64,000 nucleotides of DNA, from the NCBI GenBank assembly GCA_964347265.1, contig CAYFXV010000003.1, positions 3,001 to 67,000 of the forward strand, read 5' to 3'. Shown here one piece after another: positions 1 to 64,000 of the stretch; positions within the stretch are counted from its first letter, which is position 1; each line of letters opens with the position of its first letter. Position numbers and translations under genes: made by a program. The notes beneath the pieces were generated by a model that was not told the DNA's origin, did no database searches, and was given only the letters and a program-made list of their open reading frames with translations. The stretch comes from an uncultured archaeon. Lineage in GTDB: Archaea; Aenigmatarchaeota; Aenigmatarchaeia; Aenigmatarchaeales; Aenigmatarchaeaceae.

Positions 1-80
1 TCTGGAGGTTTTATATTCTCATTTTTCTTTAATTCTTCTGAAAGTTTTCCTATAAGCTTTTGTGGAGGAACATCTCTCAT
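1..80 (-). CDS. rps19e: Ribosomal protein S19e, N-terminal part; the gene runs off the window start
   Basis: Minus-strand translation from the ATG at 80-78 gives MRDVPPQKLIGKLSEELKKNENIKPP. This matches the conserved S19e N-terminus (DVP..LI..L.EELK....PEW). The ORF is truncated by the window edge. Confidence 0.5.
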   Translation of the reverse strand, partial: MRDVPPQKLIGKLSEELKKNENIKPP

Positions 81-82
81 AA

Positions 83-277
83 TCATACCTTTCTAATATT
101 GTTTTTATCTTTAAAAATCTTTTGTAACCTATATTTTTCTTTTAATCTTTTTATTAGTTGTCTATATCTATTAGCAAATTCAGGCTTTTTTTCTATCATT
201 TTTTCTAATATTTCTATTCTCTCTAATGCTATTTTCTTTCTCTGGTTTTTTATTCTTTTGAATTTGTCATATTTCAT
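83..277 (-). CDS. Small Lys/Arg-rich hypothetical protein (64 aa). Its first 23 codons are duplicated upstream of the radical SAM gene.
   Basis: Listed in the ORF track. The stop lies 2 nt before the S19e start. No recognisable family. Its 5' end is part of a 72-nt direct repeat. Confidence 0.35.
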   Translation of the reverse strand: MKYDKFKRIKNQRKKIALERIEILEKMIEKKPEFANRYRQLIKRLKEKYRLQKIFKDKNNIRKV

Positions 278-279
278 AT
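208..279. repeat. 72-nt direct repeat copy A (downstream flank of the radical SAM gene). It overlaps the start of ORF 83..277.
   Basis: Positions 208-279 and 1766-1837 are identical except for 3 mismatches (read directly from the sequence). Confidence 0.85.
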
Positions 280-281
280 TA

Positions 282-1712
282 TTACCTGTAAGGATAGAAG
301 CCTTCAGTGAAGATTTTAATCAGACGTTTCATAAAAAGAAATGGATTCTTAGATAAGTTCCATGAAATTATTCTTATGTTATATCCTGTTAATAAAGTGA
401 AAATATCTTTTAAAAAATTTAGTCTTAGCAGCCATTTCTTAGAATGAAGTTTATAACTATAATCTATAAAATTTAAAAGTTCTTTTTCTGAAAAGTTGTT
501 ATAATACTTAGATATGCTATGTGCACTCTTCCAATCATTTTTTCTTATTTTGTTATTGTTTTCTAATTTTGACCATAATTCTGCTCCTGGAACTATTCCT
601 AAGGAATTTATTTGAAGGCCAATATGTAAATCAGTAGCAAATTCAAGTGTTTTTAATATGTCTTCCTTAGATTCAATTGGAGAACCTATAATAAATGAGC
701 CTATTACATTTAGTCTGGCTTTTTTTGCATTTCTAACAGCATTTTTTATCTGTTCAACTGTAATGCCTTTTTTATAATAATCTAAAACCTTTTGTAAACC
801 GCTCTCCATTCCAAAATATATGGTAGAAAATCCTGCTCTCTTCATTTCTTTTAAAACTTCCAACGAGGCTTTATCTACCCTTCCTTCACAATTTAAATTC
901 ATCTTTATTTTTCTCTTTTTTATACCTCTACATATTTTAATTACTCTTTTAGAATTCAAAGTAAAATTATCATCAACAACAATACATGTATCATAACCTT
1001 GAGAATAAATTTCTTCTAACTCATCCAAAATATTTTCCACAGATCTTGTTCTCCATCTTCTCTTAAAGAGAGCAGAACAACAACAAAAAGTGCAATTGTG
1101 TGGACAACCTCTAGATGTTAAGAGTGTGGTAAATTTACCAAAACTGAGTTTCAAACCGAACCAACATTGCGCATAATCAATAGACTTCACAAGGCTTCTG
1201 TCTGGAAACGGCAAAGAATCTAGATCCTCAATGAATTCTATTTTGTTATTTACTATTTTATTTTTATAATAAAAAGCAAGCCCTTTAATATTTTTTAATT
1301 TTTTTCTATTGTGTAAATTATTGATCAGTTTATAAAAAGTGATCTCACCTTCACCTTTAACCACAAAGTCTATAAACTTATAATTTTTTAATATCTTTTC
1401 AGCAAAAAAAGTTGCATGAATACCACCTAACACAATTATAACCTCGGGGAACATTTGTTTTATTTTTTTAAGCAATCTCATAGATCTAAGAAATGTATAA
1501 GAGGTACAGCTTAATCCTATCACATCTGGTTTTTCTTTTTTAATTTGATTCAAAAATTGATTTTCTGTCTCATTAGAGCAGTATGCATCTATAACCTTTA
1601 CTTCATGATTACTTTTTGATTTTAGATAAGAAGCTATGTATAATAAACCGATTGGTGGCCAAGAATAATCCAATGTTTCTCCAATTGGTGGTGTACATAA
1701 AACAATTTTCAT
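282..1712 (-). CDS. B12-binding (class B) radical SAM enzyme
   Basis: The N-terminal B12-binding-like region includes (VIGLSC..., GGIHAT). The radical SAM CxxxCxxC motif is GCPHNCTFCC. Length 476 aa. Confidence 0.8.
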   Translation of the reverse strand: MKIVLCTPPIGETLDYSWPPIGLLYIASYLKSKSNHEVKVIDAYCSNETENQFLNQIKKEKPDVIGLSCTSYTFLRSMRLLKKIKQMFPEVIIVLGGIHATFFAEKILKNYKFIDFVVKGEGEITFYKLINNLHNRKKLKNIKGLAFYYKNKIVNNKIEFIEDLDSLPFPDRSLVKSIDYAQCWFGLKLSFGKFTTLLTSRGCPHNCTFCCCSALFKRRWRTRSVENILDELEEIYSQGYDTCIVVDDNFTLNSKRVIKICRGIKKRKIKMNLNCEGRVDKASLEVLKEMKRAGFSTIYFGMESGLQKVLDYYKKGITVEQIKNAVRNAKKARLNVIGSFIIGSPIESKEDILKTLEFATDLHIGLQINSLGIVPGAELWSKLENNNKIRKNDWKSAHSISKYYNNFSEKELLNFIDYSYKLHSKKWLLRLNFLKDIFTLLTGYNIRIISWNLSKNPFLFMKRLIKIFTEGFYPYR

Positions 1713-1765
1713 TCAAATACCTGTTATAATTTTTGGATATCATCTTTCCACAATACTGCCAGCAT

Positions 1766-1837
1766 ATATTTCTATTCTCTCTAATGCTATTTTCTTTCTT
1801 TGATTTTTTATTCTTTTGAATCTGTCATATTTCATAA
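1766..1837. repeat. 72-nt direct repeat copy B (upstream flank of the radical SAM gene). It encodes a truncated duplicate, MKYDRFKRIKNQRKKIALERIEI..., of the small ORF's N-terminus.
   Basis: Near-identical to 208-279. The minus-strand ATG at 1835 gives a 31-aa ORF ending at about 1740, just before the radical SAM start at 1712. Confidence 0.85.
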
Positions 1838-1867
1838 TATCAATATTTATTTTTAACTATCAAATAG

Positions 1868-3103
<1,236 letters not shown>

Positions 3104-3107
3104 TTTT

Positions 3108-3632
3108 CTAAATACCTCTTATTATTCTTGGGTATCCTTTTTCTACAAGACTATTGCTATATATTCCCAAACTCTCAAAAAATTTTCTGATTTTCTTTCT
3201 TCCGTTTTCAATATGATCAGTTATTACTTCAACTTCTATCCAGTTTCCAAAATCTTTAGGTTGAATAAAAGTATCTACATTAATTTCGAAATCATTTAAA
3301 GTAAAACATTTCCTTATTTTTTCAATTATTAACCATTCATAGAATTTTGATTCTAATAATATTTTTCTTGTTTGCTCTGGATCACTTATCTTTGTTTCAA
3401 ATTCTTTCCAAACACCATCTGTATCTGTTAATTCTTTATAAGTTAATTTATGGTCTTTTTTATCTTCTGATCTTATACGAAGAATAAATTTCTTTTTTGA
3501 ATTTAATGGTTTGAAAATAACATCTTTTTGTTGAACTTCATATTTAAATTTAGAATTCAGTTTTTTGATTTTATTTAAAACAATATTAATATCATCAAGC
3601 TTTGCTCTTAGTTCTACTTCCATAATTATCAC
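3108..3632 (-). CDS. CYTH-domain protein (triphosphate tunnel metalloenzyme / class IV adenylyl cyclase-like)
   Basis: N-terminal MEVELRAKL (ExExK) and C-terminal acidic ExE-like stretches (FEINVD, WIEVEV) typical of CYTH. Length 174 aa. Confidence 0.5.
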   Translation of the reverse strand: MIIMEVELRAKLDDINIVLNKIKKLNSKFKYEVQQKDVIFKPLNSKKKFILRIRSEDKKDHKLTYKELTDTDGVWKEFETKISDPEQTRKILLESKFYEWLIIEKIRKCFTLNDFEINVDTFIQPKDFGNWIEVEVITDHIENGRKKIRKFFESLGIYSNSLVEKGYPRIIRGI

Positions 3633-3637
3633 TAAAG

Positions 3638-3709
3638 TGCGCCGACCGGGATTTGAACCCGGATCGTGAGCTTGGAAGGCTCATGTCCTAACCATTAGAC
3701 TATCGGCGC
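3638..3709 (-). tRNA. tRNA-Gly (anticodon UCC)
   Basis: Reverse complement GCGCCGATAGTCTAATGGTTAGGACATGAGCCTTCCAAGCTCACGATCCGGGTTCAAATCCCGGTCGGCGCA folds as a cloverleaf. The anticodon loop CTTCCAA gives UCC. There is no intron. Confidence 0.8.
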
Positions 3710-3741
3710 ATAAATAGAATTCATTGAAAGAATTTAAAAAG

Positions 3742-4230
3742 TTATAATTTGTACCCTATTTTTCTTAGAAACTCTTTTCTCTCTTCTACATCGTCTTCAG
3801 ATTCTATTCCTTTGGTGTGTTCACCATCTATTACTCCTAATATTCCTCTTCCCTGTGAAGTTTCTGCTAATATTACTTCAACAGGATTGGCTGTCGCACA
3901 AAATATCTTGCAAACTTCTGGAACATTTTTTATTGCATTAAGGACATTTATTGGATAAAATCCTTTTCCTAACACAATTATAAAGGAATGGCCTGCTCCT
4001 AGGTTTAATGCGTTCTTTTCTGCTATTTTCTTTAATTCATTATCTGTTCCAGTACTTCTCACTAAACAAGGACCTGAAGATTCGCAAAAAGCTAAACCAA
4101 ACTTTATTCCTGGAACATTATTAACTAAGGTTTCATGAATATCTTCCACTGTCTTAATGAAATGTGAATGACCTAAAATTATGTTACAGTCTTTTGGAAA
4201 TTTCAATTTTACAGTTTTTGTTTCTATCAT
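3742..4230 (-). CDS. Conserved archaeal protein, possibly the DUF355 / adenosine-specific-kinase family
   Basis: Uninterrupted 162-aa ORF. The family assignment is from memory of the archaeal ~160-aa family and is not motif-proven. Confidence 0.35.
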
Positions 4231-4244
4231 ATTATCACTTTAAA

Positions 4245-4351
4245 TGGGGTCAGGGAGATTCGAACTCCCATTAGCTGGTTTCTTCATTTCATCTTTTTAT
4301 CAAATCTCCATGTCTGGAGCCAGCTGTCGTACCTGGTTGGACCATAACCCC
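4245..4351 (-). tRNA. tRNA-Trp (CCA) with a ~34-nt intron at the canonical 37/38 position
   Basis: Reverse complement: acceptor GGGGTTA/TGACCCC, T-arm GGGAG-TTCGAAT-CTCCC, anticodon stem GCTGG...CCAGC with loop CTCCAG[intron]A. The intron is ACATGGAGATTTGATAAAAAGATGAAATGAAGAA. Confidence 0.75.
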
Positions 4352-4392
4352 TTGTAAGAAAATATAAGATAAGTATTTTTATATCTTTCTAA

Positions 4393-5022
4393 TTATTCTT
4401 TCTTAAGCATTAATTCAATCTCAAAGGGTATATATGGAATTTTATAAATCAATGGAAGGGGGAAAAAATATCTCTTACTTATGACTTTTAATTTATTTTT
4501 TTTAACAATTTGGAATAATTTATCTTCCTTTAAAATAGAAATGTGAGTTTTATCTTTGTCTAAAAAACCAAAAAATTTTCTAAGCCATGTATCTATTGGC
4601 ACTGATAAAATTAGATATCCTCCTCTCTTTAATTTTTTAACTATTTTTTCAAAGTTTTTTTCAAAGTTTTTTGTATGTTCTAAAACATCTAAAGCAACAA
4701 TACAGTCAAATGATTCATTAGAATATGGCAAAGATTTTTCCAAATCTACAACTTTAAGATTAGCTTTCGGGATTTTTTGTTTTGCTTTTTTAATAGCAAA
4801 TTCTGAAATATCAAATCCATGTAATTCATTAAAAAGGGGGGAAACTTCTTTTAACAACAAACCAAAAGCACAACCAACATCTAAAAATTTACCTCTAATA
4901 TTTTGGTTTTTTATAAAAGAAATTACATTTTTAAATAATTTAGAAGGATTCATTTTTTCATAATCATAATAATTAGATTCTTTAAATCCGTAAAAATAAT
5001 CTCTACCAAATCTTTCTGTCAT
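4393..5022 (-). CDS. Class I SAM-dependent methyltransferase
   Basis: Motif I LDVGCAFGLLL and an acidic post-I residue (FDISE). Length 209 aa. Confidence 0.75.
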   Translation of the reverse strand: MTERFGRDYFYGFKESNYYDYEKMNPSKLFKNVISFIKNQNIRGKFLDVGCAFGLLLKEVSPLFNELHGFDISEFAIKKAKQKIPKANLKVVDLEKSLPYSNESFDCIVALDVLEHTKNFEKNFEKIVKKLKRGGYLILSVPIDTWLRKFFGFLDKDKTHISILKEDKLFQIVKKNKLKVISKRYFFPLPLIYKIPYIPFEIELMLKKE

Positions 5023-5047
5023 AACAATTAATAAAATATAAGTATTT

Positions 5048-5662
5048 TTATATTTTTGCTAAAGCAAAAGAATATCTCGAATATTCAGCGAACTTGACTA
5101 CCTTTAAACCATATTTTTCTAAAACTTTTTTTAGTTCATTTTTACTCATAGCTTTTTCAAATCCAAAAGGCCATTTATTTATTTTTTCTAAAAACCATTT
5201 AGTTATTCTGTAATACCAAGCCGGCCTTGGAACAGTAATAAGAATATAACCATTTTTCTTAACGCATTTTTTATGTGTCTCAATGATTTTTTTCTGTTTT
5301 TCATTCGAGAAATGTTCTATTAAACCTTCTGAATGAACAATATCAAATTTCTTTTTGGGTTTAAATCTAAGTAAATCTCTACAAAGAATTTTTGCTTTAA
5401 AATTATGCTTTTTAAACTTCTCTTCTGCAAGTTTTAAAGCTTCTTTACTATTATCAAGCACTGTTGCAGAACCTCCATACTTTTTTAATATTTTCAATGT
5501 TAACATACCTGAACCACATCCTAGCTCAATCACATTTGGGTTCTTTAAGTTTAGTGAATCGAGAAGTTTTTGATACATTTTAAAAACTAGTTTACGGTGA
5601 GTTCTCATTGCTAACACAAATAAGAAATTAGTGTTTGACCAGAACGAGTCCCACTTATTCAT
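5048..5662 (-). CDS. Class I SAM-dependent methyltransferase
   Basis: Motif I IELGCGSGMLT. Length 204 aa. The stop abuts the upstream GT2 gene. Confidence 0.75.
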   Translation of the reverse strand: MNKWDSFWSNTNFLFVLAMRTHRKLVFKMYQKLLDSLNLKNPNVIELGCGSGMLTLKILKKYGGSATVLDNSKEALKLAEEKFKKHNFKAKILCRDLLRFKPKKKFDIVHSEGLIEHFSNEKQKKIIETHKKCVKKNGYILITVPRPAWYYRITKWFLEKINKWPFGFEKAMSKNELKKVLEKYGLKVVKFAEYSRYSFALAKI

Positions 5663-6702
5663 TATCTTTCAACTCTATACCACATGAATTCTTTATTTTT
5701 ATTTTCATCTATCCATGATTTTATTATTAAAAACAAATGTATATTACTTAAAATAAACCATACTGGAAGAGCTAAAAGATCTCTAAGTGATTCTTTGAAA
5801 AATATTCTAGAATAGATTAATAGTATCATATTAAATATAAACAAGCCAAGAAAAGGTAAAACAATTATATATGGTAATTGTAAATAAAAAACAATTGCTA
5901 AAATTGTTGCTGTTATTAAACCAAATGGTGGAAAATAAAAATATATTCCATGCATACCGTCTGATAAGATATTTCTTAATCCTCGACGTCTTTTAAATTT
6001 GATTAACCTAACTGTACCCCTAGCCCATCTCAAACGTTGTTTTAAAAATGATTTAATAGAAATTGGCTCCTCCTGCCATGTTATAGCATGTGGCTCAAAG
6101 ACTGTCTTATAATTGTATTTTTTCATTCTAATTGACATTTCTATATCTTCTATAAACGTGAATGTATCAAAACCACTAATTTTTTCAAGAATTTTTTTCC
6201 TTATAAATATATTTTTGCCAAGAAAGTGAGTATTTGCTCCTAAACTACTCAAAAAATATTCTATAAACGATGTAAAACTTGTTTCTAAAGAGATTGCCCT
6301 AGCTACCAAACTTTTATTTTTATTATAAGATCTAATAGTACCAGCAACAGCTGCTATTTTCTTGTCAGAAAAATGTTTTACAGCCTTTTTTAAACAATTT
6401 TTATCAACTATGCAATCTGCATCATAGATTGCTACGATTTCTCCATTTGCTATATGTAAAACTTCATTCAAAGCTTCTGCTTTACATTTTTTTGGTTTTG
6501 ATTCTATAACTTTTATTCTAGGTTCATACTTTTTACATATTTCTAAAGTTTTATCAGTGGAACCATCTATAGAAACTATTATTTCTAACTTATCTTTTGG
6601 ATAATTTGAATTCAAAAGACTTTTTATACAATTTTCTATAACTTTTTCTTCATTCTTTGCTGGAACAATAGCCGAAACACTAGGTAACATAATATTAATC
6701 AA
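5662..6702 (-). CDS. Family 2 glycosyltransferase with a C-terminal membrane domain
   Basis: SAIVPAKNEE start, DGSTD and DAD motifs, C-terminal TM helices. Length 346 aa. Confidence 0.8.
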   Translation of the reverse strand: MINIMLPSVSAIVPAKNEEKVIENCIKSLLNSNYPKDKLEIIVSIDGSTDKTLEICKKYEPRIKVIESKPKKCKAEALNEVLHIANGEIVAIYDADCIVDKNCLKKAVKHFSDKKIAAVAGTIRSYNKNKSLVARAISLETSFTSFIEYFLSSLGANTHFLGKNIFIRKKILEKISGFDTFTFIEDIEMSIRMKKYNYKTVFEPHAITWQEEPISIKSFLKQRLRWARGTVRLIKFKRRRGLRNILSDGMHGIYFYFPPFGLITATILAIVFYLQLPYIIVLPFLGLFIFNMILLIYSRIFFKESLRDLLALPVWFILSNIHLFLIIKSWIDENKNKEFMWYRVER

Positions 6703-6802
6703 TGAGAAATCTTACTTATAAACTTTTTCATTCTTTACTATGAAATCCTAAAATTTAAAAAGGTTTTTATAATACTAACTTTATGAACAGTTCAGTGATT
6801 AG

Positions 6803-7039
6803 ATGTTAGAATTTATTTTAATTTTTATATTCGGGTTAATTTTTCAAAGTATGTTACCTAATAAAATAAGAATTTTTTCAATTTATCCAATTGTTCTTAT
6901 TTTAGGCATTTTAGCTAATTTCAATATTTTATTTCTAATATTTGCTTTAGGGATGAGTTCAAGAGCATTAATGGGAGGATTTTGGTTTTGTTTGATACTA
7001 GAACTAATTTTATTATTTTTAGGTTTTTTATTGTTTTGA
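6803..7039 (+). CDS. Small hydrophobic membrane protein (hypothetical)
   Basis: 78-aa ORF with 2-3 predicted TM segments. No family assignment. Confidence 0.3.
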   Translation: MLEFILIFIFGLIFQSMLPNKIRIFSIYPIVLILGILANFNILFLIFALGMSSRALMGGFWFCLILELILLFLGFLLF

Positions 7040-7147
7040 TATAGCTTGATCCTGAAGTTAAGTTACAAGCCTTACTTGAATCATAAATATAAGAAAAATC
7101 AAAACCTTTTTAAATTTCTAAAATATTAGTGTTTTAGAGGTAATAAT

Positions 7148-7450
7148 ATGCCTAGAAAAAAAATAAAGAGAGAACCAACTTGGGATGAAATCGGAGAGGT
7201 CATAGGCAGAAAGATGGAAAAAGAATTCAGGGGATCTAAACGAAGAAAGAAAAACTTCAAATGCGCAGTAAAAGATAGTGTGAGTAGTAGTGGAACTGGA
7301 GGTTGGTTTTACTTTTTGGGATTCATCGCTGCATTGATATATTACATAACTACTGCCCCAACCTTTTGGGATGGAGTTGTAGGATTCTTCAAAGCGATCT
7401 TCTGGCCCGCTTTCCTTGTTTACGGAACAATGGTAACATTAGGATTATAG
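7148..7450 (+). CDS. Small membrane protein with a basic N-terminus (hypothetical)
   Basis: 100 aa: KR-rich N-terminus, two C-terminal TM helices, upstream GAGG SD-like motif. Confidence 0.4.
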   Translation: MPRKKIKREPTWDEIGEVIGRKMEKEFRGSKRRKKNFKCAVKDSVSSSGTGGWFYFLGFIAALIYYITTAPTFWDGVVGFFKAIFWPAFLVYGTMVTLGL

Positions 7451-7528
7451 AAGGATAAAGCAAGTTGTGTTTTTAAAGCAGCCAAATCTTTTTGATTTCC
7501 TTATTTAACTAAATGGCACTGGTAAAGG

Positions 7529-7546
7529 ATCCTCGAGAGGGTTCAT
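7529..7546. repeat. Degenerate copy of the tRNA-Thr 3' end (att-like): GAA-CCCTCTCGAGG on the minus strand
   Basis: Plus-strand cctcgagagggttc at 7531-7544 matches the minus-strand tRNA-Thr 3' end (GAATCCCTCTCGAGGCT) at 14 of 15 positions with a 1-nt deletion, in the same orientation. Confidence 0.5.
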
Positions 7547-7626
7547 CAAACTGGTTGCATAGACTTTCAGCATTCTCATATTTAATAAGTCCCTTATTTT
7601 TTCATCGGTTATTCTGTAAGATAGAA

Positions 7627-7638
7627 AATTATATAAAC
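7627..7638 (+). promoter_or_regulatory. Candidate archaeal TATA box upstream of the giant surface-protein gene
   Basis: ttatataaa lies about 40 nt upstream of the TTG start at 7677. Confidence 0.3.
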
Positions 7639-7676
7639 AGCTTTTTAAATTATATTTTACATAAAGTGGTGTTTTT

Positions 7677-10600
7677 TTGAAAAGAAAATATTTTTTGAGT
7701 ATTTTTATGTTTGTTTTATCAACTTTTCTTATTTCAAGGAGTGCTTCTGCAGCAATCTATTTAAACGCTTACGTTACAGGTTTTACAACGTCTGGAAGTA
7801 ACATAACTATTCAGGGCAATATACAGAATACTACAGTAAGTGATACTATATCAGGTATAAATGTTACAGGCAGTGTTACAGGTAGTTCAAATTCTGGAGT
7901 TACAGGAGCTCCTGGCACATTTAACTTTAATGTCAGTGCACCATCAGCTATAGGCGATTATGATATGACTGTTACAACAAATTCTTCTGCTTTACCAACC
8001 AAAACTATTACAGTTCATATTGGTAATGTTTCAAGCGGTAATATAACATACATTAATAAGAAACCACCATTCGTAGCAGGTAGCACTTTTAACATTAATG
8101 TTACTTTGTTAAATTCAACAGGAGATCCTTTGGTAAATAAAAGTTCTACAGATTTATTAAAAATATTTTCTGCAAATGGCCAAGAAGTTTCTGGATGGAC
8201 TATAACAGCTTTAGATTCTTTATCTGATTCAAATGGGGTTATAAGATATTCAATTGTAATACCGTCAGATGCTGATGGTCCATATATAATTGTTGTTGAA
8301 TATGGTTCTGTATATAGCATTTTCAGTGTTAAATCCAGTTATATAGTTTCTGTTGTTACTCATGATCCTTCTGATGAAAATGAGATTGGTTTTAACTTTG
8401 CTCCTGGTAGTTCTGTAAGTATTTTGGCAAAGGTAAGAGACATTAATGGCAATCCTACAACAGCAACCAGTGTGACAGCATACATAAAGGCTCCGGATAG
8501 TTCAATAACAACTCTTAGTTTAACTGCAAGAGATCAGAACACATATCCTGGTTTTTATAATAATACTTTTACAGCTTCACAGAATGGTAATTATGAGGTC
8601 AGGATCGATGCTGTTGTTGGTAGTTCAACCATTCAGAGTTATACTATGTTTAATACAAAGAGCTTTGCTGTTAGAATAGAATCTGTAAAAGAATTCTTTA
8701 TGGAGTGGGGTGGACAAGCTGCTTTTAAAGCTGGGGATACTGTTGCCTTAAATGTTATTGCAATAAATCTAACAGACGATTCTATAATCCAAAGTCCAAA
8801 CTCACTTAATTGTAGCAATATTACTGTAACAAGCATGTGGAACACAAGTGATAACATCCAATTTACTATTACAAATTCTACTAGCTCAAGTCAATATATG
8901 ATAACTCCTATTTGCAAAATTACTTTTACTGCACCTTCGGTTTCTGGATTATATGGTCTAAGAGCTAATGTAACAATAGGTTCTACAACTGAAATAACAG
9001 AAGGATTCTTTTCCGTTCAAAACTATTTGTTAAAGGCAGCAACTGTTTCTGGAATGGGAGGCGAAATGGACTTTATGCCAATGGCAACCCCAGGGGAAAA
9101 TGCTACTATATCTATAAAAGCATTTAATTTAACTTCAAATGCTGCCATTGATGGTACTCTTATACAAAATATTTCTGTAATAAAAATAATCCCACTTGAG
9201 TTTAAGTTTGGTGCAACTGAAATTACATCTAATATTAATTATACTGTTACTTATGGTTCTAGCCCATATGTTACACTTAACATACCTCAAATAATTAGAG
9301 GACCTGTAATGGTTGAGATTCGGGCAAATATATCAGGAAATATAGTAAGAGGCAGTGCATTTTTTGTTTCTAGTTATGTTTCAGGATTCTTAGGACCTGT
9401 ACAACCTGAAACTGGAGGTGGCCCTGGTCCAGGCGGTGGAGGTGGCCCATCATTTTTATCATGTACAGCAGGTGTATATAATTTTTCTGGAACAGTATAT
9501 GAAACTAAAACAAATAGAGCTGCTAATGGTGTTTCAATTTATTCTATAGCAGAAGTAAGAGAAGAGTTTACAGGCAGAGATGTTTCTGAATATGTTAACT
9601 TATCAGTAACTGGAACAACTGACTCTAATGGAAATGTTAATATAAGTGTAACATTACTTCCAGGATATAATTTCGAAGGTTTCTATTTCATGATTCTTAA
9701 TGTGACTTATAAAGGCAATTATGATGGCGTACCTGCTGGATTCATGTGTAGAAAATTTAACTTTTGGCCAAAAGTCATGTCTATTGGCAGTAATCAAGAT
9801 AACTGGAGAATAGCTCCTGAATCTGGTGTGGTTATTAATGTTGTGAATGCAACTCGTCTTTCAGACAAAAAACTGGTTAATAATCAGACCACGATTTCAT
9901 TAACTAGAATAATGAACTTTAATCCATCAAAAGGCGGCATGAGTCTTTTAGTTAATAACACACCATTAACATTTATTTTTGAACAGACTGGTAATATCAC
10001 TGACCCAACATCAAATAATGTTAGTTTTGTTATTTACCCACAGAACTTTACTTTAGAAGGTAGTGTACTATCAAAATGGCCAAATGGTTTTGTTGAACTA
10101 CAACCAAGGGTTTGTGATTCTACTGTTGGTTGTGATGTATCATTTGGAGGATTTCAAATAGTTCCATTTGATGCTTGGGTTGAGGATTGGCAATGGGGAG
10201 GAACATACTATGCAGGACAGAACATATCTGCAAACATATCTGCAAAAACTAATGTTAGTTCTATAGGTAACTTCACAGTAAAAATAGGAAGGCCTTGGGA
10301 AGGGGAATTACAAACAGCAACAATTATTAATGCAACAAAACTAGAAGATGGTTGGAATAATACAAATGATACAGGAAGGGAATTATGGAATTTAACATTT
10401 ACAATACCTTCTACAATAAGGAAAGGTGGGGCAGAATTAATGATTACAGTTAACTCTTCTGCTAATACAACACCGGGAGAAAAAACTGATCTGCATCTAT
10501 GGTTACAAATTTCAAAATACTCAGTTATAATTCCTTATGAAGAAGGTTTAGGATGGGTAGATGGGTATGCTGTTAATAATACTGAGGCACAACAACAATT

Positions 10601-12119
10601 TGGTTGGAATATGACTTATATTAATGAGACATATAATACTTGGTCTAAAACAGCTGATGGCAGTGTGTGTGCAAAGGATCAATTTAATGTAACAAGATGG
10701 ATGAGCGGATCATCACAAGATGTAGTTTATAACTCTTCAACAAAAGTATTAATAGTTGATAACACAACTGCTGGTATTTATGATACTTTAATATTTAATG
10801 AGAGTGGCACAATAAAAATTGTTGATATCAACAATCGTAATATAACTCCTATAGATGGTTCAGGTTCATTATACCTTTGGAAAATTGATTTTTGCGGTTA
10901 TGTTAGATTAATTAATACATCTACTATTGCTCTTCCGACAGGTGGAAACTGGGGAGGACAATATCAAACCAATAAACAATTTGTTGTTCCATATGTTATT
11001 AAAAAAGCAGACAATTTACAGCCAGGAGTAACAATAAGTGTAAATGGTGTGGCAAAACAAGAATGGGGAGGTTTTGGATTCGAAGAAAAATTAGAAGGAG
11101 AGGAAAATTCAAGTTTAATTGTTCCAATTGGTAAAAATTATACATTTGCTTCTGTTAATACTGATACAAATGGAGTTGCATTTCTAAAAGTTAATATTTC
11201 CCCAAGCGGAAGGTATAATCTATTCTGGAAAATAAACATATCTGGTGATGAAGACATAGCCTCATATGAAAGTGGAACAAATGTAGAAATTAAAAAGTTC
11301 ATGACCAGAGGTGGACCAGCTTATTGGTTGTCCAAAGGTAAAGTTGATCTATACTGGACAAATAACACAATGGGAGAACCAGATGCTCCAGTATGGGGTG
11401 CACACTGTCCTGATCCAGCTGGTTGTGGTGGAAGTGCTTTTGTGCCATTTGTTTACAATGGGACTGTTACTGAAACTGATACATTTGATTTTATTCAAGA
11501 CTCCAATATAACAACACCGTGGTATATTATATGGGCTCCAAATACAAACATGACAAGTATAGACGATGATACTAACATGTCACAGGGCAATGATACAATT
11601 AATGATTATGACTCACTCTATCGTTACATAAACACTAGTTTTGATATTCAATCTACATTTGGTGCAGAGCCAAATACAAGAATTGCTGTGTCCACTTATC
11701 GTAATACTAGCACAGGTCCCACAAATAAAATGACTTTTCTTTTCTATCAACCAGAACCAGAACTTTCACAAATTCAAGAAGTTACAAGCGCAACTGCAAT
11801 TGCCCATGTTAAAATTTGTGCAGAAACATTTGACAAGCCACAACCATTGCCAATAGAAGGAGCAAGTATTGTGTTAAAAGCTGAAAAATTCTTGCCAATG
11901 CAACCACCCACATTAGAATTATTACAGCTTTATGATCCTATTAATGGTAGTGCTGTAAGCAGTGTGTTAACAGGTCCAACAGGTTGTGCTATTGTTAAAG
12001 CAGGTCCGGGAGCCTTAGGCACCTGGCCGATTGGTCAAACTACGTGGATACAAGGCACTATAACAAATGGAACTCAAACAGAAAATGTTTGGGGAGGAGG
12101 AGTTTGGTACTCGGGTTGA
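7677..12119 (+). CDS. Giant secreted surface protein (1480 aa), SlaA-like S-layer/adhesin candidate, heavily N-glycosylation-sequon rich
   Basis: TTG start followed by a textbook signal peptide MKRKYFLSIFMFVLSTFLISRSASA|A. Dozens of N-x-S/T sequons, a Gly-Pro linker (GGGPGPGGGGGP) and no TM anchor. Confidence 0.8.
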   Translation: MKRKYFLSIFMFVLSTFLISRSASAAIYLNAYVTGFTTSGSNITIQGNIQNTTVSDTISGINVTGSVTGSSNSGVTGAPGTFNFNVSAPSAIGDYDMTVTTNSSALPTKTITVHIGNVSSGNITYINKKPPFVAGSTFNINVTLLNSTGDPLVNKSSTDLLKIFSANGQEVSGWTITALDSLSDSNGVIRYSIVIPSDADGPYIIVVEYGSVYSIFSVKSSYIVSVVTHDPSDENEIGFNFAPGSSVSILAKVRDINGNPTTATSVTAYIKAPDSSITTLSLTARDQNTYPGFYNNTFTASQNGNYEVRIDAVVGSSTIQSYTMFNTKSFAVRIESVKEFFMEWGGQAAFKAGDTVALNVIAINLTDDSIIQSPNSLNCSNITVTSMWNTSDNIQFTITNSTSSSQYMITPICKITFTAPSVSGLYGLRANVTIGSTTEITEGFFSVQNYLLKAATVSGMGGEMDFMPMATPGENATISIKAFNLTSNAAIDGTLIQNISVIKIIPLEFKFGATEITSNINYTVTYGSSPYVTLNIPQIIRGPVMVEIRANISGNIVRGSAFFVSSYVSGFLGPVQPETGGGPGPGGGGGPSFLSCTAGVYNFSGTVYETKTNRAANGVSIYSIAEVREEFTGRDVSEYVNLSVTGTTDSNGNVNISVTLLPGYNFEGFYFMILNVTYKGNYDGVPAGFMCRKFNFWPKVMSIGSNQDNWRIAPESGVVINVVNATRLSDKKLVNNQTTISLTRIMNFNPSKGGMSLLVNNTPLTFIFEQTGNITDPTSNNVSFVIYPQNFTLEGSVLSKWPNGFVELQPRVCDSTVGCDVSFGGFQIVPFDAWVEDWQWGGTYYAGQNISANISAKTNVSSIGNFTVKIGRPWEGELQTATIINATKLEDGWNNTNDTGRELWNLTFTIPSTIRKGGAELMITVNSSANTTPGEKTDLHLWLQISKYSVIIPYEEGLGWVDGYAVNNTEAQQQFGWNMTYINETYNTWSKTADGSVCAKDQFNVTRWMSGSSQDVVYNSSTKVLIVDNTTAGIYDTLIFNESGTIKIVDINNRNITPIDGSGSLYLWKIDFCGYVRLINTSTIALPTGGNWGGQYQTNKQFVVPYVIKKADNLQPGVTISVNGVAKQEWGGFGFEEKLEGEENSSLIVPIGKNYTFASVNTDTNGVAFLKVNISPSGRYNLFWKINISGDEDIASYESGTNVEIKKFMTRGGPAYWLSKGKVDLYWTNNTMGEPDAPVWGAHCPDPAGCGGSAFVPFVYNGTVTETDTFDFIQDSNITTPWYIIWAPNTNMTSIDDDTNMSQGNDTINDYDSLYRYINTSFDIQSTFGAEPNTRIAVSTYRNTSTGPTNKMTFLFYQPEPELSQIQEVTSATAIAHVKICAETFDKPQPLPIEGASIVLKAEKFLPMQPPTLELLQLYDPINGSAVSSVLTGPTGCAIVKAGPGALGTWPIGQTTWIQGTITNGTQTENVWGGGVWYSG

Positions 12120-12124
12120 TTTTA

Positions 12125-13657
12125 ATGAACAAAATTTTATTCTTATTAATAATCATAACTTTTCTAGTTTTTACAATACCTGTTTTGGCAACAATAACAG
12201 ATGTATCAACTAGTGCTTCTGTAACAAGAGCAACTACAGGAACAAATGTGGTAGTATCCGTTACTACAACATCAAGCGAAAGTGATACAGCTGATATTCG
12301 TTTGATAGCTCCGTCAGAAATTTCAATTTCTGATCCTTCTGCTCAATATTATCCAAGTGTTTCTGTTACAGGACAGGTAACAAAACCCTTCACAATAACA
12401 GCGGGAACGTCAGGAACTTATAGTAATATTTATGGTCAGGCAACACCTACTGGCCAATCTCCTGTTTCTTCAACACCAATAACAATAGTGTTTGAAGATC
12501 CCAGTGCACTTACTGTTTCTGGATCTCCAAGCTCTACTACAAAAAGTCGCAGCGAATCTTTCACATTATCAATTACAATTTCTAATCCTCAGGCAAATGA
12601 TATAACAACATATTATGCTTTAACCTGTCCTTCAGAAATTAGCTGTAGCGGAGATCTTACATCTAATACAATTACTGTTAGTTCAAGTTCTTCAACAAAT
12701 CTTCAATGGACAGCTACAGTATCTTCGTTAGCAACAGCTGGTGCAAAAACAATAAGTTTTCAATTAGGTGATGCAACAAATGCATTTACAACAACTGTTA
12801 CTGTTTCTGTTCCTTCAGATTCTCCTGGTGGTTCTGGAGCTATTATTGGAGGTGGACCAGTAACCAAAGTTACAGTATCAAAAGGAAATGCAAATATAAC
12901 AATTCCATCAATAGCAGCTAATAAAACAGCAGTTGTTTCAATAACAAAAACAGAAGATGTTGCATTTAGACAGATTAATATTTCTGTTGCAAATTCTGTT
13001 AACAATATAAAAATAGTTATCACTAAAATACCGGGTTTGCCGGCATCTGTAACTCATGAAATTTCTGGAAAAATTTATCATTATATTGAGATTAATAAAG
13101 AAAATATAACTGATGTAAATGTTAACAAAATTTATATTAAATTTGCTGTTAATAAAACGTGGTTAACAGATAACAATGTTGATGCTTTAAACATTGCCCT
13201 TTATAGATGGAATAATGGCCAGTGGAATGAATTAGAAACTGACTATGTTAGTGAAGACGTTTCCGAAGTGTTTTATCAGGCAGAATCTCCTGGATTCTCC
13301 TATTTCTTAATTGGAACCAAAGGAGGTGCACCTGCTGCGCCTACTGGAGCAGCTATTGCCTGCAAAGAAAGTTGGTCTTGTACAGGTTGGTCTTCATGTA
13401 TCAACAACCAACAAACAAGAACATGTACAGATTCAAACAACTGTGGAACAACTGTTAAAAAGCCTGCTGAATCACAAATATGCGAAGTAGGAAAAGCAGA
13501 ATTCGGAATTACAATAACTTCTATTTTAACTTATTTAGCAATAATTGTTATAGCAATAGTAATTTGTGTTTTCATTTTCTTACAAAGAGCTAAAATAAGT
13601 GGTTTTTTGAGAAGTTCAAATAAAAGCACAAAAAAAAAGAATAAAAAAGGAACTTAG
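12125..13657 (+). CDS. Thr/Ser-rich secreted protein with a C-terminal TM anchor (510 aa), SlaB-like partner of the upstream giant protein
   Basis: ATG lies 5 nt after the upstream stop. Signal peptide MNKILFLLIIITFLVFTIPVLA; T/S-rich; Cys-rich module CKESWSCTGWSSC...C...C; C-terminal TM ILTYLAIIVIAIVICVFIFL plus a KKKNKKGT tail. Confidence 0.75.
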   Translation: MNKILFLLIIITFLVFTIPVLATITDVSTSASVTRATTGTNVVVSVTTTSSESDTADIRLIAPSEISISDPSAQYYPSVSVTGQVTKPFTITAGTSGTYSNIYGQATPTGQSPVSSTPITIVFEDPSALTVSGSPSSTTKSRSESFTLSITISNPQANDITTYYALTCPSEISCSGDLTSNTITVSSSSSTNLQWTATVSSLATAGAKTISFQLGDATNAFTTTVTVSVPSDSPGGSGAIIGGGPVTKVTVSKGNANITIPSIAANKTAVVSITKTEDVAFRQINISVANSVNNIKIVITKIPGLPASVTHEISGKIYHYIEINKENITDVNVNKIYIKFAVNKTWLTDNNVDALNIALYRWNNGQWNELETDYVSEDVSEVFYQAESPGFSYFLIGTKGGAPAAPTGAAIACKESWSCTGWSSCINNQQTRTCTDSNNCGTTVKKPAESQICEVGKAEFGITITSILTYLAIIVIAIVICVFIFLQRAKISGFLRSSNKSTKKKNKKGT

Positions 13658-13728
13658 TAAAGAAATCGAAGAAATTGAATAACTCTTAAATCCTCATTTC
13701 TGCTCCCTGCTAATTTGTGAAGAAAATT

Positions 13729-13741
13729 AGCCTCGAGAGGG
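13729..13741. repeat. 13-nt exact copy of the tRNA-Thr 3' end (CCCTCTCGAGGCT on the minus strand), att-like
   Basis: Plus-strand agcctcgagaggg is identical to the T-stem 3' strand plus acceptor 3' strand plus discriminator of tRNA-Thr (17078-17090), in the same orientation. It is followed on the minus strand by an oligo-T run. Confidence 0.55.
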
Positions 13742-13839
13742 GCTCTAATAAAAAAGACAACCTGCGGTTTTCTTCTTTAATCATCTTTCCCTTCATGACT
13801 TATCTAACTCCCTTTTTCGAAAAGCAAGTAATGTTTAAT

Positions 13840-13959
13840 TCAAATATCACGTCCAGTCGCTTGGTATGTATGAAGCTTCCAACCTTTATTTTGCCATTCA
13901 GAAATTGTTTTACCGACATCTCCATGATTACCAAGTTGCACACACATAAACTCTTTCAT
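13840..13959 (-). CDS. Unlisted 39-aa small protein (MKEFMCVQLGNHGDVGKTISEWQNKGWKLHTYQATGRDI)
   Basis: ATG preceded by a GGAGGT SD. Followed on the minus strand by a hairpin plus T-run terminator-like sequence at about 13715-13760. Confidence 0.25.
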   Translation of the reverse strand: MKEFMCVQLGNHGDVGKTISEWQNKGWKLHTYQATGRDI

Positions 13960-13996
13960 TTTTATACCTCCATTATTTTTACATAACAACACTTCT

Positions 13997-14413
13997 CTAA
14001 TTCTTATTGATAATAAATATAGGATTTACTTCTATCTCCTTTACTTTAACAATTTCTATATATCTTTTAGAGTCCCTTTTCTTAAGTTTATTTTTAAGGT
14101 CTTCAAAATCAGAAACAACCTCTTTTTTAGGAATTTTTATTTTGTTTTTTGTAAAGCTTTTTTCAATTTTTCTTTTATTAAATTTATAACATCTTTTTTC
14201 AGATTCTTCCAAAACATAAAGAAGATAAGTGTTAACAGCAGCAACAGGATTCTTATGGGTTTTAAATTTATTTAATTGGGGGTGATTTCTCCAACCTTTG
14301 GTTTTACCTTTAAGCACTTTTCTAGCTAGTAAGGTTTCTCTCCATAATGCAACTAATCCTTTACAATCTAGATATTTGGGGTGAACAATCCAAACTCTCA
14401 TGTTTTTCTCCAA
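13997..14413 (-). CDS. Pyrimidine-dimer DNA glycosylase-like protein (Pyr_excise-like)
   Basis: The N-terminus MRVWIVHPKYLDCKGLVALWRETLLARKVLKGKTKGWRNHPQL matches the family signature (WxxHPKYLD..GLVAxWRE.LLA..VL.G.T.GY.NHPQL) as recalled. Length 138 aa. Confidence 0.5.
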   Translation of the reverse strand: MEKNMRVWIVHPKYLDCKGLVALWRETLLARKVLKGKTKGWRNHPQLNKFKTHKNPVAAVNTYLLYVLEESEKRCYKFNKRKIEKSFTKNKIKIPKKEVVSDFEDLKNKLKKRDSKRYIEIVKVKEIEVNPIFIINKN

Positions 14414-15135
14414 TAATCTTTATTTCTATCTTCCTCGACATCAGCTACTAGTCCTTCAGGATATATGTTGAAGAATGTTTTTTCAAGTAACCTCTTATCA
14501 TTTATTAATATCTTAGAAACTTCTTTTAAAGTCTCAAAACTTATCCTATTTTTCTTGTATTTCTCTAGTATTTGTTCTTTTTCTCCAATAAGTTTTCTGA
14601 AAAATATATATATTTCTTCACTAGATGGAGGTTTTGACATTATCTGTTTAATTATTTCAAAATAATCTTTTTTACTGATGTCCAATTTTTTTGATAGTTT
14701 TGAATTATAAAATTCAAATATTAATTTATTTTTTTCTTGAAATTCCTCTAACCTATTTAGTTTTACCGCATTTCTATATCTTGCAAATAAAAATAATTTT
14801 GTTAGAAAATGTTCTCTTATTTTTTTGTTTCTTAATCTATCATCCTCTTCAATTGGATACCCTTTATATATTTCTGCAATCCTGCTTGCAAAAAATCCTC
14901 CGCATTTATCAATAACTGGAGAGCCTTTCATTCCAGAATAAACTTTAATTCCGGTAATTCCCATAGTTGGAGATTTTGATTTGAATATGAATCCATCAAC
15001 ATCTTTTAATCCATTTATGAATTTTTGTGAAAAACTATTAATATCATCTGTAACATCTCTGTTGGTTTTGTGTTGTATTAGTCTGTATTCATTTCCTACC
15101 TTAACAATCCGTATGGGTTCTCTTGGCACCCCCAA
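14398..15135 (-). CDS. Hypothetical protein (245 aa), overlapping and co-transcribed with the glycosylase-like gene
   Basis: 16-nt overlap with the downstream gene. No recognisable motif. Confidence 0.45.
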   Translation of the reverse strand: MGVPREPIRIVKVGNEYRLIQHKTNRDVTDDINSFSQKFINGLKDVDGFIFKSKSPTMGITGIKVYSGMKGSPVIDKCGGFFASRIAEIYKGYPIEEDDRLRNKKIREHFLTKLFLFARYRNAVKLNRLEEFQEKNKLIFEFYNSKLSKKLDISKKDYFEIIKQIMSKPPSSEEIYIFFRKLIGEKEQILEKYKKNRISFETLKEVSKILINDKRLLEKTFFNIYPEGLVADVEEDRNKDYWRKT

Positions 15136-15301
15136 GCCTATCTCGTATTCAGGGCATACTTTTATGAATTCTACAAAAGGTTTTAAATCCCTAATAATTT
15201 TTGATGGAATAGACTGTCCATTGTATCTGACTTTTTCAAATTCTAGACATGCACTAATCAGTAATATCGGTCTTATTATGTTATCACCATTTCTTTCATA
15301 T

Positions 15302-15958
15302 TTATCGCTTTTTTCTTTTCTTAATAAATCTAAAAATAATATACACTATAGCAATTATTACAACGATTATTACAACTAAAAACAATCCAATTAAGTTAAA
15401 GAATGCAGTATAAGCTGGTTTCCCGAAAAATTCCTCTTTTAGTCTAGGAAGAGTTATTATTGTATTTATGAATTCATCCAAAGGAAATTCCTCTTTTTCT
15501 CCTACTACAAGAACATATTTTCCATCATTATCTTGACTGAAAACTTCAATAATATAAATTCCTTTTTCTGCAGTTGTTTTAAGTTCGGGTCCTTGATAAT
15601 ATGAATCTCCTCCAAATTCTTCATAATAATATGTCCACTCATAATCTGTGCCATTAAGAAAATATTCGATTTCTTCGTGTTCTTCTTCATGCTCATGCTC
15701 TAATATAATTTTAACAGAAACATCCTTATCTATATCTTTAATATCTGGAACCAAAATTCCAAAATAAAGATTAAATTGTTTATCGGAATTAATTTGATAA
15801 TAATCAGAATTTCCTTTAAGATTACCATAAAAAGCTTGAGAAACCTCGGGGTTTCTAATTAAAGTAAATTGTTCAGAAACTAATCTAGGTTGATGAGCAA
15901 AAACAATATCTGAAATAAATAGTAAAAAAATTAAAGACAATAAAAAGAATCTTTTCAT
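15302..15958 (-). CDS. Secreted His/Glu-rich protein with a C-terminal TM anchor (218 aa)
   Basis: Signal peptide MKRFFLLSLIFLLFISDIVFA, an HEHEEEHEE metal-binding-like stretch, and a C-terminal TM plus RFIKKRKKR. Confidence 0.55.
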   Translation of the reverse strand: MKRFFLLSLIFLLFISDIVFAHQPRLVSEQFTLIRNPEVSQAFYGNLKGNSDYYQINSDKQFNLYFGILVPDIKDIDKDVSVKIILEHEHEEEHEEIEYFLNGTDYEWTYYYEEFGGDSYYQGPELKTTAEKGIYIIEVFSQDNDGKYVLVVGEKEEFPLDEFINTIITLPRLKEEFFGKPAYTAFFNLIGLFLVVIIVVIIAIVYIIFRFIKKRKKR

Positions 15959-16012
15959 ATTTAGAGTTTTGTTTTAAAGTTTAAAAATATAGTAAAATCA
16001 GGATTTAGGGGT

Positions 16013-16579
16013 TTATTTTTGAACTTGTCTACACTCATTATCTATACACTTTATTGTCAAGTGACCTGCTATTCCAGTGCAAAAATCAGGACATTGCTTG
16101 CTTTCATCAACATATTTTTCGTTTCCATAAAAACAATCTCCTGTCCTTATATGAACTCCGCAACTGCAGTCTGCATCAACATTGCAATATTTTTCTTCTG
16201 TAACTTCAGAACAATCGCCTTCTAGATAAAATGCAACATTCGGGTTCATGCAAGCAAAACAAGAATTCGAATAGGTTCTTGCATCATTGCCGCAAACTGG
16301 TTTGTATATCTCTATGCATGCATCGACGTTTCTGGATTCATCCGAACATTTGTATCTTGTTCTGTTTGTGTCGTAAGGAAAGCATGGATTGGGCTGTATA
16401 ATATTTCCATTATCGTCAGTATAGGTACAACCTCCTCCAATGTGTCCTGGAATACAGTCTATGCAAATAGCTTCTGGTTGTTTGGAGGTATTAATATAAA
16501 ATGCAATTAATATCAAAACTATTAGTATAAACAAAAGCATTTCAATATTTTTAATCATTTTTTCACTATTTTTTTTCAT
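16013..16579 (-). CDS. Cys-rich secreted/anchored protein with a Kazal-type inhibitor-like domain
   Basis: YKPVCGNDARTYSNSCFAC matches the Kazal core (PVCG.DG.TY.N.C..C), and 22 Cys in all. The ORF track starts at TTG 16588; the ATG at 16579 gives MKKNSEKMIKNIEM plus an N-terminal TM/signal. Confidence 0.6.
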   Translation of the reverse strand: MKKNSEKMIKNIEMLLFILIVLILIAFYINTSKQPEAICIDCIPGHIGGGCTYTDDNGNIIQPNPCFPYDTNRTRYKCSDESRNVDACIEIYKPVCGNDARTYSNSCFACMNPNVAFYLEGDCSEVTEEKYCNVDADCSCGVHIRTGDCFYGNEKYVDESKQCPDFCTGIAGHLTIKCIDNECRQVQK

Positions 16580-16742
16580 TAAAACCAATAAAAAAAAACC
16601 CGATTCCTAAAATAAACGAAACGAGCGCAAACATAAATGGAAAAAAAGCATCAAATTTTAGGAAATAAGGAATTACGAAAAATGCAATAGACACTATAAT
16701 CAATATACTTCCAACAGCAAGACTATAAGTACGTTTATTCAT
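16566..16742 (-). CDS. Unlisted 58-aa membrane mini-protein
   Basis: MNKRTYSLAVGSILIIVSIAFFVIPYFLKFDAFFPFMFALVSFILGIGFFFIGFNEKK has two predicted TM segments. It overlaps the start of the Kazal-like gene. Confidence 0.25.
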   Translation of the reverse strand: MNKRTYSLAVGSILIIVSIAFFVIPYFLKFDAFFPFMFALVSFILGIGFFFIGFNEKK

Positions 16743-17077
16743 TATATTTATTTTGTAAATTAAACTTTATAAATTTTCTAGCTTAGAAAATGTCATATAT
16801 ATTTTTCATGGTGTTATTTTTATCTAGGTAGAGAAAATTTATTATTCTTTTATTTTCCATTTTGTTTTTATATAATTTGCCATTGTTTTGGCTAATTTTC
16901 TTGTTCTGGTTAGTCTATGAATATCTTTACCTTCTGCTGAACAAGTTTCACAAAAACGTAATAATTTATCTTCTATATATTCATCTATTTTCATTCTTGG
17001 TTTTCCCATGTCTAAAATATAGAAAAGCTAGAACAAAAATCTATCTTATTCTGAAGTTTAAAAATATTAAAATATTG

Positions 17078-17199
17078 AGCCTCGAGAGGGATTCGAACCC
17101 TCGACCTACTGCTTACATGCCCTCATTGCGGTAACTCCTTGAGACCAAAAAAATCATTGGGATACAAGGCAGTCGCTCTACCAGCTGAGCTATCGAGGC
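17078..17199 (-). tRNA. tRNA-Thr (UGU) with a 49-nt intron at position 37/38
   Basis: Reverse complement: GCCTCGA acceptor, GCTC-AGCTGGTA-GAGC D-arm, anticodon stem ACTGC/GCAGT with loop CTTGTA[intron]A, T-arm GAGGG-TTCGAAT-CCCTC. Mature length 73 nt. Confidence 0.75.
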
Positions 17200-17239
17200 A
17201 TATTCAATATATAAGTCTTTATTTTAAAAATATTAACTT

Positions 17240-17917
17240 ATGGGAATATCAGTTGTAGTCTGCGCTAAAAATGAGGAAAAATACATAGAAGATTGTTTGA
17301 AATATTTAAAAAATCAAACTTTAAAACCAGAAATAGTAGTAGTAGATGGCCATTCAACTGATAAAACTTTTTCTATAGCAAAAAAGTATGCTGATAAGGT
17401 TGTTAAAGACAATAAAAAAGGAATTGGAGATGCAAGAAATTTGGGTTGGAAAACTGCTAGAGAAGACATAGTAGCTTATTGTGATGCAGATTGTTTACCA
17501 CCAAAAAACTGGGTAGAAAAAATATCAAAACTTATGAAGAATAACATATGCATTTCTGGTCCACTTTATCCTTATGACGGAGACAGTTTAATGAAAATAC
17601 ATTTTAAAGTATGGACGAATCTTGTCACCAGGTTTTTCTCTTCATTAGGTTTTCACTACATTTGGGGACCCAACATGATCTTTAAAAAACATATTCTTAA
17701 AAAACATTCTTTTAGAGTAAATTTTTTAGAAGACTATGAACTATCTAAAAGAATTAGAAGAGTTGGTAAAATAAAAATTTTAAAAGATATCACAATGCCT
17801 GTATCTATTAGACATCTTAAACATGGTTTTTTCTTAAGTGTATTAAAATACTATGGTTCAAACTACCTTAGAATAAAATTAAAACGAAAACAAAAAATTG
17901 GAGATTATTGGAAATAA
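17240..17917 (+). CDS. Family 2 glycosyltransferase (soluble, 225 aa)
   Basis: ISVVVCAKNEEKYIEDCL, VDGHSTD and CDAD motifs typical of GT2. Confidence 0.75.
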   Translation: MGISVVVCAKNEEKYIEDCLKYLKNQTLKPEIVVVDGHSTDKTFSIAKKYADKVVKDNKKGIGDARNLGWKTAREDIVAYCDADCLPPKNWVEKISKLMKNNICISGPLYPYDGDSLMKIHFKVWTNLVTRFFSSLGFHYIWGPNMIFKKHILKKHSFRVNFLEDYELSKRIRRVGKIKILKDITMPVSIRHLKHGFFLSVLKYYGSNYLRIKLKRKQKIGDYWK

Positions 17918-17919
17918 TA

Positions 17920-18026
17920 TGTCGGTGGCGGGATTTGAACCCACGACCTCCGGATTTCATATCATCTTTAAATCAAATCTCATAGATTTTATGAGACCGG
18001 CGCTCCAACCACTGAGCTACACCGAC
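17920..18026 (-). tRNA. tRNA-Met, elongator type (CAU), with a ~34-nt intron
   Basis: Reverse complement: GTCGGTG acceptor (G1-C72), D-arm GCTC-AGTGGTTG-GAGC, anticodon stem CCGGT with loop CTCATA[intron]A, T-arm GTGGG-TTCAAAT-CCCGC. The 31:39 pair is mismatched or wobbled. Confidence 0.7.
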
Positions 18027-18065
18027 TTATTATAATAATAGAATATTAACTTTTTATTTAAAAAA

Positions 18066-18182
18066 TGGGCCCGGTGGGTCTCGAACCCACGACTTCCAGG
18101 TTTCTTCCTGTCATCGCGAAAGCTCAACATGCTTTTATCAACAGATAAAAGCCTGGCACTCTACCAACTGAGTTACGGGCCC
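18066..18182 (-). tRNA. tRNA-Lys (UUU) with a ~44-nt intron
   Basis: Reverse complement: GGGCCCG acceptor, D-arm ACTC-AGTTGGTA-GAGT, anticodon stem CCAGG/CCTGG with loop CTTTTA[intron]A, T-arm GTGGG-TTCGAGA-CCCAC, discriminator A. Confidence 0.75.
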
Positions 18183-18185
18183 AAG

Positions 18186-18257
18186 CGCCCCGGCTGGGAT
18201 TCGAACCCAGGTCACAAGCTCGACAGGCTCGTATACTAACCACTATACTACCGAGGC
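18186..18257 (-). tRNA. tRNA-Asp (GUC), intron-less
   Basis: Reverse complement GCCTCGGTAGTATAGTGGTTAGTATACGAGCCTGTCGAGCTTGTGACCTGGGTTCGAATCCCAGCCGGGGCG. The anticodon loop CTGTCGA gives GUC and the discriminator is G. The D-stem has G-U pairs. Confidence 0.6.
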
Positions 18258-18308
18258 ATATCTATTCTTTTATTTACAATTATATTTAAATACTTTCCAG
18301 AAAATTAG

Positions 18309-18427
18309 TGGTTGCCAACTTTCTGAGCTTCCCATCTTTTCGATAGTACAACCCAGACCGATGAGACGATTCACTACCGTGTTCGAAATGGGAACGGGTC
18401 TTACCATCTCTCTTTGATCGGCAACCA
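18309..18427 (-). rRNA. rrf: 5S ribosomal RNA (stand-alone, not linked to 16S/23S)
   Basis: The reverse complement begins GGTTGCCGATC... and ends ...GTTGGCAACC (helix I). It contains CCCGTTCCCATTTCGAACACGGTAGT, matching the conserved 5S loop B / helix III region. Length about 119 nt. Confidence 0.65.
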
Positions 18428-18493
18428 TTCATTAGTTAATTATTAAATATATTTAAAGGTTTCATTTTTAAGTAGGCTAAATAATTATATAAT

Positions 18494-18868
18494 ATGCTAG
18501 AAAACAAGAAATTAAAAATTTGGCAATGGCTTTTACTACTTTTAATAGGATTCTTATTTCCGATCTATAATATTTTAATAAACAACTTTCTTTTGTTTTT
18601 TAATTTGCAATTAATTTATTATATTATTTCAGTTATGGTATCAACTATTATTTTTTCTTTAGTCCTTTTCCTTATATTTAATTATTTTAGAAAGAGGACA
18701 AAATTTGAAAAAAGAATAGATACTGCTTTTATGCTTTATGTTTTATCTGTTAGTTTTGGTTGTTTTTTCACTGAAAGAACAGGAGGAATTGGAATTTTTG
18801 TATTTCCATTTTTAATAGCATACTATTTAGAAATAAAGAAAATTCTTAATGAGTTCCCAAGAGAATAA
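18494..18868 (+). CDS. Hypothetical polytopic membrane protein (124 aa)
   Basis: Three hydrophobic helices. Sits between the 5S rRNA and tRNA-Tyr. Confidence 0.4.
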   Translation: MLENKKLKIWQWLLLLLIGFLFPIYNILINNFLLFFNLQLIYYIISVMVSTIIFSLVLFLIFNYFRKRTKFEKRIDTAFMLYVLSVSFGCFFTERTGGIGIFVFPFLIAYYLEIKKILNEFPRE

Positions 18869-18873
18869 AATTA

Positions 18874-18987
18874 TCCCGACTGAGGGATTCGCACCCTCAA
18901 CCTATCGGTTTCTGAGCAATTGCTGAGTGAGCAATACTATAAAGTAAAACTCTACAGCCGATCGCTCTACTGTTGAGCTAAGTCGGG
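18874..18987 (-). tRNA. tRNA-Tyr (GUA) with a ~42-nt intron and the archaeal/eukaryal C1-G72 identity pair
   Basis: Reverse complement: acceptor CCCGACT/AGTCGGG (C1-G72), D-arm GCTC-AACAGTA-GAGC, anticodon stem ATCGG/CCGAT with loop CTGTA(G)[intron]A(A), T-arm GAGGG-TGCGAAT-CCCTC, discriminator A. Confidence 0.7.
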
Positions 18988-19028
18988 CTATTCAGAATTA
19001 ATTTTACAAGTATTTAAAAATTTATTCA

Positions 19029-20102
19029 TTAAGTTAAACTTCTTATGGCATCAAAAATTTTAGGATCTTTTGGTGTGTAATCTCTTTTTAGAATTCCAAA
19101 ATGATGTTCTTGAGGCAAAATTGTTTGAAATTTACGTGGGAATTGAGTTATATCATTTAAACAATACCAAGTAGCAACTGGCACGTCTTCACTAGAAATA
19201 ACTTTGGTTGCATCTCTAAAAAACCTAGTTTGTGCTTGAGGTGTATGAGAAGATAATTTTGTTTGTGGATATGCATAAAATCCATACTCAAAAACCCAAA
19301 CATCTATATCTTCATGCCCCAAAGATTTTAGACATTTTCTCGTTTCCCTAATTTTATCTCTCCAAGAATGTGCATTTCCTAGCTCATAACTTCCAGGATA
19401 TGAGTCAAGTCCCAAAACATCAACATGTTTTAATGCTCTTTCATTTTCTAAACTTCTAATAAAGTCAAGTGCACCCCATTGCCAACTAATATTTACAGCA
19501 GCAAGTGCATTAGGGTCTGTTTCATGCATTTTTTTACGTGTTTCTTTGAAAAGATGTGCAAATTCTTCTCGAGAATCTAACCAAAAACCAAACGAATTAG
19601 GCTCATTAAAAACATTGTATACCCCAACCTTTCCTGCATATCTACCAACAACGTCTTCCACATATTCCAAATAATCTCCCATTTTTCTTGGCATTCTCAT
19701 GCTTCCTGTTACCCAATTGCCGATAACAGGCAAAACTTTAATTCCTCTTTTTTGAGCCTCATCAACTATTTTATCAGTTTTTTCAAAATAATTTTTATGT
19801 TTTTTATATGGAAACTCTGTTCTTAACCATCTTCCATTAACATTCTCAATCACATCTAAAGTTTTTGTTATGTCTGTAGAAGAAGAAAACTCTTGTATAA
19901 GTGAACAAAAACCAAACTCAGTTTTAGAATTTTGTCGAGGAAAATGTCTTCTAATTATTTCTCCATTATCTCTATCTGGATAAGAGGACCTTATGCTTCT
20001 AGCTTTTTGATATATAAGATTTGCTACACCGATTGGGAAATAACAACTCTTACCAACTGCGTCTCCCACTTTATGCCTTAAAAAGTCTTGAATCTCATTC
20101 AT
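19029..20102 (-). CDS. Glycoside hydrolase, TIM-barrel clan GH-A (GH5-like), no signal peptide
   Basis: An NEP acid/base motif (YNVFNEPNSFGFW) and an FEYG nucleophile motif (VWVFEYGFYAY). Length 357 aa. Confidence 0.55.
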   Translation of the reverse strand: MNEIQDFLRHKVGDAVGKSCYFPIGVANLIYQKARSIRSSYPDRDNGEIIRRHFPRQNSKTEFGFCSLIQEFSSSTDITKTLDVIENVNGRWLRTEFPYKKHKNYFEKTDKIVDEAQKRGIKVLPVIGNWVTGSMRMPRKMGDYLEYVEDVVGRYAGKVGVYNVFNEPNSFGFWLDSREEFAHLFKETRKKMHETDPNALAAVNISWQWGALDFIRSLENERALKHVDVLGLDSYPGSYELGNAHSWRDKIRETRKCLKSLGHEDIDVWVFEYGFYAYPQTKLSSHTPQAQTRFFRDATKVISSEDVPVATWYCLNDITQFPRKFQTILPQEHHFGILKRDYTPKDPKIFDAIRSLT

Positions 20103-20181
20103 AATAACTACTTAATAGTGGTTATATGATATATTTAAACTTAATTACTCTGAAAGAGAATGAAAAATAAGAAAAAAGTCA

Positions 20182-21582
20182 TTATTTCTTTACTTTCACT
20201 GTAACAAATTTTACTTCTTTTTTTTCTGGGCTCAAAGAAATTTTATTAGATCTTTGATGAACAATTTTCTTTTTTTGAAGTGCCTTTGCGCTTGCTGAAG
20301 GTAATCTCTTTGTTTTAGCTTCTGCTGTTGGTTTAATTGTATAATGTAGAACCCTTTCTTCATGAGGTTTTAATTTACCTACTTTCCAATTAAGCTCTAC
20401 ACCCTTAGCTATTTTTCTTATTACAGGTTTAACAGTTTCGAACTTATCAACAATAGAATATCCAGAAGGGACAACATCTTTTATAACTGCTTTATCAATT
20501 TCCTTTTTCTTGCTTTTTAGATGTAGAGAAACTGAAATGTTTTTTCCAGTTTTGGTTCTTCTTCCACCATGAATAATCTTAGTAAAGTTAAAAGCTGTTG
20601 ACTGCCAATAAGCTAAACCTATAATTGCAACAATAAATAGTATGATAACATATGTTGGCCAATATATTTCTGAATAAGTTATGGTCTTACTCTCATTTGG
20701 TTCTAAACTAACCTTCCAATAATAATGATCAGCAATTGCCATGCCTGTTGGCGAAGGTCCTGAATATATAGAATACCATGTTTGAGGATTAACAGATCTC
20801 AGATCAGCCTCCGAAACACTGTTTCCATTATTTGTTGCAGTTACTGTTACAATGCTTCCAAAAATTGTTGATGAAATGTCTTTATCATAAATTATATTTT
20901 CTATAAAGGGTATTTTAAATGAGGCTGACTCTTCATACATCATCCTTCCTTCAACATCAATTAATTTTGCTTCAACTGTATAATCTCCAGGTTTCCAACC
21001 TACCAAAGAAAAACTAGTTTCAAACTCTTCTTTACCAAATACATTAACAAAGCCTATATGAAGTGTTTTTGTCTGATCTCCTAGTTTAAAAATTATTGAA
21101 AGATCTATTGGATTAGAACCAACATTGTAAACTGTTCCAGAAACATCAACTTTATCAATGCATTCGCTACAACTTAATTTGAAATCTTTTATTATAGCAT
21201 TTGTTATTTGTTTAATCTTTAATAATATAGACTTTTCTAAAACAGAACCTGTACTAATTCTTTTTATTTTAAGAAAATATTGATATGGATAAAGTAATGG
21301 TACAACATCTTTTGGAGGTTCGACTTTTATTCTTGTTTCTTCACTTCCTCCTGTTGAAACCCTCAATGAAAATGTTTCAGCTTCAACCCAATCCTCTGGT
21401 CCTATAAGACCTATTGAAAACCAGTCTTCAAACATTGGATTGTTTATTTTTAAAGTTATATAATCTGTATGAGTTGCAACATAAAAATCTTTTACGTCTA
21501 GATCTATTGAAAAATCTTGAGCAAATGTTATCGGGCTCAATATGAGAAATGTCAAAAGAAATGAAAGTACAATCTTTTTCAT
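20182..21582 (-). CDS. Type I membrane protein with a large extracellular domain (466 aa)
   Basis: Signal peptide MKKIVLSFLLTFLILSPITFA, a TM at about residues 308-328, and a Lys-rich cytoplasmic tail. Confidence 0.5.
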   Translation of the reverse strand: MKKIVLSFLLTFLILSPITFAQDFSIDLDVKDFYVATHTDYITLKINNPMFEDWFSIGLIGPEDWVEAETFSLRVSTGGSEETRIKVEPPKDVVPLLYPYQYFLKIKRISTGSVLEKSILLKIKQITNAIIKDFKLSCSECIDKVDVSGTVYNVGSNPIDLSIIFKLGDQTKTLHIGFVNVFGKEEFETSFSLVGWKPGDYTVEAKLIDVEGRMMYEESASFKIPFIENIIYDKDISSTIFGSIVTVTATNNGNSVSEADLRSVNPQTWYSIYSGPSPTGMAIADHYYWKVSLEPNESKTITYSEIYWPTYVIILFIVAIIGLAYWQSTAFNFTKIIHGGRRTKTGKNISVSLHLKSKKKEIDKAVIKDVVPSGYSIVDKFETVKPVIRKIAKGVELNWKVGKLKPHEERVLHYTIKPTAEAKTKRLPSASAKALQKKKIVHQRSNKISLSPEKKEVKFVTVKVKK

Positions 21583-21605
21583 AACAAAGATTTATACATG
21601 CAAAC

Positions 21606-22064
21606 TTAAATATTTTTATATCCTCGTTTTTTTAGCTTATAAGCTATTATTAATAGTATCAAAATTATAAAGAGAAATATAATTGCATACAAACCGCCTG
21701 ACTCAAAATATGTTAATAAAACAAATACAAATTCAAGTTCTGGAAAAACATCAGATACTGTTCCTGCAATCGAAGTTAATAAGTCAGCAATAAAATAATT
21801 GGAAATCGCAAAAATTATGATAATTCCAATTAGCAGTAAAAAAACAGTATAAATGAGTTCTTTTAAGATTCTAAGGATTACGGGTTGTTTTTTTTGTTGA
21901 GGAACTGTTGGAGTAGTACTTTGGGGTGCAGCAACAGTTTTAGGAGCATGGTCCGAACAATAAATCTTACCTTTGTCTATAAACTTACAATCTGAACATA
22001 CAACTCTATTGCAAACTGAACAAAAATATTCTCCTTCTTTTTTTCCACATCTTTGACATTTCAT
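21606..22064 (-). CDS. Zinc-ribbon (B-box-like) protein with a C-terminal membrane domain
   Basis: N-terminal CxxC..CxxC..CxxC..C..H cluster (MKCQRCGKKEGEYFCSVCNRVVCSDCKF...CSDH) followed by two TM helices. Confidence 0.5.
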   Translation of the reverse strand: MKCQRCGKKEGEYFCSVCNRVVCSDCKFIDKGKIYCSDHAPKTVAAPQSTTPTVPQQKKQPVILRILKELIYTVFLLLIGIIIIFAISNYFIADLLTSIAGTVSDVFPELEFVFVLLTYFESGGLYAIIFLFIILILLIIAYKLKKRGYKNI

Positions 22065-22072
22065 ATTATCAT

Positions 22073-23290
22073 TTAAACAATCTCAGAATAACCAATTAAT
22101 CTCCATCTTTCTGATATTTTCCTGGACAAAACAACTCTATCATTTTTATCAGCACATACTGGTAATTTTAATTCAATTTCTATAATATTTTTTTTCACAT
22201 CTTTAACAATACCTAATGTTCTGCTTGTTCCTACATTTAACATTATTTGTTCCTCTACTTTTATTGGTTCAACTTTTTCCTCAAGTGATTTTTCAAATAA
22301 ATTAACTTTCAAATTTAACTTGTCTAAAATAGGAGGCAATTCAGCTCCTGCAAGAGAACCAGCTAAATAATCGGCTTTGGTAAGGCTTGGATCTAATTCT
22401 GTTAAAACTCCTAACAAACCTCCTGGACCAGCTTTCTCTAAATTCTTTCCTGCTTTTTGCAAACCAGCAACTTTTATTTTTAAAGGAACCCATTTATTTT
22501 TTAAAAAAAATCCAGGTTTTATTTCGATATCATCATTTATTTTTAATTCACCCTCTATCAAAGCGCCTCCAATAACACCTCCTTTTAAATTTTCTATCTC
22601 TGTTCCAGGTTTATTAATATCAAAAGATCTTGCAACCAACATTTTAGTGGGTTTAGAAGTATCTCTTTGAGGTGTTGGTATATTGCTTTGAATAGCTTCT
22701 AAGACAGCTTTAATGTTTATTTTATTTTGTGCAGAAATAGGAATTATTGGAGCATTCTCCGCTACTGTTCCTTTAACAAATTCTTTTATTTTTTTATAGT
22801 GTTCTAAAGCCTCTTCTTTGCTAACTATATCTATTTTAGTTTGAACAATAACTATATTTTTTATTCCAACTATGTTTAGAACCATCATATGTTCTCTTGT
22901 TTGTGGTTGTGGACAATCCTCATTTGCTGCTATAACAAAAAGAATACCATCCATTAAACTTGCTCCTGCCAATACGGTTGCCATTAAAGTTTCATGACCG
23001 GGAGCATCCACAAAAGAAATTGTTCTTTGGGGTTCACATTTTTCAGAACAATTAGAACATTTTTCTGTAGGACAAAAAATATTACATTTATCACATTTAT
23101 ATATTGTCGCATCAGCATAACCAAGTTTTATTGTAATTCCTCTTTTTAATTCTTCAGAATGTACTGCAGGCCATTTTCCAGAAATAGCCTGAACCAAAGT
23201 AGACTTTCCATGATCAACATGACCAAGTGTACCAATGTTAACTTCTGGTATTAATCTTGGGTCTATTTCTTTTTTTGGAATTTTATTCAC
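22073..23290 (-). CDS. eif2g: Translation initiation factor 2 gamma subunit
   Basis: GHVDHGKST G1 motif, a zinc ribbon (CDKCNIFCPTEKCSNCSEKC) and EF-Tu-like domains II and III. Length 405 aa. Confidence 0.9.
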   Translation of the reverse strand: MNKIPKKEIDPRLIPEVNIGTLGHVDHGKSTLVQAISGKWPAVHSEELKRGITIKLGYADATIYKCDKCNIFCPTEKCSNCSEKCEPQRTISFVDAPGHETLMATVLAGASLMDGILFVIAANEDCPQPQTREHMMVLNIVGIKNIVIVQTKIDIVSKEEALEHYKKIKEFVKGTVAENAPIIPISAQNKINIKAVLEAIQSNIPTPQRDTSKPTKMLVARSFDINKPGTEIENLKGGVIGGALIEGELKINDDIEIKPGFFLKNKWVPLKIKVAGLQKAGKNLEKAGPGGLLGVLTELDPSLTKADYLAGSLAGAELPPILDKLNLKVNLFEKSLEEKVEPIKVEEQIMLNVGTSRTLGIVKDVKKNIIEIELKLPVCADKNDRVVLSRKISERWRLIGYSEIV

Positions 23291-23855
23291 CTTCTTTCTT
23301 AGGTTCTTCCTTAACTTCTTTTTTCTCTTCTTTTACTTCTTGTGGTTTTGTTTCAGGTTTTTGTTCCTCTGGCTTTTCTTCTTCCTTTTTCTCTTCAGGT
23401 TTTTTTTCTTCTCTGGGTTCAACTTCTTGTTTTGGTACTTCTTCTTTCTTTTCTTCTTTAGGTTTTATACCTAAAATCATAGGAATATTACCTTCACCCT
23501 CTACAACTTTGCAATTAATCTGGATAATATTTTCGGATATTATATTTCCTCTAATGTATTTTCTTTTTCTCATTCCTTTTCTTTTGTATTTCTTTTTCTT
23601 TATTTTTTTAAATCCTCTAAAACCAATTCCTTTGGTTAACAAAGCTTTTTTTCTTAATGATCCTAGTAAGTCTGGTCTCATAGGAAATCCATCTTTATCA
23701 CTTCCACCAGTTATCTGTAAAGTAAATCCTGATAAACCTATTAAAGAACCATCAAACTTATCTCCAATTTTCTTTCCAATAAAAGAAGGTGCATCTTTTT
23801 CTATTTGCCAAGCTTTCCTAGATTTTGGTTCTGAAATTACAATTTTAAATGCCAT
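23283..23855 (-). CDS. rps6e: Ribosomal protein S6e with a ~55-aa Lys/Glu-rich C-terminal extension
   Basis: MAFKIVISEPKSRKAWQIE...GFTLQITGGSDKDGFPMRPDL matches S6e. There is an 8-nt overlap with the eif2g start. The tail is a KEKE low-complexity stretch. Confidence 0.85.
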   Translation of the reverse strand: MAFKIVISEPKSRKAWQIEKDAPSFIGKKIGDKFDGSLIGLSGFTLQITGGSDKDGFPMRPDLLGSLRKKALLTKGIGFRGFKKIKKKKYKRKGMRKRKYIRGNIISENIIQINCKVVEGEGNIPMILGIKPKEEKKEEVPKQEVEPREEKKPEEKKEEEKPEEQKPETKPQEVKEEKKEVKEEPKKEGE

Positions 23856-23940
23856 AGTTTTTCACCTCCCCAGTTTCTGCTTATTAGGCACATTTCCGGG
23901 TTGTTTAATAATTATAATCAATGCGCAATATATTTAAAGT

Positions 23941-24411
23941 TTGATTTTTTTAACCTTTCTTATGAATAAAGAAAAATTAGTAGATGATATCCTTGAAAAA
24001 ATCAAAAAAGCTAAAGAAACAGGAGATTATGATTTCATATGGAAAGATTCATTGGAAAGAAGACTTACTTGGTATGAAGAAAACAAAGATAAATTAGAAC
24101 TTGATGGCTCTGAAGTTAAGAAAGCATATACAATACTTCTTTTAAATTATATGGGTTTAGATCCAAAAGAGGTTCCTGTCGTTTATGAGGATGAAAAAAA
24201 AATTATTTGGAAATCATTTAGTTGGTGTCCTGTTTTGGAAGCTTGTAAAAAAGGTAATTTTGACACAAGAGAAGTTTGTAAAAAAGGTTGGGAAAAATCT
24301 GTACAAGAGTTTGTTGAAGAAATTAATCCTAAAATAAAATTTTCTAGAAATTATGAAAAGATAAGACCTCATGCTAAATATTGTGAAGAAACTTTTGAAT
24401 TAGTTGAGTGA
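23941..24411 (+). CDS. Hypothetical Cys-containing cytosolic protein
   Basis: 156-aa ORF (likely start MNKEKL at 23962). CPVLEACKKG...CKKGW motif. No confident family. Confidence 0.4.
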   Translation: MIFLTFLMNKEKLVDDILEKIKKAKETGDYDFIWKDSLERRLTWYEENKDKLELDGSEVKKAYTILLLNYMGLDPKEVPVVYEDEKKIIWKSFSWCPVLEACKKGNFDTREVCKKGWEKSVQEFVEEINPKIKFSRNYEKIRPHAKYCEETFELVE

Positions 24412-24445
24412 GTTCTAATTTTAAGTAGAAATACCAAATATTTTT

Positions 24446-25171
24446 ATGAAGAAAAAGAGGTTTTGGGAAATAGATCTTTTACGAGGAATTGCAATAATTA
24501 AGATGGTAATTTTTAACTGGTCCTTTACACTTTTCTATCTTGGTATATATACCTTCACAGAAGGAATGGCATTTCCCGGAGCAGCTGCGGCAGTTTTTAT
24601 TTTTCTAGTTGGTTTGTCCTTAACAATAAGCTACAGCAGAGTTAAGCATAAGAAATCAAAAGAAATTTATAAAAAGTATTTTTCAAGAGGTTTGAAAATA
24701 TTTGGTTATGGTATTTTAATAACTATTATAACGTTTATAACTTTTCCAGAAGCTTTTATAATTTTTGGGATTCTTCATCTTATAGGAGTTTCTGTAATCC
24801 TTGGACAATTCTTTCTAAATTTTAAAAAACTGAATCTTTTCTTAGGATTAATAATTATTGTTTTAGGTCTTTATCTAAGGAATTTTAGTTTTGATTTTTC
24901 ATGGCTTTTATGGTTGGGTTTTACTCCAAAAAACTATTATACATTTGATTACTTTCCAATTTTACCTTGGTTTGGAATTACTCTATTAGGTATATATTTT
25001 GGAAACCTGTTATATAAAAATGGAAAAAGAAGATTTAAAATTAAAGATGTTTCAAATGTTTCTATTGTAAAATTTTTAACATTTTTAGGAAGAAAATCAT
25101 TGATTATTTATCTAGTCCATCAACCTCTATTAGTAATCTTTTTATTAATTCTAGGTTTTAAGGTAATTTGA
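24446..25171 (+). CDS. DUF1624 / HGSNAT-like membrane acyltransferase family protein
   Basis: N-terminal RFWEIDLLRGIAIIKMVIFNW matches the DUF1624 signature (R..EID..RG.AI..MV..H/N). Polytopic. Confidence 0.5.
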   Translation: MKKKRFWEIDLLRGIAIIKMVIFNWSFTLFYLGIYTFTEGMAFPGAAAAVFIFLVGLSLTISYSRVKHKKSKEIYKKYFSRGLKIFGYGILITIITFITFPEAFIIFGILHLIGVSVILGQFFLNFKKLNLFLGLIIIVLGLYLRNFSFDFSWLLWLGFTPKNYYTFDYFPILPWFGITLLGIYFGNLLYKNGKRRFKIKDVSNVSIVKFLTFLGRKSLIIYLVHQPLLVIFLLILGFKVI

Positions 25172-26882
25172 TTTCTTCAGCAAGCTCAATCTCTTCTCTC
25201 ATGTTCAATTCTTTTAAAACTTTCAAATCATCTTCAGTAATAATAGTTGTTAGTTCATCTCCTTCTCTTATATGTCTTCCAACAACAGGTCCTTCAATAG
25301 AAATAGCAACCTTGTCTCCTGTAACAGCTTTTTCTAAAGACTTGTTTTCAGATTGTATTGCCTTTATTTCTCCAATCTCTTTTCCATTTTTCTTTAATTT
25401 ATAACCAGTTTTTATTGTTCCTGCCAAAATCTCTACTCCAACAATTGCTGGATGTGAAACATGGAATGTATGTCCTGGAATAATTTTAATCTTAGCTGGC
25501 AAAGTTATTGTTTCTAATTTTTCTAATCTAATTTTTTCTTGTGTTTCTTTGACAAATTCTTCATAACCTTCAGTAAGTTTGTAGATTATATTATTCTGTA
25601 AAATCTTTATTGACTTATCCTTAGCCTCCTTTGATGCTATTTCATCAATATTAACATTAAAAGCAATTATAAGTTTTTTCATTCTGTCTTTAACAGCTTC
25701 TATTTCAATAACATCTTTTCTCAGTACTTTTCCTGTTTCAGCTTTTCTAATAGGAACTTTGTTTTTAAAAATTCCTATTAATGCTTCTAAACTTCCTAAA
25801 TTGTCTGCTTTAAGAATTATACCTTCTCCTGCTTTTTCAAATTCTATTTCTTCTATTCCTGCTTGCAATTCTTTTTTTATTTCTTCTATTTGACTTCCTT
25901 CATGAACTGAAGCTATAGGACTTCCTGCAATAACATTTTCTAATTCAGGAGCTGCAATTTTTATTCCTGCAGCAGCAGTGGTATAATCAATATTATCAAA
26001 TCGTTTTTCAACTCTTATTTCTTTTAATGGTCTTGGTTTTAACAAAGCCTTTATTTTTGTTACTATTGGTTTTTTTCCTCCAATTATTATCCAATCTCCT
26101 TTTTTTATTTCTCCATCATAAAGAATAACATCAATTGTTGTTCCCAAACCTCTTAATTCTTTAACTTCTAATATAGAACCTCTACCAATTCCTCTAGAAA
26201 CTTCCAATTGTTCTTTAAGAAATGCTTGAGTTAGTCCAGCTAAAACAACTAACAACTCAGAAACGCCTTCTCCTGTTATTCCAGAACAAGGAACAATTGA
26301 AACTGTTTTCTTAAAATCTGTTACTCTGTCAAATCTTTCACATTCAAATCCTCTTTCTGATAATTGCCCTACTAATTTGTAGAATTTTTTATCAAAATTC
26401 TGTTTAACCCAGTCTGGCTGTTTATTAAAACTTTCTAAAAAACATTCTCCCTCATTTTGGATCCAACCTTCTATTCTATCAATCTTTGTAGCAGCAACAA
26501 AAAATGGTGTTTTGAATTCTTTTAAAAATTGTAATGACTCTTCTGTTTGTGCTTGGAATCCTTCGTTTATATCAATAACTAGAATTGCTAAATCTGCAAT
26601 AGAAGATCCTCTTTTTCTTATTGAAGTAAAGGCTTCGTGGCCAGGAGTGTCTATGAATAACAAACCTGGTATTGTAATTTCAATATTTAATTTCTCTAAA
26701 AGAGGACCGCATATTCTTTTTACAACATTTATTGGAATTTCTGTTGCTCCTATTGCTTGAGTTATTCCTCCTGCTTCTTTTGATTGAACAAAAGTTTTTC
26801 TAATCTTGTCTAGCAAAGTCGTTTTTCCATGGTCGACATGACCAATAGTAACTACAATAGGTTGCCTAATCATAAGTATCAA
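25158..26882 (-). CDS. infB: Translation initiation factor aIF5B (IF2 homolog), no intein
   Basis: RQPIVVTIGHVDHGKTTLLDKIR G-domain and the full beta-barrel and C-terminal domains. Length 574 aa. Confidence 0.9.
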   Translation of the reverse strand: MILMIRQPIVVTIGHVDHGKTTLLDKIRKTFVQSKEAGGITQAIGATEIPINVVKRICGPLLEKLNIEITIPGLLFIDTPGHEAFTSIRKRGSSIADLAILVIDINEGFQAQTEESLQFLKEFKTPFFVAATKIDRIEGWIQNEGECFLESFNKQPDWVKQNFDKKFYKLVGQLSERGFECERFDRVTDFKKTVSIVPCSGITGEGVSELLVVLAGLTQAFLKEQLEVSRGIGRGSILEVKELRGLGTTIDVILYDGEIKKGDWIIIGGKKPIVTKIKALLKPRPLKEIRVEKRFDNIDYTTAAAGIKIAAPELENVIAGSPIASVHEGSQIEEIKKELQAGIEEIEFEKAGEGIILKADNLGSLEALIGIFKNKVPIRKAETGKVLRKDVIEIEAVKDRMKKLIIAFNVNIDEIASKEAKDKSIKILQNNIIYKLTEGYEEFVKETQEKIRLEKLETITLPAKIKIIPGHTFHVSHPAIVGVEILAGTIKTGYKLKKNGKEIGEIKAIQSENKSLEKAVTGDKVAISIEGPVVGRHIREGDELTTIITEDDLKVLKELNMREEIELAEEIKLP

Positions 26883-26926
26883 GAATAATTAATTTTAGAA
26901 TTATTTAAAAGGTTATAAAAAAAGAA

Positions 26927-28369
26927 TTAATCTACAAATTCGTAATATCTATAACCTTCATCTACTTTAGAAGTGCCAAGATTAGCAAGAACAAATTCTT
27001 TTTTAGGTTCTAATACGCATTCTTCTATGCCTAAATCTTTTTCATGTAATCTTTCATAATCTTTAAGCGAGAGGTGTCCTTTTCTGTTTCTTTCTCTCTT
27101 ATCTAAACTTTTCAATAGATCAAGTTCTCTTACAACTTCTTTAAAATCTGGTTGTACAATTCCAGTAAATGCTTTGAACATAGAACCACTAGCATAAGAA
27201 CCAAAAACGAACCTCATTCCACTCAAATCAGTACCTTGTTGTGATTCTAATTCTAGCATGCTGCTTAAACCCATATAAAGAGAACCTGTATATGTATTAC
27301 CAGTTCTTTTAGCAGCCACTGCGCCTTTTTCTATTTTTTCAGCAAAGAATTCTTTAAATTGTTCAGTTTCTCTAACCTTTTTTCTAAATATTTTGGTAGC
27401 CTTTACGTCCTCTCTTTTTGGTTCTGGACCAACTACCTTTTCAATTTCTTTCCACATTGGAGTATTTCTTCTTTCGCGTACATACAAAGGTACAGATGCG
27501 TATTCTGCCATTCTATGAAATGGTAGATGAAGTAATATTCTATTCACCTTTTCAGTTAACAATTCTCCGTCTTTAATCAAACCTTGTTTTATTGCTCTTT
27601 TTCTATAGTTTATAAGAGCAGCCTTAGAAGTATCCAAATAACATTCAATAGATAAAGGACCGTCCACAACAGCTGTATGTCTATTTACTGGTCTGAAAAA
27701 ATCTCTTTCATCCCTACTAACTGTTGAAGTGATTTCTGCATTCATATTATTTTCTAATGCTATTAATCTAGGATTCTCTTTAACCAACATTGCAACAGAA
27801 CCAGCGCCTTGAGTAACTTCTTCTCTAGATTCTAAAGGATAAGTTGCAACATCAGTTGCAATCACCACTCCATATTTTCCTCTGTTCTTTCCAGTTTCTA
27901 TCCACTCAGCTAAAAGTTCTAAACCAGCTGTTGCGCCTGCACAAGCAAATTTTAAATCAAGAGGAGTACAATTTATCATCTCTCCTTTTTTACCCATTAA
28001 CCTTTCAACAGCCCCAACAATATACATGGCATTTGGTTTAGAATTATCAACAGGAGATTCAGTTCCAACATAAAATCTGCCTATTTCAGAAAGTTCAAGA
28101 TCATTTTCTTCTATAAGTTTTTTAAAAGACATTGCACCCATTGTGACAGGATCTTGTTTTCCATCAACAAAACCAAACTGATAAGCGCCTATACCTCTAG
28201 CAAGATAAGATGGCAAATTGGTTATATCTTTAAAAACTTCAGCAGATTTTCTTGATCTAGAAAATTCAGTTTCAATATATTCACCATTTACTCTTTCCTC
28301 TGGTACAAGATCTAATAATGTGCTAGGAACATAAGAGGCCATAGCGTCAATGCCAATAGTTTGTTTCAT
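26927..28369 (-). CDS. hmgS: Hydroxymethylglutaryl-CoA synthase, long eukaryote-like form
   Basis: VGTESPVDNSKP, DLKFACAGATAGL (catalytic Cys), GKYGVVIATDVATY and VDGPLSIECYL align block-for-block with eukaryotic HMGCS motifs (VGTETIIDKSKS, NACYGGT, VDGKLSIQCYL). Confidence 0.85.
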   Translation of the reverse strand: MKQTIGIDAMASYVPSTLLDLVPEERVNGEYIETEFSRSRKSAEVFKDITNLPSYLARGIGAYQFGFVDGKQDPVTMGAMSFKKLIEENDLELSEIGRFYVGTESPVDNSKPNAMYIVGAVERLMGKKGEMINCTPLDLKFACAGATAGLELLAEWIETGKNRGKYGVVIATDVATYPLESREEVTQGAGSVAMLVKENPRLIALENNMNAEITSTVSRDERDFFRPVNRHTAVVDGPLSIECYLDTSKAALINYRKRAIKQGLIKDGELLTEKVNRILLHLPFHRMAEYASVPLYVRERRNTPMWKEIEKVVGPEPKREDVKATKIFRKKVRETEQFKEFFAEKIEKGAVAAKRTGNTYTGSLYMGLSSMLELESQQGTDLSGMRFVFGSYASGSMFKAFTGIVQPDFKEVVRELDLLKSLDKRERNRKGHLSLKDYERLHEKDLGIEECVLEPKKEFVLANLGTSKVDEGYRYYEFVD

Positions 28370-28556
28370 TTTATCACCAAAAAATTAATCAGAATAATAT
28401 AAACGTTGAAATATAAATCTAACTACGGCATTTTTAAAAATAAGACAAAAGTCGTAAACAGGATTTAAATTTAAATAATTTTTGTTTTACAATTTTTCAG
28501 TTTTCTTCTTGAGATTTTATAAAGATTTTTTACTACTGCCAAGGTAAAAAAATATT

Positions 28557-28832
28557 TTGTACAAGTTTTCACAAAAAGGTATTATGACTAAAGGAAAATT
28601 CCTTGCAGGAACTGCAACAACTACTGGATATGCATATTTGTACAGCGTGACTGATTTAGCTTCAAAATATTTATTAAAATCAGCTCCAGATGGTTTAATT
28701 GATAAGATTCTTTGGGGAGTAACAAATGCTCCTGCATATTTAGCAATAGGTGCTACTCTTGTAGGTGGTGCTTGGGTTGCTTCAAAATTAATTCCAGGTT
28801 ATCTTAGAAAGAAAAGTGAAGGAGAAAAATAA
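28557..28832 (+). CDS. Small membrane protein (hypothetical, 91 aa)
   Basis: Two hydrophobic helices. No family. Confidence 0.35.
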   Translation: MYKFSQKGIMTKGKFLAGTATTTGYAYLYSVTDLASKYLLKSAPDGLIDKILWGVTNAPAYLAIGATLVGGAWVASKLIPGYLRKKSEGEK

Positions 28833-28846
28833 GGAGTTAGTTTAAT

Positions 28847-29248
28847 ATGTCTACAATAATACCAGTTGAGAAAAATGGAAAAGTTGAGATGGAATCAAGA
28901 CCTCTAAGACAGTATCAAGTAGAACTTTCAACTGAGAAAGGTTATTTAATGGTAAATTGCCCTTGTGGAGGAATAAAAAGAATTAATCCAAAAGCTTACA
29001 TGTTAGAGGGTAAATTGATGGAATCTGTAAGAGAAGAAAAACATACTTGTGGTAGAAAGTTCCAAACATATGTTAAAATGGTTAATGGAAGACCTGACAT
29101 TAGAGTAGCTGTAACAAAACATCACATACCTCTAAGATTATTTGATCTCAATTTTGGAATGGAAGAAATACAAGGTGGTGTAGAGTTCAAAATTGATAAC
29201 AATGGTTCAGATACTCAAATACCGCAAGGACCTGTTAAACTCAGTTAA
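28847..29248 (+). CDS. Hypothetical protein with a CPCGG...H.CG zinc-binding-like motif (133 aa)
   Basis: ORF with an AGGAG-like SD upstream. Cys/His spacing suggests a small Zn site. Confidence 0.4.
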   Translation: MSTIIPVEKNGKVEMESRPLRQYQVELSTEKGYLMVNCPCGGIKRINPKAYMLEGKLMESVREEKHTCGRKFQTYVKMVNGRPDIRVAVTKHHIPLRLFDLNFGMEEIQGGVEFKIDNNGSDTQIPQGPVKLS

Positions 29249-29310
29249 GTTAATAATTGGATCGATTTTTTCCTTTTTTGATCCAATTATAATAATTTAA
29301 AGAACATAAC

Positions 29311-30345
29311 TCAACGGCAAATCAGTTTTCTTTGTTCAGCCCAGTCCTTAATTTCTCCTGTTAAAATATATTTTGCTTTTCTCAATTCTTCTATATTTTT
29401 AGAACCAGTTAGAATCATTGCTGTTTTTAGTTCTTTTTCTATTCTATCAATAAATTCTTCAACACCTTTCTTTCCCTGTTTTTTCAAGACTCTTAGAAAT
29501 GGTAAAGCCATTCCACACATGTCTGCTCCTAAAACAATTGATCTTGCAATATCAATTCCAGACCTAATTCCGCCAGTAGCAATTAATGGTAAGCCAACTT
29601 TACATTCTAAAATTGATATTGGGGTTGGTATGCCCCAGTTTACAAAACTGCTAAAATTATTTCCAGATCTTATTCCATCAACCACAATCCAATTGGTACC
29701 TCCAAATCCTCCCACATCTATTGCTTTTACACCAGCCTCTTTTAGCTTTAGTGCAACCTCTTTACAAATTCCAAAACCAACTTCTTTCCCAATAATAGGA
29801 CATCTCAATTCCATGCACAATTTTTTTAATGAACGGAGAGACCCATTGAAATTAATATCTCCTTCTTTCTGAAATAATTCTTGAGAAGGATTGATATGAA
29901 CAAATAATGCATCTGCTTCCACGTATTCTAGTGCATCTTCAATTTTTTTTGTTCCAAATTCTTTTAACTGATACAGTCCTATGTTACTAAACAGAAAAAT
30001 ATGGGGGGCCACATCTCTTACATAATAAGTTTCTTTTAGTTTGGGGTTTTCTATCATGGCTCTTTGAGACCCTAATGAGAAGCCTATACCTTTTTTTTCT
30101 GCTACTTCTGCTAGATCTTTGTTTATTTGTTCTGCTTCTAATGTTCCTCCTGTCATTGAAGCTATTGTTAAGGGTAAGCTAAATTTTTTTTCCAAGAATG
30201 TTGTTGTTGTATCTATCTCGCTCAAACTCAATTCTGGCAGAGAATTATGAATAAGAATCACGTCTTCAAAACATTTTTTCTGACTTTCAACATCATTATC
30301 TAGACATATTCTTAAGTGATCTCTCTTTCTTTGCTCTGTTGACAT
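29311..30345 (-). CDS. fni: Isopentenyl-diphosphate delta-isomerase, type 2 (FMN-dependent)
   Basis: The TIM-barrel flavoprotein signatures are SMTGGT, GGFGGTNW and GGIRSG. Length 344 aa. Confidence 0.8.
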   Translation of the reverse strand: MSTEQRKRDHLRICLDNDVESQKKCFEDVILIHNSLPELSLSEIDTTTTFLEKKFSLPLTIASMTGGTLEAEQINKDLAEVAEKKGIGFSLGSQRAMIENPKLKETYYVRDVAPHIFLFSNIGLYQLKEFGTKKIEDALEYVEADALFVHINPSQELFQKEGDINFNGSLRSLKKLCMELRCPIIGKEVGFGICKEVALKLKEAGVKAIDVGGFGGTNWIVVDGIRSGNNFSSFVNWGIPTPISILECKVGLPLIATGGIRSGIDIARSIVLGADMCGMALPFLRVLKKQGKKGVEEFIDRIEKELKTAMILTGSKNIEELRKAKYILTGEIKDWAEQRKLICR

Positions 30346-30549
30346 ATTAAAAGAATGAGATGAAATAGTATTTAAATATGTATATTTGGGTACGATGGGA
30401 GTCGAATCAAAAGAATCTTTTTAATATTTTCTCATCAGAAGTTCTAATAAGATCTGGAAGTTCCTTTAAATCTTTTTCTTTATTAAACTTTCTCCAACCT
30501 CTCACCCAAAACCACCAAAGCACTTAAAGATTACTTTACAATTTAGATT

Positions 30550-31431
30550 ATGTTCAAACCAAGAAAAACGAAACCTAGATTTCCAGCACAAAATGAAGTT
30601 TTCTTTTCTGTAAAAAATAATCCTTCAACATATGAAGAAATAAGTCAGAGAACAGGAAAATCAAAAGAGCAACTATACACTCATGTAATCAGTTTAAATA
30701 AAAAGGGTATAGTTGGAACAGTAAACATGAGTTTAGGTAAGAGTGGGAGCAGTTATGGATATTCTTCATATGAACTTGTTGGTAAACTAATAAAAAAATC
30801 AATAATCTATGTTTTGGGAGATGAAACACTTCTTGGTAAAAGAATAATAAGAGATATGCCAGCAGAATTGACTCAAGGAATGAAAAAAGGTATAACCACA
30901 AGATTAATACCTAAACTTCCGTATGATGCTGCTGAAGTTATCCGTGATTATATGCGTGAACATGTTGTTTGTAGATATCCATTTGATACTAAAGAACATG
31001 AAGTGGAGATAGTAAATCCTGGAGGAGAATTTGCTCATGAAAACTTTCCAAAATCAAAGTATGCAACAGACTTTGTCTTACCATTAGGAGCTCCTGTATT
31101 GGCTGCTCATGAAGGGACTGTTATGTCAGCGAAACATGATTCTGATGTTCATTTATCACCAGCAGAAGTAAAACATTTAACCATAGATGAAAAAATAAAT
31201 TTAGCATCAAAATATGCAAATCTTGTAGAAATACGTCATAAAGATGGATTTTTTACTGAATATGCTCATTTAACAAAAAGAGAAGTTGTATCAGAAGAAG
31301 ATGTGAAAGAAGGGGATGTAATAGGTTATGTTGGTATGTCTAGAATAACAAGTTTGTCATATTTACATATCAATGCTTTCAAGATGGAGAATGAAAAACC
31401 TATAAGCATTCCTGTGAAGTTTATTGAGTAA
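30550..31431 (+). CDS. M23 (LytM-type) metallopeptidase with an N-terminal winged-helix domain
   Basis: The C-terminus carries FAHENF..D, AAHEGTV and YAHL....V..G..V..G..IGYVGMS.....YLHINAF, matching the M23 HxxxD / HxH layout. The N-terminus is wHTH-like. Confidence 0.6.
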   Translation: MFKPRKTKPRFPAQNEVFFSVKNNPSTYEEISQRTGKSKEQLYTHVISLNKKGIVGTVNMSLGKSGSSYGYSSYELVGKLIKKSIIYVLGDETLLGKRIIRDMPAELTQGMKKGITTRLIPKLPYDAAEVIRDYMREHVVCRYPFDTKEHEVEIVNPGGEFAHENFPKSKYATDFVLPLGAPVLAAHEGTVMSAKHDSDVHLSPAEVKHLTIDEKINLASKYANLVEIRHKDGFFTEYAHLTKREVVSEEDVKEGDVIGYVGMSRITSLSYLHINAFKMENEKPISIPVKFIE

Positions 31432-31440
31432 ATTCAGGAT

Positions 31441-31944
31441 TTAAGTTTTAATCATACCATTTTCATTTCTTTTAACTAGAATCTTAAAAAAGTCTCTTAT
31501 TGTTAGCTCTTCAAGTAGAGAATAGTCCTTAAAGACAGATGGAATGTCTAGCGTATCATTAAGTTGAAGTATTTTTTTGGCTGCCTTTTTATTGACTTCT
31601 TCTAAAGGCTTTTGTACACACAAACCTAATTCTGGATCTTTTCTATAAGCTCTACATACCCAAGATCTATTATCATATCTTGAACATCGTCCTGAATCAT
31701 TTAAAAATGGACAAAGAAAATATTTCTTATCGTTTCTAAGTTTTTTTGGTTTATTAAAAATATCTACTATTTCTTTTTCAGTTAAATTATCAACTAAGAA
31801 AGCAAATTCTATATAAGTTAGTTTCACATCTTCTATGCAACATTTATGACAATTGGGATCGCATAACTCCGAACCATCTTTCATATTTGCATAAATTTTT
31901 TGTAATTGTCTTTTTTGAAATCTTTTAAGTGGTATTAATTGCAT
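31441..31944 (-). CDS. YkgJ-family (CxxCxxCC) putative Fe-S/Zn-binding protein
   Basis: CDPNCHKCCIE plus FLCPFLNDSGRCSRYDNRSWVCRAY, typical of PF03692-like proteins. Confidence 0.5.
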   Translation of the reverse strand: MQLIPLKRFQKRQLQKIYANMKDGSELCDPNCHKCCIEDVKLTYIEFAFLVDNLTEKEIVDIFNKPKKLRNDKKYFLCPFLNDSGRCSRYDNRSWVCRAYRKDPELGLCVQKPLEEVNKKAAKKILQLNDTLDIPSVFKDYSLLEELTIRDFFKILVKRNENGMIKT

Positions 31945-32004
31945 AATTTAAGAAAGAACACTAAAAAATTTAAACCCTTTGATTAAGAAATTAAAGCTTA
32001 AATT

Positions 32005-32976
32005 CTATTTTTCTACTCTTACTCCCTCTGCATTAAGTTTAACTTCTATAAATGTGCCATGTTCTTTTTCAATTGCATTTACCACATTATTAAAATTCTC
32101 TTTATCAGTTATAGCAATCATACAGTCTCCGCCACCAGCTCCTGATAATTTTGCTCCATACGCTCCTACATTTTTTGATGCAGATATTAATTTTTCTAAT
32201 TCAAGAGAACTAACATCAAGACCTCTTAACAATTCTTGATTAAAATTCATCAATTTACCAACTCTTTTCCAATTATTTTTTTGAATTTCAATTCTAGCTT
32301 CATCTACTATTTTTGCACTGTCATCAAAATTCTTATTAATTGTTTCTGGATTTTCAGCTAATTTTCTATATAGCATTTTTACCAAAGTAGCTGTATCTGC
32401 TTTAATACCAGTATAACCAACAACTAAAGGAAGTTCTTTAATATTAATTGGTTCTATGATTTTTCCTCCAGTAACGAAATATAATGTTCCTCCATATATG
32501 GCAGCTGCCACATCAAATCCTGAACCAACATCTTGAATGTCTAAAACAGTTTTGTAAGAAAGATCAAACAATTCTTTGTTATTAATTTTAATTCCAAACA
32601 GTTCAGACAAACCTTTTAATGTGGAAACAGTAACTGCAGAAGAGCTTCCTAAACCAAATTTACTAGAGAATTCACTTTTAGTTTTTACATCAAGACCACT
32701 TTCAATTTTATATTTCTCAAAAAAATTTTTAATAGCAGTAAGAACAAATCTAACTTTTTTAGGATGTTGCTTTCTCAAATTTCTTATAGAAATTTTATAA
32801 TCTTCAATATTCATGTCAGGAGCATTCAGAAAAATTTTATTATCATTTCTTTTATTCAATGAAACACTTATTCTATGGTCAACAGCAGTAACTATGCAAG
32901 GTCTGTTATGAACAACAGCGTGATCACCAAATAACATTAATTTTCCAGGAGCAGAAACTTTAATCATTTTAATCAT
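32005..32976 (-). CDS. GHMP kinase, mevalonate-kinase-like paralog (candidate phosphomevalonate kinase)
   Basis: N-terminal KVSAPGKLMLFGDHAVV and the GHMP motif SSKFGLGSSSAV. The start overlaps the stop of the MVD-family gene. Confidence 0.65.
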   Translation of the reverse strand: MIKMIKVSAPGKLMLFGDHAVVHNRPCIVTAVDHRISVSLNKRNDNKIFLNAPDMNIEDYKISIRNLRKQHPKKVRFVLTAIKNFFEKYKIESGLDVKTKSEFSSKFGLGSSSAVTVSTLKGLSELFGIKINNKELFDLSYKTVLDIQDVGSGFDVAAAIYGGTLYFVTGGKIIEPINIKELPLVVGYTGIKADTATLVKMLYRKLAENPETINKNFDDSAKIVDEARIEIQKNNWKRVGKLMNFNQELLRGLDVSSLELEKLISASKNVGAYGAKLSGAGGGDCMIAITDKENFNNVVNAIEKEHGTFIEVKLNAEGVRVEK

Positions 32977-34001
32977 TAGAACAAGTGTTTACTTACTGCC
33001 TTGGTATCACCGCCTGGTCGATTGTGAATTGTATTGATGACACCTTCTATTTGATTTAATCTTTTTTCAACTTCTCTTACATATTCAGGTAAGGTGATAA
33101 CATGGACATTTGGACCTGCATCAATAGTCTTGTAAGCTTCTATTCCCTCTTCTCTCCAAGATTGAATTTCATTTATTATTCTAACAGTAGTTGGAGACCA
33201 GTAAACCAAAGGTGGTTTAGTTGTCATCATAACAGAATGTAGAAGGAAACTTTCAAACTCAATTGTTTCTCCTATTTTCTTGAAATCCTTTTCTGCAAGA
33301 CCTTCTTTTATTTTTTTAATATTTATTGAAGACATTTTTACAAAACTGTCATAAAAAGGACATGTCTCCATGCTCATTGCCATTCCTGATCTTGAAGAAA
33401 CCTTTTTTTCTTCAGGTTTAACAATTGCTACAACATCTCTTAAATCAAAATAATTCTCATCATAAAGTTGATGAGCATAAGACTCTTCACTTCTTTTACC
33501 AGAAAACCAATGAACATATCCTCCTTTAATTGATCTAGAAGAAGAACCACTTCCTTTTCTAGAAAGAATTGAAAGTTCTTTTTCATCTAATTCTAGTCCT
33601 AATGCAGCACACCCTGCAACTGTTAGTGCAGCAAAACCAGAAGCAGATGAAGCTAAACCAGCACCTTTTGGAAAATTATTATTTGATACTACTTTTGCTT
33701 TGAGAATAGTGTTTGCATATTTTCTTAGATTGTCTAAATGTCTAATGATTTTTAATAAAGGTTTTCCATTCTGTAATATACCATTAATATAGGCAATATC
33801 TTTTCCATAATGTTTTGAGAATTCAACTGTTGTATGAGTATTTAATTTGTCAACAGTCATTGATAAACTGCTTCTTGTTGGAATAAACAAATGAGGATCT
33901 GCTTTTCCCCAGTATTTAACAAATGCTATGTTTGAATTAGCAATCGCACTTCCTTTCACGTTTCTATTTATGATAAAATTCCTATGGCACTTTGTTACCA
34001 C
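32976..34001 (-). CDS. Mevalonate (di)phosphate decarboxylase family protein
   Basis: AFVKYWGKADPHLFIPTRSSLSMT and PKGAGLASSASGFAALTVA are MVD-family signatures. Confidence 0.75.
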   Translation of the reverse strand: MVTKCHRNFIINRNVKGSAIANSNIAFVKYWGKADPHLFIPTRSSLSMTVDKLNTHTTVEFSKHYGKDIAYINGILQNGKPLLKIIRHLDNLRKYANTILKAKVVSNNNFPKGAGLASSASGFAALTVAGCAALGLELDEKELSILSRKGSGSSSRSIKGGYVHWFSGKRSEESYAHQLYDENYFDLRDVVAIVKPEEKKVSSRSGMAMSMETCPFYDSFVKMSSINIKKIKEGLAEKDFKKIGETIEFESFLLHSVMMTTKPPLVYWSPTTVRIINEIQSWREEGIEAYKTIDAGPNVHVITLPEYVREVEKRLNQIEGVINTIHNRPGGDTKAVSKHLF

Positions 34002-34020
34002 TGCCGGTGGTAAAAAAAGT

Positions 34021-35064
34021 TTATATTAGCTTAACACCTTCTACTCCTATTTTAGCTTGAAAAGAATTGAATCCTTTATCTCTATAGATTTTTATCAAAT
34101 GTTTTGCTTGTTTCTGATCTTTAGCTAAAACAATACAGCAACCACCGCCCCATCCTCCAGTTGGCTTTGCTCCTAAAGCTTTATTTTTAATTGCAATTCC
34201 GATTATTTTGTCTAATTTTTCTGTTGAGATATTGAGTTTTTTCAATTCCAAATAATACTCTAGCATTAAATTTCCTATTAATTCCAAGTTTTGCTCTTTC
34301 AAAGCATCTAAAGATTGAAAAGAAATATCATTTAATCTCTCTAATATTTGATCAACGAATTTTTGATTCTCCTCTCTTTGTTCTCTAATATAAGGAACAG
34401 TATCGCCTGTTCTAGCTGGTTCTCCACTATCTACAAAGATCAAAGGAAGTTCAAAATTAATATTAATGAGTTTTATTCCTTCAGATCTTTTATATTGAAT
34501 ATATTCTCCATGAGTTACAATTGAATTATCAATACCAGATGGCGTACCGCCATGTGCAATTATATCGCCTTCATAAGCAAATTCTGAGATTTTATTTTTA
34601 GATAAACGTTTTCCTAAAAACTTTGAAACTGCTAAAACAAGTGAAGAAAATAAAGAAGAACTTGAACCCAGGTTCTTAGGAACTTTTGTTTCAATTATGA
34701 TTTCAAGTGGTTTAAAGCCATATTTTTTCATCAAGATAGCAATCACAAAAAATAATGCGTTTAATTTATGTTTTTTTCCAATTTCTTTTATTTCATTAAA
34801 TTTGTTCTCTTTTTTCAATTTCTCAATCTTGTCAAAAAATTTGAAAAGTTCATTTTTTGTTAAAGATTTCTTTAAATTCAAATCCTTACTGTTTATCAAA
34901 ACATTTTTAATATTTGAATTAACTGTAATAAAACATCTTTTATCAACACTGGTAGCTATTCCTAATCCATTATAAACTACAGAATGCTCTCCGAATAATA
35001 TAACTTTACCAGGGGCAGAAGCTTTAATTTCCTGCAATTTCTTGGAGCTCCTCTCCACTGACAT
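34021..35064 (-). CDS. mvk: Mevalonate kinase
   Basis: IKASAPGKVILFGEHSVVYNG N-terminus and a GHMP ATP motif (PKNLGSSSS). Length 347 aa. Confidence 0.7.
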   Translation of the reverse strand: MSVERSSKKLQEIKASAPGKVILFGEHSVVYNGLGIATSVDKRCFITVNSNIKNVLINSKDLNLKKSLTKNELFKFFDKIEKLKKENKFNEIKEIGKKHKLNALFFVIAILMKKYGFKPLEIIIETKVPKNLGSSSSLFSSLVLAVSKFLGKRLSKNKISEFAYEGDIIAHGGTPSGIDNSIVTHGEYIQYKRSEGIKLININFELPLIFVDSGEPARTGDTVPYIREQREENQKFVDQILERLNDISFQSLDALKEQNLELIGNLMLEYYLELKKLNISTEKLDKIIGIAIKNKALGAKPTGGWGGGCCIVLAKDQKQAKHLIKIYRDKGFNSFQAKIGVEGVKLI

Positions 35065-35332
35065 AGTAGGTGTCTCCTAAACCATTACAATAAGTGCTAC
35101 CACAATCATGAGACCAACATCTACGTTTTTCTCCTTCATATCTCGTTTTGTTTCCTTCTAAATCAGGTTCTAATCCATCTGTTCCATATCTTCTTCTTAA
35201 TTCACTTTCAATTTTTTTACTAAATTCAGTAAAACCTTCAAAAGGAGAGAACTTTATTGCAACCTCGTCTAAATTTCCTAGAACTTGAATTTTTTCAGAA
35301 GTTAATCTGTTTCCCATTATTTCTTCAGGCAT
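35024..35332 (-). CDS. Hypothetical small Cys-containing protein overlapping the mvk start
   Basis: 102-aa ORF with a CWSHDCGSTYC motif and a 41-nt overlap with mvk. Confidence 0.3.
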   Translation of the reverse strand: MPEEIMGNRLTSEKIQVLGNLDEVAIKFSPFEGFTEFSKKIESELRRRYGTDGLEPDLEGNKTRYEGEKRRCWSHDCGSTYCNGLGDTYYVSGEELQEIAGN

Positions 35333-35401
35333 AATAAAGTCTAATGGAGCTTAGATTGAAAATAAATTTGTTACCACCAAAAGTGGTAAAAGAAATTTAA
35401 A

Positions 35402-36205
35402 TTAAGCTTTGATAACAGTTCCTAAACCTCTTTCTCCTAATAAAGCTCTTTTAAGAAAACCTTCTTTCTCTCCGTTTATTATCTCAGATTCAATTCCAAA
35501 TTTTGTCAATACAAACATTTGATCAACTTTATGGAGCATTCCACCTGTAATATCAATTCCTGCACTTCCTCCAAGATATTCCCTGACCTGCAGATAATTT
35601 TTTGGATTTATTTCTGGTATTAATTTCGCATCTGGATATTTGTTAGGATCTTTATCAAAAACACCATCTGTTATTCCTACAAGAATAATTCTTTTAGAAT
35701 CTAAATCTCTTGATAAAAAATTTAAAATTTCTTCTGTAGAAATTATAGAACAGCCTCTTCTTACATCTATTACCACATCTCCATATACAACAGGAAGCAA
35801 ATTGTATCTCAACATCATTTTCATAGGTTCCAAATACCAATGTTTGATTATACTTTCTTCTGCTATGACAGATGAAGAAGGATTAAAAGAAATGGCGTTT
35901 TCACCAGCTTCTATTAAAGAATCTACAACAATTCTGTTTAGATTTGCTGCTGCATCTTGAACTGCTGCTATTCCTTTGAAGCTCTCTTTATCTATTACTC
36001 CCAAATCTGTTCTGTAATCCTTTGCAGGTTTATGGGGAAATGAACCTCCGCCGTGTCCTATAATCAGTTTCAATTTTTCTTTTTCCTGTCTAGCTTCATA
36101 TATTTCTCCTGCCAATCTTTTAATAACATCCGGTCTAGTAGTGAATGGTTTAGTTTTATCAGTAATTAAACTTCCGCCTAATTTAAGAAGTATGAGATTC
36201 TCCAT
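35402..36205 (-). CDS. ipk: Isopentenyl phosphate kinase (amino-acid-kinase fold)
   Basis: LKLGGSLITDK N-terminus and a His at HGGGSFPHK, typical of IPK. Length 267 aa. Confidence 0.75.
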   Translation of the reverse strand: MENLILLKLGGSLITDKTKPFTTRPDVIKRLAGEIYEARQEKEKLKLIIGHGGGSFPHKPAKDYRTDLGVIDKESFKGIAAVQDAAANLNRIVVDSLIEAGENAISFNPSSSVIAEESIIKHWYLEPMKMMLRYNLLPVVYGDVVIDVRRGCSIISTEEILNFLSRDLDSKRIILVGITDGVFDKDPNKYPDAKLIPEINPKNYLQVREYLGGSAGIDITGGMLHKVDQMFVLTKFGIESEIINGEKEGFLKRALLGERGLGTVIKA

Positions 36206-36241
36206 AATATTACTTTATTAGTATTTTAAAAAATAAGTTTC

Positions 36242-36427
36242 TTAATCCCATCGGGCTTCTGATACTGAATTTTTATATTTCTCAAAAATTTCTTCTCTTC
36301 TGGGATCAGAAGGGTCTAAACTATTATATTCGATCGCTAATCTATTCATTTCTTGATCAGCATAACCTACACGCAATGGCCATGGAGTTACAATTAACTT
36401 ATCAGGTAATTTTTTTTCTTTAGGCAT
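36242..36427 (-). CDS. Hypothetical 61-aa protein
   Basis: Listed in the ORF track only. Confidence 0.25.
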   Translation of the reverse strand: MPKEKKLPDKLIVTPWPLRVGYADQEMNRLAIEYNSLDPSDPRREEIFEKYKNSVSEARWD

Positions 36428-36476
36428 AATATCACTTATTACTATTTAGTTATAAATATTTTTAAAGCTATCCTTT

Positions 36477-37565
36477 TTATATCTTTCTCTCAACCAGGTA
36501 ATCAGCAAAAGCTTTTAGCTTTCTTTTAGCATCTGATTCTGGAAGTAATTTATCAACTCCTTTCCATGCTTCTCTTATCATCTTCCTAGATTTTTCTTTT
36601 GCATATTCTACAGAATTGTATTTCTTAATTATTGCTATTGCCTCGTCTCTTAAATCCTGATCAGTTGTGTGCATGTCAAGAATTTCTAATAATCTTTTTC
36701 TATCTTTTTCATTTGCTTTTCGTAAACTTCTTATAACTGGCAAACTTCTTTTTCCCTCAGTTATATCTTCTCCCAAACCTTTTTTATCAGTGAATTCTCC
36801 TTCAACCAAATTCAAGACATCATCCTGTATCTGAAATGCAATTCCAATTGTTTCAGCATAATTTCCTATTTTTTCTGTTAACTCATCATCTGCACCTGAA
36901 AGTATTGCAGCAATTTTAGCTGACATCCTAGCCAAAGTTCCTGTTTTGAATGCGCACATCTGCAAATATTCTTCTTCAGTTAAATTATCTGCATTACACA
37001 TTCCATTGTGCCATGCTATATCCATTGCTTGGCCTAAACTCAGGTTTGTCATTTCTCTAATATAAGTCTCATGAACTTTAAGCAGAGTTTCTGAATCAAA
37101 TTTATCTCTATGTTTAAGCAAAGGTAACATTGGGAGGTAGTACATCATATTTCCAGTATTAATAGTTACATCTAAACCATAAATTTTGTAAGTGCATGGT
37201 TTGCCTCTTCTTAGTTCACTTCTGTCTTCAATATCATCTATAAATAATGTCCCATTGTGAATGATCTCTGGTATTACAACAAAATCAAAAACTTTATCCT
37301 TATCTCCTCCTAAAGCTTCAACAGTTAACAAAAATAAACTTGGTCTCCATCTTTTTCCACCCCTGTCCAAGAATTCCCATATAGGTTCGGTGATGGTTTT
37401 GTTTACACAATCTAGATTGAACTTATACTTAGGTTCTCCAAAAACAAATTTCATGAAATCCATGTCAAATTTTTTAGGAATCCACCTTTCAATTCTTTTG
37501 TCTATGGTAGGTTTTTTTTCTGCTAATAGTTTTTTAATATCAATCTCAGACATTTTTACAACCAC
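36477..37565 (-). CDS. Polyprenyl (geranylgeranyl) diphosphate synthase
   Basis: First DDxxD motif LFIDDIEDRSELRRGKP, second FQIQDDVLN. Confidence 0.8.
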   Translation of the reverse strand: MVVKMSEIDIKKLLAEKKPTIDKRIERWIPKKFDMDFMKFVFGEPKYKFNLDCVNKTITEPIWEFLDRGGKRWRPSLFLLTVEALGGDKDKVFDFVVIPEIIHNGTLFIDDIEDRSELRRGKPCTYKIYGLDVTINTGNMMYYLPMLPLLKHRDKFDSETLLKVHETYIREMTNLSLGQAMDIAWHNGMCNADNLTEEEYLQMCAFKTGTLARMSAKIAAILSGADDELTEKIGNYAETIGIAFQIQDDVLNLVEGEFTDKKGLGEDITEGKRSLPVIRSLRKANEKDRKRLLEILDMHTTDQDLRDEAIAIIKKYNSVEYAKEKSRKMIREAWKGVDKLLPESDAKRKLKAFADYLVERKI

Positions 37566-37637
37566 TTAAAAATTAACTTATTTTAAGTAGATAACTGATG
37601 TTTATAAATGTTATATGTCTATTCGACAATAAGTTAA

Positions 37638-38405
37638 TCATTTTCTAAAAGGTTCTGCACGTTTCCACAAAAATTCATAATAGGATTTTACCAAATTTAT
37701 TAAGGCTGGGTTATTCGACCATATGAATTCAGAGTCATGTTCATTATCTACTCTTAAACAAATTTCTTTGTCATCAACTAAGCAAATACGTGGTTGAATT
37801 TTCAGTGGCATCATTTTTATTTTAACATTGTGTGAAGAATACCACTCTGCTCTTGCTGAATTTAGTTTTTTAAGTCCATTTGTTATACTTAATAATCTAA
37901 CATCAATTCCTCTTTTGGCAGTATTTATGATTTGTTGATCCAAATCTGGAATCCTAGAAAATTCCTTGGTCATGCCGTAAGCATAATTTCTTGCATTTTT
38001 TAACATGATTGAAACTTTTTCCAAAAAATTCTTTTTGCCTTGACATATCCATATGCTTCCCAAAGGTTGTTGTTTTGTGGTTCTTTTTTTAATTTTTTTC
38101 AAAACTTCTCCTGCTTTTTTTTCTAAAGTATTAACATTTTCCTTTTTTTTCTTAATTATTTTTTTCACAATATGAGAAGCATCTAAAACTTTGTATTTTT
38201 TATATTTACCATTTAAAGAAATTTCTAGTATTGATTTTGATTCAAGTTTGTTTAATATTTCATAAACTTTGGAATATGGAATTTCAGTATTTTTACTTAT
38301 ATCTGAAGCTGTTAATGGTCCTTTTGTAGATAAAACTAAAAAAACCCTTGCCTCATAATCACTAAATCCAAATTCAATTAAATCGTTAACAAGATTTTTA
38401 TCCAT
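37638..38405 (-). CDS. TrmB-family transcriptional regulator
   Basis: N-terminal wHTH (FGFSDYEARVFLVLSTKGPLTASDISKNTEIPYSKVYEILNKLESKSILE) plus a C-terminal sensor domain. Confidence 0.65.
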   Translation of the reverse strand: MDKNLVNDLIEFGFSDYEARVFLVLSTKGPLTASDISKNTEIPYSKVYEILNKLESKSILEISLNGKYKKYKVLDASHIVKKIIKKKKENVNTLEKKAGEVLKKIKKRTTKQQPLGSIWICQGKKNFLEKVSIMLKNARNYAYGMTKEFSRIPDLDQQIINTAKRGIDVRLLSITNGLKKLNSARAEWYSSHNVKIKMMPLKIQPRICLVDDKEICLRVDNEHDSEFIWSNNPALINLVKSYYEFLWKRAEPFRK

Positions 38406-38407
38406 AT

Positions 38408-39235
38408 TTATCCTCTCCTTACTAAAGGTGTTACAACATTAAGATTGGTTATTGGAAGTGGTACTTCTCTTGCATCAGTATTTAAGAATTTTTTAAATTC
38501 TTTTGCTAAATCTTTTCTATCAATGTATTTTACATTTCCTTCTACGCGTCCAATTTGATATGCAGTTGCAGGTCCTCTCAAAAGATATGAAGCTGTTGGA
38601 TATCTTAAGAAAGGTAAATCAGTTAGTTTCTTATCTCCAGCCCCACAAGAAAGTTTATCAAATTTATTAAAAATAAATTCTCTAGTTTCATTAGCCCTTT
38701 CTTCAGCATCCCATAAAGGTTCTATTATATCACCTGTAAAATAACCTCTTCCATCAGTTCCTAATACAGTTCCATGAACTTCAATTTCTACATTAGGTAT
38801 ATGCTGAGCTATTTTATTTTTAACATATAACTTTGCAGCACTTTCTTCACCGCCTGTAAAAATTTTAAATTTTGCTGCTGGAACTTTTTGAAGAATTTTC
38901 AAAAAATTTTTTGTTGGTTTATCTAATTCTGTTTCTTTCACCACTTTAAGCGTAGCACTATGCCAATCAAAAGTTCTTACAGCAAAATCACATAAATTTT
39001 GAGTTATTTCTTCTATTGTATTTCTATATCCAATTCCAGTTTTTTCTAAACTGTTCAAAACTTCTCTTAAGAGACATTTATATCTACCATATTTTCCACT
39101 TCTATCTAGGTAATCTATATTGGCTACAGAAAGATTCTTATATTTAGGATTAACTAAAGTACCATCAAAATCAAAGACCCCATGCAGTTTATTTCTATTA
39201 TAATTTAGGATATCAATAACTTTAAATTCCCACAT
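38408..39235 (-). CDS. HAD-superfamily hydrolase
   Basis: Motif I FDFDGTL and motif IV-like GAGDKKLTD. Confidence 0.55.
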   Translation of the reverse strand: MWEFKVIDILNYNRNKLHGVFDFDGTLVNPKYKNLSVANIDYLDRSGKYGRYKCLLREVLNSLEKTGIGYRNTIEEITQNLCDFAVRTFDWHSATLKVVKETELDKPTKNFLKILQKVPAAKFKIFTGGEESAAKLYVKNKIAQHIPNVEIEVHGTVLGTDGRGYFTGDIIEPLWDAEERANETREFIFNKFDKLSCGAGDKKLTDLPFLRYPTASYLLRGPATAYQIGRVEGNVKYIDRKDLAKEFKKFLNTDAREVPLPITNLNVVTPLVRRG

Positions 39236-39306
39236 ATTTTACCACTTACAAATAGTTATAAACTAATCTTTAAAAAGCTTATTTCTTTTTAAAAATAACA
39301 TATTTT

Positions 39307-40413
39307 ATGAAATTCAGAAAAATCCAAGAAGGAAAGATAAATTTTTATGTTCCTAAAGGAAGAATCTACGATGCTCCTGTATTTTTCAATCCAGAAGCGG
39401 AGTTAACCAGGGACATCTCAATTTCAGCAATCCAGGTCTTTCAAAAACAATTCAAAAACAAAATAACAATCTGTGATGCATTAGCAGGAACAGGAATAAG
39501 AGGCTTAAGATATGCAAAAGAAATAACAGGAATTAAAAAAGTCATTTTAAATGATAAAAACCCGAAAGCAGTAAAACTAATAAAGAAAAACATCAGAGAA
39601 AACAAGCTTTCTAGAAAATGCATATCAAGTAAAGAAGATGCAAACATATTATTAAGAAAGAATGTTTTTGTTGTAATTGATTTAGATCCTTTTGGTTCTC
39701 CTAATATTTTCATGGATTCTGCTGCAAGATCTATTTATCATAAAGGATTTTTATGCGTAACAGCAACTGATCAATCAGCTTTAGCAGGAACTTATCCAGA
39801 ATCTTGTTTAAGAAAATATGGAATAAAATCAATTAAAACTGAATTTTATAATGAATTGGGAGTTAGAATCTTGATTTCTTTTATAATATTAAATCTAGCA
39901 AGATATGACAGAGCTTTCATACCTTTGTTATCTTTTTCTACAAAGCATTATTACAGAGTTTTTGGAAGAGTTGAACATGCAGGAAAAATAGCAAATCTGT
40001 TAAAAGATTTTGGTTATGTTAATTATTGTCCCAAATGTTTGGAAAGAAAGATTGGAAATATTGAAAAAATTGATAGTAAAAAGCATGTTTTTGAAAATTG
40101 TGGTTTGATTTATTTAGGAAAAATATTAAATAAAAAATTCTGCAAAAAAGTCTTAGCTGATATAAGAAAAAGGGATTTTAGATTGAAAAAAGACGAGGAA
40201 AAATTATTAAAAATGTTAATAGAAGAAGCTGAAATGCCTGCTTTTTATTATGATTTGCATTCTTTGGCTAAAAAATTAAAAACAAATATTCCTAAAACGG
40301 AAGTTTTAATTAAAAAACTTAAAAAAAGGGGTTTTAAAGCATCAAGAACTCATTTTTGCTCAACTGCAGTAAAAACTGATGCTGGTTATAAGAAGTTTTG
40401 TAAATTAACATAG
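39307..40413 (+). CDS. trm1: tRNA (guanine26-N2)-dimethyltransferase Trm1
   Basis: INFYVPKG..., FFNPEAELTRDISI, DALAGTGIRGLRYAKE and a C-terminal Zn-like CPKC...C module. Confidence 0.85.
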   Translation: MKFRKIQEGKINFYVPKGRIYDAPVFFNPEAELTRDISISAIQVFQKQFKNKITICDALAGTGIRGLRYAKEITGIKKVILNDKNPKAVKLIKKNIRENKLSRKCISSKEDANILLRKNVFVVIDLDPFGSPNIFMDSAARSIYHKGFLCVTATDQSALAGTYPESCLRKYGIKSIKTEFYNELGVRILISFIILNLARYDRAFIPLLSFSTKHYYRVFGRVEHAGKIANLLKDFGYVNYCPKCLERKIGNIEKIDSKKHVFENCGLIYLGKILNKKFCKKVLADIRKRDFRLKKDEEKLLKMLIEEAEMPAFYYDLHSLAKKLKTNIPKTEVLIKKLKKRGFKASRTHFCSTAVKTDAGYKKFCKLT

Positions 40414-40417
40414 TTCT

Positions 40418-40624
40418 CTATTTTGCTGTAAAATGAACCTTTTTTCTATTTTTTAGTCTATTAAAAATAGGACAATTTCCCACTTTAGTCCAAAAGCACA
40501 AAGGCCCTAAACAAGTTTTGGTTCCTTTGTAATAAAAACAAGTCTTAACAGTATCCCTAATTCTTATTACAGTAGGTCTTTGAGGTTTTAGTTTTCTAAA
40601 CACGAAATCACCCTGAGGAAACAT
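40418..40624 (-). CDS. Doubtful small Cys-rich ORF (68 aa)
   Basis: Listed in the ORF track only. C..C...C...C spacing could be a zinc ribbon. Confidence 0.2.
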   Translation of the reverse strand: MFPQGDFVFRKLKPQRPTVIRIRDTVKTCFYYKGTKTCLGPLCFWTKVGNCPIFNRLKNRKKVHFTAK

Positions 40625-40701
40625 AATAAATCACTTTATCACTTATCCGTAATGAATATATAGATAGAAAGATTTATAAAACTATCGTTCAGTAGTAAAA
40701 A

Positions 40702-40974
40702 CTAAAAAGAAATTAAAAACCTTTTTAAATCAATTTTGCCTTGTTTTATTTCTATTCCTTCTTTTTTAAGCAATTTAATATGCTTGCTAACTACTCTTCC
40801 ATCAGAGTATACAACTCTATAACAAGGATATTTTTCTGGAAAAGGATTCTTACTTAAAAATCTTCCAGCAGTTCTTGGATGAATTCTTAGCTTTTTGGCA
40901 ACAATCTTATATGTAGTAACCTTACCTTTAGGAATTTTTGTTAATAGAATTTGCAGTTCTCTCATTTTATCCAT
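40702..40974 (-). CDS. MGMT-type DNA-binding domain protein (stand-alone Ogt C-terminal domain, PCYRVV active-site-like)
   Basis: IPKGKVTTYKIVAKKL...PCYRVVYSDGRV mirrors the Ogt/Ada C-terminal domain with PC(H/Y)RVV. No N-terminal domain. Length 90 aa. Confidence 0.5.
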   Translation of the reverse strand: MDKMRELQILLTKIPKGKVTTYKIVAKKLRIHPRTAGRFLSKNPFPEKYPCYRVVYSDGRVVSKHIKLLKKEGIEIKQGKIDLKRFLISF

Positions 40975-41535
40975 TTAGAATCTCCTAACAGGTCCAGCAA
41001 CAAATAATCTATATCTAATATTATTCCCTTCTAATTCTTCCATAATTCTTTTAATAACAGCACTTTTAGGATCTGGCATTAATTTTATTCTTTTCTTAAT
41101 ATCTTCAAAACTCTTAAATTCTCCATTCTTCCTCTCTTTTATTACATCCCACATATGCTTCTTGCCAACTCCAGGTAATAGCTCTAATTGGTGTAATCTT
41201 GTGGATATTGGACGTGCATTATTAAAGAAATTAACAAATCTCTTCTCATTGTCTTTAACTAATTTTTCAACTAAAAAAGGCAATTCTGACTTAGCAAAGC
41301 TTGTTAGGTCTTTAACAGTTATTCTTCTCTTAATATGATCAATATGGTCTCTTTTTGAGTTTCCAATGTAAACTGTATCATTGGGTTTTAATGTAACATC
41401 TCTTTTAACCACAACCTCTAAAAGAGAGAAATGTTTGATGCCTAAAACTTGGGCTAGTGGTTCCTGCCTACCACTAGCATGCCCTCTTGGAAGGAAATCC
41501 AATACTATAACGTTTTCATCTTTTAGAATTGGCAT
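40975..41535 (-). CDS. DUF655-family archaeal protein with an HhH motif
   Basis: ENVIVLDFLPRGH N-terminus and an HhH (LLPGVGKKHMWDVI). Adjacency to rpoF is typical of this family. Confidence 0.45.
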   Translation of the reverse strand: MPILKDENVIVLDFLPRGHASGRQEPLAQVLGIKHFSLLEVVVKRDVTLKPNDTVYIGNSKRDHIDHIKRRITVKDLTSFAKSELPFLVEKLVKDNEKRFVNFFNNARPISTRLHQLELLPGVGKKHMWDVIKERKNGEFKSFEDIKKRIKLMPDPKSAVIKRIMEELEGNNIRYRLFVAGPVRRF

Positions 41536-41544
41536 AAGCCATCA

Positions 41545-41874
41545 CTATTTAGAATATTTTTTAACTATTTCCAGTATTTTTTTAATTTCCTTATCTTTTA
41601 GACTAAATTTCTCCCTTGCAAATATCATTCTTAATTCATCTGGAGTTTTGGGGGTTAGATCAAGGATTTTAACCATAGTCTCATCAGACATTCTAAGAAC
41701 TTGTGACAATTCTTCTAAAAACTTCTTAGCATCAGAAGCAGATATTTTAGAAAATTTATTTAAATGATCTAAAGCAAGTTTTTGCTCATAACTTAGCTCT
41801 TTTTTCTTCTCACGACTAAGCATAATCTTCTTTGCTTCAGACATTCCTGTTGGTTTTACTTTTATTACCTTCAT
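41545..41874 (-). CDS. rpoF: RNA polymerase subunit Rpo4 (F)
   Basis: 109-aa helical protein (LALDHLNKFSK...AKKFLEEL...KILDLTP...E) in a conserved position next to DUF655. Confidence 0.5.
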   Translation of the reverse strand: MKVIKVKPTGMSEAKKIMLSREKKKELSYEQKLALDHLNKFSKISASDAKKFLEELSQVLRMSDETMVKILDLTPKTPDELRMIFAREKFSLKDKEIKKILEIVKKYSK

Positions 41875-41923
41875 AATTATCTTATTAAAGTTAGAGACCG
41901 AAGTTTTTAAATATTAGAGTAAG

Positions 41924-42217
41924 TCATTTTCTTAGGTGTTTTTTTCTAACACTCTTTCCGGGTTTAACAACTCTTCTAAATCTAGCACAGCTTGGACAAA
42001 CATATATTTTTCTGCTAAACATGTGAACATTATATCTTTTGATTTGTTTTCTTAATACTGGGTCAGATATTCTAAATCCTTTATGTTTTATAAAAGCTTT
42101 CCATCGAGGAACACTTTTTCCACAAAAACCACATTTAACAAAACCTTCTTTCCCTCTTCTTTTAGTATGGGCATAAGATCTTTTGTATGGTGCTGTGCTT
42201 ATTGGCAAGAAAATCAC
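41924..42217 (-). CDS. rps26e: Ribosomal protein S26e
   Basis: KRRGKEGFVKCGFCGKSVPRWKAF and YVCPSCARFRRVV match the two S26e Cys pairs (IRCTNCARCVPKDKAI / YCVSCAIHSKVV). Confidence 0.65.
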   Translation of the reverse strand: MIFLPISTAPYKRSYAHTKRRGKEGFVKCGFCGKSVPRWKAFIKHKGFRISDPVLRKQIKRYNVHMFSRKIYVCPSCARFRRVVKPGKSVRKKHLRK

Positions 42218-42286
42218 CTCTATATTAATAGCATAATAGACTTTATAAAAGTAAAATTTAAAATCTTTAAAAAGAATGAAGAAAAA

Positions 42287-43741
42287 ATGTTGAATATGTT
42301 AAAAGAAAGATTGAAAAAAATTGGCCCCTGTTTATGGGAATTGCCTAAAGCAGCAAAACCAGGAATGAAAGTTCCAGCTTGGTTATTCCTGTCAGAAAAA
42401 CTATTAAAAAATGTTGAAGAAGGAGCAGTTGAACAAGTTGCAAATGTCGCATTTTTACCAGGAATATATAAGCATTCAATAGCTCTTCCAGACATGCATT
42501 TCGGATATGGATTTCCTATTGGAGGAGTTGCTGCTCTGGATTATGAAAATGGAGGATTATCACCAGGAGGAATTGGCTTTGATATTAACTGTGGTGTAAG
42601 ATTATTAAGAACTAACTTGAATGCAGAACAAATTAAATCAAAAACACAAGAATTATTAGAATCTATTTTTAGAAATGTTCCTTCTGGAGTAGGAAGAAGT
42701 GGAAAAATTAGATTAAGTACATCTCAATTAGATGAAGTTTTGGCTAATGGAGCAAAATGGGCAGTTGAAAATGGTTATGGTTTAGAAAAAGATTTAAATC
42801 ATTTGGAAGAGAATGGAAAAATGGAACAAGCAAACCCAGAAAAAGTTTCAATGAACGCAAAAAGAAGAGGGGCTCCCCAGTTAGGTACTCTAGGTGCAGG
42901 AAATCATTTTCTAGAAATTCAAAAAGTTGATAAAATATTCTTGCCAGAAGTAGCAAGAGTTTTTGGAATAGAAAAAGAAGGACAAGTAACAGTAATGATT
43001 CACTCAGGAAGTAGAGGATTGGGTCATCAAGTTTGTACTGATTATATAAAATTATTAGAAAGTAGGTTTCGTGACTTATTAAAAAAATTGCCAGATAGAG
43101 AATTGGTCTATGCACCTTCAGGAACAAAAGAATGTGATGATTATTTTTCTGCCATGTCATGTGCTGCTAACTTTGCTTTTACAAACAGACATATGATAAT
43201 GCATTGGGTAAGAGAAAGTTTTGTTAAAACTTTAGGAATGAAACTAGATGATATGGGATTAGATTTGATTTATGGTTTGTGTCATAATATTGGAAAAATA
43301 GAAGAGCATCAAATAAATGGAGAAAAAATAAAAGTTTATATTCATCGTAAAGGAGCTACCAGAGCATTCCCACCTGGTCATTTAGAAATACCAGAAGATT
43401 ATCGAAACGTAGGACAACCTGTTCTGCTTCCAGGCTCTATGGGTTCTGCAAGTTATGTTTTAGTAGGATCCGAAACTGCAAAAGAGACTTTCTATTCTAC
43501 AGCACATGGAGCTGGAAGAGTTATGTCAAGACGCGGAGCTTTGAAAAGATTTAGAGGAGAAAAGGTTAAAGCATCGTTAGCTCAAAAAGGAATTTTGGTA
43601 AGAGCTGCAAGTTGGAAAGTTATAGCAGAAGAAGCACCTTCGGTCTATAAAGAAATAGATGAAGTAGCAAAAGTAACAGAAGATTCTGGAATAAGTAAAC
43701 GTGTTGTAAGATTATTACCTTTAGGTGTTGTAAAGGGTTAA
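42287..43741 (+). CDS. rtcB: RNA-splicing ligase RtcB (no intein)
   Basis: ATG at 42287 (MLNMLKER...). FLPGIYKHS, GAGNHFLE, HSGSRGLGHQ and AHGAGR motifs. The ORF track's upstream extension from 42083 has no support. Confidence 0.9.
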   Translation: MLNMLKERLKKIGPCLWELPKAAKPGMKVPAWLFLSEKLLKNVEEGAVEQVANVAFLPGIYKHSIALPDMHFGYGFPIGGVAALDYENGGLSPGGIGFDINCGVRLLRTNLNAEQIKSKTQELLESIFRNVPSGVGRSGKIRLSTSQLDEVLANGAKWAVENGYGLEKDLNHLEENGKMEQANPEKVSMNAKRRGAPQLGTLGAGNHFLEIQKVDKIFLPEVARVFGIEKEGQVTVMIHSGSRGLGHQVCTDYIKLLESRFRDLLKKLPDRELVYAPSGTKECDDYFSAMSCAANFAFTNRHMIMHWVRESFVKTLGMKLDDMGLDLIYGLCHNIGKIEEHQINGEKIKVYIHRKGATRAFPPGHLEIPEDYRNVGQPVLLPGSMGSASYVLVGSETAKETFYSTAHGAGRVMSRRGALKRFRGEKVKASLAQKGILVRAASWKVIAEEAPSVYKEIDEVAKVTEDSGISKRVVRLLPLGVVKG

Positions 43742-44154
43742 ATATCAACTATCACTCTAGCTTTCCATGTATCATTTTTTTCTATTTCCATTTTATGATA
43801 AGTAGCAGCCTTCACTTCTGCTCTAGTTTCATGTTTATCTGGGTTTATTTGTTCTCCCCAACAAGTTGCATCTAATTTGAAATTCTTCTCATCTATTACT
43901 ACTTCAAATTTAGAAAAGGCCAGATTTTCTGCACCATAAAAAACCAAAAGCTCATTAAGCCATTCAAACAACAAACCTTTCAAGTCATCTGCTTGTGCCT
44001 CAACTTTTCTTTTAACTTCAGGTTTTATTTGTTTTGTATTTATCATAACTTCAAACATTGCCAAAGCAGAACTAGCAAAAAGTTCATTTAAGTCTTTTCC
44101 AGTTGCTTCAAATGCGCTATCAGATGTTGTTATATCTAAAAATCTAAATGACAT
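43738..44154 (-). CDS. Archease (RtcB activator)
   Basis: MSFRFLDITTSDSAFEATGKDLNELFASSALAMFEVM matches the archease N-terminus. Convergent with and 4 nt overlapping rtcB. Confidence 0.8.
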   Translation of the reverse strand: MSFRFLDITTSDSAFEATGKDLNELFASSALAMFEVMINTKQIKPEVKRKVEAQADDLKGLLFEWLNELLVFYGAENLAFSKFEVVIDEKNFKLDATCWGEQINPDKHETRAEVKAATYHKMEIEKNDTWKARVIVDI

Positions 44155-44186
44155 AAGAATAGAATTGTTTTTTTAATTTTTAATAA

Positions 44187-44783
44187 TTACTCAGTCCAGT
44201 TTACAATCCAGTGTTCAGTAACAGTATGATCCGAATCCATTAATACTTCACAGCCAAAAAAAGGCGGGTAACATGAAGAAGATATGCATTCCTCACCATC
44301 TTTTGTCCACTTTAAAGTTCCACTGCCTCTTAATTCATAAGCTAAAACACAAGCAACTGAATTACTATCAACTTCTAAAGAAAAAGGAGCCATTTGTGTT
44401 ATATTGGATACAATTCCATTAATATTGTAATTAACAAAAACTGATAAATTAGAAGGATCAGATTGTATACGTAATGTGTATATTAGTGGCCCCGTTGGAG
44501 TAGTTTCTTCACCTCCACCACTTCCTCCACTTCCACCTTCTCCGCCTCCTTCACCACCTTCTTCTGGTCCAGCACCCTCAGTTCCAGATGATTCTTGTGG
44601 AGACCAAGGAAAGGTAAGGTTTCCAGGAGTTTCTGTTTCACCTTCTCCATCTTGTTGTTCGGGAGAGATAATGGGAACAGTTTGTGCAGGCAAAGAAGGA
44701 TATAAAAAGTAAAAAATTATTAAATCTACACAAACAAAAAGTATAATAAAAATAATCCAATGTTTCTTTTTCATAATATTCAA
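44187..44783 (-). CDS. Signal-anchored secreted protein with a Gly/Glu-rich linker
   Basis: N-terminal TM, a GGEGGGEGGSGGSGGGEE linker and a Cys-containing C-terminal domain. Confidence 0.5.
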   Translation of the reverse strand: MNIMKKKHWIIFIILFVCVDLIIFYFLYPSLPAQTVPIISPEQQDGEGETETPGNLTFPWSPQESSGTEGAGPEEGGEGGGEGGSGGSGGGEETTPTGPLIYTLRIQSDPSNLSVFVNYNINGIVSNITQMAPFSLEVDSNSVACVLAYELRGSGTLKWTKDGEECISSSCYPPFFGCEVLMDSDHTVTEHWIVNWTE

Positions 44784-44813
44784 TTATATTTTCTGGTTAT
44801 TAAAAGAAATATA

Positions 44814-45884
44814 TTAATCAGTTTTTAAAGAATGAGTTTGTAAACGAGGATTTTCTAGAGGAGGGAGTTCTGGTAATTTTAATTCTTCTAATACTCTTTT
44901 AGAGCTTATAACAGTTTCCCTGACTTCGTCTCCAAGACTTAGTCCTAAAACATCTTTTGCGTATGTTTCAAAAACTTTAACTTGACTTGCCAAGTTTCTA
45001 GGCAAACCTGTCAAATTTTGGTATTTGGCTAACTCTTCTTTCAAATCTCTACCAACATCTCCAAGATAAATAAGTGAATTTCTTCCTGTTTCAAAGATAT
45101 CACGCAAAGGCCATTCTGAAATCCTCCGTCTAGGTTCGATAATCACAGTTGCTCTTCTTCTCTTCTCTCTAGAGGGAGACATATGGATATGAGTAACTGT
45201 CACAGGTACTCGCTTAGTAAATATCCTTACACTTTCAGAAGTCTTATCAACTTCTACATTTATAGGATTATCAGAATTAGGTGTTGGCACATAACTTTTT
45301 CCATAAGGAAAAGTCTCAACTATTTTACGTTGTTCTTTTACTTTACTCAAAAATTCGTCCTCTTTGAAAACGTAATCAGGGCGGAAATCAAAATATTTTT
45401 GTATTTCTATATCTCTAAAGAAGGGCTGATCTGAAATTTCTTCTCTAAACCTTTGTTGTAGAGCATTTAACACACTATTTGTAAAAACATTTCTATCTTC
45501 TACAAAATTAGCAACTCCTACTAAATCGAAATCTTTATGACCTTTTTCACCAAAACGAGAATTTGTTTGTGTTAATATTTCTTTGTAAGTTTCTTCATTT
45601 AATCTTCTACCCTTTTTTTTAAGTCCTTCCTTAAGCTTAAAATAATCTGGTACATGACCATAACCGCCATCTCTCGATGGGTTATGCATATCTCCTACGC
45701 CAAATATCAAACTGAAATTATAATCTTCTCCAACCTCTTGGACAACCTTTACAGCAAAAGGCCAGGTTGAAACTTTTTTTGATTCTATTGATAGTTTATT
45801 TCTAAAATCGCTTAATACATTTTTGTGTGAATATCCTCGAAACATTTTTTTCACCGAAAATATATTTTGATTAATCCTTCTCAA
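44814..45884 (-). CDS. Hypothetical protein (356 aa), possible phosphoesterase-like GDxH motif
   Basis: FGVGDMHNPSRDGGYGHV is the only motif. Weak. Confidence 0.4.
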   Translation of the reverse strand: MRRINQNIFSVKKMFRGYSHKNVLSDFRNKLSIESKKVSTWPFAVKVVQEVGEDYNFSLIFGVGDMHNPSRDGGYGHVPDYFKLKEGLKKKGRRLNEETYKEILTQTNSRFGEKGHKDFDLVGVANFVEDRNVFTNSVLNALQQRFREEISDQPFFRDIEIQKYFDFRPDYVFKEDEFLSKVKEQRKIVETFPYGKSYVPTPNSDNPINVEVDKTSESVRIFTKRVPVTVTHIHMSPSREKRRRATVIIEPRRRISEWPLRDIFETGRNSLIYLGDVGRDLKEELAKYQNLTGLPRNLASQVKVFETYAKDVLGLSLGDEVRETVISSKRVLEELKLPELPPLENPRLQTHSLKTD

Positions 45885-45987
45885 AGAGTAAAAAATTAGG
45901 TATTTTCTATTAGAATGCTAAACTTTAAATAAGTTTCACAAAAACTATAGTTATTTACTTTAAATAATTAATTGTTTTACGATTAAT

Positions 45988-46797
45988 TTGGTGAAAAATA
46001 TGCAGGAAGCCGAAATAGAAGCATTATTAAAACATTTGGGATTTACAGAATATGAAGCAAAGGCTTATTTAACTTTAATTATTTATGGAACTCTAAATGC
46101 TGAAAAGATATCAAGAGTCGGTAATATACCATTACCACGTGTTTACGATACGATGGGAGGACTAGCAGACCGTGGATTAGTTTTTGTTTCAAAAACAAGA
46201 CCGCAAGAATTCAAAGTTGTAAATCCAAAACAACTTCTTAGTCTATTAAAAGAAGATGAAAAGAAAAAAATGGAAAAGAAAATTGAAAAAATTGAAACTA
46301 TTATGCCACAGCTCCTACGTTCAATACCTGCTAAACCAATAAAAGGTGAGGTCGAATCAGAAGAAGTTATAGCCACAGTTAAAAGAAAATTAAACATGGA
46401 GAAACTTTGGTTTGATTTTCTTTCAGAAACAAAATACGAAATCTTAGTATTTGCGGGTGATCTTTCATGGGTAGAGAAAACTTCTACAATTATTAAAAAA
46501 TCGATTAAGAGAGGTGTTAAGTACAAAATTTTATGGTGTAGAACTGGAAAAAAGATTATTTCTAGAGTTAAAAAACTAATGAAAATGGATATTGAATTAC
46601 GTTATGTTGATACAGGTGATATAAGAGGAGTAATACTAGATAATAAAAAAATATCTTTAGTTCAAAAAATTGATTCTGAAAGGGATCTTACAACTATTAT
46701 AATAACCAATAGACTGATAACAAACATTTTTAGGAGATACTTCATGCATTTATGGGATAAAGGAATGCCTTTAAAAAAGTTCTTGAAAAAAAGTTAA
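45988..46797 (+). CDS. TrmB-like transcriptional regulator
   Basis: N-terminal LGFTEYEAKAYLTLIIYGTLNAEKISRVGNIPLPRVYDTMGGLADRGLVFV wHTH. Confidence 0.55.
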   Translation: MVKNMQEAEIEALLKHLGFTEYEAKAYLTLIIYGTLNAEKISRVGNIPLPRVYDTMGGLADRGLVFVSKTRPQEFKVVNPKQLLSLLKEDEKKKMEKKIEKIETIMPQLLRSIPAKPIKGEVESEEVIATVKRKLNMEKLWFDFLSETKYEILVFAGDLSWVEKTSTIIKKSIKRGVKYKILWCRTGKKIISRVKKLMKMDIELRYVDTGDIRGVILDNKKISLVQKIDSERDLTTIIITNRLITNIFRRYFMHLWDKGMPLKKFLKKS

Positions 46798-46901
46798 ATA
46801 AATTACTAATCGTTCTTTGTCGAATATATCTATACATTTACTACTGGTAACGAGTAAGTTTATAAAACAAAAAAACAATAATATTATATTGTGGCATTAC
46901 T

Positions 46902-47408
46902 ATGGAACGCAGTAAAAAAATTATTTTTGTATCTCATTGTCTTTTAAACCAAAATGCAAGAGCTCTAGGAAGGGAGAAATTTGCTGGATCATTTAAAGAC
47001 TTGTTAGAGTTATTTGCAGCATCTGGCGTAGGAATAGTTCAATTACCCTGTCCTCAATTAGATTTTAATGGTGGATTAAATAGAAGAGTAAGTTCAAAAT
47101 CTTTTTATGAGTCAAATGGATACAGAAAACAATGTCATAAATTATCTATTAATCTTATAAATCAGATAGAAAATTATCTTAGAAATAATTATCTTGTAGT
47201 TGCTATTTTAGGTGTAGAGCTCTCTGCCACTTGTGCTGTTCACCAGGTAAAAAGCGGTAGAAAGAATGTTCCTGGAAAAGGAATCTTGATAGAAGAAATA
47301 GAAATGGAAATGCAAAAAAAGAATTTTCAAGTCCCGATAATAGGGATTAATATTGATAATATTTACAGTTCTATAGAAAAGGTTCAATCCTTATTAGATT
47401 TTTCTTAA
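46902..47408 (+). CDS. DUF523 family protein (TudS-like putative [4Fe-4S] desulfidase fold), paralog 1
   Basis: IIFVSHCLLNQNAR...GVGIVQLPCPQ...C matches the DUF523 pattern. 45% identical to ORF 59457..59930. Confidence 0.55.
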   Translation: MERSKKIIFVSHCLLNQNARALGREKFAGSFKDLLELFAASGVGIVQLPCPQLDFNGGLNRRVSSKSFYESNGYRKQCHKLSINLINQIENYLRNNYLVVAILGVELSATCAVHQVKSGRKNVPGKGILIEEIEMEMQKKNFQVPIIGINIDNIYSSIEKVQSLLDFS

Positions 47409-47409
47409 T

Positions 47410-49068
47410 TCACATTTTTTCTAGAATAGGTATGCCTAACAATTTTAGACCAGTTTCTAAAACTGTTTTTACTGCATCTACAAGTTTTAATCTTGCATTC
47501 TTTAAATTTTCTTCAGAGTTTAAAACTGGTAAAGTTTGATAAAATCTATTAAAAGCATCTGACAATTCATACAAATAATTTGCTACATAATGTGGTTTTA
47601 ATTCTTTCAAAACTTTTTCTAAAATTTGTGGATATCTTGAAAGTAATTTTAAGATTTCTTTTTCTTTTTCATCTTTTAGATATTTTGAATCAAAATGTTT
47701 TATCTTTGCTTTTTTTAATATAGAGTTTGCTCTTGCATATGTGTATTGAAGATAGGGGCCTGTATTGCCATCAAATTTTAAAACTTCGTCCCAAACAAAT
47801 ATAACATTTTTTTCAGGACTAACTTTTACTACACTATATCTAACAGCTCCAACAGCAACTTTTTTTGCTCTTTTTTCTTTTTCATCTTTAGACAATTTTG
47901 GATATCTTTTTTCAATTTCTTTTAAAGCTTTTTCATAAACTTCTTTAATAAAATCTCTTAATAATACTAGTTCTCCTTTTCTAGTACTCATCTTTCCTGT
48001 TGGTAATAAAACAAAAGAATAATGAGTAACTTTCGGTGGTTCGTATCCTAAAATTTTAAGAGCTGCTGATAATTGTTTAAAATAAAGTTTATGATCTTCT
48101 CCCAAAATAACTATGTTAAGATCTTTTGCTCTTTTAATTTTGTCTATAGTATATGCTATATCTTTCAAATTATACAAACTTGTTCCGTCCGACCTTAATA
48201 AAACAAAGGCAGGAGATTCCATTGGTATGTCAAAACCTTTTAAATCAAGAACTTTTCTACCATTTTCATCTGTGAATATCTTATCTGTTTTTTCAAGTTT
48301 TTCTAAAACCTCATCAGTCTTTTTATTAATGATATAGTCACTTTCATAATCAAAATAATCATAATTTATACCCAGTTCAGATAATATATCTGCCTGACCT
48401 TTAACGCATAAAGAAACTATTCTCTTAAACAAATCCATAGTTTCTTTGTGTCCTTTCTCAAATTTTAAAAGGATTTCAAAAACTTTTTTTTCATCTTCAG
48501 GATTTTCTTCTACTTTTTTACTTGTTTTAATATATATTTCCAACAAATCTTCAAACTTTAATTTTTTAATATCTTCACTCATAGCACCATAAACTAAAGT
48601 AGCTATTTGTTTTCCAACATCATTAACAAGATAATGAACTTCTGTCTCATAACCTAGAAATTTAATTAACCTAACCAAAGAGTCTCCAATAATAGCGTTT
48701 CTTGCTCTACCAACATGTGGGGAAGCATTGGGATTTATACTTGTATGTTCAATTAAAGCTTTCTTATCTTTTATTGTAAATCCTCCATATTTCTCATCTA
48801 TAATTTTTAATAATTCCTGACCAAATTCTTTCCAATCAACATAAAAATTTATATAAGACCTCATAGCCTCTATCTTTTCAATATGTTTTACCTTTAATTT
48901 TTTAGCTAATTCTTTAGCTAATTCTTTAGGGTCTTTTTTTAATCTTTTAGATAGAGAAAAGCAAGGATAAGCAAAATCTCCATATCTTTCTGGTTCTTCT
49001 ATTTCGTCTATACTTACATCTAATGTTTTTGCTATTTCTTGTTTTAAAGATAACCATAGGTTTTGCAT
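47410..49068 (-). CDS. argS: Arginyl-tRNA synthetase
   Basis: Class I HIGH-like motif (PNASPHVGRARN) and a KMSTRKG (KMSK) motif. Length 552 aa. Confidence 0.85.
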   Translation of the reverse strand: MQNLWLSLKQEIAKTLDVSIDEIEEPERYGDFAYPCFSLSKRLKKDPKELAKELAKKLKVKHIEKIEAMRSYINFYVDWKEFGQELLKIIDEKYGGFTIKDKKALIEHTSINPNASPHVGRARNAIIGDSLVRLIKFLGYETEVHYLVNDVGKQIATLVYGAMSEDIKKLKFEDLLEIYIKTSKKVEENPEDEKKVFEILLKFEKGHKETMDLFKRIVSLCVKGQADILSELGINYDYFDYESDYIINKKTDEVLEKLEKTDKIFTDENGRKVLDLKGFDIPMESPAFVLLRSDGTSLYNLKDIAYTIDKIKRAKDLNIVILGEDHKLYFKQLSAALKILGYEPPKVTHYSFVLLPTGKMSTRKGELVLLRDFIKEVYEKALKEIEKRYPKLSKDEKEKRAKKVAVGAVRYSVVKVSPEKNVIFVWDEVLKFDGNTGPYLQYTYARANSILKKAKIKHFDSKYLKDEKEKEILKLLSRYPQILEKVLKELKPHYVANYLYELSDAFNRFYQTLPVLNSEENLKNARLKLVDAVKTVLETGLKLLGIPILEKM

Positions 49069-49140
49069 AAAAATCCTATAATATTATTGATTTTAACTAA
49101 ATAAGTAATCTTTTTCTTAAAGGTTTAACAATTTTTACCT

Positions 49141-49548
49141 ATGAAAGGACAGACTGGTTTTGAGTACTTAATGATTTTTTCAATAGTTATAGTCTTAGTA
49201 TTAATTTTAGTAACTTTTGCTGGACAACTTACTGAAAGAAATAAAGAAGAAATAAGAATATCAAATGCTATGGCAGTAGTAAATGAAATAGTAGACACGG
49301 CAAACATAGTGAACACACAGGGAAAACCCACGTCTCTGACATTAACATCTGTTTATATTCCCGAAGGAGTAGAATCAATAGATATTACTGGTAAAACTAT
49401 TTTAATGAAAATTAGAATAGGTGGTGGCATAAGTGATATTTTTGCAACATCAAAGGCAAATTTACAAGGTTCTATATCAAGCACTCAAGGAATAAAGAGG
49501 ATAAAAATAAAAGCAGAGGATAATTATGTTAACATCACAGAAGTCTGA
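49141..49548 (+). CDS. Type IV pilin (class III signal peptide MKG|QTGFEYLMIF)
   Basis: Short MKG leader, Q+1/E+5 and a hydrophobic helix. Paralog of 57872..58345 (same first 14 nt). Confidence 0.65.
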   Translation: MKGQTGFEYLMIFSIVIVLVLILVTFAGQLTERNKEEIRISNAMAVVNEIVDTANIVNTQGKPTSLTLTSVYIPEGVESIDITGKTILMKIRIGGGISDIFATSKANLQGSISSTQGIKRIKIKAEDNYVNITEV

Positions 49549-49936
49549 AGTTTCAATAGAATTTATTAGTTTAGTTGGTTTTATATTAATTATTTTTATT
49601 GTTATTTTAATTACTGTTGGTCTTAAAAACGATGAAATAGCTGAATCAACTGTTTTTTCAGATGCACAAAAAATTGCTAATTTAATAGCAAATGAAATTA
49701 ATTTTGCAGCTAGTATAGAAGGCTATTACAGAGAGTTTACACTACCTTCAAAACTTATAGACAATATAGAATATAATGTTTCTATTAATACAAATTTGAG
49801 GTTTGTTGAAGTTAAATGGAATGGTAAAAATGCTGTTTCTCGCATAATTACAGAAAATATTAATGGAGAAGTAAAACCTGGATTGAATAGAATTAGAATT
49901 AAAAATGATGAGGGGTTGGTCTTAATTGAAAGCTGA
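49526..49936 (+). CDS. Pilin-like protein (divergent class III signal)
   Basis: MLTSQKSEVSIEFISLVGFILIIF N-terminus. Overlaps its neighbours. Confidence 0.4.
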   Translation: MLTSQKSEVSIEFISLVGFILIIFIVILITVGLKNDEIAESTVFSDAQKIANLIANEINFAASIEGYYREFTLPSKLIDNIEYNVSINTNLRFVEVKWNGKNAVSRIITENINGEVKPGLNRIRIKNDEGLVLIES

Positions 49937-50414
49937 ATTATTCTCCTCGGATTTTGTTATGGGATTATTCATATTTTTAATAGGAATAGTTATATTTGAG
50001 GTATTTTATAGTAACCTTTACGCAGAAATAAACGATTATGGGATTCGTGATGACATACAAGCAAAACTTAATAGCATAGCAGATTTTTTGGCAACAAGTA
50101 CTGGTTATCCAGAATACTGGGACAATAATACTGTAAAAGTTATAGGACTTTTTAATTCTGGTTTAATAAACTTAACTAAATTTAATGAACTTCAAAAAAT
50201 AGAATACCACACTGTAAAAAAAATGATGGGTGCTGGAAGTTATGAAATTTATATTGAAGTTCAAAATGAGACGGGAGACCTTATAAATGATTATAAATAT
50301 GGTACCAAAGAAGGTGAAAATGCTAATCAAGTTTTTTATGTAAAAAGATTAGGTTTGATCGATTGGAATGGCAATGTAACAAAGGCTATTTTAAATGTTG
50401 GTGTTTGGTTATGA
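49926..50414 (+). CDS. Pilin-like / FlaF-FlaG-like N-terminally anchored protein
   Basis: MKAELFSSDFVMGLFIFLIGIVIF N-terminal helix. Length 162 aa. Confidence 0.4.
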   Translation: MKAELFSSDFVMGLFIFLIGIVIFEVFYSNLYAEINDYGIRDDIQAKLNSIADFLATSTGYPEYWDNNTVKVIGLFNSGLINLTKFNELQKIEYHTVKKMMGAGSYEIYIEVQNETGDLINDYKYGTKEGENANQVFYVKRLGLIDWNGNVTKAILNVGVWL

Positions 50415-52294
50415 GAGGTATTATTTTTACTTTAGATGCTTTGATAGCCCTTGGCATAATAATAGGACTAATAACTGGTTTAATTTTCTTCAGAACAAAG
50501 ATAGCATCACCTTATCTAGCTTCCCAACAACTACATTTCATATCAGAGGATGTATTAACAGTTTTTTCTAACTCTAAACTCAGAGATGTTGTTGATAATC
50601 AAACTTTATTGGATCAATATATATCAGATGGTATTTTAAATCAAAGTGATTTAGATGAAAAAACAATAGATGTTATAGGTGCTCTATGGTCTGCTGGAAA
50701 TGTATCTGAAGCAGCAAATCTAACAAAAGATATTTTAGATGATTTTATTCCAAGTAATATTGGTTATGAATTTCTGATAGACAATGATCCCATTTACAAT
50801 TCTTCAGACACAACAAGACCAAGTTATGGAGATTCAACAATAGAAATTTCTTCTGGTAGAATTGTTTCTGGTTATGAAAAAGGTAAAGCTACAAGAGGAT
50901 ATGTTGCAAGAGCTATAGCAAGAAGAATAAATAAAAATAATACGCTTGTTGTAATGGGCGATCTCATAACTACTAGTGTAGCAAGTGCCCAAAATAAAAT
51001 AAATATAAGTTATATTGCAGACCTGCCAGATGATGCTACTATTCTAGATACTTATTGGTTTATAGAAGCTACTTGGGGAATTAAAAATAAATTTAGTTGT
51101 TGGATGAATGGTGAAAAAATAGATGGATGTGAAGGAGCAATAGGTAATACAAAATTAGAATCTGGAGATTATATAGACCTTCTACAGCCTGGACACAATA
51201 TAGGTAAAATAGTTTATAGAAAATTCTCGGATGAACCAACTGCTGGTGATGATGGAGCAACACATTTAGTTATAACGTATAACACCTCTCAATTATCAAC
51301 TCTCCAAGAATTTGGAAAACAATATTTTCAAACTACGATTTCAGAAGCACCTATAGAATATAAAAAACCAATATTCACAATTAATGATATTTATAACATG
51401 AGTATTCATATTAATCTTACCAATACAACAGAAGTTAAAAATGTGACGTTAAAGTTCATGTGGAATGGACAAGGTTATAATATAAGTATAAAAAATGTTA
51501 CAAACGGCACAGTAGATTGGAATGATACAGAAATAAAAAGTGTTTTGAACTCTAATGGAATTTCATATGATCTCTTGACTGGCAGATATTTCTGGTTTAT
51601 TGTTGAAATTGATCCTTATAGGGGAGATGAAACAATGAGTTATGAAAGAAAAATAGTTGGTGAAGATTCTTATGTAAGTCTCAATTATTCTAAAATTCTC
51701 GACATAGGAGCAATATATAATTATATTGATATGACAAGAACACTTACAGATTATATTGCTGAAGATGTTGATCCTAACTTTGGGATGTCGGGTTTTTATA
51801 GGTATATCAGATGGGACTTTAATTTAACAAGTAAAATTCCTTTAATGGCTAGATGGCAATATCCATGGGGCCATTGGGCTGGGTGGGATCCATTACAACT
51901 TGTAAGAGCAAATAACATTACGATTTATAATCACGACCCAACTAATGCATCGAGTGATCCTTTTATGAAGGCATTTGTTAGATTTGGTTATAATGCTAAT
52001 CCATATGGTGTTCTTATTAGTGATGATAATAAATTTGAACTTAATTTCAGTGATGGTTATTCCATTAATCCTGCAGATTCTTTTGGAGATACTACATTTT
52101 TAGTACCAGCATCTGTAGGTTATGGCGATTTATTTGAAAATGAAACTGATGCAGTTGATGATGCAGTCCAACGGTTGCAGGACGTATTAGGTGAAGACAT
52201 TTCAGTTATGGAATTGATCGTAGATGCTGTTAGAATTGGTGGTGTTCCTTATATGTGGGGACCAGTTAGTGCAAGAGTTAAAACGTGGGTGTAG
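50411..52294 (+). CDS. Large pilin-like protein (628 aa), candidate minor pilin / tip adhesin
   Basis: ATG at 50411 overlaps the upstream stop (ATGA). The N-terminus MRG|IIFTLDALIALGIIIGLI resembles a prepilin F-T-L-(I/D) motif. The remainder is an N-x-T/S-rich extracellular domain. Confidence 0.55.
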   Translation: MRGIIFTLDALIALGIIIGLITGLIFFRTKIASPYLASQQLHFISEDVLTVFSNSKLRDVVDNQTLLDQYISDGILNQSDLDEKTIDVIGALWSAGNVSEAANLTKDILDDFIPSNIGYEFLIDNDPIYNSSDTTRPSYGDSTIEISSGRIVSGYEKGKATRGYVARAIARRINKNNTLVVMGDLITTSVASAQNKINISYIADLPDDATILDTYWFIEATWGIKNKFSCWMNGEKIDGCEGAIGNTKLESGDYIDLLQPGHNIGKIVYRKFSDEPTAGDDGATHLVITYNTSQLSTLQEFGKQYFQTTISEAPIEYKKPIFTINDIYNMSIHINLTNTTEVKNVTLKFMWNGQGYNISIKNVTNGTVDWNDTEIKSVLNSNGISYDLLTGRYFWFIVEIDPYRGDETMSYERKIVGEDSYVSLNYSKILDIGAIYNYIDMTRTLTDYIAEDVDPNFGMSGFYRYIRWDFNLTSKIPLMARWQYPWGHWAGWDPLQLVRANNITIYNHDPTNASSDPFMKAFVRFGYNANPYGVLISDDNKFELNFSDGYSINPADSFGDTTFLVPASVGYGDLFENETDAVDDAVQRLQDVLGEDISVMELIVDAVRIGGVPYMWGPVSARVKTWV

Positions 52295-52296
52295 TG

Positions 52297-53526
52297 ATGA
52301 GAGGTTTGCTTTATAGTATAATGGCGGCTTTGATTATTATTCCATTATTCAGTATCATATTTTTCTATTCTCAAATAGGACAAGAAAACATTGACATTAG
52401 TATAAGAGCTAATGAACTTAAATATTTTGTAGACAGTATTGAAGCTGATTTAAATAGGTTCATGGAAATAACAGGAAAAAGAGCTTTAATATCAGCTGTA
52501 TCTAATATTACGGTTAGTGGAATTCCTCTTGATGACGCACAAATAAGACTGAGGGAGTTAATAGAAAACGGAACCTTAAAGGGCGCACCTTCTCCACTTG
52601 TTGATACAGATAATTTAAATACATGGGAAGGAAAAATTGGAACATTGGCAAGTAATTCTGGTTTTTATCTGACTTTTGAAGTTTTAGAAATGAATGTAAC
52701 ACAAAATGATAGTTTTAATATTTTATTTGAAATTAAGGGTTTTGTAAATATTTCTGACCTGAATGCAAAAATGGGTGTTATAAGAAATATAACCGCAACA
52801 TCTATTGTTTCTATAGATAATATAGAAGATCCTCTATTCCCATTAAATACATTAGGCAGAGTATTTAGAGTAATAAGGTATTATAATTTTACTAATTATG
52901 CAAAAGATATAGTCCAAGGAACCAATGCTTCCCTTACTTCTGTTAGTGGAAATGCAACAATAATTAATTCATCCGATCTTACTGTTTCAGACGCTGATAA
53001 AATTCTTGTAACAGATATTATTGCGGACAGTAAAATAGGTATTATTATTGGATTTAAAGGAGTTGTCGCAGAAAGTGATTATGTTCCTGCTGGATTTTCA
53101 AAACCATATATTGTCGGAGCACCAAACGCAATGTCTTTAATTCAAGAAAACGAAAGAATATATTTAGATCCTAGACTATACACAAAAAAAGTTTGGGATT
53201 TGCAAAACTTAACTTCAGCTATACGAAATGGTTATTACAAATCTTCTGATAAAGGACCAAGTTTTTTAGACAGATTGGAAGGTAGATTAAGTCTTTCAGA
53301 CAAATATAATAATTATGGTTTAGAATCATTTGTTGACTTACCAGAAATATCTCAAGCAAATTTAGAAGTAGATTATACATTAAGTTGTGTTGATTATGAA
53401 TATTGGAAAAATACTACAGGTAGATCTATAAGAAATGGAGCTCCAGGCGATCCTTATGATCCGGTATTTAATTGGTTTAAAATAGATCTATTTCATCAAA
53501 ATATTTATGGTGTAAATGAACTATAA
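52297..53526 (+). CDS. Large pilin-like protein (409 aa)
   Basis: ATG lies 3 nt after the upstream stop. N-terminus MRG|LLYSIMAALIIIPLF. Confidence 0.5.
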   Translation: MRGLLYSIMAALIIIPLFSIIFFYSQIGQENIDISIRANELKYFVDSIEADLNRFMEITGKRALISAVSNITVSGIPLDDAQIRLRELIENGTLKGAPSPLVDTDNLNTWEGKIGTLASNSGFYLTFEVLEMNVTQNDSFNILFEIKGFVNISDLNAKMGVIRNITATSIVSIDNIEDPLFPLNTLGRVFRVIRYYNFTNYAKDIVQGTNASLTSVSGNATIINSSDLTVSDADKILVTDIIADSKIGIIIGFKGVVAESDYVPAGFSKPYIVGAPNAMSLIQENERIYLDPRLYTKKVWDLQNLTSAIRNGYYKSSDKGPSFLDRLEGRLSLSDKYNNYGLESFVDLPEISQANLEVDYTLSCVDYEYWKNTTGRSIRNGAPGDPYDPVFNWFKIDLFHQNIYGVNEL

Positions 53527-53543
53527 TTTGAATAGGGAATTAA

Positions 53544-54383
53544 ATGGTTAATATTAAAGAAATGATTATTGAAACCCCAATAGATAAACTTATAAGATTA
53601 GTTAAAGAGAGGGAAAAAATAACTTTTAGTGAAGCAGCTGAAGCTCTCGGTGTTAATCAAAAACAAATAGAACAATGGGTAAGAGTTCTAGAAGAACGTG
53701 ATTTCGTAGAATTAAGATATCCAGCAATTGGAGAACCGATTATAGTTCTCAAAAAAATTAAAGAAAAGAAAATAGCTAAGAAAATTGAGAAGGAGAGGGA
53801 AAAAATTGAGAAAAAGACAGAAAAATTTGAAGAAAAAATAATAGAAACTGAAAAGAAAATAGAGGTATCGCACAAGAGTGTCTCCAAATTAGAAAAGGAG
53901 TTGCATAAAAAATTAGAGGGTGTAGAAAAAAATCTTAAATTTTTAGAATCTTTAGAGGGCAAAAAACAGGAAGTGATAAAAGGAACAAAAGAAATAGAAG
54001 ATGTAACAAAAAATGTAACAAAAAGCTTTGAAGAATTAAAATCAAGCGTAGAAAAGATGGACCAACAAATAAATGAAAAAATTAAATTTATAGAAGCTCA
54101 TGAAGACCAAATAAAAAATTTGGAAGAGTTCAGAAATGAAATAAAAGAGGATATAGAAAAGCTGGATGCAGAAATTAAACTAACAAAACTTATTTTAAAA
54201 GGTAAAAAAATGCCTTCTGTAAATCCATTAAAAAGATTATTCGGAAAGCATGGTAAAAAAACTGAAAAAGTGAAAAACAAACATAAAAAACTGCACAAAA
54301 AAGTTTCCAATATGAAAGAAAAAGTAAAAAAGAAGAAAAATAAAGCCAAGAAAAGGTCAAGTATTTATAAGGATTTTTGGTGA
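53544..54383 (+). CDS. wHTH plus long coiled-coil protein with a basic tail, embedded in the pilus locus
   Basis: N-terminal LIRLVKEREKITFSEAAEALGVNQKQIEQWVRVLEERDFVELRYP, then about 150 aa of KE-rich heptads. Confidence 0.5.
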   Translation: MVNIKEMIIETPIDKLIRLVKEREKITFSEAAEALGVNQKQIEQWVRVLEERDFVELRYPAIGEPIIVLKKIKEKKIAKKIEKEREKIEKKTEKFEEKIIETEKKIEVSHKSVSKLEKELHKKLEGVEKNLKFLESLEGKKQEVIKGTKEIEDVTKNVTKSFEELKSSVEKMDQQINEKIKFIEAHEDQIKNLEEFRNEIKEDIEKLDAEIKLTKLILKGKKMPSVNPLKRLFGKHGKKTEKVKNKHKKLHKKVSNMKEKVKKKKNKAKKRSSIYKDFW

Positions 54384-54396
54384 ATTTGGTGAATAA

Positions 54397-55947
54397 ATGG
54401 TAAAAGATATAATCGATAATTATCAGATAGAATCAGACAAAGTACCTGCAAAGATTAGTATAATAAAAAGACCAGAAGAATATACCCCTGTTTATGAAGT
54501 CAAGTTCCCAACAATAGAGCCTGCAACAAGAGCAATATTAGATTCTATAAAAGAAAAACTAATAGAAATTGTAAAAATAGAAATAAGCGAGATTTTAGAT
54601 CCTAAAGCCATGGAAAGCATTAAAAAGAGGTTCTTAGAGAGTGCTATTGAAACCATTTCTAAAGAAATGCCTAAAGTTTCAGACGAAGAGAAAAACATAT
54701 TGGCTGGATATCTTGTTCATGAAATGCTTGGTTTAGGAAGGCTTGAGGTTGTATTAAATGATGACAACTTAGAAGAACTAGTTATAAACAATTCTACTGA
54801 ATGCGCTTGGGTATTTCATAAAAAATTTGGATGGTTAAAAACAAACATAATGATTCCATCAGAGGAACAAATATACAATTATGCAAGTCTAATTGGAAGA
54901 AAAATTGGTAGAGAGATAACTAATTTAAGTCCATTAATGGATGCTCATTTAATAACTGGAGATAGAGTTAATGCTACTCTGTTTCCGATATCAACAAAAG
55001 GAAATACCATAACAATAAGAAAATTTAGAAGAGAGCCTTGGACAATGATAGATTTCATAGACCCTATGTATAAAACACTTACAATGGAAATAGCTGCCCT
55101 GTTATGGTTATGCATGCAGTATGAATTAAACATATTAGTTGCTGGTGGAACTGCTTCAGGAAAAACTTCAGTATTAAATGCTTTAATGCCATTCATACCA
55201 CCAAACCACAGAATAATCTCAATAGAAGATACAAGAGAATTAAGACTTCCAGATTTCTTGCACTGGATTCCTTTAACAACAAGAGAACCGAATCCAGAAG
55301 GAAGAGGGGAAATAAAAATGTTAGATCTATTAGTGAATTCATTAAGAATGAGGCCTGATAGAGTTGTTGTAGGAGAGATAAGAAGACAAGCAGAAGCTGA
55401 AGTTTTATTTGAGGCAATGCATACTGGCCATAGTGTTTATGCAACTTTACATGCTGATACAGCTGAGCAAGTAATAAGAAGACTAACTAATCCACCTATT
55501 GATCTACCAGAAACTTTGTTAGAAGCTTTGCATTTAGTTATAGTTCAATTTAGACATAGAAGAAGAGGAATAAGAAGAACATTACAAGTAGCAGAATTAC
55601 TTCCAGGAGGTGCAAGAGGTGAAGCTAAGGCAAGATTGGAAACATTATACAGGTGGAAACCTCAAACTGATAAAATAGTAAAAGTTAGGGACAGTATGAG
55701 GTTGATAGATGAAATAAGAATGCACACAGGAATGACAGACGAAGAAATGGAAAAAGATTTGGGGGAAAAGGAAACAGTCCTACAGTGGATGTTAGAAAAT
55801 AAAATAAATACTGTAAATACTGTAGGAAAAGTTATTGCTGATTATTATCATGATAAAGAAAAAGTATTAAAAATAATTAATATAAAAGGTAAACCCGAGG
55901 AAATTCTTGGACCAAGCTTTATGAAAGAACTTAAAAAGGCTGTTTAA
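54397..55947 (+). CDS. Type IV pilus / secretion assembly ATPase (FlaI/TadA/GspE family)
   Basis: Walker A LVAGGTASGKTS, Asp box, Walker B RPDRVVVGEIR and His box ATLHAD. Confidence 0.9.
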   Translation: MVKDIIDNYQIESDKVPAKISIIKRPEEYTPVYEVKFPTIEPATRAILDSIKEKLIEIVKIEISEILDPKAMESIKKRFLESAIETISKEMPKVSDEEKNILAGYLVHEMLGLGRLEVVLNDDNLEELVINNSTECAWVFHKKFGWLKTNIMIPSEEQIYNYASLIGRKIGREITNLSPLMDAHLITGDRVNATLFPISTKGNTITIRKFRREPWTMIDFIDPMYKTLTMEIAALLWLCMQYELNILVAGGTASGKTSVLNALMPFIPPNHRIISIEDTRELRLPDFLHWIPLTTREPNPEGRGEIKMLDLLVNSLRMRPDRVVVGEIRRQAEAEVLFEAMHTGHSVYATLHADTAEQVIRRLTNPPIDLPETLLEALHLVIVQFRHRRRGIRRTLQVAELLPGGARGEAKARLETLYRWKPQTDKIVKVRDSMRLIDEIRMHTGMTDEEMEKDLGEKETVLQWMLENKINTVNTVGKVIADYYHDKEKVLKIINIKGKPEEILGPSFMKELKKAV

Positions 55948-55948
55948 A

Positions 55949-56824
55949 ATGATAATTCCTTTTGTTCCATTTCCACCTAAAAAAATGGCAAAAGAAGCAG
56001 TAACACATTTCTCAAAATTCGGAGATATAATATGTAAATCTTTTCCATCTTTAAAACTAACTCTTTATCAAGCTAAAATTGGGCTAAGACCAAGAGAATA
56101 TGCATCCATGATTGTATTAACAAGTATTTTTTATTTTATATTATTGACACCCTTAATTTTTTGGATAGGTTTAGTTGCTGGCAAAATAGATTTTTTTCTT
56201 CCTTTTGTAGTCGGTGGTGTTTTTTCTCTTTTCATTTTCTTTTATTTAATACAATATCCAAGACTTGTTGCTAGCAGAAGAATGAGAATTTTAGAATCAG
56301 ATTTATTAAATTCTTTACAACACATGTTAATAGAAATTAAATCGGGTGTTCCACTCTTTAATTCAATGATAAGCATAAGTATTGGTTATGGAGAAATAAG
56401 TGAAGAATTTAAAAAAGTAGTAAGAGAGATAAATGCTGGGAAACCTGAAATAAAAGCTTTAGAAGAGGCATCAAGAAGAAACCCTTCCCTATACTTTAGA
56501 AGAACTTTATGGCAATTAACAAACTCGATTAAAGCTGGAAGTGATGTTGGTGACGCTCTTGAAGCTATTGTTCACAATTTAACACAAGAACAGATAATAG
56601 CAATAAGAAAGTATGGCCGAGAATTAAGTCCCTACACATTAATTTACATGTTAATTGCAATAATTATGCCAACATTAGGAATAACATTTTTAATTATATT
56701 ATCTTCTTTTGCAGGTATTGACATTCCGAAACTAATATTTCCTTTAATAGTAATTGCTTTAGCTGTATTCCAATACTTTTACATGGGAATAATAAAAACT
56801 AAAAGGCCTTTAATGGTGAGGTAA
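55949..56824 (+). CDS. T2SSF-domain platform protein (TadB-like half of a split FlaJ)
   Basis: A single T2SSF-like domain (LLNSLQHMLIEIKSGVPLFNSM...) plus TM helices. Confidence 0.65.
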   Translation: MIIPFVPFPPKKMAKEAVTHFSKFGDIICKSFPSLKLTLYQAKIGLRPREYASMIVLTSIFYFILLTPLIFWIGLVAGKIDFFLPFVVGGVFSLFIFFYLIQYPRLVASRRMRILESDLLNSLQHMLIEIKSGVPLFNSMISISIGYGEISEEFKKVVREINAGKPEIKALEEASRRNPSLYFRRTLWQLTNSIKAGSDVGDALEAIVHNLTQEQIIAIRKYGRELSPYTLIYMLIAIIMPTLGITFLIILSSFAGIDIPKLIFPLIVIALAVFQYFYMGIIKTKRPLMVR

Positions 56825-57817
56825 TTGAAAGATATTTACTATTTAACTCCGAAAAGATATAGAGATTTTTTCAAGAAACAAATAAGGTATGCTGGAGTAA
56901 AAGAGTCTACTACAAACAGAATAGTTGGAATCTCATATTTCTTATCAATATTACTAGCTATTAATTTTTCTTTTATTTTCTTACTATTTGGTTTCGGCCC
57001 TCTAGGATTTTTAATGGGTTTGGGAATTGGTTTTGGTGTTATAATTTGCACTTATTTAATTTTCATGTTTGTTGCAGATTCAAGGGCCAATCAAATTGAA
57101 AAGGTTTTGCCTGATGCTTTGTTATTAATGTCTGCAAACATTAGAGCTGGAATGACTGTTGACAGGGCAATATGGCTCTCTGCAAGACCAGAATTTGGGG
57201 TTCTTGAAGAAGAAATTAAAAAGGTTGGTGCAAGAACAATGGGAGGAAAACCATTGAAAATAGCACTGACTGAAATGACAAAAAACATTAAATCAAAAAT
57301 ACTAAATAGGACAGTAAAATTATTATTAGAAGGAATTAAATCTGGGGGCGAGATAGCTCATTTATTAGAAGAAACTGCAAATAATATAAGAATCAATCAA
57401 ACTCTTAAAAAAGAGATAAAGTCATCAGTAATGACTTACTCTATATTTATACTTTTTGCTGCTGTAATTGCAGCTCCGTTTTTATTTTCAATAAGTCTTT
57501 TCTTTGTTGATACAATGACAAGTCTTTGGGGTTCAGCAAGTTTTGGTGCAGGAGTAACAGGAACAACAATGGGCGTGGGAGGTCCATTCCAGAAAGCTAG
57601 AGGACCTCAAATAAATGTAGCTGATTTATTATGGTTTTCAATATCAACATTAGCTGTAACAGCATTCTTTGGTTCTCTATCAATAGGATTAATTCAAAGT
57701 GGTAAAGAAAAGAATGGATTAAAATTTATTCCAGTTTTACTCATAGGATCAATATCAGTATTATTGATATCTCAAATTGTTGTAAAGATGTTATTTGGAA
57801 GCTTTTTTGCTCTATAG
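56825..57817 (+). CDS. T2SSF-domain platform protein (TadC-like half)
   Basis: T2SSF-like domain (LLLMSANIRAGMTVDRAIWLS...) plus TM helices. The start abuts the previous stop. Confidence 0.65.
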   Translation: MKDIYYLTPKRYRDFFKKQIRYAGVKESTTNRIVGISYFLSILLAINFSFIFLLFGFGPLGFLMGLGIGFGVIICTYLIFMFVADSRANQIEKVLPDALLLMSANIRAGMTVDRAIWLSARPEFGVLEEEIKKVGARTMGGKPLKIALTEMTKNIKSKILNRTVKLLLEGIKSGGEIAHLLEETANNIRINQTLKKEIKSSVMTYSIFILFAAVIAAPFLFSISLFFVDTMTSLWGSASFGAGVTGTTMGVGGPFQKARGPQINVADLLWFSISTLAVTAFFGSLSIGLIQSGKEKNGLKFIPVLLIGSISVLLISQIVVKMLFGSFFAL

Positions 57818-57842
57818 TAATCTTTAAGTATCAAGTTAACAA

Positions 57843-57866
57843 AATAAAATATAAAATAGGAGGTAT
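57843..57866 (+). promoter_or_regulatory. TATA-like box plus GGAGGT Shine-Dalgarno upstream of the terminal pilin gene
   Basis: aaaatataaaataggaggtattaaaa immediately 5' of the ATG at 57872. Confidence 0.35.
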
Positions 57867-57871
57867 TAAAA

Positions 57872-58345
57872 ATGAAAGGACAGACAGCAGTTGAGTACCT
57901 TATGACTTATGGATGGGCAATTTTGATAATTTTAATAGTAGCTGGAGTTTTAGCATACTACGGTATATTTGCACCAGGATCATTTGTGGGACCAAGTAAA
58001 AAGGGATTCGCAACAGTAGATATTATATCACCTTGGGACTTAGATTCATCGGATGTGCTAAGATTAACATTTGAAAATAGAGTTGGTGAAGCAATAAATA
58101 TAACTAGTGTTTCTGCTGATGAAGGCACCACAGCACCAACTACGCCTACAGCTTGTGGTGGTTTGCCAGCTGGTGGTATACAAATAGCTGCAGGTGCTCG
58201 TTCAACTGTGACTTCATTCACATGTGGAGGCGCAAATGCAGGATCTACAGGACAACCGTATCAATTATACGTTATTGTAACTTATGACGCGGGAGCCATG
58301 ACAGATTTGAAAAGTACAGGTACTCTGAGTGGATCAGTAAGCTAA
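57872..58345 (+). CDS. Type IV pilin, major-pilin candidate (class III signal MKG|QTAVEYLMTY)
   Basis: MKG leader, Q+1, E+5, a hydrophobic helix and a Gly/Thr/Ala-rich globular part (157 aa). Confidence 0.7.
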   Translation: MKGQTAVEYLMTYGWAILIILIVAGVLAYYGIFAPGSFVGPSKKGFATVDIISPWDLDSSDVLRLTFENRVGEAINITSVSADEGTTAPTTPTACGGLPAGGIQIAAGARSTVTSFTCGGANAGSTGQPYQLYVIVTYDAGAMTDLKSTGTLSGSVS

Positions 58346-58386
58346 TAGTTTTCAATTATTTTAAATTTATTTTTTTATTGTTTTTT
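58346..58386. terminator. Bidirectional oligo-T termination zone between the convergent pilin gene and the mini-gene operon
   Basis: Several T5-T7 runs on both strands. Confidence 0.35.
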
Positions 58387-58647
58387 CTATTTCTTTTTAT
58401 GAATTCTTTTTTTCCATTTTTCTAATTTTTTGAAATAGTCTTCAAATAGATAATACCACATACCTTTTGGCCAATTATCGCTTTTATATTCTCTTTCTAT
58501 TTCTTTATCTGAATTATAAGCATGTTTTGCTTTTCCCAATTTCTTTCTGTTCTTATATCCATCAACATTAACGTCAAAGTCCTTTAATCTCACATCTCTC
58601 TTTTCCTTATCTATAACAATTGTTGAACTGATTTTTGATTGATACAT
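58387..58647 (-). CDS. Mini-gene E (86 aa from ATG 58647; the ORF track starts at 58701), Lys-rich divergent member
   Basis: The gene D stop TAA is followed by a TAATATG junction. The C-terminus is basic (KKLEKWKKRIHKKK). Confidence 0.4.
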   Translation of the reverse strand: MYQSKISSTIVIDKEKRDVRLKDFDVNVDGYKNRKKLGKAKHAYNSDKEIEREYKSDNWPKGMWYYLFEDYFKKLEKWKKRIHKKK

Positions 58648-58648
58648 A

Positions 58649-58837
58649 TTATCTCCTTCTCTGTAAGTCATAAGTATAGAAATTGGCCTTATCAAGCACA
58701 TCAGGCAGTCTATGCGATAAATCTCTTGCTATTCCTAAATCATTTGACTTAGTAGAACCTCTACCATGTATAGCTGAGAAATATTTGTTATTAGTGCACA
58801 CAGAAGTGACGCTCATTTTACCATAATATTCGGGCAT
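58649..58837 (-). CDS. Mini-gene D (62 aa from ATG 58837): MPEYYGKMSV...GRGSTKSNDLGIARDL
   Basis: About 30% identical to C. Uses the TAATG overlap with C. The ORF track begins at GTG 58846. Confidence 0.5.
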   Translation of the reverse strand: MPEYYGKMSVTSVCTNNKYFSAIHGRGSTKSNDLGIARDLSHRLPDVLDKANFYTYDLQRRR

Positions 58838-59034
58838 TATTTCCACCCCATGGACCTTTTATGAGCCTCATATGCTATTTGATTTGCTCTACTCACAGAA
58901 TCAGCCAAACCCTCTGAAATTGTTATTGCTATATCTCTATCATTTGACCTGGCAGAACCCAGACCTTCTAATTTTGTGTAATCTTTTCTTGTTGTTATTG
59001 TACTTTTATTATGAAGTTTTCCATAATACGACAT
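58837..59034 (-). CDS. Mini-gene C (65 aa): MSYYGK...GLGSARSNDRDIAITISEGLADSVSRANQI
   Basis: TAATG stop/start overlaps on both sides. NDRDIAITISEGLADSVSRAN resembles the DUF1508/YegP core (NGEvIAsSEGYaSkasAenGI). Confidence 0.5.
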   Translation of the reverse strand: MSYYGKLHNKSTITTRKDYTKLEGLGSARSNDRDIAITISEGLADSVSRANQIAYEAHKRSMGWK

Positions 59035-59195
59035 TACATCACCTCGCTTTGCACATAAGAAGCTGTATATTTTACATGATCTTTGTCTTTTCCCACAACT
59101 TTTAGACTTCTTTCAAAAGTTGTAGAATTTTTATTTCCACGTAAACTTCTATAGAATTCACTTTTTACATAATACGGAGATCTTTTATTTACCAT
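59034..59195 (-). CDS. Mini-gene B (53 aa from ATG 59195; the ORF track extends it to 59270)
   Basis: MVNKRSPYYVKSEF... The ATG lies 4 nt after the gene A stop. Its stop overlaps the gene C start (TAATG). Confidence 0.45.
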   Translation of the reverse strand: MVNKRSPYYVKSEFYRSLRGNKNSTTFERSLKVVGKDKDHVKYTASYVQSEVM

Positions 59196-59199
59196 AAAA

Positions 59200-59445
59200 T
59201 CACAGAGGACTGAAATATCCTTGGTCTCTTCCATATTTTTTCTTAATTTGTCTGTCAAAGTCTTCTTCAAGAGAAGCAGTTACACTACAATAGTCTTTTG
59301 AAGCCTTTGTTTCTTTTATACCAAATGAATTCATAGCACCTATCAATCCTCTATTTCTATGAACTATAGAATGGTCAACCTGAGACCCACCATAATCTGT
59401 TTCAACTGTTGTTTTACCTCTTTCTGATCTAACTCTCATAGTCAT
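59200..59445 (-). CDS. Mini-gene A (81 aa) of the five-gene paralogous array, dodecin/DUF1508-like
   Basis: GGAGGTG SD 6 nt upstream. Contains DYGG...GLIGAMNSFGI, related to the YYGK...G.GS..SND..IA repeat. Confidence 0.5.
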   Translation of the reverse strand: MTMRVRSERGKTTVETDYGGSQVDHSIVHRNRGLIGAMNSFGIKETKASKDYCSVTASLEEDFDRQIKKKYGRDQGYFSPL

Positions 59446-59456
59446 TTTAACACCTC

Positions 59457-59930
59457 CTAAGAATTTTTTAAAAGAAGATCAAGCTTTTCTAAAGTTGAAA
59501 AAACGTTGTTTAAATTGGTTGAAATTATTGGAACTTGGAAATTTCTTTTTTGCATTTCGTTTTCAATTCCTTTTATTAAGATTCCTCTTCCAGGAATGTT
59601 CTTCCTACCATTGTTAATTCTATAAACACCACATATTGGAGAAAATTCTACTCCAAGAATTCCTAGAACTTTAAAATTCGCATCTAAATATTTCTTAATT
59701 GTATTTACAATAAAAGAAGAAGTTTTTTTACAATAATTCTTACAAATTTTAGCATTATTTTCATTTCTTATAAACCTTCCATTACATTCTATTTTTGGAC
59801 AGGGTAATTGAACTATTCCTACGCCAGATTCAGTAAACAACCCTACTAATTCTTTTATTTTAGAGAATTTTTCTTTTCTTATACTCTGATTTAATATACA
59901 ATGTGAGACAAAAATTATTTTTTCACTCAT
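59457..59930 (-). CDS. DUF523 family protein, paralog 2, first gene of the mini-gene operon
   Basis: IIFVSHCILNQSIR...GVGIVQLPCPK...C. 11-nt spacing to mini-gene A. Confidence 0.55.
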   Translation of the reverse strand: MSEKIIFVSHCILNQSIRKEKFSKIKELVGLFTESGVGIVQLPCPKIECNGRFIRNENNAKICKNYCKKTSSFIVNTIKKYLDANFKVLGILGVEFSPICGVYRINNGRKNIPGRGILIKGIENEMQKRNFQVPIISTNLNNVFSTLEKLDLLLKNS

Positions 59931-60003
59931 AAATCAAATATGGAAATAAATATGGCATATAGAATTCTGACTACTAGGGGTTGTAAAAAATAATTAAAAG
60001 AAA

Positions 60004-60621
60004 CTAAAAGAAGCTACCTGAGAGTGGCCCACCAACAAAAGCTCCTATTAGAAACATGAATGCAAGACCTACTAATATAACTATGAGCACTGTTACAATA
60101 CCAACTGGTACTAACCATGTAAGAACTGCTCTTCCTGTTGTATAATTATGGGCTTCCTTTAATGCCATTGTTAAAAGATACAAACCATAAGCCATAACTA
60201 TAAGTGCTAAGAATATACCTGCAAGGGGAATCAAAAATAATATTGATGTTATAATACTCAATGGTGCATAGTAAATAGCATAAAGGTAAGATTGGGTTGT
60301 ATAACTTCCTTTTCCACCGAACAACATAGCAAATATGTATAGTACACCTGATACTATTAACCAGTATAAAACAGCCATTATTGGTGCAAATATTAAAGTT
60401 GCTAAAAATACTATAGGACCTGTAAAAGCTGAAGCAATAGGAGAGAATTGACCTGCTAATACTGAACCAAAGACCATATCAATTAAACCTGTTATGAATC
60501 CTGTTATAAGACCTGCCACAGCCATGTGTAGAGCGCCTTCACCAAGATTTGCATTTTTCTTTTCTTTTTTAAATGTTTCTAAAGGCTTTGTTAAGCTGCC
60601 TATCCACAAATTAAAATTCAA
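60004..60621 (-). CDS. Yip1/DUF1282-like five-TM membrane protein
   Basis: Cytosolic N-terminus then five hydrophobic helices, with topology and size like the Yip1 family. Confidence 0.4.
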   Translation of the reverse strand: MNFNLWIGSLTKPLETFKKEKKNANLGEGALHMAVAGLITGFITGLIDMVFGSVLAGQFSPIASAFTGPIVFLATLIFAPIMAVLYWLIVSGVLYIFAMLFGGKGSYTTQSYLYAIYYAPLSIITSILFLIPLAGIFLALIVMAYGLYLLTMALKEAHNYTTGRAVLTWLVPVGIVTVLIVILVGLAFMFLIGAFVGGPLSGSFF

Positions 60622-60665
60622 ATAATCACCCTATTCTATTAAATATAGTAATCCTCTTATAAAAC

Positions 60666-61442
60666 TTACTTTTTATGTCTTTTTTCCAGATATACAGAAG
60701 TGTAAGAAAGAAGAAGCAAAGGCGTTGTTACAAAAGCTTCTAAAACTGAGCCAATGAATGAAAAAACAGTAGTTAGTCCTGAATTTATTAGAATGAAAAT
60801 TATCATTAAACCCAAAATTGTCAAATAGCTTTTCTTTGAAACTTCAAAACTCTTACCAATAGAATCAATTGCTTTTAGATTGTCAATTACTATTGCCTGA
60901 TTAATAAAAACAAAGAAAATACTAATTAAAACTAAAAGTATTGAACCCAGGGCCACTATTAAAAAAATAGTAATTAACGGAACCAAAGAAGATCCTCCAG
61001 CAAATAATGTTGGAAAGCCTGTCAACAAAAATAAAGGAGAGAATACAGCAATAAAAATAATGAAGAAAATTAAAACAAAAAGTGAATTAGCTCCAATTAT
61101 TGTCCAGAATTTTTCTTTAGCTGTTTTTAACATTGTTTCATATTTTGTTTTTCTTCTCAAAGCTTCATAAAGCATTTTTACAAAACCACCAGTCAAAGCA
61201 ATTGATATCAAAAATCCTATTACGAACATTACTATAGAAAATGAAAGAAGACCTAAATTAGATAGAAAAAGTGTTGATAAATCAACGCCTTTAGAAAATA
61301 AGAAAATAAAAATCCAAGGTAGAACACCAATTAAAAATGGTATGCCAGCAAGTATAAATTGTAGAATCATGGCTGTTAAAATAGGCCAGAAATTCTTTCT
61401 GTAGGCCTTCCAAGATTTTTCTATGTGTTCTATTACCATCAA
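60666..61442 (-). CDS. Polytopic membrane protein (hypothetical, 258 aa)
   Basis: Six or more TM helices. No family. Confidence 0.45.
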   Translation of the reverse strand: MMVIEHIEKSWKAYRKNFWPILTAMILQFILAGIPFLIGVLPWIFIFLFSKGVDLSTLFLSNLGLLSFSIVMFVIGFLISIALTGGFVKMLYEALRRKTKYETMLKTAKEKFWTIIGANSLFVLIFFIIFIAVFSPLFLLTGFPTLFAGGSSLVPLITIFLIVALGSILLVLISIFFVFINQAIVIDNLKAIDSIGKSFEVSKKSYLTILGLMIIFILINSGLTTVFSFIGSVLEAFVTTPLLLLSYTSVYLEKRHKK

Positions 61443-61475
61443 TAATAATTGTAAAAACGGGCTTATAAATTATAT

Positions 61476-61634
61476 CTAAAACAAAGAAAACAGTAATATT
61501 TCTAAAAATATTATTGCAATAGCAATAAAAACAATGATTTTTGGCTCTAACTTTATTCTACTTTCTGTATCTTCTTCATATCTTACTAATCCTGCCATCC
61601 CTGTTGGCGCTCTTAATTTTTTCTTATCAGCCAT
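61476..61634 (-). CDS. secG: Preprotein translocase subunit Sec61-beta (archaeal SecG), not in the ORF track
   Basis: MADKKKLRAPTGMAGLVRYEEDTESRIKLEPKIIVFIAIAIIFLEILLFSLF matches the Sec61-beta signature (..AGL.RY.DE.......P..V.. then a single TM). Confidence 0.6.
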   Translation of the reverse strand: MADKKKLRAPTGMAGLVRYEEDTESRIKLEPKIIVFIAIAIIFLEILLFSLF

Positions 61635-61676
61635 AATAACCAATACTCATTACTATATCTAAAAATTATTTAAAGA

Positions 61677-62006
61677 CTACCTTCTCTTTTTTCTTCTTGG
61701 TTTCTTTTTAACTATCTTCTTCTTTGGTTTTATTTTAACTGGTTGTTTAACTGGCTGCTTCTTCTCTTCTTGGACACTAAGTAAAGCCAAATATATTAAA
61801 ACTGTCCAAATGATTATGTCTGTCAAAAAATAAATCCATAAAATTTCAAAAGGTGCTCCTGGATAAACTACACTTCTCATCCATGGTAAAAGATAACCCC
61901 TATAACTAACTCCTAGTAAAAAGACATTTGGAAAAAATCCTGTAATCAAAGTAATGATTATTCCAGTTAATAAAGAACAAATTGGTATTTTATATTGCTT
62001 ACACAT
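61677..62006 (-). CDS. Small membrane protein with a basic C-terminal tail (109 aa)
   Basis: Three TM helices, then KKQPVKQPVKIKPKKKIVKKKPRRKKRR. Confidence 0.4.
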   Translation of the reverse strand: MCKQYKIPICSLLTGIIITLITGFFPNVFLLGVSYRGYLLPWMRSVVYPGAPFEILWIYFLTDIIIWTVLIYLALLSVQEEKKQPVKQPVKIKPKKKIVKKKPRRKKRR

Positions 62007-62038
62007 AATAATTCATGATAACTTCTATTATATAAAAA

Positions 62039-62866
62039 TTATTGTGTTTTATATATTCTTTCTATTCTTTCTTCATTTATAGCTCTTTTTATACTTCTCA
62101 ATATATTAAAGTATTCTTGAGTTCCATCAAAGACCGAGCTTAACGACAAATTAAAAACATCAGAGGCTTTTTTCCTAGGACATTGAGAACAATGTTCATT
62201 TGGTTGTTCGGGTGAACAATTTATTTTTTTCAGATTTAAGGAAATATTGATATTTCTTATTTCTTCTGTTGTTTTTAATTCCAATTCAAAATTATCTTTA
62301 TATTCTTTTTCAGTTGGAAATATTTCTCTTGTGACCTCATCAATTAGGCTATCTTTTAAAACATGTTCTATCCCTTTTTCTTCTGCTATTTTTTTTAATA
62401 TTTCTACCAAAATATCATCGACCTTAGAAAATTCAAAATATAAATTATTTAATTTTTTCATTTTTTCCAATTTATTTAAATAATCGGTTCCTGGTTTTAA
62501 ACCTTCTAAATTTTTTCTAAGTTTTTCATAATTTTTTTCTCGTTCTATTTTTCTAGATTTTGCATTTTTAAAAAATTTTTTTTCTGCTTTTTCTAACAGA
62601 GCATCATAAGAAAGTAAGCTTGATATATAAAACACAAAAGGTGTTAAATTATCTGTAGCTTCTTTTCGTATTTTTTCCTTTTCGTCTTGATTAACACAAA
62701 CTCTTGATAATGCTCTTTCAACTGATTTCATAACATGTTCTTCATAAATTTGACTTGCTCTATAGAAACGAGCTTGTAAATCTGTATGTCTTGATGCATA
62801 ATTTACAATATCTCTTTTTTCTCTTTGTCCTAAACCTAATCTAATTTGCTGTTCAAGAGACTTCAT
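62039..62866 (-). CDS. Hypothetical protein with a C-terminal C..HCSQC zinc motif (275 aa)
   Basis: Helical, KE-rich, with CSPEQPNEHCSQCPRK. No family recognised. Confidence 0.45.
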   Translation of the reverse strand: MKSLEQQIRLGLGQREKRDIVNYASRHTDLQARFYRASQIYEEHVMKSVERALSRVCVNQDEKEKIRKEATDNLTPFVFYISSLLSYDALLEKAEKKFFKNAKSRKIEREKNYEKLRKNLEGLKPGTDYLNKLEKMKKLNNLYFEFSKVDDILVEILKKIAEEKGIEHVLKDSLIDEVTREIFPTEKEYKDNFELELKTTEEIRNINISLNLKKINCSPEQPNEHCSQCPRKKASDVFNLSLSSVFDGTQEYFNILRSIKRAINEERIERIYKTQ

Positions 62867-63027
62867 TTTACCACATAATTTATAAAAAATATTAAATATT
62901 TAAATCAATAAATTTCTACAGAAATAATTATTCTAAAAATCACAATACAACATCAAAACAAGAGTGTGTGCTGGGCACGCTTGGAGTTGTTAAGATGGTG
63001 TGTTATGGAGGTTTGTATCAGTAAGTT

Positions 63028-64000
63028 TTACCATCTTCTTCTAGATTTTCCTCTAAATCTTTTTCTAAATGGTCTTCTATTTCTAAAATTTCTGTTTCTA
63101 TTAGGTTGATATTTTTTAAATGGTAAAATTTTGAAATTTGTAATTTTCATTTTTTCAATATCATAAGAAAAGGTTTTTATTATTCTTGTAAACGAACCAT
63201 GATCATCTCTGCTCAAAAGCGATATTGCTTTTCCTGATTTCCCTGCTCTAGCTGTTCTTCCTATTCTGTTTGGATAAACTTCTATATCATTTGGTATATC
63301 ATAGTTGAAAATGTGAGTTACGTTTTTTATGTCTAATCCTCTTGCAGCCACATCTGTTGCAACTAAAATTTTTGTTATTCCTTTATGAAAGTTTTCCATT
63401 ACTTTTTCTCTTCTTGCTTGTGACAGCCCACCATGCAAAGCTGTAGCATTTATGCCATTGTCCTTAAGGTTTCTGGAAACTGCATCTACCATTTTTCTAG
63501 TATTGCAGAAAGTAATTGAGAGTCCTGGTTTTTCTTGTTTAATTAAATGAACTAACAAAGAAAATTTTGTTTTTTGATTAACATCACGATAATATTGTTT
63601 TAAAACATCATCACTGACTTTGGTTTTTGTTTTAATTTTTTTTGCATTTTTTGTAAAACTGTCTCTAATTTTTATCAAACTATCTGACATGGTTGCACTA
63701 AACAGTAATGTTTGTCTATTTTTTGGAATATTTTTTTCAATGGTCTTTATGTCTTCAATAAAGCCCATATCAATCATTTCATCTGCTTCATCCAAAACAA
63801 ATATTTTCAAATTACTGGTATTTAATGTTCTTCGTCTCATATGATCTAGAATTCTGCCTGGTGTTCCAATAACTATCTCAGCTTTTCTTAGAGCATAAAT
63901 CTGGGGGTGTATAGAAACTCCTCCATAAACTGTTTGTATATGAAGTTTTTTAGAACGCGAGAATTTCTTAAGATCACTTGCTATTTGTCTGACCAATTCT
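63028..64000 (-). CDS. DEAD-box RNA helicase (C-terminal about 320 aa; the N-terminus lies beyond the window) with an Arg-rich tail
   Basis: TPGR, DEAD (VLDEADEM), SAT, HGGLSQ..R, ARGLD and HRIGRTARAG motifs, plus an RNRNFRNRRPFRKRFRGKSRRRW tail. Confidence 0.85.
   Translation of the reverse strand, partial: ELVRQIASDLKKFSRSKKLHIQTVYGGVSIHPQIYALRKAEIVIGTPGRILDHMRRRTLNTSNLKIFVLDEADEMIDMGFIEDIKTIEKNIPKNRQTLLFSATMSDSLIKIRDSFTKNAKKIKTKTKVSDDVLKQYYRDVNQKTKFSLLVHLIKQEKPGLSITFCNTRKMVDAVSRNLKDNGINATALHGGLSQARREKVMENFHKGITKILVATDVAARGLDIKNVTHIFNYDIPNDIEVYPNRIGRTARAGKSGKAISLLSRDDHGSFTRIIKTFSYDIEKMKITNFKILPFKKYQPNRNRNFRNRRPFRKRFRGKSRRRW

Follow-up and report, generated by a model that had tools for sequence, protein, structure and literature searches.

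The window, the whole 64,000-nucleotide stretch of DNA that was analysed, is matched in sequence by the Candidatus Aenigmarchaeota MAG GCA_011772535.1. All ten ORFs of the locus were present in the ORF list of the window, on the + strand between positions 49141 and 58345. The ten genes are co-directional. Six of their products bear class III (prepilin) signals; the others are a wHTH/coiled-coil protein, a VirB11/PilB-family ATPase and a pair of platform proteins with a single T2SSF domain each. They are designated g1 to g10 and are followed by a T-rich run:

49141..49548, + strand: g1, a 135-aa prepilin, MKG then QTGFEYL (Gln+1, Glu+5; DUF361/Class_IIIsignal type), from ORF and motif
49526..49936, + strand: g2, a 136-aa pilin-like protein, MLTSQKS then EVSIEF, from the N-terminal motif and hydrophobic segment
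49926..50414, + strand: g3, a 162-aa pilin-like protein with a TTG start, MKA then ELFSSDF, from ORF and N-terminal motif
50411..52294, + strand: g4, a 627-aa large pilin-like protein, MRG then IIFTLDAL, from N-terminal motif and predicted fold
52297..53526, + strand: g5, a 409-aa pilin-like protein, MRG then LLYSIMA, from N-terminal motif and predicted fold
53544..54383, + strand: g6, a 279-aa cytoplasmic protein with a wHTH (residues ~8–70), a long coiled coil and a polybasic C-terminal tail
54397..55947, + strand: g7, a 516-aa VirB11/PilB-family pilus assembly ATPase, non-archaellar, Pfam T2SSE
55949..56824, + strand: g8, a 291-aa platform protein with one T2SSF domain (2.2e-15), the N-half/TadC equivalent
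56825..57817, + strand: g9, a 330-aa platform protein with one T2SSF domain (2.7e-13), the C-half/TadB equivalent
57872..58345, + strand: g10, a 157-aa prepilin, MKG then QTAVEYLMTYGWAILI, from ORF and motif
58370..58386, no strand: T-rich run TTTTTTTATTGTTTTTT, read from the sequence, between g10 and the convergent downstream minus-strand small ORFs

At the N-termini of g1, g2, g3, g4, g5 and g10, [KR][GAS] was followed by a hydrophobic stretch of ~20–25 aa, and these prepilin-like motifs were retained in orthologues from several DPANN phyla. A sequence-only reading of this DNA had proposed that g1 and g10 are Gln+1 pilins (MKG, cut, Q..EY); both motifs were present, and M1, Q+1 and E+5 were invariant in the alignment (26/26 members of the g1/g10 family). 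Of the archaeal pilin models, PF04021 matched 10 of the 26 family members (best 8.4e-6); g1 itself stayed below cut-off (Class_IIIsignal, E=0.012; DUF7289, E=0.006) and the window's g10 had no Pfam match. More generally, g2, g4 and g10 had no significant Pfam or NCBIfam match, and the matches of g1, g3 and g5 were below cut-off. The description of g2 and g3 as small pilin-like proteins held up, and both are predicted from their sequences to be minor pilins: g2, which has no Pfam match, was weakly paralogous to g1 (phmmer 1e-4) and its orthologues elsewhere in DPANN read KKGQ(V/I)..E(F/I), while g3 (weak DUF7287 match, E=0.062; 4 sequons, z=2.6) has orthologues that retain [KR][GA], the cut site and Q....D[LF]. 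The first gene of the operon, g1, whose position was conserved in Aenigmatarchaeota loci, is a candidate for the major or an abundant minor pilin. The best candidate for the major pilin is g10, on three grounds, namely its Shine-Dalgarno (SD) strength (a 54-nt upstream gap, then a strong GGAGGT 7 nt before the ATG), its copy number (tandem copies in L022) and its N-terminus, which was very conserved across DPANN. The T-rich run lies in the intergenic stretch directly 3' of g10 and, since oligo-T terminators are used in archaea, is probably the transcription stop of the operon.

The two large proteins, g4 and g5, had been described as prepilin-like helices fused to sequon-rich ectodomains, and both parts of that description were borne out, except that g4 is 627 rather than 628 aa long, starting at ATG 50411. 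Relative to an expectation from 2000 shuffles, g4 carried 22 N-X-S/T sequons vs 6.1 (z=7.1; 0/2000 shuffles equalled or exceeded this) and g5 carried 12 vs 4.4 (z=4.1; 0/2000 shuffles); the cytoplasmic and membrane parts were at expectation. AlphaFold models were confident for both: in g4, an N-terminal helix leads through a helical region to an alpha/beta domain and tandem β-sandwich domains, and in g5, a very long N-terminal helix is followed by a three-stranded sheet and a C-terminal swiveling β/β/α head. Matches of the large proteins included sugar-binding-like β-sandwiches, and some homologues contained VWA domains. On the strength of the sequon enrichment, the confident models, these matches and the VWA homologues, we take g4 and g5 to be extracellular. 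Together with the conserved cleavage motifs, the sequons, folds and VWA homologues make it plausible that they are glycosylated modular minor pilins or adhesins; g4 is predicted to be a glycosylated pilin, minor or tip-located, that works as an adhesin, and g5 a modular minor pilin, and either may serve as a tip adhesin. The Gln+1/Glu+5 signature was missing from both proteins, for which uncleaved, membrane-anchored surface proteins are an alternative to filament subunits.

Neither a signal peptide nor a TM segment was predicted in g6, which has a net charge of +22. The proposed wHTH coiled-coil architecture was recovered: single-sequence matches of the wHTH were weak, and the family profile matched LrpA (1.6e-5) and IclR (8e-4), with Pfam HVO_A0114 found in 7/12 family members and TrmB in 6/12. 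Wherever a DPANN locus extended far enough 5' of the ATPase, a wHTH ORF occurred 1–2 ORFs before it, the exceptions being the Nanohalo-type L014/L015 and L024; loci of the Woese/Nano type have 2–4 TM segments ahead of the wHTH in place of the coiled coil. In DPANN pilus loci, the counterpart of g6 is the 'coiled-coil protein' (CCP; PMC11291902), and g6 may be either a regulator or a motor-associated partner.

The ten-gene order, with ArgRS upstream, was kept in eight Aenigmatarchaeota-type loci (L002–L006, L009, L010 and L012, two pairs of which are the same contig region) at 74–90% ATPase identity; L007 and L008 were incomplete at their ends and L011 had no detectable g4/g5. The ATPase, g8 and g9 were kept in Nanohalarchaeota, Nanobdellati, Iainarchaeum, Woesearchaeota, Nanoarchaeota and Micrarchaeota loci, as well as in one MAG labelled Marsarchaeota and one Methanobacteriota MAG.

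The earlier claim that this is an archaeal type IV pilus locus and not an archaellum was upheld, and the ATPase g7 matched Pfam T2SSE (E=4.8e-34) and, weakly, PilB3_C (4.6e-4). A motility operon, an archaellum whose gene set has degenerated, might be suspected, given that homologues are labelled 'FlaJ' in public annotations and that the FlaI model is the best NCBIfam match of g7; however, that score (298 bits; TadA family, 190 bits) is far under the equivalog cut-off of 550. The best PDB match, over the full length, was A. fulgidus GspE (AfGspE; 2OAP, 245 bits), followed by FlaI (197) and CpaF (169), and an NJ tree placed g7 in a group of DPANN sequences, outside the FlaI+AfGspE cluster rather than with archaellar FlaI. 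Because it is closer to AfGspE than to FlaI and scores below the FlaI equivalog cut-off, g7 is not an archaellar FlaI. In agreement with the sequence-only reading, FlaH, FlaF/G and FlaC/D/E were absent from the locus genes and from the other window ORFs (a subset) and contig genes scanned; neither these nor an archaellin domain occurred in the gene tables of related loci, and DPANN homologues were likewise judged non-archaellar by Hamm 2019 (PMC6642349). An archaellum is therefore extremely improbable. The platform proteins raise a comparable question, as g8 and g9 share one frame in the window with only a TAA between them and the TTG start of g9 directly after, so that a sequencing error, or a recent nonsense mutation that made a pseudogene, could have cut one gene in two, or stop-codon readthrough could join them. 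Against this, an SD-like GGTGAGG spans the g8 end and g8–g9 junction before the TTG, and independent assemblies gave the identical sequence. Across >120 clusters, and wherever a related locus covered both, the halves had conserved sizes: all of the 120 closest g8 clusters were 282–306 aa long, and nearly all of the best 150 representatives at 50% identity were single matches of 260–335 aa, only one being long enough for a fused form. The split was present in every fetched DPANN locus running past the ATPase, and both halves kept their size there and in two methanogen loci. In relatives, g9 lay 3' of g8 (a Methanosphaera MAG has its g9-like gene at another place in the locus, on the opposite strand) and the frame relation varied, with g9 in another frame, overlapping or spaced, in L002, L009, L011, L013, L014, L017–L022, L026 and L027. 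As reading frames differ among relatives, g8 and g9 are two genes and the split is genuine, due to neither frameshift nor readthrough; a single broken gene is hardly credible.

A separate matter is whether g4 and g5 are pilins at all, or co-transcribed surface proteins or adhesins of the type II (signal-anchor) class, held in the membrane by an uncleaved N-terminal helix. Their residues +1 to +6 (IIFTLD, LLYSIM) are unlike the Q....E motif of g1/g10 and neither had a pilin-family HMM match, but [KR]G directly before the hydrophobic helix was kept across phyla, and in the model of g5 the N-terminal helix spans 70 residues and packs against the sheet, as in pilins. The g2-g3-g4-g5 order was also fixed even in L019 and L020, where the cassette is separate from the motor genes; bacterial T4P/T2SS minor-pilin cassettes are similar, as are the large pilin-like proteins in Makarova's Clade 1/Clade 2 (PMC4858521). 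We therefore consider signal-anchor proteins unlikely and treat g4 and g5 as predicted minor pilins. For the machine as a whole, a short pseudopilus serving DNA uptake (competence-like) or secretion, rather than mainly an adhesive pilus, would use the ATPase, platform and pilins to push out and pull back a short fibre, importing host DNA or exporting proteins, with g6 handling DNA at the motor. The DNA-binding-type wHTH and polybasic tail of g6, tightly linked to the ATPase across DPANN, would suit such a device, nucleotide biosynthesis is missing in DPANN (PMC6642349), passages of PMC10133366 place type IV pilus genes among those needed for natural transformation of M. maripaludis, and passages of PMC11300603 and PMC12019362 describe a single Tad ATPase that can power extension and retraction. 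However, there were no ComEC or DprA-like competence genes in the locus or the scanned window ORFs, and the large glycosylated ectodomain proteins suit adhesion better. The wHTH proteins beside archaeal surface-filament operons, moreover, are usually regulators, such as ArnR, as Makarova's 2016 work is said to hold as well. An uptake or secretion device thus appears distinctly improbable.

We conclude that the locus is confirmed as a genuine ten-gene, non-archaellar archaeal type IV pilus operon, and that it is very probably the full structural and assembly operon of an adhesive type IV pilus of the archaeal 'two-TadC' (Epd-like/Tad-related) kind, in a conserved DPANN form. The six prepilin-like proteins would enter the membrane via their N-terminal hydrophobic helices and, we infer, be cleaved after [KR][G/A/S] by an A24 prepilin peptidase whose gene would lie elsewhere, presumably one of the EppA/PibD type; EppA of Methanococcus cleaves the kind of Gln+1/Glu+5 motif seen in g1/g10. 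No peptidase A24 was found among window ORFs with ≥4 predicted TM segments, consistent with its reported absence from the window, and no prepilin peptidase in the flanks of any fetched related locus. A hexamer of g7 would dock on the platform formed by g8 (N-half) and g9 (C-half), and ATP hydrolysis would push pilins from the membrane into a helical filament whose shaft may consist of g10, perhaps plus g1. The minor-pilin set g2–g5 would prime assembly and end at the tip, displaying the heavily N-glycosylated β-sandwiches of g4 and swiveling-domain modules of g5 for attachment to surfaces or host cells, while g6 would remain cytoplasmic and regulate the operon or couple to the motor.

The platform pair had been read as TadB plus TadC and its split as bacterial-like. 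In model comparisons, g8 aligned with UpsF positions 35–244, the N-terminal half of fused FlaJ/UpsF/PilC-type platforms, and g9 with the C-terminal half (UpsF 265–438, FlaJ 190–463); g8 has ~4 TM segments, and the two proteins are paralogous (1e-10). By Denise 2019 (PMC6668835), g8 is TadC, followed by g9 as TadB, and two single-domain platform genes are published for archaea and are the norm in this clade: EpdJ/EpdK are two pilC/tadC paralogues required for Methanococcus maripaludis Epd pili (PMC4371748), two tadC-like genes occur in Clade 1 and many Clade 2 euryarchaeal loci (Makarova 2016, PMC4858521), and each archaeal tadC-like protein has one T2SSF domain and originates from gene fission (Denise 2019). 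The split is therefore not new to this locus, being known from Epd and many euryarchaeal pili, and the locus belongs to a known kind, of which it is a well-conserved example. Bacterial Tad/Flp systems (TadA/CpaF, TadB, TadC, Flp, TadE/F/G) share the single ATPase, the platform of two single-T2SSF proteins, a G, cut, XXXXEY-like pilin motif, and small pseudopilins with a large pilin-like protein, including VWA-containing variants; unlike them, the locus lacks a secretin, TadD, RcpB/C and TadZ, its platform genes run N-half to C-half, and the CpaF score of g7 is lower than those of archaeal ATPases. The bacterial TadB/TadC pair probably derives from such archaeal genes (Makarova 2016; Denise 2019), and by Denise 2019 the descent of Tad runs from archaea to bacteria, so that it is Tad that resembles this system and not the reverse.

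Epd pili of M. maripaludis (EpdL ATPase, EpdJ and EpdK platform, EpdA–E pilins, EppA; PMC4371748) and Makarova Clade 1 likewise combine one ATPase, two half-size platform genes, [KR][GA], cut, Q-type prepilins (KGQ in Epd) and several minor pilins with large adhesin-like proteins, two-TadC systems with at least 5 minor pilins being described in PMC4858521. They differ in that core ATPase identity to the two fetched methanogen loci was only ~40–44%, the pilins here are 135–157 aa vs ~70 aa for the major pilins of that clade, EppA and a FleN/MinD ATPase are absent from the locus, the large proteins have no DUF2341 match, and a wHTH/coiled-coil gene is not reported for Epd loci. Euryarchaeal Clade 2 pili (Haloferax PilB3/PilC3 and PilB4 loci; AfGspE) are linked to the locus by the AfGspE, PilB3_C, DUF7287 and DUF7289 matches, and many of their loci have two tadC genes and a 250–550 aa minor pilin, but all matches were under family cut-offs and core identity to AfGspE was only 38%. 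A further close precedent is that of Hamm 2024 (Nat Commun, PMC11291902), passages of which already report, for cluster 2 DPANN and Aenigmarchaeota among them, conserved loci that combine coiled-coil proteins with the type IV pilus genes CpaF and TadC; the taxon range is the same, the coiled-coil protein adjoins CpaF-type ATPase and TadC-type platform genes, and a host-interaction role is proposed. The g1–g5/g10 pilin cassette and the large-protein folds are unmentioned in its main-text passages, which draw a parallel between the coiled-coil proteins and sigma-1, a viral attachment protein, whereas g6 lacks both a signal peptide and a TM segment and begins with a conserved wHTH of the DNA-binding type; elsewhere in DPANN, TM segments precede the wHTH, which is predicted to face the cytoplasm. 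According to passages of PMC11291902 and PMC6642349, homologues are proteomically expressed in Ca. Nanohaloarchaeum antarcticus.

Type IV pili are leading candidates for making the physical contact with host cells on which DPANN archaea are believed to depend. Ten tightly packed + strand genes (g1–g10, window positions 49141–58345), with a divergent arginyl-tRNA synthetase gene 72 bp from g1 on one side and convergent small ORFs on the other, very probably form a DPANN type IV pilus operon, for which a mechanism is proposed below. GC content is ~30% across the window, with no compositional break at the pilus locus, and the window sequence is matched by a Candidatus Aenigmarchaeota (DPANN) MAG (GCA_011772535.1, contig WVZI01000079.1). 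Three generic features of archaeal type IV pili were present, namely a VirB11/PilB-family ATPase, an adjacent T2SSF platform and class III signal pilins, and HMM searches bore out the domains that had been called from the sequence-only reading (an ATPase, two single-T2SSF proteins and a winged helix-turn-helix [wHTH] coiled-coil protein):

53544–54383, + strand: g6, N-terminal wHTH, then a coiled coil, then a polybasic tail
54397–55947, + strand: g7, ATPase of the T2SSE family (E = 4.8e-34, HMM search)
55949–56824, + strand: g8, platform protein with exactly one T2SSF domain (2.2e-15, HMM search)
56825–57817, + strand: g9, platform protein with exactly one T2SSF domain (2.7e-13, HMM search)

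When all ten proteins were searched against Pfam and NCBIfam, g2, g4 and g10 had no significant match, and all matches to g1, g3 and g5 were sub-threshold. The locus is a clean example of the DPANN pilus operon, fully syntenic and with its pilin cassette defined.

As had been proposed from the sequence, the g7 locus is not an archaellum. On the NCBIfam FlaI equivalog (NF058587), g7 scored 298.5 bits against a cut-off of 550, and its best solved relative was the non-archaellar GspE of A. fulgidus (245 bits over the full length, cf. 197 for FlaI and 169 for CpaF). FlaH, FlaF/FlaG, FlaC/D/E or FlaX and archaellins were absent from the locus, from the scanned window ORFs and from the gene tables of related loci fetched from other genomes (handles such as L002), and the sole FlaC_arch match (E = 0.42) fell within the coiled coil of g6. 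The ATPase phylogeny that had been suggested as a check was run as a small neighbour-joining tree (20 sequences, 307 core columns; EpdL, UpsE, AapE and haloarchaeal PilB references not included), and g7 did not fall inside FlaI. Rather, the DPANN ATPases, which were 62–88% identical to g7, formed their own group in this tree and lay outside the cluster of FlaI and AfGspE (with or without Thaumarchaeota) with 93–98% bootstrap; the tree was adequate for the FlaI question, but its deep nodes were weakly supported. Identity of g7 was 40–44% to two methanogen split-platform loci and 36–38% to FlaI, AfGspE and CpaF. Large extra N-terminal regions were observed on the pilus ATPases of L023, L025 and L026 (677–678 aa) and of L027 (ORF of 1129 aa), which belong to Micrarchaeota-type loci and a Methanobacteriota MAG.

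The platform proteins g8 and g9 share a reading frame in the window and are separated by one TAA, with a TTG start immediately after it (56813–56830) and a GGTGAGG Shine-Dalgarno-like motif spanning the end of g8 ahead of that TTG. This in-frame, single-stop junction raises the possibility of a frameshift, a nonsense-broken gene or a readthrough product, the first of which had been named in the sequence-only reading as what would undo it. Comparative data ruled out all three, as the frame relation was not conserved and the sizes of the halves were. In the window, g8 covered positions 35–244 of the UpsF model, the N-terminal half of this fused platform, and g9 the C-terminal half (UpsF model, 265–438; FlaJ, 190–463). 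The 120 protein clusters nearest to g8, down to 61% identity, were all 282–306 aa long, and an exhaustive search with g8 across 1.84 billion cluster representatives (E ≤ 1e-30) gave 255 matches, of which the best 150 were nearly all single-domain proteins of 260–335 aa, only one of these 150 reaching the length of a fused form (706 aa). With the ATPase as query, GTDB species representatives yielded 26 loci. Wherever a DPANN locus included downstream sequence, a g8-like gene (274–297 aa) and then a g9-like gene (324–378 aa) came after the ATPase; these split-platform loci came from Aenigmatarchaeota, Nanohalarchaeota, Nanobdellati, Iainarchaeum, Woesearchaeota, Nanoarchaeota and Micrarchaeota, as well as from one MAG labelled Marsarchaeota. 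The arrangement was also split in a Methanobacteriota MAG (platform genes of 377 and 317 aa), and in a Methanosphaera MAG the g8-like gene adjoined the ATPase with the g9-like gene elsewhere within the locus. Junctions differed between loci (a 4-nt overlap, abutting genes or gaps of 1–10 nt), and the second platform gene lay in a different frame in many of them, including L002, L009, L011, L013, L014, L017–L022, L026 and L027. The conserved half sizes and varying frames indicate that the split is old, selected and translated as two separate proteins.

The premise that archaeal platforms are mostly fused was correct (Denise et al., PMC6668835); the description of the split as 'bacterial-like' was the wrong way round, since the trait is archaeal in origin and was inherited by bacteria (PMC6668835). 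Epd pili of M. maripaludis require the ATPase EpdL and two pilC paralogues, EpdJ and EpdK, a pair that Pohlschroder and Esquivel termed 'reminiscent of' tadB/tadC (PMC4371748), and two tadC-like genes also occur in many Clade 2 euryarchaea (Makarova 2016, PMC4858521). Two-gene platforms carry one T2SSF domain per gene, cf. the fused two-domain platform of most other archaeal type IV pili, with TadC corresponding to the N-terminal half and TadB to the C-terminal half, and the bacterial Tad system descended from such archaeal two-gene systems (Denise et al., PMC6668835). Nothing here overturns current understanding; the split platform had been established before in Epd-like pili of archaea and is regarded as the ancestral state of bacterial Tad. 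Insertion of a stop codon into a fused gene is the fission route proposed for TadB/TadC (Denise 2019, PMC6668835). The g8-TAA-TTG-g9 junction has the exact configuration of that postulated state and illustrates 'fission by a stop codon' at the sequence level, a likeness that is probably incidental because relatives show other frames and overlaps.

The locus was compared with the Epd-like/Tad-related subgroup of Denise 2019 (PMC6668835). Like that subgroup, the present locus has two tandem single-T2SSF platform genes and Gln+1 prepilins (EppA-type with the DUF361 motif; MKG↓Q..EY in g1 and g10, the arrow marking the end of the leader). It differs in the length of the major pilins (~60–80 aa in the subgroup, cf. 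candidate precursors of 135 and 157 aa here) and in the TadZ/FleN-like ATPase, which the subgroup has and which was not found in our locus or the scanned window ORFs (PMC6668835). No TadZ/FleN/MinD-like ATPase (arCOG00589) was seen in the gene tables of related loci either, and a gene for such a protein may lie in another part of the genome. Unlike the bacterial Tad pilus, the operon belongs to an archaeon, and neither the secretin RcpA nor the TadD/RcpB/RcpC/TadZ set of accessories was found in the locus or scanned window ORFs.

At the N-terminus of six proteins of the operon, a hydrophobic segment of ~20–25 residues comes after a short basic leader that ends in [KR][G/A/S]:

g1, Gln+1 pilin: MKG↓QTGFEYL
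g2, small pilin-like protein: MLTSQKS↓EVSIEF
g3, small pilin-like protein: MKA↓ELFSSDF
g4, large pilin-like protein: MRG↓IIFTLDAL
g5, large pilin-like protein: MRG↓LLYSIMA
g10, Gln+1 pilin: MKG↓QTAVEYL

In an alignment of 13 g1-like and 13 g10-like proteins from five DPANN groups, Met1, Gln+1 and Glu+5 were invariant in all 26 (motif [KR][GA]↓Q-x-[AGS]-x-E-[YF]-[LM]), and Pfam Class_IIIsignal (PF04021) was matched by 10 of them (best 8.4e-6). The aligned motif is this Pfam pattern and also the KGQ-type processing site given for EppA-dependent Epd pilins (PMC4371748), and orthologues of g2 and g3 from other phyla also begin [KR]GQ... (Q+1). The likeliest major pilin appears to be g10, because its N-terminus was the most conserved (EYLMTYGWAILI), a 54-nt spacer and a strong GGAGGT ribosome-binding site precede it, and it is present as tandem duplicates in a Woesearchaeota locus.

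The two large proteins had been described as prepilin-like helices joined to sequon-rich ectodomains, and this description held, except that g4 is 627 aa long, not 628 (starting at ATG 50411). The [KR]G↓hydrophobic motif was kept in orthologues (consensus KG↓IxFTLDA for g4 and MKG..YS for g5). N-glycosylation sequons were enriched in both (22 vs 6.1 expected in g4, z = 7.1; 12 vs 4.4 in g5, z = 4.1), an enrichment not shared by the operon's cytoplasmic and membrane proteins. Confident AlphaFold2 models, built on family alignments, were obtained for g4 and g5, and with them the locus offers structural models of two large, probably glycosylated surface modules. Homologues of g4 ranged from 580 to 1178 aa, with VWA domains in two. 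Such variation in length and exchange of modules typify adhesins. Even where the cassette was detached from the motor genes (L019 and L020), its order stayed g1-g2-g3-g4-g5(-g10). Together, these data fit glycosylated modular minor pilins that would prime and cap the filament; that g4 and g5 are signal-anchored surface proteins rather than pilins is in our view unlikely.

The g6 protein carries a net charge of +22, with neither a signal peptide nor a TM segment. Its conserved core is a wHTH of 65–70 residues, for which the family profile matched LrpA (1.6e-5) and IclR (8e-4) in the PDB, and 6–7 of 12 members matched the HVO_A0114 and TrmB-type Pfam models. A g6-domain HMM matched a gene 1–2 ORFs ahead of the ATPase in every DPANN locus for which upstream sequence was present, except L014, L015 and L024: EF-2, which is not a g6 homologue, occupies this position in L014 and L015 (Nanohalo-type), and no ORF at this position was matched in L024. 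The same HMM had no match in methanogen or thaumarchaeal loci. A coiled coil and a lysine-rich tail come after the wHTH in Aenigmat-, Micr- and some Nanobdellati loci. The position of the wHTH is C-terminal, after 2–4 TM segments, in loci of the Woese-, Nano- and related types, where basic flanking loops would put it on the cytoplasmic side (positive-inside rule). According to Hamm 2024, DPANN loci encode CpaF, TadC and coiled-coil proteins, the latter likened to the viral attachment protein sigma-1, and Aenigmarchaeota are assigned to cluster 2 DPANN (PMC11291902). As in that CCP-CpaF-TadC locus, g6, g7, g8 and g9 are adjacent here, and g6 fits the published description of those coiled-coil proteins in position and architecture (PMC11291902). 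The features of g6 suggest a clearer reading of the 'coiled-coil protein' as cytoplasmic and wHTH-bearing, which would make a regulator or motor-associated partner more likely than a surface attachment fibre.

The split platform, large pilin-like proteins and the presence of this locus type in Aenigmarchaeota are already known; what remains new is that one pilin is predicted to carry a swiveling domain, and that the 'coiled-coil protein' bears a wHTH and is tightly linked to the ATPase. A bolder reading makes g6 a dedicated cytoplasmic part of the pilus machine, neither an attachment protein nor an ordinary repressor, and g5 an undescribed class of modular pilin whose head would be a swiveling beta/beta/alpha, phosphohistidine-domain-like fold; we regard this combination as a long shot. 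A g6 of this kind could be a membrane-proximal scaffold, a mechanosensory regulator linking motor state to transcription, or a handler of pilus-imported DNA.

Returning to the type IV pilus operon as a whole, we infer pilin processing, subunit roles and a binding target beyond the gene content, motifs, conservation and folds that were observed. Prepilins would enter the membrane and be cleaved by a peptidase encoded in trans. A g7 hexamer docked on a g8/g9 hetero-platform would use ATP to drive the extrusion of pilins into a filament, its shaft built from g10 and/or g1; g2–g5 would prime assembly and display glycosylated binding modules, and g6 would work in the cytoplasm. No A24 prepilin peptidase (PibD/FlaK/EppA) was found among window ORFs with at least 4 predicted TM segments (an HGSNAT-type acyltransferase, Yip1, DUF7847 and the two platform proteins), as had been noted from the sequence, nor among multi-TM ORFs in the flanks of the fetched loci; the multi-TM ORFs of window and fetched loci together gave HGSNAT acyltransferase, Yip1, DUF7847, M50 peptidase and TctA. 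Overall, what had been observed from the sequence alone was accurate, its reading as a non-archaellar pilus locus was reasonable, and its use in attachment is possible, in agreement with proposals for DPANN (PMC6642349, PMC11291902).

Tail-to-tail with the pilus operon lie five small hydrophilic ORFs (58387–59445, − strand; 65–86 aa) without a significant Pfam match or signal peptide, the second and third of which are paralogues (E ~1e-11). They occur in the same order in the Aenigmatarchaeota-type loci L002, L005, L006, L009 and L011, and a radical-SAM/PqqD/hydrolase cluster replaces them at the corresponding position in L004. Paralogues resembling DUF523/2-thiouracil desulfurase were located at:

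46902–47408, + strand: below the Pfam cut-off (E = 0.023)
59457–59930, − strand: below the Pfam cut-off (E = 0.0029)
14398–15135, − strand: third copy (8.4e-15)

The first two flank the arginyl-tRNA synthetase gene and pilus region in inverted orientation. They were considered as mobile-element boundaries and rejected as such, since related loci have copies at corresponding positions (L002 has one of the two, L004 has both), which indicates conserved chromosomal synteny.

Two further genes may encode large surface proteins unconnected with the pilus operon:

7677–12119, + strand: 1480 aa; its sole match, to MG2 (macroglobulin-like), is weak
12044–13657, + strand: 537 aa; N-terminus resembling a signal peptide; no Pfam match, and no entry in the contig index, probably owing to a different called start

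The window also holds a complete-looking mevalonate-pathway/isoprenoid gene cluster (29311–40400, via the related locus L031), which is notable because lipid biosynthesis has been described as missing from many DPANN (cf. PMC6642349). It includes genes for HMG-CoA synthase, GHMP kinases, a decarboxylase, a polyprenyl synthase and a member of the amino-acid-kinase family, which could be an isopentenyl phosphate kinase.

Follow-up and report, generated by a model that had tools for sequence, protein, structure and literature searches.

A lineage-restricted cassette of five adjacent microprotein genes in Candidatus Aenigmatarchaeota and relatives

Five short open reading frames (ORFs) of 53–86 amino acids (aa) follow one another on the minus strand of a 64,000-nucleotide stretch of DNA (the window) from an uncultured archaeon of the Aenigmatarchaeota. 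Their reading frames alternate, and it is reasonable to ask whether they are the remains of one broken gene or five separate genes, how the encoded proteins are related, and what they might form together. Microproteins are usually missed by gene callers and curated databases, and lineage-specific “dark matter” is abundant in DPANN archaea. The five genes, called A through E herein, offer a compact test case for functional microproteins (47–101 aa), and the locus is of value as a well-defined candidate rather than as a solved mechanism.

Layout and conservation of the five genes

The five ORFs tile all of window positions 58387–59445, covering 100% of the 1059 nt. When 2000 sequences of matched composition were simulated with a first-order Markov model and ORFs of at least 50 aa were counted, mean coverage was 3.5% and the maximum was 57%, with coverage of at least 90% reached in 0 of 2000 simulations. 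The tiling is far beyond chance.

Gene A (81 aa; 59200..59445, minus strand) begins with an ATG at 59445 and ends with a TGA stop at 59202..59200. A Shine–Dalgarno (SD)-like motif read from the sequence, GGAGGTG (59451..59457, minus strand), lies 5 nt (TTAAA) from this start codon, and it is overlapped by the TAG stop of a gene located directly 5′ of the cassette (59457..59930, minus strand). This upstream gene codes for a 157-aa, TudS-related (DUF523-type) protein that is a putative [4Fe–4S] desulfidase. Gene B (53 aa; 59034..59195, minus strand) starts at 59195, 4 nt (tttt) past the stop of gene A, although another possible ATG at 59234 would yield a 66-aa product. The ATG of gene C (65 aa; 58837..59034, minus strand) at 59034 overlaps the stop of gene B, and that of gene D (62 aa; 58649..58837, minus strand) at 58837 overlaps the stop of gene C. 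Gene E (86 aa; 58387..58647, minus strand) starts at 58647. The A/B, B/C, C/D, and D/E junctions read TGAttttATG, TAATG, TAATG, and TAATATG, respectively. Thus, the junction design described in the first-pass annotation, including the SD motif and the 4-nt gap, is borne out by the sequence, as is its description of separate mini-genes in alternating frames, each with its own start codon. SD-like motifs precede A, C, D, and E in the window (4/5 starts), with none at B. A terminator scan of the cassette region found none, and a sigma-70 promoter scan is uninformative here, the host being an archaeon.

Genes A–E recur, unchanged in order and similar in size, in at least 11 distinct lineages, among which the GC content of the locus ranges from 30 to 58%. 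The products span about 72–85 aa for A (leaving out a 59-aa call in lineage L005 that reflects a mis-called start), 47–55 aa for B, 61–69 aa for C, 62–70 aa for D, and 73–101 aa for E, and neighboring genes lie −4 to +10 nt apart, except for one gap of 31 nt. SD-like motifs occur at 39 of 55 cassette starts; the window, by comparison, has such motifs at 13 of 64 long ORFs and at 7% of randomly chosen positions. Within the cassettes, they precede gene A in 10 of the 11 lineages, gene B in six, and gene E in five. Substitutions in each ORF show a third-position excess in its own frame, where dN/dS is 0.38 for A (computed against L002), 0.14 for B, 0.12 for C, 0.05 for D, and 0.21 for E; a neighboring enzyme gene gives a comparable 0.13. 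These substitution patterns place each of the five genes under purifying selection.

The alternating frames, together with isolated defects in poor assemblies (D is frameshifted in L004, and B of L020 carries a +1 indel at its end), could be taken to mean that A–E are what is left of one multi-repeat gene that decayed through frameshifts, or an assembly artefact. We consider this extremely improbable, given that the five-ORF structure and a start codon per junction are kept in all 11 lineages despite their range of GC content, and that each ORF carries the marks of selection in its own frame. Furthermore, an exhaustive HMMER search of 1.84 billion representatives recovered 24 true relatives of C and D, all of which are 55–71 aa long with a single matched stretch each. 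Word-indexed searches with the concatenated A–E protein and with a concatenated 10-locus profile yielded no matches, and hence no long homolog, but this is weak evidence against a fused homolog because known small homologs were also missed. The original view that the locus is not a pseudogene is therefore upheld, and the array is split into five separate genes in all 11 lineages compared.

The cassette is lineage-restricted, being known so far from Ca. Aenigmatarchaeota metagenome-assembled genomes and relatives. A pattern scan of GTDB representatives for C-type sequences returned three species, and the corresponding D-type scan found nothing. Clustering at 50% identity gives only about 24 C/D clusters, C and D types pooled, and a family this rare does not serve a core function of archaea. 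Because the genomes of DPANN archaea are tiny, a cassette that is intact, ordered, and under purifying selection over a wide range of GC content is probably useful to its host.

Sequence relationships and predicted structure

Proteins C and D share 38% identity over 58 aa (BLASTP E = 1e-12; Smith–Waterman z = 19 versus shuffles), which agrees with the earlier alignment over about 55 aa. These two are paralogs, and they are the only clear pair among the five proteins. In pairwise comparisons, A, B, and E exhibit no significant similarity to C/D or to one another. When examined by hhalign, B is co-linear with the C/D profile over 45 columns (P = 0.0022, above 150/150 column-permuted controls), which probably makes it a shorter, remote relative of C and D. 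No similarity of A and E to the other units was detected, and in hhalign A scores against C/D no higher than permuted controls do. Thus, the initial description of five paralogs stands for C and D, with B as a possible distant member, and finds no signal for A and E. Likewise, the units do not each start at their own copy of a repeat: A, B, and E are not significantly similar in pairwise tests, and TDYGG in gene A does not represent a YYGK copy.

Each family has its own pattern of conserved residues. For gene A this is M-x-[IF]-R-V...T-V-E-[TS]-D...D-H...R-x-L...M...K-Y-G-x-D, and for gene B it is S-x-x-Y-[VL]-[KR]-S...Y-G...S-T-x-Y-E-R-x-L-x-V-x-G-x-D. Gene C family members follow YYGK...KST...EGxGxxRSNDxxIARxLSxGLxxxVDxANxIAYxxHKR, and gene E has a conserved N-terminus (M-Y-x-x-S-V-S-S-x-M-x-I-D...D-V-x-V-x-G-Y-R). 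The broad family alignments are without any conserved stretch of 7–10 residues. Isoelectric points of A–D drift with genome GC from about 5 to 10, and so there is no conserved charge property that points to a ligand. The proteins contain 0–2 Cys residues each, and these are conserved in none of the five families. A weak tblastn match of E at window positions 3171–3359, inside a 174-aa ORF (3108..3632), was rejected as compositional.

Scans of A–E and divergent orthologs against Pfam, NCBIfam, PHROGs, and PADLOC gave nothing consistent, with no PADLOC match at E ≤ 1 and only isolated PHROGs matches with E of at least 0.02. Profiles for A, B, C/D, and E searched against PDB sequences produced only sub-threshold, short, motif-like matches (dockerin, uL6, eS1, and the designed protein Tako8), which were rejected as chance. 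The EGxGxxRSNDxxIA turn resembles dockerin repeats weakly (E 0.016, with no individual stretch significant), and a dockerin/EF-hand-like Ca-binding loop (D-x-[DN]-x-D-G...D) was discarded given that, across the aligned family, the residues at ligand positions 1, 3, and 5 are variable. As far as these searches reach, the A–E families are absent from Pfam, NCBIfam, PHROGs, PADLOC, and PDB, with no known family matched. This is in line with the earlier statement that the arrangement appears undescribed, in that no curated family covers the A–E proteins.

An initial structure prediction made without an alignment gave a poor model of C (pLDDT 66). With a 28-sequence alignment, the AlphaFold2 model reached a pLDDT of 91.0 and a pTM of 0.68. 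This is a high-confidence prediction, in which a long β-hairpin (residues 5–15 and 20–30) packs on one long, 30-residue helix (33–62). Fold searches with the model identified no significant structural neighbor, nor was there a significant match in a viral structure library, and C thus represents a confident prediction of a small fold that lacks a structural neighbor. A hydrophobic-periodicity scan recovers the secondary structure of C and D and suggests a hairpin-then-helix arrangement at the N-termini of A and E. A and E are unrelated in sequence to B, C, and D, and so it is only this crude periodicity that suggests a fold common to all five proteins.

The first-pass annotation had proposed that A–E are a split array of YegP/DUF1508 (dodecin-like) domains that form a dodecin-like ring. 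We regard this as highly improbable. The idea arose from a resemblance seen in the SND..IA..L core alone, and DUF1508 domains are indeed found singly, in tandem, or in arrays (10.1101/2024.11.21.623966). Like A–E, YegP/DUF1508 and dodecin are α/β units of about 50–70 aa, there forming dimers, pseudo-dimers, or higher oligomers. However, PF07411 and PF07311 match none of A–E at E ≤ 10 and none of 26 C/D family members at E ≤ 1, PF07411 matches none of nine E family members at E ≤ 1, and the C/D profile found neither YegP nor dodecin among PDB sequences. The C model does not superpose on the YegP fold (PDB 2K8E, 6Q2Z). Its predicted order of strand, strand, helix (β-β-α) is also at odds with dodecin, whose topology is β-α-β-β, and no dodecin was present among fold matches. 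Moreover, A–E are separate genes of which just two or three are related. The claimed kinship therefore gains no signal from either HMM or fold searches. Other small β-sheet-plus-helix oligomerization modules that come close are YbaB/EbfC, the Gon7–Pcc1 pair of KEOPS, and the COMM domain.

The TudS-related gene and other neighbors

The protein encoded upstream of the cassette matches NCBIfam NF045597 (CD3072-family TudS-related) with E = 8.9e-27 and 93.6 bits, against a curated cut-off of 130, and Pfam PF04463 with E = 0.003 and 18.1 bits, against a cut-off of 34.7. Its ortholog in L012 has a PF04463 match on record, and a phmmer search with the protein found no PDB chain. In TudS_A, the [4Fe–4S] ligands are Cys10/43/104, accompanied by a catalytic Glu and two Ser residues (PMC10611767). 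By eye, Cys11, Cys43, and Cys99 of the protein examined here occur in comparable contexts (SHC, LPCP, and SPIC), and the Glu and Ser residues are not clearly aligned.

Constant linkage of the array to this gene, considered in the first-pass annotation, does not hold. In 6 of 11 lineages the gene immediately precedes the cassette on the same strand, separated from it by 9–11 nt (61 nt in L014). In L005, L008, and L015 it is on the opposite strand, 2 to about 4.3 kb away and beyond ArgRS, and it was not seen in the DNA covered for L011 and L017. Thus, 9 of 11 lineages have an ortholog adjoining the cassette or close to it, and the linkage is recurrent rather than obligatory because direct adjacency is limited to six. 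On the other side of the cassette in the window, the array is convergent on an archaeal type IV pilin-like gene (157 aa; 57872..58345, plus strand), as had been noted. A convergent pilin neighbor occurs in 6 of 11 lineages, and TauE or ArgRS takes this place in others. Sec61β, Yip1, NUDIX, ArgRS, and pilin neighbors are kept about as well as the TudS-related gene, and so plain synteny explains its linkage. An integrase gene is located about 5 kb from the cassette, just outside the window.

Candidate assembly and alternative explanations

A–E constitute a conserved, lineage-restricted operon, and on balance we think it somewhat probable that its five distinct, cytoplasmic microproteins are translationally coupled and form a small hetero-oligomeric complex. 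Coupled translation would give roughly equimolar products, and assembly into one hetero-oligomer is most likely because a unit of one hairpin and one helix, being so small and exposed, would not make a stable monomer. In this complex, the hairpins of B, C, and D, perhaps joined by hairpin-like N-terminal parts of A and E, would come together in a common sheet or barrel with helices packed around it. If so, the cassette would yield a new small-subunit assembly that should be easy to reconstitute in E. coli.

One alternative is that A–E are five independent small proteins, such as regulators or stress proteins, that are co-transcribed and form no single complex. The lack of relationship of A and E to B, C, and D is consistent with this possibility. 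However, highly divergent genomes all keep the order and number of the genes and their tight or overlapping junctions, and such arrangements are typical of stoichiometric partners. In addition, the predicted fold of C, in which a large hairpin is exposed and only one helix is present, is unlikely to be stable alone. We therefore consider independent action unlikely. Less likely still, in our estimation, is that the proteins assist the TudS-related desulfidase as accessory subunits or adaptors, for example by binding substrate or tRNA. This would fit the recurrent placement of the desulfidase gene, which stays within about 4.3 kb in three lineages despite rearrangement. There is also precedent in RudS, wherein TudS is fused to DUF1722 and the extra module reportedly serves tRNA binding and lets a TudS-type enzyme act on tRNA (PMC11417400; PMC10611767). 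Although the upstream gene probably belongs to the same TudS-related superfamily as RudS and stand-alone TudS, Pfam scans revealed no similarity of A–E to DUF1722, and the relocated or unseen desulfidase genes and the equal conservation of other neighbors count against a dedicated partnership, as does the lack of a conserved Cys in any of the five families.

The sulfur-relay heterohexamer TusBCD/DsrEFH is built from small paralogous subunits whose genes are adjacent and often overlap. A–E resemble this system in their adjacent small-subunit genes and, via the TudS-related neighbor, a thio-nucleotide theme, but no sequence or fold similarity was found. A persulfide relay of the TusA or TusBCD/DsrEFH type is excluded because no family has a conserved, and thus no invariant catalytic, cysteine. 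It is also very unlikely that A–E are a mobile or accessory cassette (RiPP or bacteriocin precursors, a toxin–antitoxin, or anti-virus defense) or type IV pilus accessories. Adjacent small paralogous ORFs can look like precursor-peptide arrays, and the convergent pilin gene and the nearby integrase might be seen in the same light. Nevertheless, the chromosomal surroundings are stable and lie beside housekeeping genes, no modification enzyme or transporter is conserved near the cassette, and the PADLOC, PHROGs, and viral-library searches gave no support. Sequence conservation extends along the entire length of the proteins, which are predicted to fold and are without a signal peptide or class III pilin leader, and no pilus genes are beside the cassette in L005, L008, and L015.

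Returning to a single complex, we tentatively propose a more specific form that is possible but doubtful in its particulars. A new hairpin-plus-helix module (B, C, and D) and the unrelated A and E would together build a new hetero-oligomer (a ring, barrel, or short filament) specific to a branch of Aenigmatarchaeota. Cooperation with the TudS-related Fe–S desulfidase on thiolated nucleotides or tRNA would be possible and is not required. In the main reading as well as in this more specific form, the aromatic amphipathic helix and poly-basic C-terminal tail of E would tether the complex to a membrane surface or to nucleic acid such as RNA. E has no transmembrane segment (19-residue Kyte–Doolittle hydropathy maximum ≤ 0.03). 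Its aromatic amphipathic C-terminal segment is followed by the poly-basic tail and both are conserved, with a hydrophobic moment (μH) of 0.66 for residues 67–84 and a net charge of +4 to +8 over the last 12 residues in 10 of 10 orthologs.

A compact operon of five short genes

The cassette lies in a window (30.5% GC) that has a sequence match in GCA_011772535.1 (contig WVZI01000079.1), a Ca. Aenigmarchaeota/Aenigmatarchaeota MAG. On the minus strand, a TudS-related gene (59930..59457, 157 aa) is followed by five short ORFs named A (59445..59200, 81 aa), B (59195..59034, 53 aa), C (59034..58837, 65 aa), D (58837..58649, 62 aa), and E (58647..58387, 86 aa). Another in-frame ATG for gene B, at 59234, gives a 66-aa version, which is the one picked by the public gene caller. 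The TAG of the TudS-related gene overlaps a GGAGGTG motif located 5 nt (TTAAA) from the ATG of gene A, and the junctions A/B, B/C, C/D, and D/E read TGA-tttt-ATG, TAATG, TAATG, and TAATATG, exactly as claimed in the first-pass annotation. The motifs GAGGTGA, GGGGTGG, and AGGAGA are found 4–5 nt 5′ of the C, D, and E starts, respectively, and no SD-like motif precedes the start of gene B in the window. Together, the five ORFs fully tile a 1059-nt stretch. Among 2000 Markov-simulated sequences of the same composition, ORFs covered 3.5% on average, and none reached 90%. The opposite strand of the cassette carries no ORF longer than 77 aa.

The genomic context of C/D homologs, gathered by looking up exact proteins and by scanning GTDB representatives once with a pattern, covers 11 distinct lineages (L001, the window's own locus, and loci L002/L019, L020, L021, L012, L011, L008, L015, L005, L014, and L017). 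Five short ORFs are present in unchanged order in all 11, with ortholog sizes of about 72–85 aa for A, 47–55 for B, 61–69 for C, 62–70 for D, and 73–101 for E. The spacing of successive genes lies between −4 nt, an ATGA overlap, and +10 nt, apart from a single gap of 31 nt. For gene A of L005 (5578–5840), the public 59-aa call has a mis-called start, and the full 85-aa ORF regains the conserved N-terminal hairpin region (M-x-F-R-V-T-R...T-A-E-S-D). Gene B of L017 is missing from the gene calls and present in the DNA.

It might be proposed that the cassette is a pseudogene. Retention of the same layout at loci whose GC content ranges from 30% to 58% argues against this explanation, as does the comparison of the window with L002, where every ORF, read in its own frame, shows an excess of third-position changes. 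In the same comparison, dN/dS is 0.38 for A, 0.14 for B, 0.12 for C, 0.05 for D, and 0.21 for E, with 0.13 for the neighbouring enzyme gene. Furthermore, 1.84 billion cluster representatives were searched exhaustively by HMMER using a profile of C and D together, and this library contains no fused or multi-repeat relative. Of the 26 matches, 24 are stand-alone proteins of 55–71 aa matched in one stretch end to end, and the other two are long repetitive proteins that are clearly spurious. Relatives encoding a single in-frame multi-repeat protein, which by the first-pass annotation's own standard would have refuted its reading of separate mini-genes, were thus looked for and not found. We consider a pseudogene extremely improbable, and the cassette is almost certainly a real, conserved five-gene microprotein operon.

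Defects were noted at three loci: a frameshift within gene D (L004, 3827–4016), a +1 indel at the end of B with a GTG start for C (L020, 4960–5003), and a pilin gene split in two pieces (L003, 5607–6061). Because all occur in short or low-quality contigs, they probably represent assembly errors or local decay.

Kinship and predicted fold of the encoded proteins

Proteins C and D share 38% identity over 58 aa (BLASTP E = 1e-12; Smith–Waterman z = 19) and are, as judged by sequence comparison, clear paralogs. No other pair among A–E is significant when single sequences are compared. Ortholog alignments of A, B, and E (A4, A5, and A6) were compared by hhalign with the 26-member C/D alignment (A3). 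Protein B aligns co-linearly with C/D over 45 columns with a score of 18.4 (P = 0.0022), which exceeds those of 150/150 column-permuted B alignments (maximum 17.1), and it is probably a remote, C-terminally shorter relative of C/D. The scores of A and E, against C/D and against each other, are no better than those of permuted controls. The initial description of five paralogous mini-genes is too strong, because it applies to two genes and probably a third, and A and E give no such signal. A crude hydrophobic-periodicity scan, which recovers the predicted C/D secondary structure, suggests that A and E likewise start with a beta-hairpin followed by a helix, and it offers no more than a hint of a common architecture.

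AlphaFold2 produced a poor model of C without an alignment (pLDDT 66) and a confident one with a 28-sequence family alignment (pLDDT 91.0, pTM 0.68), in which strands are predicted at residues 5–15 and 20–30 and a helix at 33–62. Foldseek searches with this model gave best E values of 1.9 against the PDB and 0.37 against viral models, and the lists contain neither a dodecin nor a YegP chain. At E ≤ 10, the Pfam DUF1508 and dodecin families match none of the window's A–E, and at E ≤ 1 they match none of 26 members of the C/D family or 9 of the E family. We reject the proposed dodecin/DUF1508 assignment, and regard a split array of such domains as highly improbable. Short, sub-threshold resemblances to PDB sequences were observed for the C/D profile (a dockerin-like G-x-G-x-V-x-S-x-D turn) and the B profile (a uL6-like V-x-V-x-G-x-D...V...A..IR), which reflect a motif of strand, glycine turn, Asp N-cap, and helix, and not homology.

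The five families are absent from every curated library searched (Pfam, NCBIfam, PHROGs, and PADLOC), and public records label the cassette proteins hypothetical; protein C, for example, has the same sequence as NIM47578.1 (“hypothetical protein GTN40_05490”). Members of the C/D family are rare, forming about 24 clusters at 50% identity in a set of 15 billion proteins, and are confined so far to Aenigmatarchaeota-type MAGs and relatives. As a genomic design, small genes with coupled translation in one operon are ordinary. The proteins themselves fit no known kind, with the caveat that dark matter of this sort abounds in DPANN genomes. As a candidate for a new microprotein complex, the cassette is well defined and lends itself to experiment.

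Proposed translational coupling and a possible complex

SD-like motifs lie ahead of 39 of 55 cassette starts; among the window's long ORFs, 13 of 64 have one. The C-terminal V-M-P-stop of B (59034–59045) is conserved and dual-coded, and dual coding at this junction recurs in L005, L011, L012, L014, L017, and L021. For example, GGTGATGCCATGA holds both an SD motif (GGTGAT) and an ATGA stop/start overlap for gene C. Because these signals are encoded in the end of B, part of the apparent conservation of B is a translational signal. Stops and starts that overlap or nearly do so, together with internal SD-like motifs, would couple translation of A–E so that their products form in similar amounts.

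GRAVY values of −0.2 to −1.5 mark the five proteins as hydrophilic, and none of the families has a signal peptide, a TM segment, or a conserved cysteine. Proteins A–D are not consistently basic, since their isoelectric points shift with genome GC between about 5 and 10. Protein E stands apart: its last 12 residues carry a net charge of +4 to +8 in 10/10 orthologs, and in about half of these the strongest amphipathic segment is an aromatic stretch just before this tail, as in LFEDYFKKLEKWKKRIHK (muH 0.66; matched by 1/500 shuffles). A 174-aa ORF at 3108–3632 has a weak tblastn match to E (E = 0.002, 27% identity over 63 aa) that was judged compositional, being Lys/Glu-rich, so that the ORF is not taken for a paralog.

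The cassette is a conserved unit under selection, in which five closely spaced genes, each with its own start, encode small soluble proteins. The hairpin-plus-helix unit, whose helix has one conserved face and whose hairpin is long and exposed, seems suited to oligomerisation via sheet extension. On this basis, one hetero-oligomer of B, C, and D with A and E would be expected, and we give its existence an even chance. The amphipathic, poly-basic tail of E could attach such a complex to a membrane surface or to nucleic acid, although a tethering role for E is proposed only tentatively. That the products instead act as five independent small proteins seems rather unlikely.

Genomic neighbourhood of the cassette

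The TudS-related gene matches NCBIfam NF045597 (“CD3072 family TudS-related putative desulfidase”) below the cut-off (E = 9e-27) and Pfam 2-thiour_desulf weakly. TudS proteins are [4Fe-4S] desulfidases with three Cys ligands that act on 4-thio-UMP and thiouracils (PMC10611767), and RudS, a TudS-DUF1722 fusion, de-modifies s4U in tRNA (PMC11417400). Linkage of the cassette to this DUF523-type gene, noted at first pass, is seen in 6 of the 11 lineages, the window included, where the gene is directly 5′ and co-oriented, but is not universal. In L005, L008, and L015 (3/11), the ortholog sits past ArgRS on the other strand, 2–4 kb downstream, and none is seen in the DNA covered for L011 and L017. 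The cassette may be functionally tied to the desulfidase. That A–E are accessory subunits of the enzyme is unlikely.

The reported convergence on a pilin gene was likewise found, in 6/11 lineages including the window. In the window, the convergent region (54397–58345) is a complete archaeal type IV pilus-like locus encoding a T2SSE ATPase, two T2SSF membrane proteins, and a pilin with a class III-type leader, and this arrangement is also present in L002, L011, L012, L020, and L021. Other recurrent neighbours are Sec61beta, DUF7847, Yip1/DUF4013, NUDIX, and ArgRS genes. Uncharacterised membrane proteins with Yip1 domains or DUF7847 are encoded upstream of the cassette at 60004–61442 and in related loci, as are DUF4013 proteins in L011 and L016; such genes and Sec61beta recur upstream in several lineages. 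The simplest reading of this neighbourhood is conserved chromosomal synteny beside housekeeping genes, and a mobile, RiPP, toxin-antitoxin, or pilus-associated cassette is quite improbable. At L001 1335–5423 (window coordinates about 64,500–68,600, past the right end), a DEAD-box helicase gene is flanked by genes for a tyrosine integrase (Phage_integrase) and an HTH protein along with several small ORFs, which may together represent an integrated element some 5 kb away from the cassette.
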